A stretch of 33,553 nt of DNA from a bacterium. GTDB lineage: Bacteria > Zhuqueibacterota > Zhuqueibacteria > Zhuqueibacterales > Zhuqueibacteraceae. Of this stretch, positions 1-33,553 are shown one piece after another. The notes under the pieces were generated by a model. That model saw only the letters and a list, made by a program, of their open reading frames with translations. It was not told where the DNA came from and did no database searches. The position numbers and the translations under genes were made by a program. Numbering within the stretch: position 1 is the stretch's first letter; every line of letters starts with the position of its first letter. The stretch spans positions 1 through 33,553 of the forward strand of contig JBIOXB010000200.1 in assembly GCA_044869275.1 (NCBI GenBank). Reading direction: 5' to 3'.

Positions 1-47
1 AATTTTTGAAATCCGCAAGGCATTCGAATGAATGCAAAATGATTTGA

Positions 48-131
48 AATAATCTTGCTCGGATCGAAATCCAATTTCGGCGGCTTCAAATCCAATCCTT
101 TGAGCGTTTCGACCAAAATCGACGCCACCAC
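48..131 (-). pseudogene. Possible remnant resembling the C-terminal tail of polyphosphate kinase 2 (PPK2)
   Basis: Minus strand translates VVASILVETLKGLDLKPPKLDFDPSKII, resembling from memory the C-terminal helix/tail of PPK2. No room for the rest of the gene because the aminotransferase ends at 154. Confidence 0.35.
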
Positions 132-153
132 TCCTGAATCTCGCTGCCGTGCC

Positions 154-1455
154 TTACGTCTTCGGCAATCCCTTCTGCATCACGCGTTCGATGGCATCCG
201 CAAACCGGTCGATTTCTTCAATGGTAGTGTAAACGCTCGGCGTGATGCGCAGACCTGCACATTCGTCGTGCTTGATCGGCGTAACCAGCATGCGATGCTG
301 CTGCCACAAATAACTCGTGAGCTCGACCGGGTCGAGGCCAGCCACTTGCACGTTCGCCAACCCACCGGCAAAACCCGGCATCAAGCTGGTGTTGAGCTTG
401 ATGCGATCGTGGAGCATCAATCGCTTGGCCCAGCGATCGCGCAGATAAACCAGGCGCGCCTCTTTGCGTTTCGCGCCGAGGCCGCGGTGAAAAGCCAGCG
501 CTTCGGCAATGGCGAGATAATTCGCCGCGGGATGCGTGCCGATCTCTTCGAATTTACGAATGTCATGGTCCATTTTCTCGGGTGCGGCCATCATCGGCCA
601 CAAGCCGGCGATTTTATCCCGGCGCACGAACAACATGCCGGTGCCGTGCGGCGCGAACAGCCATTTGTGCAAGCTGGTGGCGTAATAGTCGCAGTCCAAA
701 TCCGGGTGCGCGAAAGCGAAGTGCGCGAAAGCGTGCGCGCCGTCAACGATCACGGGAATGCCCTTTTTGCGCGCCATTTGCACCACCTGCTTCACCGGCA
801 GAATCTGCCCGGTGAGGTTGACCATATGGCACATCAAAATCAATTTCGTCTGCGGTGAAATATTCTTTTCGAAGAGCGCGGTGATTTCATCCGGGTTTTC
901 GCAAGGTACGGGGAGGGAAAACTGCCTGAGCTTGATGCGGTCGCGGCGCTCACGCTGCTGCCAGGTGGTGATCATGCGGGGATAATCTTGCGTCGTGGTC
1001 AGCACTTCATCGCCCGGTTTGAAATCGAAACCGAGCTGGCAAATTTGCAGGCCTTCGGAAGCATTACGCGTGAGCGCGATCTCCTCCGGCACACAGCCCA
1101 AGGCCTCGGCCAGGCCCTGGCGCACGCCTTCGCGCTGCGGCTCCAGAATCTGCCACATGGTATAGACCGGCGCATTGTTGGAATAATCGAGATGGCGCTT
1201 CATCGCGCTTTGCACGACGGCCGGCGCTGGTGAAACCCCGCCATTGTTCAAATTGATCAGGCTGCGATCAACGGTAAACGCTTGCTGCACTTCGAACCAC
1301 AACGCTTCATCGGCGGCAATTTCTTCCGGCGCGCCGGGGTGCTGCGCCAGCATTTCAAACACCCGCGCCGCGCGCGCAGGTTCAAAGGTCGCGCCGGCAA
1401 ATCCCAACGCAGCGGTGCGGCCGAGAGCGCCTAAAAACTCACGGCGATTAAACAT
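154..1455 (-). CDS. Tat-exported class V PLP-dependent aminotransferase (isopenicillin-N epimerase/lyase-like)
   Basis: N-terminal NRREFL twin-arginine motif followed by a hydrophobic stretch. Class V motifs LNNGG, TRNASEG, DGAH and SLHKW (PLP lysine). Confidence 0.85.
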   Translation of the reverse strand: MFNRREFLGALGRTAALGFAGATFEPARAARVFEMLAQHPGAPEEIAADEALWFEVQQAFTVDRSLINLNNGGVSPAPAVVQSAMKRHLDYSNNAPVYTMWQILEPQREGVRQGLAEALGCVPEEIALTRNASEGLQICQLGFDFKPGDEVLTTTQDYPRMITTWQQRERRDRIKLRQFSLPVPCENPDEITALFEKNISPQTKLILMCHMVNLTGQILPVKQVVQMARKKGIPVIVDGAHAFAHFAFAHPDLDCDYYATSLHKWLFAPHGTGMLFVRRDKIAGLWPMMAAPEKMDHDIRKFEEIGTHPAANYLAIAEALAFHRGLGAKRKEARLVYLRDRWAKRLMLHDRIKLNTSLMPGFAGGLANVQVAGLDPVELTSYLWQQHRMLVTPIKHDECAGLRITPSVYTTIEEIDRFADAIERVMQKGLPKT

Positions 1456-1580
1456 GGCATGCTCCTCTTCAAAATTGATTGCCGATGGCCGTTTTTGGCC
1501 GGTAGGTCACGCTGGCGTGGCAACAGGTGAGATCACCGCTCGCCATTCGCCGCTCGTTTGAATCAGCACATTTTTATGAA

Positions 1581-2378
1581 TCAAACGATCAACTTTTGTC
1601 CCGTGCGAAATGCGGAAACGAAGCGATCCAGGCCGTGCGACCCGCCGTTGACCAGCCGGCGCGCGGTGCGCAAGTCGTCCACCAGCAGCGCCTCGCGAAT
1701 GGCCTTTTCTTTATCCTTTAAAAATGCCGCCAGCAGCGTCGCTGCGAGCGCCGGATCGTTCGCCAATTCGGGACGGTTGAGCAACTGCTCGCCCAGACCG
1801 ATGCGATTGCCGTAGCGCTGATAATTCGCACGGCCGGTGAGCTGCACGAAGCCGCGGCCGCGAAAGCGCTCGCCGTCAGGGGGGCCTTGGTTGCCCAAAT
1901 CTTTGCGGTTGTCATAGAGATCGAAAGGATGACCGCCGGGAGAAGTGTTGAAACGCGAGGGCAATTCACTGATGGGTTCAAAGCTTTCCGTTTCCGCGCG
2001 GATGGTGGCGAGCGCCATGAGGATCATGTTCTTGTCGATCAAATCCGCGGTTTGCAGGGCATTCAATACAATGGGAAGGTTCTTCTTGATATTATCGATC
2101 GGCGTGAAGGGAAACATCTTGGTGACGATCGCAACGGTGACCTCGGGCATGGTCGAACGCGTGCTGAGGTCCGGCACGAATCTCAAGGCTTGCAACGTTG
2201 CCTCATCGGCAATGCCATTGGCGAGCAGGCCTTCGCTTTTCTGAAAGGCGATAACGGCGGCTTCTGTGCCCAGGCCGAATTCGGCGTCGAGGGCACCGGG
2301 ATTGAAGCCCAAATCCTTCAAGCGCTGTTGCAGCTGCTTGACTTCTTCTCCGGAATCGCCTTCTTTCAAAATGCGCAT
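1581..2378 (-). CDS. Peptidoglycan-binding domain + GH19 chitinase/lysozyme-like hydrolase
   Basis: N-terminal PG_binding_1 pattern (LKEGDSGEEVKQLQQRL...FG..TEAAVIAFQ...L.A.G). GH19 motif FRGRGFVQLTGRANY and C-terminal VNGGSHGLDR. Confidence 0.88.
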   Translation of the reverse strand: MRILKEGDSGEEVKQLQQRLKDLGFNPGALDAEFGLGTEAAVIAFQKSEGLLANGIADEATLQALRFVPDLSTRSTMPEVTVAIVTKMFPFTPIDNIKKNLPIVLNALQTADLIDKNMILMALATIRAETESFEPISELPSRFNTSPGGHPFDLYDNRKDLGNQGPPDGERFRGRGFVQLTGRANYQRYGNRIGLGEQLLNRPELANDPALAATLLAAFLKDKEKAIREALLVDDLRTARRLVNGGSHGLDRFVSAFRTGQKLIV

Positions 2379-2465
2379 GTGGCTCCCAGAATTGGTTGCG
2401 CTCCACGTGACTCCGACGGCCAGTCCGCCACCGCCAAGCCGGGTTGCAGACTTCGAGATTGCAGT

Positions 2466-2494
2466 ACTATAACTAATTTGGCCGCGAGATGCAA
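2466..2494 (-). promoter_or_regulatory. Putative sigma70 promoter for the GH19 gene
   Basis: TTGCAT-17 nt-TATAGT on the minus strand, ~90 nt upstream of the ATG at 2378. Confidence 0.5.
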
Positions 2495-2507
2495 ATCAAT
2501 AAGGTAC

Positions 2508-3908
2508 TTACGCTTCACATTGATGCGCTGTGAGCAGCATGCCCAACTTACCAATTTGCGTCTGCACCTGCACGCGAGCGCGATTCACCCAATGACCTTT
2601 CCCATTTTCGCGCAGCCGTTGCAACGCCAGCTCGCCATGCATGCGCTGATTCACAAAATCATAGTAGCGCTTGGAATGCCGGCCGCGAATTTGATAATCG
2701 CGATCATTGCTGATTTGCCATTCGCCGCCGGTCGCAATGAGATTTTGTCCGGCCATACGCTGATAGTATTCCGTGCCTTTGATGGGATAACTTACCGTGG
2801 TCAGCACCAAATCGGGATTGGCCTTTTTCACATGCGCGATGGTCGCGGCCACATCGTCCTCATTCTCATCTTCAAAGCCCCACATGAGAAACATGCCGGT
2901 TTCGATGCCGTAGCGTTTCGCCAGGCGTGTCATCGCCTGCACCTGCTCGGCTTTGACGCCGCGTTTCATTTGATCCAATAAGCGTTGCGAGCCGCTTTCT
3001 GAGCCGAGCCAAACCCGGAAGCACCCCATCTCTTTCAAGGCGCAAACCAGGTCTTCATGCATGCGATCGGCGCGGCAAATGCATTCAAATGGAATTTGGA
3101 TATTTCGTCTCTTCAATTCCGCGGCATACTCAAAGAACCATTTGTGATTGATGTTGAACACGTCGTCGGCATACCACAACATATCGGGATGATAGTTTGC
3201 GAGAATCATCTCGACTTCATCCACACAGAGAGGTGGGCTGCGCTTGCGCAAGGTCTTGCCAAAAACCGAATGGCTGCACCACGTGCAAGAATAGGGACAG
3301 CCGCGGCTGGTGATGAGCGAGGCCGCGCCCATGCCGTGGTGTGTCCGCCAGGTTTCAACATATCTGTGCAGATCAATCGCCGCGCGGTCGGGCAAGGGCA
3401 GCGCATCGAGATCGGGCAACAAGCGGCGCGCCGGCGTGCGCTGAATTTTGCCGCCGTCATCCTTGAAAACAATACCGGCGACTTTTGCAAGTTGTTCCCG
3501 TTTTTTCGCGGCCAGGATTGGAATCAAATCTTGCAAGGTCTCCTCCCCTTCGCCGATGACGACGAGATCTGCGCCGAAGTTCAAGTATTCTTCGGCATAG
3601 TACGGCGGATCCGGGCCGCCCACGATGACCGTGCAATCCTGCTGCTTGGCTTGCCGAATCATCGCCAGCACGTTGAATTTCGTCATCAAATTGGAATAAA
3701 TACCAATGACTCTCGGCTGGTGTAAGGCAAGAAACCGGGCAAAATCGTCCTTGCCGGAAAACGTGCTGTCGAAAATTTCCACGGCAAAATCTTTTTGCTT
3801 GAGAAATGACGAGATATACAATAGGCCCAAAGGCGGGTAAGGCTTCATGATCGCCCGTTCCTTGGAGTCTTCGTGCAAAAAGTAACCGTGGGTGAGAAGA
3901 ATATCCAT
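2508..3908 (-). CDS. Cobalamin-binding radical SAM enzyme (class B-type)
   Basis: B12-binding N-terminus (PPLGLLY, VGGPDP, GEGE), cluster motif TSRGCPYSCTWC, GSESGSQ. Confidence 0.92.
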   Translation of the reverse strand: MDILLTHGYFLHEDSKERAIMKPYPPLGLLYISSFLKQKDFAVEIFDSTFSGKDDFARFLALHQPRVIGIYSNLMTKFNVLAMIRQAKQQDCTVIVGGPDPPYYAEEYLNFGADLVVIGEGEETLQDLIPILAAKKREQLAKVAGIVFKDDGGKIQRTPARRLLPDLDALPLPDRAAIDLHRYVETWRTHHGMGAASLITSRGCPYSCTWCSHSVFGKTLRKRSPPLCVDEVEMILANYHPDMLWYADDVFNINHKWFFEYAAELKRRNIQIPFECICRADRMHEDLVCALKEMGCFRVWLGSESGSQRLLDQMKRGVKAEQVQAMTRLAKRYGIETGMFLMWGFEDENEDDVAATIAHVKKANPDLVLTTVSYPIKGTEYYQRMAGQNLIATGGEWQISNDRDYQIRGRHSKRYYDFVNQRMHGELALQRLRENGKGHWVNRARVQVQTQIGKLGMLLTAHQCEA

Positions 3909-3917
3909 AGAAACCGT

Positions 3918-5402
3918 TCAAACCAATTGCGCATTCGCTTTCTTCAGAGACTGCAATCGCGCATTTTCCCAATGCCACCAAGGCCTTTTCAAGCCCAAGG
4001 CAATGCATTGGCGTAAATTGTTCACGCAGAATTTAGAAGGATGCTGCCACATCTCGGAAAGCAACTTTGTTGCTTTCCGCCAGCGAAATTCCTGATGCAC
4101 CACGCGGTGCAGCTGCCGATAGAATTCCGGCTGGTACCGGCCGCGAAACATGAGATCGAGATCGTTGCTGTGCTCCCAATTGTGTTTGCCCGCCATTTCG
4201 TTCTTCACGCGCTCGTAAAAGCGCGTGCCCGGCAGCGGATAGGAAACCGAAATGCCGATGTCGTCCGGCTGGCATGCACGCACCATTTTCAGAGTCTTTT
4301 CGATATCTTCATCCGTCTCGCCGGGATAGCCGAATTGCAAAAAGAAACAGACTTCAATGCCATGCCGTTTCAAACGCTCGGCCGCCGCATGAATTTGTTC
4401 GACCTTCGTGCCTTTGTCCATGGCATCCAAAATTTTCTGCGAGCCGGATTCCGCACCCACCCACACGGTTTTGCACCCGGCTTTTTTCAGTGCGGCCACC
4501 GCCTCTTCATGCAGCAAATCCACGCGTGCCTGGATTTTGAAGGGCGTGGTCACGCCAGCGGCTTGCACGGCCTCGCCGAACCTTTCCACCCAGCCCGGCT
4601 TCAAGCCGAAAATATCATCCGCAAACCAGATGTGATCCGGCTGAAAATTCCGGCGCAGCCACAGCATTTCTTCAACTACGTTTTCCGGCGAGCGCGAATT
4701 GTAGCGATCACCGTAAATCGGTTTCGCACACCAGTTGCAGTGAAAGGGGCAGCCGCGCGTGGTCACGAGGTTGACGGAATAATATCCGTGCTTCCGCTTC
4801 CACGCCGCGCGATATTTTTCCACTTCCAACAATTCCCACGCAGGAAATGGAAACACCTCGAGATTTTTTTGAAAGCCGCGCGGCGCCAGCGCATGCGTCA
4901 CACCATTCTCCGGCAGCGCCACGCCGGGGAGGTTTTGGATTTTATCCTCAGACCGGCGCAGCAACGCTTCGAGCAATTCATGCAGCGTGATTTCGCCTTC
5001 GCCAATAATGGCATAATCCGCGCCATGTTCGAAATACAGCTGCCGGTGATCCGTCGGGTCAGACCCGGCGACGATGACCGGCACCTTTGGGCCGAGATGA
5101 TTTTTCACAAATCCCATCATCTCAAAACAGGCTTCGCGCATGCGGGTGAGGCACATTTTACTCAGCCAGTTGAAGCTGTCTTCATAAAATACGACCGCGC
5201 GCGGTCGATGCACTTGCAATTTCGGAATAAGCTCCGCGGGGCTCTCGGCGAGCATGCTATCGAAAAGCGCGACCTGATAACCCTGTTGGCGCTGATAGGC
5301 GGCAGCGTAAAGCGTACCCAGGGGCGCATAAGGCTGCATGGTGCGCCATTGCTTGGGATCGAAGCGCAAGAAGAAACTGTGCGCGAACAGAACGTCAGTC
5401 AT
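3918..5402 (-). CDS. Cobalamin-binding radical SAM enzyme (class B-type)
   Basis: APLGTLY, GEGE, TTRGCPFHCNWC, GAESGSQ, GYPGET. Start overlaps the upstream stop (ATGA). Clear paralogue of 2508..3908. Confidence 0.92.
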   Translation of the reverse strand: MTDVLFAHSFFLRFDPKQWRTMQPYAPLGTLYAAAYQRQQGYQVALFDSMLAESPAELIPKLQVHRPRAVVFYEDSFNWLSKMCLTRMREACFEMMGFVKNHLGPKVPVIVAGSDPTDHRQLYFEHGADYAIIGEGEITLHELLEALLRRSEDKIQNLPGVALPENGVTHALAPRGFQKNLEVFPFPAWELLEVEKYRAAWKRKHGYYSVNLVTTRGCPFHCNWCAKPIYGDRYNSRSPENVVEEMLWLRRNFQPDHIWFADDIFGLKPGWVERFGEAVQAAGVTTPFKIQARVDLLHEEAVAALKKAGCKTVWVGAESGSQKILDAMDKGTKVEQIHAAAERLKRHGIEVCFFLQFGYPGETDEDIEKTLKMVRACQPDDIGISVSYPLPGTRFYERVKNEMAGKHNWEHSNDLDLMFRGRYQPEFYRQLHRVVHQEFRWRKATKLLSEMWQHPSKFCVNNLRQCIALGLKRPWWHWENARLQSLKKANAQLV

Positions 5403-6490
5403 ACGGTTTTTTGCTCAATCTGCGATTGTGTGATTTTCTTTGACAATCCTGCGGGCAAGGCCCACGGCTTGAGATGAAGCGAACACGTGCACCGGCGGCA
5501 GATGGGATCGGTCTGCACTTCGAGATTTCTGCGGAAGGCACGCGCACGGCGCGAATTTAAGATGGCTTCCAGTGAATGGCTGCGAATGTTGCCCAATTCC
5601 GGATGAAAGAAACATGGCCGTACCACACCGTTGGCTTCAATCACCGTGGAAATCCAGGGCGCGTTGCAAAGCGGCGTGGGGAAATCATTCCGGCCCAAAA
5701 CCGCGGCAAAGTATGCAGGCAAGCGCCGCAATTTCTCCGGACTCTCGGCAATGAAGCCCGTGCTGAAAGCTGCTGAAAAATCGGCGATCGCCTGTTCCAC
5801 TCGTGTGGCGAATTCTTCCACCTCACTTTCGCAGAGCGCCGTTTCCGCCACTCGCGCCGGTTCCCAAGGAGTGGCGCGGTTGAAACCGGTGGAGAACACA
5901 TCGACCGCCAGAAAAGATATTTGATCCAAGCCCAGCTCTTGTGCTGCGAAAATGATGTTCGGCAGATCGAAATAATTCAGCTTTTGCAGCGCGCAACGCG
6001 CGGTAATCCGCATCGCCGGGTCGAAAGCTCGCAGGGCTTGAATGCCGCGTTCCAGCTTGGCGTAAGCGTCGGGCATATTGCGAATGCGATCGTGCACCCC
6101 GCGGCTGCCATCCAGCGAGACGATCACTTCATCGCACCAACGCGAGATATTTGCAGCGTGCCGATCGAGCAGGAGCCCGGTCGAAAGCAAGGTGATTTTA
6201 ATGTGCAGCGATTTCAGCAGCTCACACAACGTCCAAAGATTGCTGTGCAAGAGAGCCTCGCCACCGGAAAGCACAACCCAGCGCACGCCCAAACGCCGAA
6301 AACCGTCGAGATGGCGGGACAACTCTGCGACGGAGATTTCCTGTTTGTCGGCATTGGCTTTCCAAATATCGCACATCACGCAGCGGCAGTTACACGCGCT
6401 GTGCGGCATCAACACCACCACCGGCACGTGAGAAAGGCGGTGGGTAAGGCGTGCCTGCAGCAGCTGCGCGGTTTCCAGCAAACGGCTCAT
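5399..6490 (-). CDS. Radical SAM protein with SPASM/twitch domain
   Basis: CNCRCVMC, SGGEAL, VSLDG; C-terminal CNAPW...G.VRPC...GNI...CRRCTC. ATGA coupling at both ends. Confidence 0.9.
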   Translation of the reverse strand: MSRLLETAQLLQARLTHRLSHVPVVVLMPHSACNCRCVMCDIWKANADKQEISVAELSRHLDGFRRLGVRWVVLSGGEALLHSNLWTLCELLKSLHIKITLLSTGLLLDRHAANISRWCDEVIVSLDGSRGVHDRIRNMPDAYAKLERGIQALRAFDPAMRITARCALQKLNYFDLPNIIFAAQELGLDQISFLAVDVFSTGFNRATPWEPARVAETALCESEVEEFATRVEQAIADFSAAFSTGFIAESPEKLRRLPAYFAAVLGRNDFPTPLCNAPWISTVIEANGVVRPCFFHPELGNIRSHSLEAILNSRRARAFRRNLEVQTDPICRRCTCSLHLKPWALPAGLSKKITQSQIEQKTV

Positions 6491-7572
6491 TTCAGCACTT
6501 CACTTAATTCCTCGTTCATTGCAGCCGGCGGCATCCCGGCGCGATGCGGACCGTGATCGACTTTGGCAAGCCGGCGCTGCGCTTTATCCGGCGCATCATC
6601 CATCCGCATCTGGCCGCATCCCCCCTCCACGGGTTCACCGATATTGGAATTCAGGAAGCCGACGGTGAATCCGCGCCGGCGCAGAGTCGCGGCAAAGGCG
6701 CGTACGCGCTGCGGCGAGGATTTGGCAAAATCGCGCTCGGCAATGCGATTATAGCTTTGCAGGGTCACGACGATCTTCAAATCGCCCAATAAGTCGGCCA
6801 GCTCATCGGCATGATCGATGGAGTCGTTGACGTTTTCCAACAAGAGATATTTGGCCTCGATGAACATCCACCGCGGCGCGCGGCGCAGCACGCGGACGAC
6901 GTCATCCAGAGGATATACCTTGGTAATCGGCACCAATTGCCGGCGCAGCTCATTATTCGGCGCATGAAAGGAAACGATCAAATTCACCGGCAGGCGCTCC
7001 GACATCATTTTCTCCATCGCCGGAATGACGCCGGAGGTATTGACGGTCGAGGGAATGTAGTGCCGCGCCAAAAGGTAGCGCACCGTTTCAGCCACGGTCT
7101 CGTAGTTCAGCAGCGGCTCACCGATGCCGGAGTAATAAATGCGCTGCAAGCGGGTCTTGGGCGGCAGGGATCTTCGCAACGTCTCAATTTGCGCCAGCAT
7201 TTCGTCGAGGGTTAAGTTTCGCAGAAAGGGTAAAAGTGAAGAAGCGCAAAAAGGACAATTGACGGCGCAGCCCACTTGCGTGGAAATACACACGTCGTAA
7301 TGAATTCGCCGGCGTACGAATGGCGCCTTTTCCACACCACGATCCTGTCCAACGCTACCGCCGGACTTGCGCAGATAATAGACCCACGCCGGAAACGTGG
7401 CAATCAACAACCCTTCAATGGTGGCACTGTCCTGCAGGCGAAAGGCATATTTACTTACGTGGCCAAAGGTGGCTCGGTCTTCAATCGTCGCAAAAGTGCC
7501 GAGCGTTCTTTGCACGCGTGTAGAGGGCAGGGTTTGGCCGCTGATTTCGTCCAAGCGCACACGCATTGCCAT
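6487..7572 (-). CDS. RlmN/Cfr-like (class A) radical SAM methyltransferase homologue, divergent
   Basis: CISTQVGCAVNCPFC, SGIGEPLLN (MGMGEP equivalent), VSFHAP...R..LVP, KYLLLENVND, C-terminal GGCGQ. Confidence 0.88.
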   Translation of the reverse strand: MAMRVRLDEISGQTLPSTRVQRTLGTFATIEDRATFGHVSKYAFRLQDSATIEGLLIATFPAWVYYLRKSGGSVGQDRGVEKAPFVRRRIHYDVCISTQVGCAVNCPFCASSLLPFLRNLTLDEMLAQIETLRRSLPPKTRLQRIYYSGIGEPLLNYETVAETVRYLLARHYIPSTVNTSGVIPAMEKMMSERLPVNLIVSFHAPNNELRRQLVPITKVYPLDDVVRVLRRAPRWMFIEAKYLLLENVNDSIDHADELADLLGDLKIVVTLQSYNRIAERDFAKSSPQRVRAFAATLRRRGFTVGFLNSNIGEPVEGGCGQMRMDDAPDKAQRRLAKVDHGPHRAGMPPAAMNEELSEVLK

Positions 7573-7596
7573 TCTCCAAAATTTATCAACATACGA

Positions 7597-8787
7597 TCAA
7601 GCAAGTTCTTGTCGCTGCCAAGCGCGTTGCAGCGCGAAAGCCGCCTTTTCCGCGCCGCCGGCACGGTGGTCGAAACAGCCGCAGCAGCGCGTACAGGCCG
7701 GGAGCAAACCGCCTTCCATTTTGAGCAATTGCCGAAAAGCGATCATGGCTTTGCCGTTCCATATTGCCCGAAGCGAAACCTCATTCAGATTGCCGGCGAC
7801 GGTATTGAAACAACGCCCGTGCGCGGGAATCACGTCGCCGTTGGTTTGAATCATCACCATGTTCCAAGGATCGCTGCAGAAATTGCCGGCCGCCGGTTCG
7901 CTCACCTTCTCGAAATAGCGCTGCAGTTCTTGTTCCGATTGCACGCCGGGGCGAAGGTTGAAAAAAATTCCCAGCGCGGCGGCTTTGGCGCGCGCGGCAT
8001 CGATCTGGCGCATGAGCGCCTTCAAATCAAAAGCATGCAAGTTGACTTGGCGCAAATTCGTCACCGTCGCGGGATAACGCCTGCCGAAACGCAGATTGTG
8101 CTGTGCCGCGCTGTCCGGATGAATAAAATTCAGCAAGGTCGCCACCACCTGCGTCGGCCGCACCGGCCGCAATTCTTCGAGCAGGTCAACCAAAGTCAAA
8201 TAGCTTTCTTCCGTGAAGACATACACCACGTTGAGCGTTGGGAGGCTTTGGCGTTGCCGCCCTTTAAGCTCGGCAACGGCGTGCAGACCTTGCATGAGCA
8301 GGTCAAACGATCGCTTCGAGCCGCGCACCTCGTTGTGAACTTCACGCGTGCCGTCCACTGAAACGAAAAGCTCATCCAAGCCCAGCTCGACCAGGGGCGC
8401 AGCCAGGCGCGGCAAGGTAAAACCGTTGGTAGTGAGGCTGCAATAAAATCCGGCGCGCTTGGCCTGTTCGACCAGGTCCACGACTTTGGGGTGAATGCCG
8501 GGCTCGGTGTAGCTGAGACTGAGGCGCGGACGGACGGGAAATGCGCCGGCATCTGCGAGAATGCGGTCAAAAAGATCGAGCGCCATGTTGCCATGGCTCT
8601 GCCCGATCAAGTTGCGATAAAAAATCGTGTCGCTGGTGCCGGTGCCGACGTCGCACATTTTGCAGTGGAGATTGCAGGTGTTATTCACCACCAGGACAAT
8701 CCAGCGCGGGCCGAGGCTATTTTTTCCCGTGGGGGAAAGATAAGCCAACCGGCGGCTGAAGCTTTCTAATCGCGGTGGCATTCTCAT
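7597..8787 (-). CDS. Radical SAM protein with SPASM/twitch domain
   Basis: CNLHCKMC, TTNG, VSVDG; C-terminal CSDPW...NGDVIPAHGRC...GNL...CTRCCGC. Confidence 0.9.
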   Translation of the reverse strand: MRMPPRLESFSRRLAYLSPTGKNSLGPRWIVLVVNNTCNLHCKMCDVGTGTSDTIFYRNLIGQSHGNMALDLFDRILADAGAFPVRPRLSLSYTEPGIHPKVVDLVEQAKRAGFYCSLTTNGFTLPRLAAPLVELGLDELFVSVDGTREVHNEVRGSKRSFDLLMQGLHAVAELKGRQRQSLPTLNVVYVFTEESYLTLVDLLEELRPVRPTQVVATLLNFIHPDSAAQHNLRFGRRYPATVTNLRQVNLHAFDLKALMRQIDAARAKAAALGIFFNLRPGVQSEQELQRYFEKVSEPAAGNFCSDPWNMVMIQTNGDVIPAHGRCFNTVAGNLNEVSLRAIWNGKAMIAFRQLLKMEGGLLPACTRCCGCFDHRAGGAEKAAFALQRAWQRQELA

Positions 8788-10640
8788 TGCTGATCGCCTG
8801 CCTGCAATTGCAATAGATGAAAAACCTCAAATAAATGCGGCTTGCTCTGGTGCGCCACCACCTCATAACCAAAACGATGAAATTTTTCGTGCAGCAAAGC
8901 CAGCGGCATATCCGAAGACATGATCAAAACAATCTTCCCGCGCGGTTGGAGAAAATTGGGGGCCTGTGCGAGGAAGCGCTCGATGGTTTCGTAATGATCG
9001 CCGGCATACCAAGCTGCCTCTTCCGGCCGCTGCACCGGGCCGGGGAAATAGGGAGGATTGAAAGCAATCCAATCAAATTTTTCTGCCGGGTCGAGCCGAG
9101 CGAAGAGATCGCTTTCCAAACCGCGCCAGCGGCCGTTCAAATCGTAGATCCGGGCATTTTCATTCGCCAACATCACCGCCGCGGGATTGACATCCACGGC
9201 CAAGACGTGCGCGCCGCGTTGGGCGGCCATGAGGCCGACAATACCCGAACCTGTGCCCATGTCCAGCACCTTTTCCTGCGCGGCCACCTGCGCGGCCAAA
9301 TAGCGGCCAAGAATTTTGCTGCTGAAAAAAAATTTCGGATGAAAGACCTTCACCTCGGTGCGCAGCTTCAGGCCATCAACCGCAGTATCCGCATTTTTTC
9401 GGCGTTGATGATTAATGACCGGCAACGCCAGGCGAAAGAACAGCGGCCGGATTTTCCGGCGAATCTTCATGCCCACGGGTATTTCAGTTTGATGCCACAA
9501 TGCTTTTGCCGAGTTCTTTTGCCTGGCTCCTAATTGTGCATAAAGCTCATCAAACCGGCGAACCGTATGTGCAATATCATACTGCGCGCGAATCTTTGCG
9601 GCAGCGGTGCGGGCCTGTTGCTGCAAAGAACGCAGGTTTTGCAAGCAGTGTTGCAAGCCGGCAAAAGCAGTTTGCGATGATTCCACAAAAACGATGGCGG
9701 CGCCCAGGCTTGCAAGCTCATCCGCGACACCCACCCGGGTGGCGAGCATGGGCAGCCCGGCAGCAGCCGCTTCGATCATCGCCATACCCTGCGCCTCGTG
9801 CGCGGAAAGAGAAATAAGTAAATCGAACTGAGACAACTGCTGTTTGAAGAGCTGCTCCGGCTGCCAGCCGGCCAATTCTACGGAATCGTTCAAACCCCGA
9901 TGCATAATTTCTTTGCGCAATGCAGTTTCCAACGGCCCGGTTCCGGCAATCGTCAAATGCCATGGCTTCGTCTCAAGCGCACTAACCATCTGCAGAATCT
10001 GAGAAATGTTTTTCATCGGTTGCAGGGCGGCCACGTTGAGCAAGCGCAGCTCAGCATTTGCCCCCCCATTTCTGCACGGCAGGGCTGCGGGATCAATGCC
10101 GAGGGGTGCGAGCACGATTCTCTCTTTTGCCGCCGGAACGAATGCGGCTACTTTTTCAAAATAATACTTCGACCCGGTGGTGACGGCGTCGGCATGCGCC
10201 AAACAGCGGCGCAAAATCCATCGCCAATGCGGTTTTGAGATCGCGCCATAGTCGAACGCGGGCAAATCGGCTATTTCACCGCCCAACATGGAGAGCACCA
10301 CCGGAGCTCCCGCCAGTTTGGCAAACACCGTGGCCGCAAGACTGCCGACGTGCCAAATGCCATGGGTGAGATCGAAAGGCCGCTCGCGGTGAAGGTGCCA
10401 AGCCTCGCGCAAGAGCGCAACCGTCTTGCCCGGAAAGTTGCCGGCTGTCAGCCTGCCGGTGGCGACGACATTGAGGCGATGAAAACGATAACTTTTCCCA
10501 GCCACCGGCTGCATGCCGCCCACGGCAAAAACCCAAATCTCATGCGACTCGGAAAGCCGGAGCAAAGTATCGATCACTGCCGGGGTATAGTCGCCGTCGA
10601 CTTTCTCGGGAAATCCGTTTGAAAAAAGTGCCACGCGCAT
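8784..10640 (-). CDS. Fusion: GT4 glycosyltransferase + HemK/PrmC-like class I SAM methyltransferase
   Basis: GT-B half with EAQGMAMIEAAAAG (EX7E). C-terminal VLDMGTGSG, VDVNP and NPPY motifs. One continuous 618-aa ORF. Confidence 0.87.
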   Translation of the reverse strand: MRVALFSNGFPEKVDGDYTPAVIDTLLRLSESHEIWVFAVGGMQPVAGKSYRFHRLNVVATGRLTAGNFPGKTVALLREAWHLHRERPFDLTHGIWHVGSLAATVFAKLAGAPVVLSMLGGEIADLPAFDYGAISKPHWRWILRRCLAHADAVTTGSKYYFEKVAAFVPAAKERIVLAPLGIDPAALPCRNGGANAELRLLNVAALQPMKNISQILQMVSALETKPWHLTIAGTGPLETALRKEIMHRGLNDSVELAGWQPEQLFKQQLSQFDLLISLSAHEAQGMAMIEAAAAGLPMLATRVGVADELASLGAAIVFVESSQTAFAGLQHCLQNLRSLQQQARTAAAKIRAQYDIAHTVRRFDELYAQLGARQKNSAKALWHQTEIPVGMKIRRKIRPLFFRLALPVINHQRRKNADTAVDGLKLRTEVKVFHPKFFFSSKILGRYLAAQVAAQEKVLDMGTGSGIVGLMAAQRGAHVLAVDVNPAAVMLANENARIYDLNGRWRGLESDLFARLDPAEKFDWIAFNPPYFPGPVQRPEEAAWYAGDHYETIERFLAQAPNFLQPRGKIVLIMSSDMPLALLHEKFHRFGYEVVAHQSKPHLFEVFHLLQLQAGDQQ

Positions 10641-10652
10641 CAGAGTGTGCCG

Positions 10653-11837
10653 TCAAGTCTTGTCATAAAGTGTCAACAACTTTTGCGCGAGGGCTGCATA
10701 CGAAAACTCCTGCTCAAAGCGGCGATGCACGCGCTCGCGTTGCGAGCAGGCTACGGACTTGGGCAGCTGCGAAAGAATGTGCTGCAAAGCACGAGCATCG
10801 CCCGGCGGAAACAAGAAACCACAACGACCATCGTCACAAAGCAGGCGAAAACTGGGAATGTCAGTGAGAATCGGAATCGCACCAGTTGAGATGGCTTCCA
10901 CCGCGGCGTAGCCATAAGCTTCATGGTGGCTGCCCTGCACAAAATAATCAATGGCGCGAAAAAAAGCTTCGAGCTGCGCATGCGGCACCCGGCCGCGCAA
11001 AAACACCCGTTGCTGCAGGATCGGATGCTTTGCAATCATGGCTTCACAAGCCGCGCGCAAATCATCCTTGATAAAATGCATATAAAGCCGCGCCCCGAGA
11101 TTTTCTGCAAAGTAACCCGTGCTGGCACGCAAAATGGTAAGGGGATCTTTGTTGTGATCCAGATGCGCCACCCAGCCGAAAATCGGCGCGCCCTCCATCT
11201 GCAATTGCCGGCGCAAACGGCAGCGCTCCGCCTCGCCAACCGGGGAGAAGCTTGAAGACGCCGCGAAAAGGATTTTGCATTTATCCGGTGCGAGCAGGTC
11301 GCGGCCAATCCACAAGTCACGCATGTTTGAGTCGCCAAAAATAACTTGACGAATCGCGGCAAGTGGTTTTTTATAAAGCTGTCTCTTCATGCCCAAAGCC
11401 GGCACGCCGCCGCCGTGATCTTGCACCACGCAATGGAGGCCGTGTTCTCGCGCCAACTCATTTAAAGCCCGCAGTGCCATCCACGAATTCAATCCGTGCT
11501 GATGCACCACCTCGGGGTTTTCAGCAGCAGCAGCACGAGCGACGCAGCGCGCTTGCTTCCAGCCGACATACTGCCGTCTTGAGCCAACTTTCAAAAACCT
11601 CGCTGTCCGGACGAATTTGATTTTAATCTCATCCTGGAAAAATGTCAGGCTTGCGCTGGACGGGGCAATCCAGGAAACCTGGAGACCCAATCTCTGCTGG
11701 GCACGCAGCAAGTGCGTGACTCCCGGAAATCGTTCTGCCAGCTCCTCCCATGAAACGAGGAGCGGCATTTCATGAAAGACGGTATGGCAAACTTTCATGC
11801 TCATGCGATGGCCGTTTAGTTTGCCAGAATGTGCCAC
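10653..11837 (-). CDS. GT4 glycosyltransferase
   Basis: EAYGYAAVEA (EX7E), TDIPSF, GFLFPPGD. GTG start preceded by GAGG. Confidence 0.88.
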   Translation of the reverse strand: MAHSGKLNGHRMSMKVCHTVFHEMPLLVSWEELAERFPGVTHLLRAQQRLGLQVSWIAPSSASLTFFQDEIKIKFVRTARFLKVGSRRQYVGWKQARCVARAAAAENPEVVHQHGLNSWMALRALNELAREHGLHCVVQDHGGGVPALGMKRQLYKKPLAAIRQVIFGDSNMRDLWIGRDLLAPDKCKILFAASSSFSPVGEAERCRLRRQLQMEGAPIFGWVAHLDHNKDPLTILRASTGYFAENLGARLYMHFIKDDLRAACEAMIAKHPILQQRVFLRGRVPHAQLEAFFRAIDYFVQGSHHEAYGYAAVEAISTGAIPILTDIPSFRLLCDDGRCGFLFPPGDARALQHILSQLPKSVACSQRERVHRRFEQEFSYAALAQKLLTLYDKT

Positions 11838-11847
11838 GGTTCTGACC

Positions 11848-13356
11848 TCAAGAACGGCCGCTCCACATATCCACGGCCTGGCGCCGGGTCTTTCGAGAGG
11901 TCAATAAAAAAAGCCTGTTCAAGATGCGCAGATCAAGAATGGTCTGATAGCGGCTCAGGCGCAAGTGCAAATGAGCAACCCGGTGCAGCAGACGCAAAAA
12001 GAGGTTGCGAGGAAACAGCTGGCGGAAACGGCGATGCAAGAAACTGGTGGCGTAGAAGGTCGTGATCGTAAAATTGTACAGCTTGCGCCGGTACTGCGGA
12101 GAGAGCCAGGCTTTGCCGTTGCCGCTGCGTTGATCGAGATGCGACCATTCGGCGATGCTGTTTGTGGTTTTGGAGGCGAACTCCTTGGCGCGATGAAAAG
12201 CCGGGGTGCTGTCATAAGCGGTGGTGATGTAGATCATCAGTTCGCTTTCAGGATTGAGGCGTCGCAGCTCGCGGCACAACGCTTCAGTGCGGCTGAAATT
12301 ATCCGGCGGTTCACCGGGATAGCCGAGGTTGAACGAGAACGTGGTTTTGATTTTGTGCCGGCCCAGTTTCTCAGCGGCGCGCAGAATATCATCCACCTTG
12401 TGATCGCGTTCCATCATTTGCAACACCGCCTCATGCCCGCTTTCGGCGCCGATGAACACCCAGCGCAACCCGCTGCGCGTCAGCAGTCCCAGCATGTCGT
12501 CGTCGTACTCGGCAATTTTATCCGGTCGCGCCTCGCCGCTCCAGAGAATTCCCAGCTTGGCATCGAGTAAAGCGCTCGCGATCTCATACGTGCGCTGGTC
12601 GTTCACGAAAAAGTTGTTGTCGTAAAACTCCACGCTTTGCGCGCCGGTATTTTCCAGCAAGAACCGAATGTCCCGCAAAACTCTTTCTGCCGGAAAGCCG
12701 CTCCAACGCTGCTCGTAGATTTGTGTGACCGTGCAAAAATTGCAGCGGAACGGGCATCCGATGCTGGAATGATAGGAAATGCTTCTCGAGGTGAGACTGT
12801 CAATCAAGAAGGACGAGAGTGGCACCAGATGATACGGGAATGCCGGAAAATCCTCGAGGTTGCGAAAGGCAGCGCCGCCGGGATTATGGATGGGAAGGCC
12901 GTTCTCCTTGCGCCAGATCCCCGGTGTCAGGGCAGCGCCATCCTGCGCCGCAAAACGATTGGCGAAATCGAGAAACGTCCATTCTCCCTGGCCGGTCACC
13001 ACGAAATCTGCGAGCTCGCTGGCAACCGTGGTTTCGGGATAGAGAGAGGGATGATATCCTCCCCACACCAAAGGAAGTCTTGGGAAATGCTGGCGGAGCA
13101 AGCGCGCCGCGCGCAGGGCAGATTCAATCTGAAAACCGGTAAAACAGGAAATGCCAAGGAGATCGGCTTGTGCCGCCGCCGCCAGCAGGCGTTGCGCATA
13201 ATGAGGCGTCGAAAACTCATCGAGAATTTCCACCTCATACCCCGCGGCCACCAGCGGTGCTGCCACCGCCAGACATGAATACGGCACGGTGCACGAATCA
13301 CCAGGAGTTGCCCGAGGATGTAGCAAGAGAATTTTTATGCGCCGAGGCAACATCAT
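11848..13356 (-). CDS. Cobalamin-binding radical SAM enzyme (class B-type)
   Basis: WGGYHPS, GQGE, SSIGCPFRCNFC, GAESG, GYPGE. Start moved to ATG 13356 (or 13353) after GAGG; the longer ORF extension looks non-coding. Confidence 0.9.
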   Translation of the reverse strand: MMLPRRIKILLLHPRATPGDSCTVPYSCLAVAAPLVAAGYEVEILDEFSTPHYAQRLLAAAAQADLLGISCFTGFQIESALRAARLLRQHFPRLPLVWGGYHPSLYPETTVASELADFVVTGQGEWTFLDFANRFAAQDGAALTPGIWRKENGLPIHNPGGAAFRNLEDFPAFPYHLVPLSSFLIDSLTSRSISYHSSIGCPFRCNFCTVTQIYEQRWSGFPAERVLRDIRFLLENTGAQSVEFYDNNFFVNDQRTYEIASALLDAKLGILWSGEARPDKIAEYDDDMLGLLTRSGLRWVFIGAESGHEAVLQMMERDHKVDDILRAAEKLGRHKIKTTFSFNLGYPGEPPDNFSRTEALCRELRRLNPESELMIYITTAYDSTPAFHRAKEFASKTTNSIAEWSHLDQRSGNGKAWLSPQYRRKLYNFTITTFYATSFLHRRFRQLFPRNLFLRLLHRVAHLHLRLSRYQTILDLRILNRLFLLTSRKTRRQAVDMWSGRS

Positions 13357-13560
13357 AATTCCTCGTCGAATGGCAAGAAAGAGCAAAAAGCGCATCCCGA
13401 TGCACCGGGACGGAGACGCAAAGGGAACGCAAAGTGCGCCAAAAATCAAGCCATCGTTCACTTGACCCTTAGCAGGTTTTTCTTTGCGGCGCCTTTGCGA
13501 ATTCGTCCCAGCCTTGCGGGATAAATGCTTCGGTATTACCTATACAGAGAAAGATCGAGA

Positions 13561-14601
13561 CTAATTGTTTTGCGCCCCGCGATTGATCCAGGCGGCGATG
13601 GAATCGGTTTCCGTCTGGCTCAAGGGCGCGCCAATCGGCGGCATGCCCCGGCCCACGCTGTTATCGGCAATGACCTTCAAATACAAAACGCTATTGTTGG
13701 CATTGCCTGGCGCGACCCGCAGGCGGCCGAATTGGGCAGAGTTCACGCCCACCAAAGTCGTAAAGGAGGTGCCGGCCGCGAGCGACATCGGCGCGCCGCC
13801 ACCCGGATGGCATCCCGCGTTCACACATTTGGGTGTGAAAATGTTCGCTTGAATGCTGGACAGCGTTGCCTGCAGCGGTGGTGGCGCGATTACGGTGACT
13901 CCCAAGGTGTCACTTAGGCCATTCGCTGTGGCCGTAATCGTTGCTGAACCAATACTCACGCCGGCGACCAGGCCGCTATTCATATCGACGGTTGCAACAT
14001 TCGGGGCGGAGCTGGACCAGGTAAATATCGCGGTGATCCCATTATTGTTCGCGTCCAGAGCCTGCGCATTGAGATCGAGATTGGCCCCGATTTGTATGGT
14101 GGTGTTGTTCGGTCTTGTAATGCGAACGCTGTTGACGATACCGGGCGTGGTGTCTGGAAGCGCGCCCGCGTTGATCCAGTCTCGGATGGCGTTGATCTCG
14201 GTCGTGCTCATGGGTCCAAGGCCCGCCGGCATGCGCGCCGAAGGCCCACCTACGGCCGGATCACCCAGAACCTTCAAATAGAGCGAACTGTTCATCGCGT
14301 CGTTCGGTTTGACGCGCAGCATGCGCGGGTTGCCATAGGCCGAACTGGCGTAAACCAAACTACTGTAGGTGAGCCCGCTCTGGAGCGAAAACGGCGCGAT
14401 ACCGGGGGTGATGCCGGCGGTGTGACAGGCCGCCACGGCGCATTTCAAGTTGAAAATGTTAGCCTGCAGGCTGGCCAGCGTCGGCTGCACGACTACCGGC
14501 GGCGGTGCGCTGGGCGAATCTTGCTTGCAAGCAGCCATGAGAAAAACCAAACCGAGCAACAACACTCCTTCTGCACATTGGTTGAAAAACCGTGTGGGCA
14601 T
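13561..14601 (-). CDS. Lipoprotein with two CX4CH cytochrome c-like domains flanking an Ig-like (Big_2) domain
   Basis: Lipobox-like MAAC. CAVAACH and CVNAGCH are each followed by an MP motif and WI..GA. Central Big_2 pattern WSSSAPNVATVD...GLV.GVS.G.ATITAT. Confidence 0.8.
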   Translation of the reverse strand: MPTRFFNQCAEGVLLLGLVFLMAACKQDSPSAPPPVVVQPTLASLQANIFNLKCAVAACHTAGITPGIAPFSLQSGLTYSSLVYASSAYGNPRMLRVKPNDAMNSSLYLKVLGDPAVGGPSARMPAGLGPMSTTEINAIRDWINAGALPDTTPGIVNSVRITRPNNTTIQIGANLDLNAQALDANNNGITAIFTWSSSAPNVATVDMNSGLVAGVSIGSATITATANGLSDTLGVTVIAPPPLQATLSSIQANIFTPKCVNAGCHPGGGAPMSLAAGTSFTTLVGVNSAQFGRLRVAPGNANNSVLYLKVIADNSVGRGMPPIGAPLSQTETDSIAAWINRGAQNN

Positions 14602-14679
14602 AACTTGTCTCCTTTGACTGAAAAATTCGCCGTCATGGCAAAAAATGAATAAAACTTAATGCACCAGCTCATACAACCA

Positions 14680-14708
14680 AGATTAAAATCGCCCCTGCCC
14701 ACACGCAA
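14680..14708 (-). promoter_or_regulatory. Weak putative sigma70 promoter for the 14601 lipoprotein gene
   Basis: TTGCGT-17 nt-TAATCT on the minus strand in the intergenic region. Confidence 0.3.
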
Positions 14709-14722
14709 TCATCGTGTTGCTT

Positions 14723-15316
14723 TCATTTTAGCGTCAACAAATAATCCGCCATGGCCTCGAGCTCCTCTTTGGGCAGAGCGCCATACTTGGGCATGAGCGA
14801 ATCTTTGACGAACGCCTGCGGATCGACGAAGTGGTCGACCAGCCATTTTTTATCGTGTTTGGCGCCCACACCTTTGAGATTCGGCCCGGCGCCTTCTTTG
14901 TTACCGATGCCGTTGAGCACGTGACAATTGCGGCACTGTTCGCGCACCATGGCGAAGCCGGCCGTAACGGCGTTAGCGGCGGCGGCATCAGTTTTCTCGC
15001 GCGCCTGGATATAAGCCACCAGGGCCGCAACTTCTTCGCCCATGGTTCGTTTCTGCCGGCGCGGAGAAGTATCTTTGCGCAAAACATTTTCCAATTTCAA
15101 TGAGTCGACGTGCGCCGCTAATTTTGCCGAATCGGCCGGTGCTTTCAGCGGCGTGAATTGCTTCGCGCCTTGATTGTGGCAGTCACCGCATTTTTTTAGG
15201 TTGTAAATCTGCTTGCCGCCGAGCGCGGCAATATCCGGCGTTTGCGCCCGCAGGCCAGCCGCCATCACTATCAATCCGAAAAGGACAATTCCGCAAAGAC
15301 GCGAGCTCCTGATCAT
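14723..15316 (-). CDS. Periplasmic diheme cytochrome c
   Basis: Signal peptide, CGDCH and CRNCH. C-terminal GPNL..VG...W...H..DP....DSLMP resembles cbb3-II/NorC-type cytochrome domains. Confidence 0.85.
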   Translation of the reverse strand: MIRSSRLCGIVLFGLIVMAAGLRAQTPDIAALGGKQIYNLKKCGDCHNQGAKQFTPLKAPADSAKLAAHVDSLKLENVLRKDTSPRRQKRTMGEEVAALVAYIQAREKTDAAAANAVTAGFAMVREQCRNCHVLNGIGNKEGAGPNLKGVGAKHDKKWLVDHFVDPQAFVKDSLMPKYGALPKEELEAMADYLLTLK

Positions 15317-15358
15317 GACTCTCAGCCTTTCTTTCGTGGTTTAGATTTTCACATCCGT

Positions 15359-15802
15359 TCAATTGTTCTGCGCGCCGTTGTTGATCCACGTTTGAATCGC
15401 GCTCATTTCTGCTGCGCTCAGGGCTTGCATGCCTTGTGGCATTTGCCCTCCCAGCGTGTTGCCGGAGACTTTCAAATACAATACACTGTTATTGGCGTTT
15501 CCGGGCTGGACGCGCAATCTTGGCCCGTAGCCGCTGGACGTCACTCCCGTGCCTCCCGCTCCGACGAGAGTATTGTAGGACTGCCCTGTTTGCAGTGATA
15601 ATTGCCCGGTGGGGTTGCCGCCAGTATGGCAACCCGGTATCGCACACTTCGGTGTGAAAATATTCGTTTGAATGCTCGACAATGTGGGTTGCACTTGTAC
15701 CGGCGGTGCGGTGATTGGCGTTTGATGCTCGCACGCCACGAAGACAAGACTGATCAACAACAACAGGCTTCCACTCACCGCCGCAAGCGTTCTTACTTTC
15801 AT
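15359..15802 (-). CDS. Lipoprotein with one CX4CH cytochrome c-like domain
   Basis: ATG 15802 follows AGGAG. Lipobox FVAC, CAIPGCH, GQMP, WINNGAQNN. Paralogous to both domains of 13561..14601. Confidence 0.8.
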   Translation of the reverse strand: MKVRTLAAVSGSLLLLISLVFVACEHQTPITAPPVQVQPTLSSIQTNIFTPKCAIPGCHTGGNPTGQLSLQTGQSYNTLVGAGGTGVTSSGYGPRLRVQPGNANNSVLYLKVSGNTLGGQMPQGMQALSAAEMSAIQTWINNGAQNN

Positions 15803-15867
15803 GATCTTCTCCTGTAATGAAACCGGCTTCATCCGCCCAGATCGCGGTGTTTCCGGACAGATACTAT

Positions 15868-16016
15868 CTTGACAATGTTAAGTTAAATTCGTGCCCTCTC
15901 AATTTGTCATCCCGACGCTTCGGGATCTTCCCTAGGTTTGTGTGCAAGCCTCGTGGGAAGATTCCTACAGAATGACAAAAACTAGGGGCTTTTTTAGCCA
16001 ACTTAACATTGTCAAG
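15868..16016. mobile_element. MITE-like element, 149 bp, perfect 17-bp terminal inverted repeats
   Basis: CTTGACAATGTTAAGTT (15868-15884) and its exact reverse complement (16000-16016). CTAT lies directly outside both ends (15864-15867, 16017-16020). No coding capacity. Confidence 0.65.
15903..15979. repeat. REP-like nested hairpin inside the MITE-like element
   Basis: Stems TTTGTCAT/ATGACAAA, ATCCCGA-cgct-TCGGGAT and ATCTTCCC/GGGAAGAT. The 20-mer 15907-15926 recurs inverted at 33528-33547. Confidence 0.65.
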
Positions 16017-17330
16017 CTATTTAACGAAAGGATAATCCAAAATCCGATAGATATTGAAACCGATACGATAATTGCCGTCGCCAAAGTCGAGGTCGCCCCC
16101 GCTCATGTATTGGTTGGTGGTATTGCCGCCGGAGTTGGCGATGAACCAGTGAAACACGTGGCCGCCGGCTTTGATCTCGAGGCCGGCAACAAATGTATCG
16201 TAAAATACCATCTGGTTGCCTTGCACCTGCATGCCGCCGATGACATTTGCCGTCGCCTCTCCCGCGACGACGGGCGTCACCTCCGCGAAGAAGGCATAAC
16301 TTTGATTGAATGCAAATTTTCCGCCCACCCCCATCGTGACCAGCGGGTCCTCGTTCTGCACGTTGAAGTTGCCGTTCAGCAGCACCCCGGGCACGAAGGC
16401 CAGCGAGACGCGGTCCACCACTTTTTTGGTGATGGGCAGTTGCGCGAAATAGGCAAAGCGCTCGCTGCTCGTCCGGCTCAAAGTATTATTGGGATTTGCC
16501 GGATCCTGCAGGCCGTCGATGGTCGTCCAGTCGACGCCGGCATAAATCGCCGCCGATAAGGGCATGGAGCCGTCGGTCTTCTCACGCAAGAAGCGCCACT
16601 TCGCGCCAAACTCGAAAGTGGCATTGATGCCGGTGCGCTCCAAGTTCAAAGTCAGGCTGTTGGCTACGGGAAAGGCGAATTGGGCCATCACGTATGCGCC
16701 GCCGTCGATGCCCCACAAGGTTTCAAAAGTGCTTTTGCCGGCGTTGCTGCGAAAGCGATGCGCGATGCGGTACGTAAAAGCGCCCGGTTCCAGCGTTTCC
16801 GCAGTGGGAAGATTGGCCAGCGACCAGCCGTAGAAGGGTTGTGCATATTTCATCTGCGGCGCTTCGACGCGCACGTTCGCGGGCATGGCGTTGATCCATT
16901 TTTCCAGCGTGGCGATTTCGCCGGATGAAAGCGGCTGTGCACCACGCGGCATACGATCGCCCTTGATGCCGGAAGAGCCTTTGACCTTTTTGATGAGATA
17001 ACTATTGTCCGCGTCTCCCGGCTTCACCAGCATCATTCTGGGAAAGTCCGTGCTTTTCGCATTCACCAATTCGGAGACGAACATTTCTTCGCTCAGGTTG
17101 AGGCCCTTGGGCGCGTTCACGCCGGTGTGGCAACCTGCAAAAGCGCATTTGCTGTCAAAGATGTCGAGCACTTGATTTTGCAGCTCGTCGGGCGCCGCGG
17201 CGGGCGGCTTTACAAACTCGAAAGGCGAAGAGGCGTTTCGGGATTTCTGATCCCCTGCCGGCGCGCGGCCCGAAAACAGCAGCACGAACACGATCATTCC
17301 CAGTCGGGACAGCCCTTGACCCAATCGCAT
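16017..17330 (-). CDS. Fusion: CX4CH cytochrome c-like domain + DUF5777-like outer-membrane beta-barrel
   Basis: ATG 17330 follows GAGG; signal peptide; CAFAGCH...RMP...WI. Then LPTAETL...FTYRIAHRF...WGIDG...EIKAGGHVF...GFNIYR, recalled as DUF5777 motifs, with alternating amphipathic strands. Confidence 0.78.
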   Translation of the reverse strand: MRLGQGLSRLGMIVFVLLFSGRAPAGDQKSRNASSPFEFVKPPAAAPDELQNQVLDIFDSKCAFAGCHTGVNAPKGLNLSEEMFVSELVNAKSTDFPRMMLVKPGDADNSYLIKKVKGSSGIKGDRMPRGAQPLSSGEIATLEKWINAMPANVRVEAPQMKYAQPFYGWSLANLPTAETLEPGAFTYRIAHRFRSNAGKSTFETLWGIDGGAYVMAQFAFPVANSLTLNLERTGINATFEFGAKWRFLREKTDGSMPLSAAIYAGVDWTTIDGLQDPANPNNTLSRTSSERFAYFAQLPITKKVVDRVSLAFVPGVLLNGNFNVQNEDPLVTMGVGGKFAFNQSYAFFAEVTPVVAGEATANVIGGMQVQGNQMVFYDTFVAGLEIKAGGHVFHWFIANSGGNTTNQYMSGGDLDFGDGNYRIGFNIYRILDYPFVK

Positions 17331-17494
17331 GATCTTCCTCCGTGTTTGATAGAGTTTTTGCAGTCGCACAAATCGACCATCTTCAATCACCCTGCCGGGA
17401 GGGCGAGGCATGATTTTTTTGGCTGCAGATTTGCGCATTTTTGAAAACTTAAGAAGAACGATTTCCAGAGTTGCCATTCTTCGAATGAATGAGC

Positions 17495-19657
17495 TCAGAC
17501 CGCGGCAAAGCCGTCGTGTACATTTTGCTTGTCGAGCAGGTGCGGCTTTTCCAATTCTTGCAGCCGCGCGGCCACGCTGCGCTGCACTCGGAAGCGGTGA
17601 TTGTTCGTAAAAAGCTTGATCTGTCCGGGCGTAGCCGCAACGGCTTGCGGTGGCAAATGCTGCGTTAAATGGGCAATGCGGCGGCGATAGTGCTCGCAAA
17701 TAAAATCTTCCAGGCGGTCAAACAGTGGGCGGCGCAAAAATCCTTCCAGTGCAACGCGCCACCGCGCCCGCGCCAGGGAGAGATCGCGAGTTTGAATCTC
17801 CTCGGTCAAGCGGCTTTCCATGTTGCTTTGCGGTAGATGACGCCCGCACCAGCCGTTCGCGCGAACAAACTGGCGAAAACTTTCGGCTCCGCTTTCAGGC
17901 TGCAAAAACGCAATCTGATGCGCCACGAAATCATCCTGATCTGCGCACAACAAGTGCTCGGTGTCCACCAGACAATTCAAACACAAGCGCCGGCGCTTGC
18001 CGGCCAGTTTCAGCAAGATGGCCAAGCCGGTATAAACCGTCCACAACCGGCCCTTTTCAACGATGAGGAACAGATCGATATCATCGCTGCGTGTGCAATT
18101 TTGAAACGCCATGGCACCGGAGAGGGCGGCGCAACGCACGAATGGAAAGCTCCTCACCAGGCGCAACCACCTCCGGTTTTTCTGCAGCAATGCCTGGCTC
18201 CACTCGCGCCGTTGTTGGCGCAGCGCCACGATCGGTGCGCGGCCCGCCAAAAAGTAATGCCCTTCCGCTTTCATGATCTCGCCGCCGTCTTCCAGCCCGC
18301 GCAGAGCCTGGCGGACCTCCGCGTACACAGCCTGGACGCCGAACAAACCGTAGTGAATTTCACTGCAAGTCAACGGATAATCGAATAAATCTGCATACGC
18401 CAGTGTGCGCCGCACCGCGTGCAGCAATTCGGCCGAAGCGCCACCGGCCACCAGGGTCGCGCGGAATTCAGAATTCGGCGACGCCGCCGAGGTCCCGCCG
18501 GTTTTGGCGTGATACGGCGTGCGGCGGGCGTGGCTCTCGTAGATTTCGCAAAGCTGTTCCGCGGTCCTTCGCCAGGAGAATGCGCGTGCGCGTGCGCGTG
18601 CATAGGCGCTCAACTCGCGCCGCAGTTTTTGATCGCACAACAAGTGTTCCATCTTGTGCGCCCAAGCCGCCGGCGTCTCTTCACACAGCAAGGCAGGATG
18701 CGCCGCCAATTCCCGCAGTGAAGAATTATCCGCGGCCAGTGCCGCCACACCGCCCGCCATGGCCTCCAGCAGCGGAAATCCGAAGCCTTCATAATATGAA
18801 GGTAACGCGAAGAGCGCTGCGCCTTGATACAACGCCGGTAAATCTTCTTCCGGCACATAACCCAGAATACGCACGCGTTGTTGCAGACCGAGTTGTGCGA
18901 TGGTGGCGCGCACTTCCGCACTGCCGTTGTCAGGTTGCCCGGCCAGAGCAAGCATGCAATTATCATGGCCGCGCTGGCCGAGAATGTGAAGGGCACGCAC
19001 GAGCAAATTCAAATTTTTGCGCTTTTCGAAAGTGCCGACGAAAAGCAAGTAGGGTGCGTCGAGGTGATGCGCCTGGAGCACGCGCGCAATCTGCTCGGCA
19101 GAAAGCGAGGTGAAAAATTTTTCATCAACACCCGAAGGAATCACGGCCACCGGCGGTTGGGCGCTGCCGTTTTTGCGCTGCGCCAGCAACCTCTTCAAGT
19201 CGCCGCCCGTGGCTTCGGACACCGCGACCAGGTGCCGGGCCGTATGCAATGCCCGCGTGATCGCCTGGCGAAAATAAACGCGTTTGCCCCAGGCATAAAA
19301 ATGCGGATACAGAATGACGCCCAGGTCGTGAAACGTGGCGACCGTCGCCAGACTTCGTGTAAAGGCCGGCAGCGTGTAGTGCATGCCGTGCCAAACCTCG
19401 AGTTTGAGTTGGCGCGCATGCTGGCCCGCGGCAAAATGCTGCCACGCCAGGCGCAGCGGCCGCGAAAAATTGGGCAGCGGCACCAATTGCATGTTTGCCG
19501 GCAGACGCTCAAACTTGCCGGCATGTTGTGCTTTGATAAAAATAAAATACTCGTTGTGTCCATCGACGCTGGCCAAGCCCCGCACCACACCGTGAATGTA
19601 ACGGCCCGCGCCGGCCAAAGCTGAAGGCAGACAAGTCGCGTCAATTCCTATGCGCAC
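17495..19657 (-). CDS. Fusion: GT4 glycosyltransferase + nucleotidyltransferase-like (Pol-beta fold) domain
   Basis: GTG start after GAGG (VRIGID). GT4 motifs EKRKN and EGFGFPLLEAMA. C-terminal YADLFDYPLT..EI and LSGAMAFQNCTRSDDIDLFLIV (hG[S/A]-x-DxD). Confidence 0.82.
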   Translation of the reverse strand: MRIGIDATCLPSALAGAGRYIHGVVRGLASVDGHNEYFIFIKAQHAGKFERLPANMQLVPLPNFSRPLRLAWQHFAAGQHARQLKLEVWHGMHYTLPAFTRSLATVATFHDLGVILYPHFYAWGKRVYFRQAITRALHTARHLVAVSEATGGDLKRLLAQRKNGSAQPPVAVIPSGVDEKFFTSLSAEQIARVLQAHHLDAPYLLFVGTFEKRKNLNLLVRALHILGQRGHDNCMLALAGQPDNGSAEVRATIAQLGLQQRVRILGYVPEEDLPALYQGAALFALPSYYEGFGFPLLEAMAGGVAALAADNSSLRELAAHPALLCEETPAAWAHKMEHLLCDQKLRRELSAYARARARAFSWRRTAEQLCEIYESHARRTPYHAKTGGTSAASPNSEFRATLVAGGASAELLHAVRRTLAYADLFDYPLTCSEIHYGLFGVQAVYAEVRQALRGLEDGGEIMKAEGHYFLAGRAPIVALRQQRREWSQALLQKNRRWLRLVRSFPFVRCAALSGAMAFQNCTRSDDIDLFLIVEKGRLWTVYTGLAILLKLAGKRRRLCLNCLVDTEHLLCADQDDFVAHQIAFLQPESGAESFRQFVRANGWCGRHLPQSNMESRLTEEIQTRDLSLARARWRVALEGFLRRPLFDRLEDFICEHYRRRIAHLTQHLPPQAVAATPGQIKLFTNNHRFRVQRSVAARLQELEKPHLLDKQNVHDGFAAV

Positions 19658-19720
19658 GTTTTCCTCGCACAACTGGATAAGTTGCAAGGCAGATTGAAAT
19701 GCGAATGCTCATGCAAAAGA

Positions 19721-20812
19721 TCATAAAAACAAAGCCGCTTCAGCGACAACACCAGGGCCGAAGGCGAGCGCGACACAAGGTGTTTCCGCACCGCGCGCCT
19801 GCAATTCCTGAAGGATGAACAAAACCGTCGGCGAAGACATGTTGCCGTGCTCGCGCAACACCGCGCGCGAGACTGCCAATGCTTGATCGTTTAACGCCAG
19901 GCTGCGCCCCACCGCACCAATGATGCGCGGCCCACCGGGATGAATCGCCCAGCTCTTGATGTCGTTCATCTGCAAATGATTTTGCGCGAGCCAGTCGGCG
20001 AGCCACACGCGCAGATGGGCGTCGATCAATTCGGGCAGCGTGGGCGACAGCGTCATGCCGAAGGCCTGGTCCCCGATGCGCCAGGTCATCGCCTGGCCGG
20101 ATTGGGGAATGACGAACGAGCCACAATCCGCCACTTGCCAGTGCTGCTTCTGGCGCTGGCGGCCGGGCTGGGCGACCACCGCGGCCGCACCGTCGGCAAA
20201 CAAAGCGTTGGAGACAATTTGTTCCGGATGCCAGCCGTATTGATAATGCAGGCTGCACAACTCCACACAGCAGATCAAAATCGTCGCGCTGGCATCTCGA
20301 TGCGCGAACGCCAGAGCCGTGCGCAAGCCATTGATGGCGCCGTGGCATCCCATGAAGCCGATGTGCGTGCGTGCGACGCTGGGCACCAGCGACAAATCGC
20401 GAATCAGGGCGTAATCGACGCCCGGCGCAAAAAAGCCCGTGCACGACACCGTGATCACATGCGTGATCTCTCTGCGCGCAATGCCCGCGTGGTCCACGGC
20501 CTTCTGTGCCGCCGCCAGTGCGAGCTTCGGCGCTTCTTCTTCATAGCGCTGCATGCGTATGCCCATGCCCGGCCCGCGATCCTCGGGGCTGCGCATGGGC
20601 GGATAAAAAGATTGATGGATAACGCCTTGCGCATCTTGCTCCAGGATCACGCTGCCGCGCCGCGCGATGCCGCTCATGCGATACAAGCGATGAAAAACGC
20701 GTCGCTGCTCGTCCGTGGTGCAGGTGTAGGATTCTGCGAGCACGGCGGCGCGCTCGTGCGGAATGGCAAGCTCAGGCGAAGCTGTGCCGATGCTGAGGAG
20801 ACTGAGGCTCAA
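19721..20812 (-). CDS. Type III polyketide synthase (chalcone synthase-like)
   Basis: Catalytic triad motifs GFMGCHG (Cys), IHPGG (His) and GNMSS (Asn); also VELCSLH, ALFADGAAA, AFGPG. Confidence 0.95.
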   Translation of the reverse strand: MSLSLLSIGTASPELAIPHERAAVLAESYTCTTDEQRRVFHRLYRMSGIARRGSVILEQDAQGVIHQSFYPPMRSPEDRGPGMGIRMQRYEEEAPKLALAAAQKAVDHAGIARREITHVITVSCTGFFAPGVDYALIRDLSLVPSVARTHIGFMGCHGAINGLRTALAFAHRDASATILICCVELCSLHYQYGWHPEQIVSNALFADGAAAVVAQPGRQRQKQHWQVADCGSFVIPQSGQAMTWRIGDQAFGMTLSPTLPELIDAHLRVWLADWLAQNHLQMNDIKSWAIHPGGPRIIGAVGRSLALNDQALAVSRAVLREHGNMSSPTVLFILQELQARGAETPCVALAFGPGVVAEAALFL

Positions 20813-22017
20813 ATTGGGCTCGTGATTGCGGCGCTGCGCAAGGCAGCCGGTTCTTTGCTTCCCGGTTCCAGATGCAGAAAATTTACCAGCGGTTCCAATG
20901 GCAACCAGTGTTTTTCCACCAGACGGAAGATGGTTTCAATCAAAGCGGGATGGCGCAAGGCGCGCGCAATCACGCGGCAAAGCGTTTGGCGCCGGCCAAC
21001 CGTTTGGCGATAGACGCGCGTCCATTCGACTTCGAGCTGTGGCGACCAATGCGCCACGCCGCGCAGCGCCAACGGGATGAGCGCTGCGGCAGAATGCATC
21101 GCCCAGGCGAGGCCTTCGCCGGTAAAAGGCTCGACGTAACCCGTGGCATCACCGAGCGCAAAAAAACGGCGGTCACTCATTTTTGCCGGGCGCCGCGTCA
21201 GCTCGGGCGTGCCTTTCCACGGCAGATCGTGCAAATCTGTGGGAGCCGGTAGTCCGGCTTCGCGCAGCACCTCTCCCGCAGCTTGAGCCAGCGTTCCGGC
21301 TTTCTTGACAAAACTTTTGGCGAACGCTGCGGCGATCGCGAGTCGTTCGTTTTCCACGCGCACCAAACCGACATAGCCGAAACGACTATACGCCATGTAA
21401 ATCGTTCCGGGTTGATAAAAGGAAGGCGGTGCGGCGGTCATCGCGCCGGCGCCAAGATAGGAATCCGGCTCCGGCGGCGCCGCCAGCTCCGGAGCATTTC
21501 GGCGTAATGTTCCGGCCAGGCCATCTGCGCCAATGACTACTTTCGCGCGAATTTCGTATTCGTCATACCGCTGCTGCAGTAATACCCGTCGCTGCCTGTC
21601 GCCCGCGCCTCCCAGAACCGCCTGGCATTCCGGCAAGAAAAAAGCGCCGGCTGTGATTGCAGCCTGGACCAAAGCCGCATCAAAAGCAGTGCGCGAAACC
21701 GCTCTTCCCATGGGAAGGGCGAGGCTCACACGATGGTTTTGATGCGCAAGCGTAAAGCTGTGCAGATGTTTTGCTCCGGCTTGATCGAACAAGTGTCCCA
21801 ATCCGCACGCCTGCAATGCCGCCACCGCCCGCGCGCTGAAACAACAACCACAAACTTTGTACCGCGGAAAGCGCTGCTTTTCAATCAGAAGAACTTGCAG
21901 GCCGGAAGCCGCGAGCTGACGCGCCGCGAATGCACCTGCTGGGCCCGCGCCCACGACGGCGGCATCCCAGATTCGGTTAACGGTGCTTGCGGCGGCAATC
22001 GTTCCGGCAAGGGTCAT
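20809..22017 (-). CDS. FAD-dependent oxidoreductase (monooxygenase / geranylgeranyl-reductase-like)
   Basis: VVGAGPAG, FPRYKVCG, GADG, GDATGYVEPFTGEG. ATG 22017 overlaps the methyltransferase stop (ATGA). Confidence 0.9.
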   Translation of the reverse strand: MTLAGTIAAASTVNRIWDAAVVGAGPAGAFAARQLAASGLQVLLIEKQRFPRYKVCGCCFSARAVAALQACGLGHLFDQAGAKHLHSFTLAHQNHRVSLALPMGRAVSRTAFDAALVQAAITAGAFFLPECQAVLGGAGDRQRRVLLQQRYDEYEIRAKVVIGADGLAGTLRRNAPELAAPPEPDSYLGAGAMTAAPPSFYQPGTIYMAYSRFGYVGLVRVENERLAIAAAFAKSFVKKAGTLAQAAGEVLREAGLPAPTDLHDLPWKGTPELTRRPAKMSDRRFFALGDATGYVEPFTGEGLAWAMHSAAALIPLALRGVAHWSPQLEVEWTRVYRQTVGRRQTLCRVIARALRHPALIETIFRLVEKHWLPLEPLVNFLHLEPGSKEPAALRSAAITSPI

Positions 22018-22718
22018 GGCTTTTCCCAGCACAACATCATGCGCGCGGGCAAGTGCGTGCATATCGAAAAATTCTTCAATCCCGCAGTTTCTGCGAGAGC
22101 GGCAAGCTCGGCCGCCGTAAAGGCGTTTTTCATGGAAAGCACGGCGTCCGCATGCACGATCGGCGAACGGGACAGGAGCCGGCTGCCGATCAGGACCAGC
22201 ACGTAGTTGAACATGCTGCGTTTCAGATCATTCACCAGCACCAGATGTTGCGCCGCCTCCGACATGCGGCTGAGCAAAGTGATCGCGTCACGTTCCTGCA
22301 AATGATGCAGAAACAGGGAACACATCACGACGTCATATCCTGCGGGCAATGGCTCGTTGAGCACGTCTTGGGCGAAAAACTCGATGGCGAGTCCGGCGGT
22401 GATGGCGCGGCGGCGTGCATATTCCAAAGAACGGGCATTACGGTCGCAGGCATGCATGCTCAAAGCAAGTCCGCCATTTGCGGCTTTCTTCATGAGCGCC
22501 AACGCAATGTCGCCGCCGCCACAAGCCAGATCCAAGACCCGGAGGCCTCGGAGCGATTGCGATCTTGCCAGCCTCGCGATCTCCGCCCACAAAATGCCCG
22601 CACCGCGGCTGATGCAATTCAAACGCTGCAAACCGTCCAGCGCGTTGCGCACTTCGATTTCATTCAGGCCGGGATCGTCCAGCAGCTCGGCCTGCCACTC
22701 GCGTTCGCGCAACCACAT
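22014..22718 (-). CDS. Class I SAM-dependent methyltransferase
   Basis: ELLDDP N-terminus, VLDLACGGGD, SLFLHH, NDLKRS. Confidence 0.9.
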   Translation of the reverse strand: MWLREREWQAELLDDPGLNEIEVRNALDGLQRLNCISRGAGILWAEIARLARSQSLRGLRVLDLACGGGDIALALMKKAANGGLALSMHACDRNARSLEYARRRAITAGLAIEFFAQDVLNEPLPAGYDVVMCSLFLHHLQERDAITLLSRMSEAAQHLVLVNDLKRSMFNYVLVLIGSRLLSRSPIVHADAVLSMKNAFTAAELAALAETAGLKNFSICTHLPARMMLCWEKP

Positions 22719-23354
22719 GGCCGATCACGCCGATAGGCGAAACGAGAGCATGGAAAAGCCGGAGGGTTGAATTGGAGTTAAAGCGACTAAACCACGGGCG
22801 CCGCTTTTAAACTGGCGGGTCAAAACGGCCCATACCGTCCCTGGCGCGAATACTTTTCCTGGGCTCGAATTCGGTGATGCGGTCATATCAATGATCAACG
22901 GGCTTGACTTCCTGAAAGCACAAAAGTGCGCGGCGGCGCGATGCGGCTCTTGGGCAGGCTCCAGTGTCGAAGAATTTTTCATGCGCGTGAATATGTTTAC
23001 ATTCGCCCAAAAATGCAAGGGAATTTTCCGGCGCCCGATCTGTTATCATGTTCATAAGCGAAGACCGTGCCAGCGCGGAGCGCAGCGGATTGTTCTGATA
23101 ATTCGGCAATTAGCTTTCGGGCCAGGCATTTTGTGTTACAGCGTTGGTTATTTGCCACCAAGCCTGTAAGAGGAATTGCATTTTTTGATTTGCGACCTCG
23201 ACCCGGCGCACGTTTCCCAGTGAAAATCTAACTGGCAATAGTGGCGATTTCGACATAAATTATTTTGTGGCAAGCAGGGCAAAACTCTCGTATCCACGCC
23301 TTTGCCGCCAAGACGCGTGTTAGTCCAAATACATGCCTCGTGAAAAACCGATCC

Positions 23355-24968
23355 ATGCCAAAACGATTTACGTTCTTGCTTTTGTTCCTCGGCGCCTTGT
23401 CATTCGCGCTTTATGCCGCGCTCGCACGAATGCCTCACACGCTCGCGCACGGCGCGGCGCCCGGACAAGCCTTTTCATTTGCGGCGCTGCTCGGCGCTTT
23501 GTTTGTACTTCTTTTGCTGGTGATTTTCGCGTTGAAATATTTCACTCCTGCGGCGCGAACAACCGCAACGGAGGCAATAATCATCTTTGGGTTTGCATTG
23601 GCTTTTCGCTTCGCCTTGCTGCCGCATTCGCCGTGGCTTTCGAATGACATTTATCGTTATTTGTGGGACGCTCACCTCTTGCAGAATGGTGTGAATCCCT
23701 ATTTACACCCCCCTGAAGCGCCTGAGCTCGAGGCGTGGAAAACCGATGAAATTTATCCGTCTTTGAGCCATAAACACGTGCCCACGGTTTATCCGCCGCT
23801 GCTGCAAATTCTTTTTTGGCTGGGGAAGAGTGCCGGTGAATACGCAGGAGTGGGCGGCATGTTCGGCCTCAAACTTGTCTTCGTGTTGATTGACGTTTTG
23901 CTGGTGGCGGCACTTTTCAGAATTCTGCCACGCCTTCACCTCGACGCGCGCTGGGCGATTCTTTATGCCTGGCATCCGCTGCCGATCATTGAAATCGCCG
24001 GCAACGGCCACAGCGACGGAGTGGGCGTGTTCTTCATGTTGTGGGCGATCGCCGCGCTGCAAAACAATCGCGTTTATCGCGGCGCGATACTTTTGGCGCT
24101 GGCGTTTATTGTCAAGTTTCTCAGCATTCTGCTCCTGCCGTTTTTGTTTTTGCTCGAAAACCAGCGCAAAAAAACCTGGCTGGCGGTAGCCCTCTTCGCG
24201 GTTATCGTGTGCGGGAGCTATTTGCCTTTTCTGGCCGCAGGCAAGAATCTCTTCTCCGGTTTGCTGATTTATTCTGCCAAATGGCGGTTCAACGACGGAC
24301 TTTTTTCACTACTCTACACTCCTATTCATGCGCTTCTGCCAGACGCAGTGGTCACTTTTCTGATGGTGCCGCGGGAATGGGTTATCACCACGGAAGTATT
24401 AACGACGCGACGCACGGATTTGGCATTGCTGATTACGAAAACTGCAATGGCATTGCTCTTTTTGTGCCTGTATGCTTATGTCTGGCTGCGCTCGCGCCAA
24501 AGGGTGGGATTGGGCCGTGCGCTGCCCTGGGCGAACCTCACACTTCTTCTATTTGCCGCATTCTTACTGCTTTCTCCCACGCTGCACCCTTGGTATTTAT
24601 TGTGGGTTCTGCCGCTGCTGAGTTTGACCCTTCCGTCTTCCTGGCATGCTCTTCCTCAAGTTATGAGCAAAAGCCCTGTTGCGCCGGCGGCGGCTGAGCC
24701 GGGGGTCCTACCGCAAGCTTGTGTCGAGCAGCTCTGGCTGTTTCTAGTGATCTTGACCGGCACGGTGTTCTTTTCGTATTGGGTCTTGACAGGTTTTTCT
24801 CGTACCGGCGTTTGGCGGGAACAAAATTGGATCAAGGGGGTGGAGTTCGGCGTGCCCCTGCTGCTCGCCTGGCTTTGTGCGAAGAGCATGGCCCGACGGA
24901 CGCCTGATCCCCCCCAATCCCGCCCCGGAGCCGCTGCTGTGAGCTTTGTCGCTGCCCATAAAATTTAA
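23355..24968 (+). CDS. GT-C fold integral-membrane glycosyltransferase (GT87/DUF2029-like)
   Basis: Many TM helices; motifs SNDIYRYLWD, NPY..PP, TVYPP, AWHPL...E..GNGH.D and HPWY. Start set at ATG 23355. Confidence 0.8.
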   Translation: MPKRFTFLLLFLGALSFALYAALARMPHTLAHGAAPGQAFSFAALLGALFVLLLLVIFALKYFTPAARTTATEAIIIFGFALAFRFALLPHSPWLSNDIYRYLWDAHLLQNGVNPYLHPPEAPELEAWKTDEIYPSLSHKHVPTVYPPLLQILFWLGKSAGEYAGVGGMFGLKLVFVLIDVLLVAALFRILPRLHLDARWAILYAWHPLPIIEIAGNGHSDGVGVFFMLWAIAALQNNRVYRGAILLALAFIVKFLSILLLPFLFLLENQRKKTWLAVALFAVIVCGSYLPFLAAGKNLFSGLLIYSAKWRFNDGLFSLLYTPIHALLPDAVVTFLMVPREWVITTEVLTTRRTDLALLITKTAMALLFLCLYAYVWLRSRQRVGLGRALPWANLTLLLFAAFLLLSPTLHPWYLLWVLPLLSLTLPSSWHALPQVMSKSPVAPAAAEPGVLPQACVEQLWLFLVILTGTVFFSYWVLTGFSRTGVWREQNWIKGVEFGVPLLLAWLCAKSMARRTPDPPQSRPGAAAVSFVAAHKI

Positions 24969-25000
24969 AACCCATTCCGGCATGCCGGAACGGGTTTTTT
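24967..25000. terminator. Bidirectional intrinsic terminator
   Basis: AAAACCC-A-TTCCGGCATGCCGGAA-C-GGGTTTTTT between convergent genes. Confidence 0.8.
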
Positions 25001-25021
25001 AATTTGCAAAAAAACCAGAGA

Positions 25022-25858
25022 TTATCCGAGATACTTGCGCAGCGGCTCGAGGCGCGAGCGGTGGCGCAGGCGCCGGAGCGCTTTTTCCTTGATCTGGCGC
25101 ACACGTTCGCGCGTCAGCTTGAAATGCTCGCCGATCTCTTCCAGCGTCAGCGGGCGGTCGCCATCCAGGCCGAAATACAACCGGATGATTTCCGCTTCGC
25201 GCGCTTTGAGCGTGGACAGGACCTTGTCAATCTCCACTTGCAAAGACTCTTGCATGAGATTGTCATCCGGCGGAGCGTAGCGATCGCTCTCCAGCACGTC
25301 GAGCAGGCTGTTGCCTTCTTCTTCCTTGAACGGCTCATCGAGCGACAGATGCCGCGCCGAAGTCTTCATGACATCGGCGACTTCGAAGGCCGTCAATTCC
25401 ATTTTGTCGGCAATCTCTTCCATGCTGGGCTCGCGGCCGAATCTCTTTTCCAGCTCTTCCAGAGCACGGCCGACTTTATTGATGGCGCCCACGCGATTGA
25501 GCGGCAAACGCACCACACGGCTTTGCTCGGCCAAGGCCTGCAAAATCGACTGACGAATCCACCACACGGCGTAAGAAATGAACTTGAATCCGCGCGTTTC
25601 ATCGAAACGTTGCGCGGCTTTAATCAAGCCGAGGTTGCCTTCGCTAATCAAATCTTGCAGCGGAAGTCCCTGCCCTTGATATTCCTTCGCAACACTGATC
25701 ACGAAGCGCAAATTGGCCTTGACCAGTTTATCGAGCGCGAGCGAATCGTTCTTGCGAATCTTGCGCGCGAGCTCGACTTCTTGTTCCGGAGGCAAGGGCG
25801 AATACCCGCCGATCTCCTCGAGATATTTTTCAATAGATTGTTTGGTACGATTTTCCAT
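25022..25858 (-). CDS. RNA polymerase sigma-70 factor, RpoD/SigA family, short form without region 1.1
   Basis: [42 protein letters not shown], and region 4 TLEEIG...LTRERVRQI. Confidence 0.95.
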
Positions 25859-25924
25859 GACTACCTAACTTGGCTTCAAGCCAAACGATAAAGAGTCCGA
25901 TGTTGTTCCACTGGCCAAAAGCTT

Positions 25925-25940
25925 AGCAAATCTCAAGCCA
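25925..25940 (-). promoter_or_regulatory. Putative sigma54 (-24/-12) promoter upstream of the sigma-70 gene
   Basis: TGGCTTGAGATTTGCT with exact GG-N10-GC spacing, ~67 nt upstream of the ATG. Confidence 0.45.
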
Positions 25941-26026
25941 TTTTGCCCGGGGATTGGAATTATTCTGTTCCCGTTTTTGGCTTTTTCAGCTTTGCCAAAC
26001 TCTGGAGGTGAAGTTGTTAAAGGCGC

Positions 26027-26221
26027 TCAAAATTCATGAGCTTGCTGTCTGTGCGTCCTGCGAATGGCCTTTTCTTTTCTGATGCGTCTCCTTTGGCTTG
26101 GTTTTATATAGTAGGTTGATCTTTTAAAGTCGCGAAGTACACCGGCACGATCACATTTTCGTTTGAATCGCATAATTGCCCGGTCGAGCGCTTCCCGTTC
26201 TCCAACGATAACTCTGACCAT
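26027..26221 (-). CDS. rpsU: 30S ribosomal protein S21
   Basis: V.V...E.LDRA..RFKRK....G.L......YY.KPS..RR pattern; AAAGGA RBS. Confidence 0.92.
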   Translation of the reverse strand: MVRVIVGEREALDRAIMRFKRKCDRAGVLRDFKRSTYYIKPSQRRRIRKEKAIRRTHRQQAHEF

Positions 26222-26547
26222 AGAACATCCTTTCTCCCAAAAGATCTCGGGAATACTTTTATTCTGAGGAGATCAAATTCACACGGCTACAGAATTTAAA
26301 TTCTATACTGTAGCACTCAGGAGAAAGTTCCAAACCCAGCAGAAATATAAAATTGCGTTGGGATGAAAATTCTTACTAACGGAGATACCATCAAATCCAA
26401 ATAGCTGCTGACGGCCCATTGAGGAGGCTGCGATACATTCTGCAACAAGCACACTTTGCTTGACGTGGCAAGAGGCGCGCCAAACGACATATAAATTCAT
26501 AAAAAAACTAAACTTTACATGCCTCTCACACGAAGAAAGCAGACACG

Positions 26548-26576
26548 AATATAAGTTACCAACAGTTATTTGTCAA
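26548..26576 (-). promoter_or_regulatory. Near-consensus sigma70 promoter upstream of rpsU
   Basis: TTGACA-17 nt-TATATT with an AT-rich UP-like tract upstream (about 26587-26609). Confidence 0.7.
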
Positions 26577-26608
26577 GAGAAGTGACAAAAATTTATTTTA
26601 ATATATTT

Positions 26609-28390
26609 TCATTCTTGACGATCTATTGGCAGATAAACTGAGAAACGGCTGCCACGCCCCATCATGCTTTTGACACGAATCGTGCCACCATGTTTTTCAA
26701 CAATTTGCAAAGCAATGGCCAGACCGATACCCGTGCCGTCTTTCTTGGTTGAAAAATAAAAATCAAAAATTTTGGGTAATTCTTCCGGTCGAATGCCTTT
26801 GCCGGTATCGGTAAAAGATATGACGGCGTATTCGCGCTCGCGTTCATTGTTCTTGCGCCGATAGGTATCCAACCTGACGGTCAAGCGCCCGCCTCCGGGC
26901 ATGGACTGCACGGCGTTCAAGAAAATGTTCAAGAAAACTTGATAAATTTTGTTGGCGTCCACGTTCAACCGGAGATGAGGCGCCCGATAGCGCCGCATCA
27001 CGCGGATGCCTTGCGGCAGCACTTCTGGAATCTCCACCTTGATGAGGTTGTCGAGCAGTGCGCTGATTTCGTGGGGAGATTTTTCCAGCTTGGGCGGCCG
27101 TGCCAGCAGCAAAAAATTGCTCACCAGATCGTCCACGCGGCGAATTTCGGAGGAGAGAATATCGTAAAAGTGCTCCCATTTGTCCGTGTCGAATTCCGGC
27201 TTGCGAAATTCGCGGCGCATGAGCTGCATGTTGATCACCATCGAATTGAGCGGATTGCGAATCTCATGCGACAGCACGGAAGCCATTTTGTTCAACATCT
27301 CCAACCGTTCGGAGCGCTTCAATCGCGCCTGGCTCTTCAGCAGCTTCGCTGCCATGGCGTTGAAATGCAGCGCCACCGCGCTCAACTCGTCCCGCCCGCG
27401 TCGCAGGATGCGGTGGCTCAAATCACCTTGCGAGATTTGCTCGATACCGTGGATCAATTGGTTCACCGGCTTGACGATTTGGCGCGTATAGACCGTCGCA
27501 ATCACGGCCGCGCCGATGATGCTGCCGATCATCAACAAAAAGATCTGCCAGCGCAATAGCCGCGCAGAAGCAAATGCCTCGCTCGCCGGTTGCTGAATCA
27601 CCGTGCCCCAGTTTTCTTCGGGAATGGCGGCGTAGGCCGCGATCATCTCCACCCCCTCCTGATTGACGTAGATTTTGTGCCCGCTCCGGCCGTTCCTCAC
27701 ATCGAGGACGATATCCTTTTCCTGAAAGCGCTGGCGCTCCAGCACTTTCTTGCGATCGGAGTGCGCCAGATACTGGCCATCTGCCCGGAAGATGAAGGCC
27801 TCACCCACTTTGCCCACGACGCTGCTGTCCACCAGCGCCCAAATCGTCTTCAAATCGATTTCCGCCCACAATGCGCCCTCGACCTCATTCAATACGAAAA
27901 TCGGCTCGGCAATGTCCATCAACGGCAGTTTTTCGTCCGAAATATAAACCTCCGAGGTGTAACTTTGCCGGCGCAGGATATGATCGAGCGCTTCGCGGTT
28001 GGAACGTGCCTCCGCCAGTACACCGTACGCCGTCGAGCTGGTGGCGGCCCCGGTGGTATCGAGAATTGAAATCTCCTTCAGGCTTGGAAACTGATTGACA
28101 ATGTTGTTGATCGTCACTTCCTGGCTCAAGCGGTCGCCGCGAAAGAAGGTCGGGTTCATGGCGCCCAGGCGCAACAAATCACGCGCGCGGCCGATGGTGG
28201 ATTGAATCAGCCACGAGGAGCGGCGCGCCAATTCCAGATTTCTCGCCAGGATCGTTTGTTCAATGGCATTTTGCGCCGCATTCACCAGGAAAAACCCCGA
28301 GATCAGCAACGGCACGGAAACCAGCACCAGGTGCGAGACCAACAACCGGGTAAACATGCGATGAATGACGGGAACGCGGGGAATTAACAT
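26609..28390 (-). CDS. Sensor histidine kinase (TM-dCache-TM-HAMP-HisKA-HATPase)
   Basis: Two TM helices, Cache-like periplasmic region, HAMP (P...L...DEL...FN.M), SHEIRNPL, N box, DTGKG, GTGIGL. Confidence 0.93.
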   Translation of the reverse strand: MLIPRVPVIHRMFTRLLVSHLVLVSVPLLISGFFLVNAAQNAIEQTILARNLELARRSSWLIQSTIGRARDLLRLGAMNPTFFRGDRLSQEVTINNIVNQFPSLKEISILDTTGAATSSTAYGVLAEARSNREALDHILRRQSYTSEVYISDEKLPLMDIAEPIFVLNEVEGALWAEIDLKTIWALVDSSVVGKVGEAFIFRADGQYLAHSDRKKVLERQRFQEKDIVLDVRNGRSGHKIYVNQEGVEMIAAYAAIPEENWGTVIQQPASEAFASARLLRWQIFLLMIGSIIGAAVIATVYTRQIVKPVNQLIHGIEQISQGDLSHRILRRGRDELSAVALHFNAMAAKLLKSQARLKRSERLEMLNKMASVLSHEIRNPLNSMVINMQLMRREFRKPEFDTDKWEHFYDILSSEIRRVDDLVSNFLLLARPPKLEKSPHEISALLDNLIKVEIPEVLPQGIRVMRRYRAPHLRLNVDANKIYQVFLNIFLNAVQSMPGGGRLTVRLDTYRRKNNEREREYAVISFTDTGKGIRPEELPKIFDFYFSTKKDGTGIGLAIALQIVEKHGGTIRVKSMMGRGSRFSVYLPIDRQE

Positions 28391-28448
28391 TACTTCAGCT
28401 CATGCAAGCACAGCACCCAAACAGCCATTCTTCTGCTGCAAATGCCAC

Positions 28449-29753
28449 TCACGGCCGGCGGCGAATGACCCATTCTTCAAAGGGCCGGGGCAAACCGTCG
28501 CCGATGAAATTCGTGAATTTCGCGGCATTCATGACGTGAAACGTCAGCCAGGGATGGAACAAAAACGTCGCCGCCTGATCTTCATTCAGCAATAATTGCA
28601 GATTCATGATCTGCATGCGCATTTCTTCCGCGTCTTTGAAAGTGCGGCTGAATCTGACGATGTGATGGTAGCGCGGATTGATGTAACTGAACGTGCCCCG
28701 GCCGGCGCCGGCGCCGAAAAAGCCGACGAGATCGTCGAGCCCTTCATTGAACTGGTGGCGCATGAGCACGGCGTCGAACTGGCCGCGCTGCAAGGAATCG
28801 CTCATGGCCGAGGCTTTCAACGGCACCGGCACCACGTCGATGCCGATTTGGTTCCAATCGATCTTGATTTGGCGCACGAGCTGCTCGCTCAAGCGCAAGC
28901 CTTCCGGAAAAAAGAGCCGGAAACGCAAAGGCTGGCCGTTGCGCAACCGCACGCGATCACGATCGCTCTCGCGCCAGCCCGCGCCCTCCAGCAAGGTGAT
29001 CGCGGCTCTGGGGTTGTAACCGAATTCGCGCATACCGGAGGCGGCGAAACGGCTGGATTTTTCATACGGTCCGCGCGCCAGGTCGGCCTTGTCGAGCAAA
29101 AACTGCTTTTTCATTTTTTCCTTATTGAGCGCGTGCGAGAGCGCCTGCCGTAACGCCCTTTCGCGCAAAAACGGATGCGCAAAATTATAACAAATCAACT
29201 CCACGGTATTTGGCGGCGGGCCGGCCGGCAGAATGCGATAATTCCTCTTGGCCTTTTCGATTTCGAGCGCGGAAGCTTCATTATCGAGCTCGGTATAATC
29301 CACTTCTTCCAAGAGAATCGCACTGATCAAACTGCGTTCGGTCGCATAGAAACGAATTTCCACTCCGATGGGCAGATCTTCCGCCGCCGCCGCGTGCGGC
29401 AGCCGTGAAGCCAGGATCAGTTTAGTGAAAATCAGCCGTACGCGCTCTTCGTTCTGCTCGAGAATCTCGAACGGCGCCGCGGCATTGCCATCATTCAAAT
29501 TCACGATACCGGCCGAAGTTTGAATGGTCAAGGAGCGGTAATCTTCTGCGCCGGACAATTTGCCGGCGATGACGTAATGGCTTTCGTAGGTGCTGGAAAT
29601 TTGCGCGGCAAGGGATTGGGGGTCGATCAAATGGAGGAGGGTAAGGGCAAATGTCATGCTCGCTTTGCGAAGAACCCGAGCCGTGGTTTTCCGGGCCTTC
29701 GCCAAGTCCCGCAGCGTTTTTGGAATTATGTTCGACTGCTGATTAAAAATCAT
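28449..29753 (-). CDS. ABC-type solute-binding protein family 5-like, N-terminally truncated or divergent
   Basis: YNF.HPFL....LRQALSHALNK, YNP..A..LLE.AGW, I..DW.QIGI. Start uncertain (29753 or about 29657). Confidence 0.72.
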   Translation of the reverse strand: MIFNQQSNIIPKTLRDLAKARKTTARVLRKASMTFALTLLHLIDPQSLAAQISSTYESHYVIAGKLSGAEDYRSLTIQTSAGIVNLNDGNAAAPFEILEQNEERVRLIFTKLILASRLPHAAAAEDLPIGVEIRFYATERSLISAILLEEVDYTELDNEASALEIEKAKRNYRILPAGPPPNTVELICYNFAHPFLRERALRQALSHALNKEKMKKQFLLDKADLARGPYEKSSRFAASGMREFGYNPRAAITLLEGAGWRESDRDRVRLRNGQPLRFRLFFPEGLRLSEQLVRQIKIDWNQIGIDVVPVPLKASAMSDSLQRGQFDAVLMRHQFNEGLDDLVGFFGAGAGRGTFSYINPRYHHIVRFSRTFKDAEEMRMQIMNLQLLLNEDQAATFLFHPWLTFHVMNAAKFTNFIGDGLPRPFEEWVIRRRP

Positions 29754-29776
29754 TCCAACTCGCAAGCGAGTGCAGC

Positions 29777-30820
29777 TCAATTTCGAAATACTTTGCGAAA
29801 AACCGCAAGGGCATGATCCACACCCGCCCTAGAAACGTCGAGATGCGTCACGGCGCGCAGCACTCGCGGCCCGAAGGGAACAACCAGCACGCCTTCCGCC
29901 TGCAATGCAGCGACTGCGGCGGCAGCGTCAAGCCGTGAGCGGGCGATATCCATGATCACGATATTGGTCTGCACACTCTCCAGGTCGATTTGCACGCCCG
30001 GCAGAGTGGCGAGAGACTCCGCCAGCATCCGGGCATGGCGATGATCTTCGTGCAAACGTTCGCGCTGATGCTCCAACGCATACCAAGCGGCCGCAGCCAA
30101 AATTCCGGCCTGGCGCATGCCGCCGCCGAACATTTTGCGCATGCGTCGCGCCTTTGCAATGAGCGTTCTGCTACCCGCGATGGCCGAGCCCACAGGTGCG
30201 CCCAACCCTTTCGAGAAGCAGACGGAAACCGAATCAAAAGCGGCGGCGTATTCCTGCGGCGCAATGCCGCGGGCGGCGCAGGCATTCCACAGGCGCGCGC
30301 CGTCGAGATGCATTTTGAGTTGATGTTCCTGCGCCACTGCCGCAATCGCCTGAATTTCCGGCAAGGGGAAAATCGTGCCACCGGCGGCGTTGTGCGTGTT
30401 TTCCAGCGCGATGACTTTTGTGACCGGCATGTAGTACGCCGGTGGTCGAATCATCGCTTGAATTTGCTTTGCGGTAATCACGCCGCGCTCGCCCACTATG
30501 ATCCGCGCCTGAATGCCGCTGAGCGCCGCGATTCCACCGTTCTCATAATGCAGAAAATGTGCCCCGGCTTCGCATATCACCTCGTCACCCGGCTCCGTAT
30601 GGCAGCGCAAGCAAATTTGATTGCCCATGGTCCCACTGGCGACGAACAAAGCTGCTTCCTTCCCGAGCAGCGCGGCCACTTTTTCCTGCAAGAGATTGAC
30701 CGTCGGATCTTCCCCAAAGACATCGTCACCGACTTCCGCGGCAGCCATGGCTTGGCGCATGGCCGGCGAGGGCTTGGTGACGGTGTCGCTGCGCAGATCG
30801 ACAAATTCCAGGGTAGGCAT
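29777..30820 (-). CDS. ltaE: Low-specificity L-threonine aldolase
   Basis: [55 protein letters not shown]. Confidence 0.95.
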
Positions 30821-31105
30821 TCCAACATCGCTCACAATTTGGCACAAAAAACGTCATTTAGTTTATCGTTTTTCGGACTGACTTGCAAGCAAAATCTCCT
30901 GAGCAACTGCTTGCTTCTGCGGAATAAACCTGTATCTTATAAGAGGAGGTCTTGGCGCAGAAACCCCTGCGCGCAGAGAGTGAAATTACAGGAAGATGCA
31001 TCCAGGAAATGACTTGTGACGCATGGTCACCGTGCTCAATTGTGACCAGATTCTGTCAGACTGGCAAGAAAACATTGTTGAAAAAAGAAGCGGAGGCCGC
31101 AGCTC

Positions 31106-31963
31106 GTGCAACTTTCCACACTAATGCGTTTCGTCAAAATCGAACACACGCTGTTTTCACTTCCCCTCATTTTTGCGGGCGCGTTTCTCGCGTCTGAACA
31201 CAGGCCCATTGCGGGCGCCCCACTTTCGTGGCGGCTGGCGGGCTTGATGTTGCTCGCCGCCACCGGCGCGCGCACCGTGGCGCTGGCCTTGAATCGCATC
31301 ATCGATCGCGAAATCGACAAGCGCAACGCGCGCACCGCCATGCGGGAATTGCCCGCCGGGAACATGAAATTGTCTGAAGCCTTTCTGATCCTGGCCCTCG
31401 GGCTCGTGCTTTACTTTGGTTGCGCGGAAATGATTGGCCGTTTCTGCTTGCTGTGGTCACCGTTGCCGCTCGCCATTTTCGTGTTCTACCCCTACATGAA
31501 AAGATTCACCCCGCTGGCGCATTTTGGCGTGGGCCTGGGATTGGCGATGGCACCACTCGCCGGTTGGGTGGCGGTAACGCAATCCCTCGAAAATATTTTG
31601 CCGGGTTTCGTGCTGGGTTTTTTCACCATGCTGTGGGTGGCCGGCTTCGACATCATTTATGCGACGCTCGATGAAGAGTTTGATCGCCGCGCCCATCTTC
31701 ACTCCCTGCCCGCCGTGCTCGGCAAGCAAAAAGCACTGCGCATTTCCGGTTACTTGCACGCCGCCGCATTTCTCGTTTTGATTCTGATCTTTGCGCTGTA
31801 CGTGCGCTCGCCGTGGGCCCTGCCGTTTCTGGCCGGCGCCGGTTACCTGCTTTATCTGGAACATGCCAAAGCCAACGACGTAGAGCTGGCATTTTTTAAA
31901 ATAAACGCCGCACTCGGATTTGTCGTTTTCGCGATGGTGGCCGTGGGGGTGAGCTTGCGATGA
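31106..31963 (+). CDS. UbiA-family prenyltransferase (MqnP-like, futalosine menaquinone route)
   Basis: KIEHTLFSLP, NRIIDREIDKRNART..RELP.G, YPYMKRF, FDIIYA..D.EFD. GTG start after GGAGG. Confidence 0.9.
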   Translation: MQLSTLMRFVKIEHTLFSLPLIFAGAFLASEHRPIAGAPLSWRLAGLMLLAATGARTVALALNRIIDREIDKRNARTAMRELPAGNMKLSEAFLILALGLVLYFGCAEMIGRFCLLWSPLPLAIFVFYPYMKRFTPLAHFGVGLGLAMAPLAGWVAVTQSLENILPGFVLGFFTMLWVAGFDIIYATLDEEFDRRAHLHSLPAVLGKQKALRISGYLHAAAFLVLILIFALYVRSPWALPFLAGAGYLLYLEHAKANDVELAFFKINAALGFVVFAMVAVGVSLR

Positions 31964-32511
31964 GAATTGCGATCGGCGTCACCGGCTCGTCCGGTGCGGT
32001 GTACGCGGTGGAATTCATCAAGCAATGCCCGGGCGATAAATTTCTGGTGACGAGCAAATGGGGCAAAGTGGTTCTGCAGGATGAGATGGGAATGGAGGAA
32101 CGCGATCTGCAGCCCCATGTCAAGAAAATCTTTTCGAACGACGATTTGCATGCGCCCCTGGCCAGCGGCAGCAATCACCTCGATGCTTTCGTCATCATCC
32201 CCTGCACGGTTTCCACGTTGGGAAAAATCGCTTCGGGCCTCGGCGATACCTTGATCACGCGCGCGGCGCAGGTGGCGCTGAAGGAGAGATTCAAAATGGT
32301 GCTGTGCATTCGTGAAACGCCGCTCTCTTCGCTGGCGCTCGAACAATGCTTGCAGCTCTCGCGTGACGGCGTCATCATCATGCCGATTTCACCGCCGTTA
32401 TATTTTCTGCCCAAAACAGTGGAGGAATACGTGCAATCATTTGTTGACAAAGTATTGGGCACGATCGGGGTGCGCTCGGGCCGCGGCTGGCGCGCGGAAG
32501 AATTGGAATAG
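31960..32511 (+). CDS. ubiX: Flavin prenyltransferase UbiX
   Basis: GVTGSSG, ASGS, PCT..TL, LITRAA.V.LKE, RETP, P..Y..P. ATGA overlap with the ubiA-like gene. Confidence 0.93.
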   Translation: MRIAIGVTGSSGAVYAVEFIKQCPGDKFLVTSKWGKVVLQDEMGMEERDLQPHVKKIFSNDDLHAPLASGSNHLDAFVIIPCTVSTLGKIASGLGDTLITRAAQVALKERFKMVLCIRETPLSSLALEQCLQLSRDGVIIMPISPPLYFLPKTVEEYVQSFVDKVLGTIGVRSGRGWRAEELE

Positions 32512-32585
32512 TGGAGGAAAATAAACTGGCAGGAGCATTATTGACGCTTGAATAAATAAAGCAGCTTCGAAAAACCCGCCCGGTT

Positions 32586-33464
32586 TCATTGCTCGAGAAC
32601 CTCTTTCATCAGCCCCGCCAATTCTTCAATCTTTAATTCCGAGCTGTTGAAAACCTCTTGACCCGCTCCCCAAACACATGCCGGCACGAGATTGCTCGTA
32701 TGCGTCTTCGTGCCTAGATCTTCGAAATTGCCGTGATCGCTGGTGAGGAGCACGGTGGTTTCATTCAAATCAAGCTGCGACAACACTTCTTGCAAAAGAG
32801 TATCGAGCCGTTGCACCACAGCTTGCGCAGCTTGCATGTCTCGGCTATGGCCGACCGTATCCGTCAAAATGAATTCGAACAACGTAAAATCGAATTGGCC
32901 GGCGATTTCCGCGAGAATGCGCGCGCTTTCCTCGGCATCTCGTACCGGAACGTCCACGCCCATGTGGCGAAGAAATTCATTGGTGAGGTCATGTGATACC
33001 GCGCGGCCGGCGCGCAAATCTTCCATGCTCAGCCATGGAAAGCCACCGGCAAGCAGGGCACGCGTCGTCGCCGAAATCCGTTCTCCACGATGGCTAAAAT
33101 ATTCCGGAGAAAGAGCGTTTGCGAACACGCCTTTCTTATCGAGCGCGCGCACCGTTTTAAAAATACTCGATTCATCAATGATCTTGCGCAGCGTGGGCGT
33201 CGGCCATCCGGACATGTGATGGCCCAATTCCTTTGCCGCATTGCGCCCGGTGAACAAGGCGGCTTGCCCGGTCGCGCTTTGCGGCAAACCCGGCATGTCC
33301 ATGTCCGCGCGCGTGGGAATGATCATCCCGCCGAAAGGCAAGTGCGGCACGGGCGCATCCGAGAAGATGGAAAGAAAACGAGAGGGGTACCGCGCCAGCG
33401 GATTGGTTGCCGGATCGTTTTTGCCGAGGCCGAGGCCGTCGATGAACAGCAGTAGAAGGCGCAT
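32586..33464 (-). CDS. Metalloenzyme of the alkaline-phosphatase / phosphoglycerate-mutase superfamily
   Basis: FIDGLG, PQSATGQ, TD.VGH, TSDHGN.ED and THT metal-binding motifs. Confidence 0.85.
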   Translation of the reverse strand: MRLLLLFIDGLGLGKNDPATNPLARYPSRFLSIFSDAPVPHLPFGGMIIPTRADMDMPGLPQSATGQAALFTGRNAAKELGHHMSGWPTPTLRKIIDESSIFKTVRALDKKGVFANALSPEYFSHRGERISATTRALLAGGFPWLSMEDLRAGRAVSHDLTNEFLRHMGVDVPVRDAEESARILAEIAGQFDFTLFEFILTDTVGHSRDMQAAQAVVQRLDTLLQEVLSQLDLNETTVLLTSDHGNFEDLGTKTHTSNLVPACVWGAGQEVFNSSELKIEELAGLMKEVLEQ

Positions 33465-33518
33465 AATGCAAACAAATCCAGGTCAAACTACAACATATAG
33501 CAGTGTAAAGATCTACCT

Positions 33519-33553
33519 CGGATTTTCATCCCGAAGCGTCGGGATGAAAACCG
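33519..33553. repeat. REP-like palindrome (may continue beyond the window)
   Basis: TTTTCATCCCGA-agcg-TCGGGATGAAAA, a perfect 12-bp stem sharing a 20-mer with 15907-15926. Confidence 0.65.

Follow-up and report, generated by a model that had tools for sequence, protein, structure and literature searches.

Class A radical SAM methylases are defined, in the part of the source available, by two conserved cysteines (C118 and C355) together with the CxxxCxxC motif; the same part states that B12 radical SAM enzymes are not all methylases (PMC9692996). The class A enzymes named in the accessible portions of the literature examined are only RlmN and Cfr, both of which act on RNA, and Cfr is described, in the portion of the preprint at hand, as being anchored on rRNA by its N-terminal domain (bioRxiv 10.64898/2026.02.27.707579). 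The literature searched, which covers few subscription papers, yielded no paper on an RlmN-like enzyme acting outside RNA.

The window analysed here, a 33,553-nucleotide stretch of the genome of an uncultured member of the Zhuqueibacteraceae, harbors an operon that is a mosaic. G, H and F, together with the two GT4 genes B and C (the latter with its HemK-like domain) and with J upstream, are parts of a widespread, uncharacterised cassette, into which the rare genes A, D and E are inserted (Table 1).

Table 1. Genes of the operon in transcription order, and the upstream gene J
Gene	Product	Position	Strand	Basis	Remark
A	B12-binding (class B) radical SAM	11848-13356	minus	Pfam PF02310 + PF04055	first in transcription order
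B	GT4 glycosyltransferase	10653-11804	minus	Pfam	start probably ATG 11798 or 11804
C	GT4 + HemK2-like (NPPY) methyltransferase fusion	8784-10640	minus	Pfam	
D	twitch-type radical SAM + PF13186	7597-8787	minus	Pfam	PAHGRC...CxRCC family
E	RlmN-like class A radical SAM methylase (predicted)	6487-7572	minus	alignment, fold	
F	twitch-type radical SAM + PF13186	5399-6490	minus	Pfam	widespread cassette
G	B12-binding radical SAM	3918-5402	minus	Pfam	cassette core gene
H	B12-binding radical SAM	2508-3908	minus	Pfam	optional cassette gene; 33% paralogue of G
J	GT4 + winged-helix + putative polymerase-beta-type nucleotidyltransferase domain	17495-19657	minus		outside the eight-gene span

The operon and its assembly

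An earlier note on this DNA had reported eight same-strand open reading frames, and all eight are present, real and intact. Pfam and alignment agree with its assignment of three B12-binding radical SAM enzymes, an RlmN-like enzyme, a GT4 and a GT4-methyltransferase fusion, and CxxxCxxC is intact in all six radical SAM proteins of the operon. A, G and H pass the Pfam gathering scores for an N-terminal B12-binding domain and a radical SAM domain, and their motifs are conserved within their families. The two proteins described as SPASM/twitch enzymes, D and F, are indeed radical SAM proteins with PF13186, but with only 4-6 C-terminal cysteines their domains resemble the twitch type more than a full SPASM. 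A SPASM-domain RiPP pathway would have 7-8 such cysteines and was rejected; the window also lacks an RRE/PqqD and, as had been noted, a precursor peptide, a protease and an exporter, and the 204 nt preceding A contain no convincing precursor ORF, although a precursor encoded farther away is conceivable. A search of Rfam gave zero matches.

The junctions said to be ATGA overlaps or gaps of no more than 24 nt are so for the most part: 4-nt ATGA overlaps occur at G/F, F/E and D/C, and H/G, C/B and E/D are separated by 9, 12 and 24 nt. The B/A junction departs from this: a 10-nt gap requires the GTG at 11837 as the start of B, but the first residue of a homologue aligns to the ATG at 11798, which probably makes the gap 43-49 nt. 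It is from the spacing only that we infer translational coupling and co-transcription. All 30 bins are covered by near-identical contigs from two other runs, one belonging to another study. The pieces listed bridge H and its upstream neighbour, E/D, D/C, A and a lipoprotein gene, and the GT4-methyltransferase fusion in C, the last by a contig from the other study. Since near-identical contigs bridge these junctions, a misassembled layout is unlikely.

A membrane span is predicted in none of the operon's enzymes, which are likely to be cytoplasmic. An amphipathic-helix scan for membrane association was set aside, since its controls scored equally high. Recent transfer of A through F was considered and rejected; codon usage falls at the 14th-54th percentile of 1337 genes and carries no compositional signal.

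A widespread cassette

The eight genes had been read as one conserved pathway, a view that their distribution does not sustain. H is found in 15 of 18 genomes of the family (74-80% identity) and F in one of the 18, while A and E are confined to a single genome of the 167 in the phylum, none of the 166 others having either. The cassette core is J, G and a class I methyltransferase, MTa, the last absent from this genus. J, which the earlier note left out and which lies 4 kb upstream of the operon, is the steadiest partner: among 301 sampled Bacteroidota-type genomes it occurs in 37, and in all 33 that have G, within about 2 kb of it in 32. MTa is present in each of the 32 Bacteroidota-type windows that hold G and J, as counted with a profile built in part from those same windows. 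Together, the J-G-methyltransferase cassette reaches about one tenth of the 301-genome phylum sample, and at least five other phyla. Copies of F in Anaerolineae and in two KSB1 genomes are at 58-61%, and B is at 29-33% to the cassette's GT4b family. A plasmid search with H, G and D gave no matches.

J joins a GT4 to a putative nucleotidyltransferase. B, C and J pass the Pfam GT4 domains (PF00534 / PF13692), and their translations contain EX7E, which we take to be the GT4 motif. G105, D117 and D119 of J, in a G...DxD motif, are invariant. The best fold match is ANT(4') (VIA Z 6.3, rmsd 3.3, 113 residues aligned); nucleotidyltransferases make up most of the top matches, and the best Foldseek E is only 6e-3. 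GT4-to-J open frames occur in the window, in other KSB1 genomes and in locus L218, with the order reversed in Anaerolineae; further joins in open frame are J-G (L220), G-MTa (L219) and, in the window, the GT4 and HemK-like domain of C. Relatives carry a stand-alone methyltransferase gene, 67-71% identical to the domain of C, at the same position, so the fusion is lineage-specific. This domain matches GenN, the apramycin N-methyltransferase and HemK2, with protein methyltransferases (HemK2/N6AMT1) as its best sequence matches.

Of 27 H loci, 18 have glycan-assembly genes (GT4, GT9, GT87, GT2, PMT-like, flippase) nearby, and the count is the same among 27 Bacteroidota-type windows; the figures for comparison are 1 in 30 for RlmN loci and 9 in 220 for tiles of this genome. 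The enrichment is biased upward by reference proteins drawn from cassette loci, and the loci include many close kin. A compact Bacteroidota-type copy of low GC has an ABC exporter, a GT2-like gene and two GT4s as neighbours. In five Ilumatobacteraceae loci H is accompanied by methyltransferases only; in the one such genome tested, G lies elsewhere and adjoins GT4s. Cobalamin-dependent MetH is encoded in all five cassette genomes tested. MTa, GT87, a PMT-like gene and the A0/A13/A15 enzymes of relatives are missing here, and the pathway may for this reason differ or be incomplete.

The rare insert and its RlmN-like enzyme

Elsewhere, homologues of A and E fall on contigs of matching length, some of them from Polyangiaceae and Deltaproteobacteria; the clade of A comprises 38 proteins at 58% or more, some of them named for these groups. 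Neither A among 331 sampled Acidobacteriota-type genomes nor the D family among 301 Bacteroidota-type genomes was detected, in searches run without a positive control. A viral scan with A gave zero matches; in plasmids A gave 28-30% matches only and E matched RlmN only, and a metagenome scan with E returned housekeeping-type RlmN only (80 loci at 31-43%).

E, which stands out most among these genes, received no special mention in the earlier note. E has the class A signature of two conserved cysteines plus CxxxCxxC: it retains C95 and C319, equivalent to E. coli C118 and C355, and E53, which probably corresponds to E105 when the E. coli numbering is placed on the alignment. Both catalytic cysteines are kept in 45 of 45 members of the E clade, which includes proteins on long contigs such as MBI4819035.1, MBK6687567.1 and HSY24878.1. 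All 45 have lost Met176 (serine in E), which is kept in 70 of 70 comparison proteins, and in all 45 MGMGEP has become A/S/G-G-I/V-GEP. PF21016, the N-terminal RNA-contacting domain, is listed for none of 48 E-clade proteins and for nearly all full-length RlmN matches; E matches the RlmN profile only from position 63, and its predicted model opens with strands. A clade-specific helical insert adds about 27 residues. Against TIGR00048 (RlmN; cut-off 290) E scores 199 bits, and a separate housekeeping RlmN in the genome scores 385; against the Cfr families NF000424 and TIGR04432 it scores 130 and 128 bits (cut-offs 530 and 550).

Because the RNA-gripping domain of its relatives is missing, the substrate of E may be a small molecule and not RNA. 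We put forward, as a tentative proposal, that biosynthesis has here recruited a methylcysteine-using class A enzyme of the RlmN/Cfr type away from RNA for the first time. Together with A and D, E would then methylate an aromatic intermediate, such as a nucleotide-linked sugar on its base, and the operon would bring N-methyltransferase and twitch chemistry together with that of classes A and B to make a multiply methylated envelope glycoconjugate. It is by position only that E is tied to a glycan.

What the operon may make

The reading we prefer, at a probability of roughly 0.55, is that this patchwork operon builds a glycan or glycolipid of the cell envelope and heavily modifies its sugars by methylation and oxidation. 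It is favoured because cassette loci are enriched in glycan-assembly genes and because the closest solved structures to D are the sugar-acting BlsE (4e-21) and BtrN; a sugar or envelope product had also been suggested earlier, and is still the best reading. In this scheme J, B and C would each use a GT4 domain to add sugars from nucleotide sugars, and J would also put on or transfer, by its nucleotidyltransferase domain, a handle linked to a nucleotide. Methylcobalamin would serve G, H and A in the C-methylation of unactivated sugar carbons, although any of the three might instead carry out ring contraction or dehydration. D and F would oxidise, dehydrate or decarboxylate the sugar, and the NPPY methyltransferase of C would N-methylate an amino sugar. 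The methyl group from E would go to an sp2 carbon, most probably in an adenine-like base carried by a nucleotide-linked intermediate and not in tRNA or rRNA.

Should the product instead be a diffusible glycoside or nucleoside of the aminoglycoside or blasticidin type, J would serve as a nucleotidyltransferase in activation or in self-resistance. Counterparts can be named for each enzyme type (BlsE/BtrN for D, GenN and the apramycin enzyme for C, AprD4/OxsB for H, ANT(4') for J), cassette loci repeatedly contain genes of the amidohydrolase, NUDIX and nucleoside phosphorylase-like kinds, and the patchy A-D-E module resembles secondary metabolism. We nevertheless regard such a natural product as unlikely: the operon has no aminotransferase, dehydrogenase or cyclitol synthase, the core is fixed in the chromosome beside the same housekeeping genes in many Ignavibacteria-like genomes, the neighbours of the cassette are GT9, GT87 and flippases, and the nucleoside enzymes may merely clear SAM by-products.

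Somewhat more doubtful is that two unrelated functions have been brought together: E, by itself or jointly with A and D, would modify an RNA base or a cofactor, and its insertion among the cassette genes would be incidental. E does keep the full RlmN catalytic set and fold, and A, D and E travel together elsewhere with no evidence of G or H beside them, and are in none of 59 cassette loci examined. Yet E is without the domain by which Cfr is anchored, the genome has its separate RlmN above cut-off, the nearest relatives of A are the cassette's own A0-type enzymes (32-36%), and in a same-genus genome an A13-GT87-GT9-A0 block occupies the place of A through F. That the operon glycosylates and methylates an alkylresorcinol or alkylpyrone lipid of the upstream type III PKS cassette (19721-22718), giving a modified glycolipid, is improbable. 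In its favour, only a short gap on the same strand separates J from the genes for the methyltransferase, the FAD enzyme and the PKS, here and in the same-genus genome; 2 of the 32 Bacteroidota-type windows have a comparable PKS cassette next to the core; and an aromatic ring would supply the sp2 carbon needed by a class A enzyme. But no PKS lies nearby in the other 30 windows or in the other KSB1 genera examined, and the same-genus genome has the PKS with neither A nor E.

If envelope sugars are the substrate, as we prefer, the spread of the cassette points to a common and undescribed radical modification of them, and the compact copy of Bacteroidota type (L202) hints at a carrier that might be cultured. 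The small E clade, in which the catalytic cysteines persist but the domain for RNA anchoring is gone, offers enzymology and biocatalysis a direct candidate for a class A enzyme with a small-molecule substrate.

Comparison with known systems

That the operon matches no described pathway, as the earlier note held, agrees with enzymes that fall far under every NCBIfam cut-off, none being attained. Among named B12 radical SAM families (BchE, HpnJ, HpnR, PhpK, BzaD, AprD4 and others) the best score is 154 bits against 481, for BchE; with the BlsE family TIGR04466 (cut-off 400), D and F score 53 and 49 bits. No paper on the cassette or its product was found in the searched literature, in which subscription papers are few.

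Radical SAM enzymes and glycosyltransferases likewise act together on a lipid head group in the hopanoid genes (HpnJ, HpnP, HpnR, HpnI, HpnG) and calditol synthase, as described in the available part of PMC13459092. HpnJ is first or among the top NCBIfam matches for A, G and H, at 94-127 bits against a cut-off of 577.6. Hopanoid tailoring was rejected; squalene-hopene cyclase was found in none of five cassette genomes, with this genome 94% complete and a control that gave a weak signal in 1 of 14. Enzymes of membrane-spanning and GDGT lipids (Mss, Gmm), compared by description only, had no match in the accessible review literature.

The window has no phosphonate genes by Pfam. The pairing of J with G nonetheless recalls what we take to be the arrangement in Fom1 and Fom3, a cytidylyltransferase with a B12 radical methylase and a nucleotide as handle; J has a winged-helix and a putative polymerase-beta fold, unlike the presumably different fold of the Fom1 domain.

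With the aminoglycoside enzymes GenK, GenD1, GenN, BtrN, AprD4 and AprI, and with BlsE of blasticidin S, all in the roles we assume for them, the operon shares a toolkit of GT4s, B12 radical SAM, twitch radical SAM and N-methyltransferase. H has three PDB matches, AprD4 and OxsB among them. The similarity is distant (E 1e-21 to 1e-7), and in contrast to those pathways the operon has neither scaffold synthase nor aminotransferases, while the cassette occurs in at least six phyla amid envelope genes. RlmN and Cfr (A2503, tRNA A37) are alike to E in fold (Foldseek E 3e-24 to 1e-13), in both cysteines and in CxxxCxxC; E differs from them in having no N-terminal domain and no MGMGEP methionine, in its helical insert, and in residing within an operon of enzymes.

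Operon layout and surroundings

The window is the entire contig C200 of a 6.7 Mb genome. Its operon had been described in the earlier note as eight same-strand genes joined by ATGA overlaps or gaps of 24 nt or less; this holds for six junctions (three overlaps and three gaps of 9-24 nt), but B and A are separated by 10 nt or, more likely, by 43-49 nt. Radical SAM motifs are intact in every radical SAM protein of A-H; no A-H protein reaches an NCBIfam cut-off, and none has a 19-residue stretch with hydropathy above 1.8. Two other runs, X2 and X3 (X3 from a different study and about 98% identical to the window), yielded contigs that cover 30 of its 30 bins and span five junctions, including the fusion within C.

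Features of the window, with operon genes in order of transcription
Feature	Position	Strand	Remark
Operon A-H	2508-13356	-	filled by eight genes
A		-	B12 radical SAM; 1st
B		-	GT4; 2nd
C		-	GT4 + methyltransferase; 3rd
D		-	twitch radical SAM; 4th
E		-	RlmN-like; 5th
F		-	twitch radical SAM; 6th
G		-	B12 radical SAM; 7th
H		-	B12 radical SAM; 8th
Class V PLP enzyme, Tat-type	154-1455	-	downstream of H
Peptidoglycan-binding protein	1581-2378	-	chitinase/lysozyme-like-looking C-terminus (FRGRGFVQLTG), itself with no Pfam match
Two CxxxxCH lipoproteins, two-heme cytochrome c, DUF5777 barrel	13561-17330	-	between J and A
Region between barrel and lipoprotein genes	~15860-16020		contig depth up 5- to 15-fold, many loose ends, in three runs
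J	17495-19657	-	GT4 + winged helix + putative nucleotidyltransferase
Type III PKS, FAD oxidoreductase, PRK06202-family methyltransferase	19721-22718	-	run directly into J
Polytopic membrane protein	23265-24968	+	weak ALG3 match only (E 0.003); divergent from PKS cassette

Within this family the lipoprotein, cytochrome and barrel genes are conserved neighbours of the cassette; a cytochrome-DUF5777 gene flanks it at L058, L161 and L218, and other cytochrome- or barrel-like genes do so in Terracidiphilus loci. Possibly they supply reductant, or they reflect mere synteny. The depth anomaly among them suggests a short element repeated elsewhere. The type III PKS cassette also adjoins the core in a same-genus genome, L212 and L217. 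The peptidoglycan-binding and class V PLP genes follow H in the window and the same-genus genome; in four other family genomes the latter lies between G and H.

A mosaic of a widespread cassette and rarer genes

The A-H operon is a mosaic. The proposal that its eight genes form a single conserved pathway is not supported by co-occurrence: H has orthologues (74-80% identity) in 15 of 18 family genomes and F in 1 of 18, and A and E each occur in 1 of 167 phylum genomes, namely the window's own. The same-genus genome reads J, barrel, lipoproteins, a stand-alone HemK-like methyltransferase (67% to the second domain of C), A13, GT87, GT9, A0, GDSL, PMT-like, G and H, followed by downstream genes as in the window, where A-B-C-D-E-F stand in place of this middle block. 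Orthologues of A0, A13 and A15 (further enzymes of relatives' loci), GT87, PMT-like and MTa, a class I methyltransferase, were not found elsewhere in the window's genome (94% complete). MTa is absent from both genomes of this genus. The polytopic membrane protein is probably a GT-C glycosyltransferase and might perform the GT87 or PMT-like role that the window locus lacks.

Relatives of H at 44-80% identity lie at 58 loci in KSB1, Chloroflexota, Acidobacteriota, Actinomycetota, Gemmatimonadota and Bacteroidota-type genomes. Within the phylum of G167 (Bacteroidota-type), 301 evenly sampled genomes gave matches to H in 14, to G in 33 and to the J nucleotidyltransferase domain in 37. J was present in all 33 G-positive genomes, on the same contig and within about 2 kb in 32, and G in 13 of 14 H-positive genomes, being interrupted by a contig end in the other. 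MTa occurred in 32 of 32 windows, from which its profile was partly built, giving J-G-MTa as the constant unit. Optional genes are H, further B12 enzymes, three other methyltransferases, F, an amidohydrolase, GT4b (the family of B), GT4c (that of C), GT9, GT87 and a metallophosphoesterase. Where J was not seen in Acidobacteria, an NTP_transf_5 protein is frequent (11 of 27 loci), in some loci beside an HprK-like kinase. The J model (pLDDT 86.8) comprises a winged helix and a domain of putative polymerase-beta type whose G...DxD motif is invariant; the best structural match, to ANT(4'), is modest (Z 6.3).

MTb, a cassette methyltransferase whose N-terminal part contains a CxxC...CxxC stretch, is encoded on a different contig (G000:C215:32983-33864; L169 10927-11874) and is fused to a NUDIX domain in family relatives. 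A further radical SAM protein, 24-29% identical to G and with no Pfam B12 match in the copy scanned, adjoins GT9 and GNAT in KSB1 and Ignavibacteria-type cassette loci (L156 6790-8280, L157, L158, L164, L191, L001). Another KSB1 family has a NodU/CmcH-type carbamoyltransferase immediately ahead of a full cassette (L160 18136-19899).

Evidence on a proposed glycan role

Glycan-assembly genes accompany 18 of 27 H loci (at least 19 kb) and 18 of 27 Bacteroidota-type windows (at least 16 kb); among RlmN loci they lie in 1 of 30, and among tiles of the window's genome in 9 of 220. This contrast is overstated, since cassette loci supplied the reference proteins and many of the loci are kin. Those below the length limit (31 of 58 H, 5 of 32 Bacteroidota-type, 50 of 80 RlmN) were excluded. 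Open frames unite GT4 with J (in either order), J with G, G with MTa, and GT4 with a HemK-like domain. A compact low-GC cassette copy combines J-G-MTa-H with an ABC exporter, two GT4s, and GT2-like and nucleoside-phosphorylase-like genes, the last two labelled from sequence reading alone. Since carriers include monoderm lineages, we infer that the target cannot be LPS only. Of five carriers tested, none had squalene-hopene cyclase and all had MetH. Five long Ilumatobacteraceae loci, in which H is accompanied solely by methyltransferases, argue against a glycan.

The most likely role of the operon genes, with a probability of about 0.55, is to tailor the sugars in a glycan or glycolipid of the envelope. 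The GT4s would transfer sugars and J would supply a nucleotide handle; G, H and A may carry out cobalamin-dependent C-methylation, D and F twitch oxidation or fragmentation, C N-methylation, and E sp2 methylation. The C methyltransferase has NPPY and matches HemK2, GenN and an apramycin enzyme. A secreted glycoside or nucleoside as product seems unlikely.

The A-D-E module and the RlmN-like enzyme

A is joined by 38 relatives at or above 58%, the next best falling to 36%; E is joined by 48 at or above 47% before the fall to RlmN, and just 3 of 1.84 billion 50%-clusters exceed 400 bits (next, 222); D has 11 close relatives inside a larger family, with BlsE and BtrN as nearest structures. Linkage was judged by matching the longest-contig size printed for each protein, rather than from neighbouring DNA, with the window's own proteins and rows lacking a size omitted. 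Six of 37 A sizes match one of 46 E sizes, with no matches in the controls (A against 71 RlmN sizes; 58 outgroup proteins against E), and a count by eye of cluster members added seven. Six sizes are common to D and E, and three (9468, 8789, 41780) to A, D and E. This indirect evidence points to A-D-E travelling together, in Polyangiaceae- or Deltaproteobacteria-named proteins and in KSB1.

The E clade (45 proteins of at least 300 aa) is set apart from 70 RlmN-type proteins by a long branch (SH 100; FastTree, midpoint root). Aligned to 3rf9, all 45 retain the counterparts of C118 and C355, the cysteines that define class A radical SAM methylases (PMC9692996). Met176, kept in 70 of 70 comparison proteins, is Ala, Ser or Gly in 45 of 45; the same review credits the M176 backbone with stabilising the cysteinyl radical, so its replacement need not abolish activity. 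The E model (pLDDT 84.8) superposes on RlmN, starting at the strand extension. In Cfr, according to bioRxiv 10.64898/2026.02.27.707579, the N-terminal domain grips the RNA backbone. The window's genome encodes a separate RlmN above cut-off. Together with the retained cysteines, the altered Met176 and a predicted lack of the N-terminal domain, this makes it likely, from sequence and model, that E is a working class A enzyme whose substrate has changed, to either a small molecule or a different site in RNA. For A-D-E, an unrelated function on RNA or a cofactor is rather doubtful, and that the genes tailor a lipid of the type III PKS, whose cassette runs into J, is decidedly improbable.

Relation to known systems

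No description of the cassette or of the A-D-E module turned up in the literature searched. Each enzyme adds a member to a known class, and the way they are combined is undescribed; the part likeliest to surprise a specialist is E, which in its model differs from RlmN in lacking the N-terminal helical domain and in carrying a helical insert at residues 62-87.

Follow-up and report, generated by a model that had tools for sequence, protein, structure and literature searches.

To our knowledge, the known outer-membrane electron routes are large porin-multiheme conduits and Cyc2. In Mtr/Pio-type conduits, a 26-stranded barrel holds a decaheme cytochrome, as the excerpted text of PMC8406198 describes. 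We analysed a 33,553-nucleotide stretch of Zhuqueibacterota DNA (contig JBIOXB010000200.1 of assembly GCA_044869275.1, positions 1 to 33,553; hereafter the window) and found a cassette of four minus-strand genes, A to D, whose module is neither of these. In our best reading, to which we assign a probability of about 0.52, the cassette would form the terminus, at the outer membrane, of an electron chain linked to quinones: a conserved gene unit whose CX4CH domains carry His/Met heme c and whose last step takes place at a redox site in the barrel wall. We infer heme attachment, sidedness, carrier order, cofactor, direction and substrate from observed genes, motifs, conservation and neighbours, and from predicted folds and histidine orientation.

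Gene A (16017..17330, 437 aa) comprises a signal peptide, a CX4CH class I cytochrome c domain with heme motif CAFAGCH (C62, C67, H68; 17127..17147) and predicted distal Met127 (16950-16952), a Pro-rich linker, and a DUF5777 12-stranded barrel (PF19089; 16041..16835). We took the ATG as its start; a longer TTG frame runs into the upstream gene, and most gene A homologues have about 400-450 aa. Gene B (15359..15832) encodes a lipoprotein with one CX4CH domain (CAIPGCH, 15626..15646), lipobox Cys34 and Met131, and its translation probably starts at a later Met, giving 147 aa. Gene C (14723..15316) encodes a soluble exported diheme cytochrome c with CXXCH motifs at 15176-15190 and 14921-14935. Gene D (13561..14601) encodes a lipoprotein with lipobox Cys25 in which a Big_2 Ig-like domain (E 2.7e-14 in the profile search) lies between two CX4CH domains (CAVAACH, 14422..14442; CVNAGCH, 13807..13827). 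The lipoprotein status of B and D is predicted from lipobox sequence and Cys conservation, the lipobox Cys of B being kept in 65/66 homologues; one domain copy is thus fused to the barrel and three are in putative lipoproteins, as the preliminary description had stated. A MITE-like repeat of about 155 bp with 20-bp terminal inverted repeats (15865..16019, no strand assigned) lies between A and B and is outside the module; it has 24 matches of at least 130 nt in the genome, among 88 hits. Promoter and terminator scans gave numbers near shuffle levels (5 vs 2.5 and 10 vs 7.0, respectively).

We then considered the CX4CH domain itself. The presence of four copies in three genes was confirmed: they are 40-60% identical to the first copy, with C, C, H, NS, K, MP, E and WIN invariant. 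Two or more CX4CH motifs appeared in 0/20,000 shuffles of proteins A, B and D, and the remaining 19 of the 22 window genes tested lack the motif, so the four domains are not due to chance. Among 367 related domain copies, the same site holds CX4CH in 198, CXXCH in 144 and no motif in 15, with MP downstream in 195/198 and 142/144 of the two kinds, and both kinds occur together in 33/147 proteins. The A orthologues P0175 and P0179 have CXXCH where CX4CH stands, as do L093 and L097. Since relatives swap the two motifs at one site while keeping the distal Met, and the PSCyt1-like domain numbers 14,517 clusters, the motif is no novelty and the domain is neither new nor rare; CX4CH is already described as a heme motif in the excerpted text of PMC11492766. 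By score, the four cassette domains are PSCyt1-like but outside PSCyt1 (PF07635) membership: two score 14.5 bits against a cut-off of 22 and the other two have no match, whereas 41/73 related proteins scanned match at E 1e-5 or better and the barrel fusions P0179 and L093 carry PSCyt1.

The domain is very likely a heme c-binding class I cytochrome c, judging from sequence and modelling, with FoxE as its nearest solved fold. Aligned by profile, the CXXCH and MP of the domain coincide with those of cytochrome c6 (E 0.01) and FoxE (E 0.035). In B homologues, MP is invariant (66/66) and corresponds to the cytochrome c6 MP. The structure model of gene B (pLDDT 87.8) matched FoxE (PDB 5MAB) with Z 7.3, a value below the level which the comparison tool rates distinctive (rmsd 3.4, 95 residues, 25% identity; next match Z 4.3). 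The best four matches were FoxE, PccH, YhjA and cytochrome c, with modest scores (Z 7.3-3.3), and Foldseek with the same model returned nothing under E 0.001, the best being hydrazine synthase (E 0.06). CcmF and a CxxxY-type CcmE were found in this genome, and the cassette proteins have export signals. A His/Met-ligated heme c is predicted in each CX4CH domain. In gene C, heme 1 is predicted to be bis-His (His69, invariant in 25/25) and heme 2 His/Met (Met175 in 23/25). Six hemes are thus predicted for this cassette, with at most two motifs in any protein, and four of the six are invisible to CXXCH-only scans, as had been noted; the six-heme set itself is not conserved, as the two-domain D was present in one other genome only among the loci fetched. 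Gene D is accordingly an accessory, rare extra.

The fusion A, lipoprotein B and diheme C form a conserved unit in the host phylum (homologues named KSB1), and gene order is conserved across two phyla. Surveying 40 fused loci, some of them cut by contig ends and from related genomes that are not independent of one another, we found B directly downstream in 26 (not in 14) and C in 23 (not in 17), which bears out the co-occurrence of these genes as a unit. A Rieske protein was present in 9 of these loci, cytochrome b in 7 and a Rieske/cytochrome b complex in 7. Envelope electron transfer, one of the roles first proposed, is the likeliest, and relatives carry this complex within the same gene run. 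No dedicated Rieske/cytochrome b complex and no cupredoxin match was found for this genome, and a dedicated cytochrome b-diheme protein occurs in 3/41 genomes and was not found in this genome's family. The 21 unfused barrels have the cytochrome domain nearby in 13 cases and a Rieske protein in 4. In the second phylum (that of genome G167), a CX2-4CH protein lies within 1.5 kb of 24/30 barrel loci. In Acidobacteriota the barrel is fused to an unrelated monoheme domain, which in KSB1 occurs free, with a secretion-type tail, beside unfused barrels.

Two wider associations were set aside. The host family carries the cassette within a glycosyltransferase/radical SAM cluster; a glycosyltransferase lies beside the barrel in 10/57 loci only, so this neighbourhood is lineage-specific and a functional tie to it was not retained. 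A strict tie of the whole barrel family to aerobic respiration was likewise rejected: every one of the 53 genomes of the G167 phylum that carry the barrel has an oxidase match, but so do 112/121 overall, and several unfused KSB1 carriers have none.

The barrel of A matched DUF5777 as the sole Pfam family (E 1.6e-48, about 165.5-168 bits against a cut-off of 23.1, model positions 1-246 of 247). Its model has 12 transmembrane strands, the best structural matches are all 12-stranded, and its own N-terminal segment probably plugs it. The match to FapF begins at FapF residue 88, given as the start of the periplasm-side plug of FapF in the excerpted text of PMC5557850. As modelled, the barrel is too narrow for a cytochrome inside and hence too small for an Mtr-type conduit, so that 'porin-cytochrome conduit' in the usual sense, the label first proposed, is a misfit. 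Searching the PDB by sequence with the A alignment gave nothing at E under 0.27. Two histidines are invariant: His191 (16758..16760) in strand 1, towards the predicted extracellular end, and His391 (16158..16160) in strand 11, at the predicted periplasmic end. Among 67 distant barrels, His191, Phe193, His391 and Phe393 were kept in 67/67, Phe425 and Arg429 in 66, and Arg232 in 62. All seven share the predicted alternation register of lipid-facing residues, an orientation deduced from the alternation of inward and outward residues close to strand ends, a pattern that bulges there can disrupt. The preliminary description mentioned neither these histidines nor the parallel with Cyc2.

In the proposed route, quinol would pass electrons to a Rieske/cytochrome b complex; some relatives have a dedicated one next to these genes, and in this host another of its bc-type complexes would serve. 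Periplasmic C would then pass them to B/D and to the heme domain of A, probably at the periplasmic face of the barrel. Because the barrel is too narrow for a cytochrome and probably plugged, the last step would run via a redox site that His191 and His391 form on the lipid-facing side of the barrel; non-covalent heme b is its favoured cofactor, and a quinone or a metal is possible. In a bolder reading, which is less likely than not, DUF5777 would be an outer-membrane beta-barrel 'cytochrome b'. Its two histidines would bind one non-covalent heme or two, with a second barrel, or the conserved Cys-x-His next to B's lipid anchor, completing the site, and electrons would cross along the barrel exterior and not via a porin-held multiheme wire. 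The histidines would then be stacked on the lipid-facing side of strands 1, 12 and 11, at depths differing by about 12-18 Å, with a conserved Arg near each heme and Phe425 between. A universal role for the Cys-x-His was rejected: it is present in 27/43 lipoprotein domains of the KSB1-centred set and 0/11 of the G167-phylum set, against 0/76 lipobox-like ORFs of this genome as a control. Outward flow is slightly favoured over inward. The acceptor would then be a high-potential one at the cell surface, for instance Fe(III) in chelated form, Cu(II) or an organic compound in its oxidised state. High potentials are usual for His/Met class I hemes, and this limits the outward acceptors and suits inward flow equally.

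Inward flow is central to another reading, which we consider unlikely, namely that A is by convergence a Cyc2-like oxidase: a small solute in reduced form (Fe2+, Mn2+ or the like) would enter the gated pore and be oxidised at A's periplasmic heme, and electrons would pass inward via B, C and a cupredoxin until they reach a heme-copper oxidase, while the bc complex works uphill. The fusion of a monoheme domain to a barrel matches the Cyc2 architecture (PMC8406198, excerpted text), among solved structures the heme domain comes closest in fold to FoxE, a putative Fe(II) oxidase, and polar conserved residues (Arg192, Glu350, Arg422) lie in the lumen register. An upstream cupredoxin in 13/40 fused loci (11 of the 13 examined keep His-Cys-His without an axial Met) and strong heme-copper oxidase matches in all 43 fused-form genomes, counted by hand, also point this way. 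However, A has 12 strands against 16, the AXPXFAR motif occurs in 0/120 homologues, and the most invariant barrel residues are in the outward register, whereas the Cyc2 barrel is described as poorly conserved in the excerpted text of PMC8406198. Moreover, no oxidase gene was recognised beside the barrel in the loci examined (without a profile search), unfused barrels occur in KSB1 genomes with no oxidase match (G107, G109-G112, G121, G124), and a barrel found in 53/121 G167-phylum genomes appears too common for iron oxidisers alone.

The outward register equally recalls OMPLA and PagL, whose catalytic His faces outward, and the histidines might bind a quinone or a catalytic metal acting on membrane lipids (oxidised-lipid repair or modification), the cytochromes merely supplying or removing electrons. 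YceI, which binds isoprenoids, lies beside 15/21 unfused barrels, LpxR was the best Foldseek match of the barrel (E 1.8e-6; Z 14.3 in a second fold comparison), and the host-family cassette lies within the glycosyltransferase/radical SAM cluster. We regard this as rather improbable: YceI adjoins just 1/40 fused barrels, that cluster is seldom kept, and LpxR falls below five other 12-stranded barrels by Z-score. Hydrolases of the OMPLA/PagL type use a His-Ser-acid triad on the outer wall, and no Ser or Cys near His191 or His391 is kept in at least 70% of the distant barrels, so no such triad is present. We judge it very unlikely that the cassette is a redox sensor, its cytochromes informing a signalling chain of how oxidised the envelope or an outside solute is instead of carrying bulk current. 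In 6 loci a second paralogue of A lies after a cNMP-binding/4Fe-4S protein and a decaheme cytochrome, and in 5 of them a Ser/Thr kinase is interposed (the decaheme is near this paralogue in 4/40 fused loci). The PSCyt1-like domain is also promiscuous and frequently occurs in repeats between Ig-like domains, but A-B-C type loci contain no signalling gene and a dedicated Rieske/cytochrome b complex better fits bulk electron transfer. Finally, the CX4C pairs could be disulfides or metal sites in a chance cluster of non-heme envelope proteins, as the sub-threshold PSCyt1 scores and the 15/367 motif-less copies might suggest; free CX4CH/CXXCH interchange, invariant His and Met, the class I cytochrome fold and gene order kept across two phyla make this scarcely credible.

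The barrel family occurs in 78/167 and 53/121 genomes of the two phyla sampled, that is, in nearly half. If the module serves as a redox terminal at the cell surface, many heterotrophic bacteria of the FCB group would possess an unrecognised connection from their respiration to metals or organics outside the cell. With its two invariant histidines, the fused form offers a one-protein, two-mutation test system, and a cultured carrier exists, Emticicia oligotrophica DSM 17448. In the papers searched, mainly open literature with most subscription journals outside the search, we found none naming DUF5777 and no description of the A-B-C-D module or of the Bacteroidota DUF5777-YceI-cytochrome c cluster. 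By title or opening lines of the abstract, none of the PSCyt1 papers found concerned this module. Supplementary tables of PMC10732223 list iron-cycling genes of KSB1 genomes and may bear on earlier annotation of such loci.

Among known systems, Cyc2 of iron oxidisers is the closest architectural parallel of gene A. The cupredoxin and bc complex in relatives of A echo the partners of Cyc2 in Acidithiobacillus, which are a cupredoxin and a bc complex. Both proteins have a signal peptide, an N-terminal single c-type heme domain predicted to be periplasmic and a fused outer-membrane barrel (PMC8406198, excerpted text). A differs in having a complete class I domain of 100 residues bearing CX4CH, where Cyc2 has AXPXFAR before CXXCH, and a highly conserved barrel with two invariant histidines; Pfam, NCBIfam and PDB searches gave no sequence relationship, and the Cyc2 motif was not found in this genome. 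MtrCAB, MtoAB, PioAB and the Geobacter porin-cytochrome conduits likewise encode a barrel with periplasmic and lipoprotein cytochromes, but the cassette has 12 strands, mono- and diheme domains and no decaheme, and MtrB_PioB had no match in this genome (94% complete), so the module is unlike MtrCAB, as first described. FoxE, from Rhodobacter ferrooxidans SW2, is a soluble diheme protein of the CXXCH kind that goes with FoxY/FoxZ and has no barrel; its hemes are His/Met according to a homologue's model, with Met ligands from the other domain's side of the chain (PMC10654088, excerpted text). The Planctomycete domain PSCyt1, for which the literature searched, seen in part, gave no tested function, differs from the cassette domains in their CX4CH spacing. 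The 12-stranded KdgM/NanC, FapF, COG4313 channel and LpxR share the fold of the A barrel (Z 14-17) at 6-15% identity, and none is linked to cytochromes. The cluster of Emticicia oligotrophica (EMTOL_RS21070-21055) has the same barrel family with the same histidines, adjoined by Rieske, YceI and a c-type cytochrome, with ccsA nearby; its barrel is unfused, whereas that of the cassette is fused and accompanied by B and C, and its relatives have a Rieske/cytochrome b complex instead of YceI.

The cassette comprised four genes on the minus strand. Gene A (16017-17330) encoded a DUF5777 barrel (E 1.6e-48) with a CX4CH domain joined to it, gene B (15359-15832) a lipoprotein with one CX4CH domain, gene C (14723-15316) a protein with two CXXCH motifs, and gene D (13561-14601) a lipoprotein in which two CX4CH domains flank a Big_2 domain. 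Between A and B lay a MITE-like repeat of about 155 bp with 20-bp terminal inverted repeats (15865-16019), for which the genome gave 24 matches at least 130 nt long. The alignment of the four CX4CH domains showed that C, C, H, MP, E and WIN were invariant; at least two CX4CH motifs occurred in 0 of 20,000 shuffles of the three proteins that carry the motif, and CX4CH was absent from the other 19 of the 22 window genes tested. Alignment, shuffles and gene anatomy thus bear out the preliminary description of four CX4CH domains in three genes. Two-domain forms of D were present in one other genome among the fetched loci, and D is accessory to the cassette. Because named homologues of the cassette proteins came mostly from candidate division KSB1, this phylum is the probable source of the window.

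CX4CH occurs in the cytochrome c3 of Desulfovibrio. We assessed the conservation of the motif and found CX4CH and MP in 66/66 B homologues. The 120 A homologues listed comprised 113 with one CX4CH, 2 with CXXCH at the same place, 3 without the region and 2 two-domain proteins without a barrel match. A profile of the four domains retrieved 14,517 clusters at E 0.001, and the 367 copies in 147 of its best 150 matches included 198 CX4CH, 144 CXXCH, 9 CX3CH, 1 CX6CH and 15 with no motif, both spacings being mixed within 33 of these proteins. A Pfam scan of 73 of the 147 gave a PSCyt1 match in 41, where the domain often stood among Ig-like, PKD, fn3 or CHRD domains; the window's own domains scored below the PSCyt1 cut-off. 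In the B profile, the heme motif and the Met lined up with those of cytochrome c6 and FoxE. FoxE was also the best match of the model of B (pLDDT 87.8; Z 7.3, rmsd 3.4, 95 residues), followed by PccH (Z 4.3), and Foldseek with this model returned no match under E 0.001. The genome encodes CcmF and a CcmE with CxxxY, a type found in Desulfovibrio desulfuricans (PMC9084895, accessible text). Given the interchange of spacings, the kept MP, the c6/FoxE alignment, the FoxE-like model and CcmE/CcmF, the CX4CH domains very likely carry heme c with His/Met ligation. Cys-x-His at the B anchor, present in 58/66 homologues and in 27/43 set members versus 0/76 control lipoboxes, is a candidate sixth ligand for a putative heme on the barrel, not a universal one.

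CX4CH heme attachment is in itself not new. With 14,517 clusters, and the motif already described and included in some heme surveys (accessible text of PMC11492766 and PMC9900912, respectively), neither the domain nor its motif is a novelty. Three other multiheme proteins of the window's genome carried CX4CH amid CXXCH motifs (contig positions C28:13520-16270, C142:5268-7382 and C172:12283-15207), which shows that this spacing also occurs outside the cassette. A further, distant domain copy was found in a diheme protein (C36:6642-7823, E 1.4e-10), and the window's CX4CH domains also weakly matched the SO2930 diheme family. The homologue P0215 (3575 aa) had seven copies without the Cys-Cys-His motif and with MP retained; by its sequence it is a heme-less offshoot.

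DUF5777 was detected in 78/167 genomes of the window's phylum, 53/121 sampled from the phylum of a Rhodothermales genome and 0/14 controls. We examined 61 loci of the window's phylum (the window plus 20 and 40 regions), chosen by us from the best matches and several interrupted by contig ends, and found 40 fused and 21 unfused barrels. Next to fused barrels were B (26 loci) and C (23). Rieske genes were present at 9 fused loci, once at a contig end, and cytochrome b at 7; decaheme cytochromes were seen at 4, an upstream cupredoxin at 13 and YceI at 1. Unfused loci had YceI in 15, a cytochrome domain nearby in 13 and Rieske in 4. Pfam confirmed the identities of Rieske, cytochrome b fused to diheme c, cupredoxin and YceI. 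The full order A-B-C-Rieske-cytochrome b was found in loci L125, L129, L130, L140 and L047. Their cytochrome b type (59-67% identity) occurred in 3/41 genomes and in 0/19 genomes of the window's family, which hold only 36-46% paralogues; several further Rieske/cytochrome b pairs are encoded in the window's genome.

The A-B pair was also present in Rhodothermales and Balneolaceae records, and Aminicenantes records contained CXXCH versions of the fusion. In Acidobacteriota (L100-L107), the N-terminal CXXCH domains fused to DUF5777 barrels were of two further kinds. The first exists as free monoheme proteins directly after unfused KSB1 barrels, with a tail labelled FlgD/T9SS-type from similarity to one Pfam-scanned protein; the second matches a CXCH protein in locus L108, which we take to be Reeler-like. 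That the barrel has been joined more than once to heme domains of unrelated kinds suggests that it acts together with c-type heme, and the partner with the secretion-type tail, being likely secreted, hints that hemes lie on either side of the outer membrane. Of four KSB1 genomes searched for SprA, three gave a match; the one acidobacterial genome gave none.

Other genes were observed at these loci. A cupredoxin-like lipoprotein lies just upstream of the fusion (L053:5371-5733 and 12 relatives), with His-Cys-His in 11/13, axial Met in 0/13 and ligands lost in two; it was absent from the window locus and not found in the window's genome. Six loci (L074, L077, L079, L080, L082, L085) had a second fusion paralogue after a cNMP-binding/4Fe-4S protein and a decaheme cytochrome, preceded also by a Ser/Thr kinase in 5/6; the window's genome has the cNMP-binding/4Fe-4S and decaheme genes (contigs C125, C213), and no second barrel was found there. 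A 606-aa frame in L157 held two tandem DUF5777 barrels with a YceI gene on both sides. Around the window's cassette, a minus-strand cluster (2508-13461 and 17495-22718), partly retained in its family, contained six genes for radical SAM proteins, of which three were B12-binding, two were SPASM and one was RlmN-like. Its glycosyltransferases included one joined to a methyltransferase and another, 730 aa long, whose C-terminal half had no family match; a flavin oxidoreductase, a type III polyketide synthase and a separate methyltransferase were also encoded. The cluster is a possible pathway for an unusual lipid or aromatic polyketide. A gene at 1581-2378 (minus strand) was lysozyme-like, its peptidoglycan-binding domain being accompanied by a weak match to glycoside hydrolase 19.

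The model of A (pLDDT 93.7, pTM 0.85) had 12 long strands, and its barrel best matched KdgM (Z 16.7), FapF (16.5), GalP, NanC, a COG4313 channel and LpxR (14.3). The FapF match, for which only range ends are given, begins at FapF residue 88, where the plug leaves towards the periplasm (PMC5557850, accessible text), which weakly suggests a self-plugged pore with a periplasmic heme domain; autotransporter barrels also matched, weakening this reading. Among 67 distant barrels (36 with computed identities of 21-35% to A), His191, Phe193, Gly207, His391 and Phe393 were invariant, Phe425 and Arg429 were each kept in 66 and Arg232 in 62. By hydrophobic alternation, His191, His391, Arg232 and Arg429 share a lipid-facing register on strands 1, 11, 3 and 12. 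A toy calculation on an idealised barrel with assumed registers, not a structure, placed the two histidines 12-18 Å apart in depth, either stacked (12-18 Å) or 23-28 Å apart depending on tilt sense, and the girdle pattern favours the stacked arrangement in this model. This conserved patch of two His, two Arg and aromatics has the look expected of a site for heme b or quinone; contact with a partner or within an oligomer would be a simpler explanation, and it is doubtful that the barrel itself carries heme. A hydrolase triad was disfavoured, as no Ser was conserved.

We give a probability of about one half to the cassette being the outer-membrane terminus of a quinone-linked chain running through C, B/D, the heme of A and the barrel-wall His site. 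Electrons would start at quinol, pass via Rieske/cytochrome b to C, then to B/D and A's heme domain, and reach the His-based site; we infer every step beyond the gene anatomy. We lean to outward flow because the gene run contains a complex that oxidises quinol, while none of its genes was recognised as an oxidase. Strong heme-copper oxidase matches were present in 43/43 genomes with the fused form, by a hand count that includes kin and is not independent, and, at a looser limit, in 93/167 genomes overall, some unfused carriers having no match. The main rival, oxidation of a small solute with inward flow as by Cyc2, is unlikely. Less probable still is a lipid or quinone enzyme. Sensing is improbable, and a cassette of proteins without heme is very improbable.

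DUF5777 was named in no paper found by our search, and no description of the cytochrome-barrel module was found in the literature searched. The accessible main text of PMC11683472 and PMC10732223, on the window's phylum, mentions aerobic respiration and generic iron genes and does not describe the module; the accessible parts of PMC13741234, PMC3884852 and bioRxiv 10.64898/2026.05.27.727921 held nothing specific to it. The cassette is real and conserved, and undescribed in the literature searched. Compared with known systems, it fails the tests of MtrCAB, so that a porin-cytochrome conduit of that sort is not upheld and the proposal of a module unlike MtrCAB is borne out. Cyc2 is closest in layout, but A does not have its strand number and motif (PMC8406198, accessible text). 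The heme domain resembles PSCyt1, and FoxE is its closest match (accessible text of PMC10654088). What makes the cassette of interest is the small barrel in fused form, its tie to a bc-type complex and the pair of histidines, the CX4CH angle being ordinary. The Bacteroidota cluster (e.g., Emticicia oligotrophica) is unfused and the cassette is its fused form, a new variation on outer-membrane systems that pair a barrel with cytochromes.
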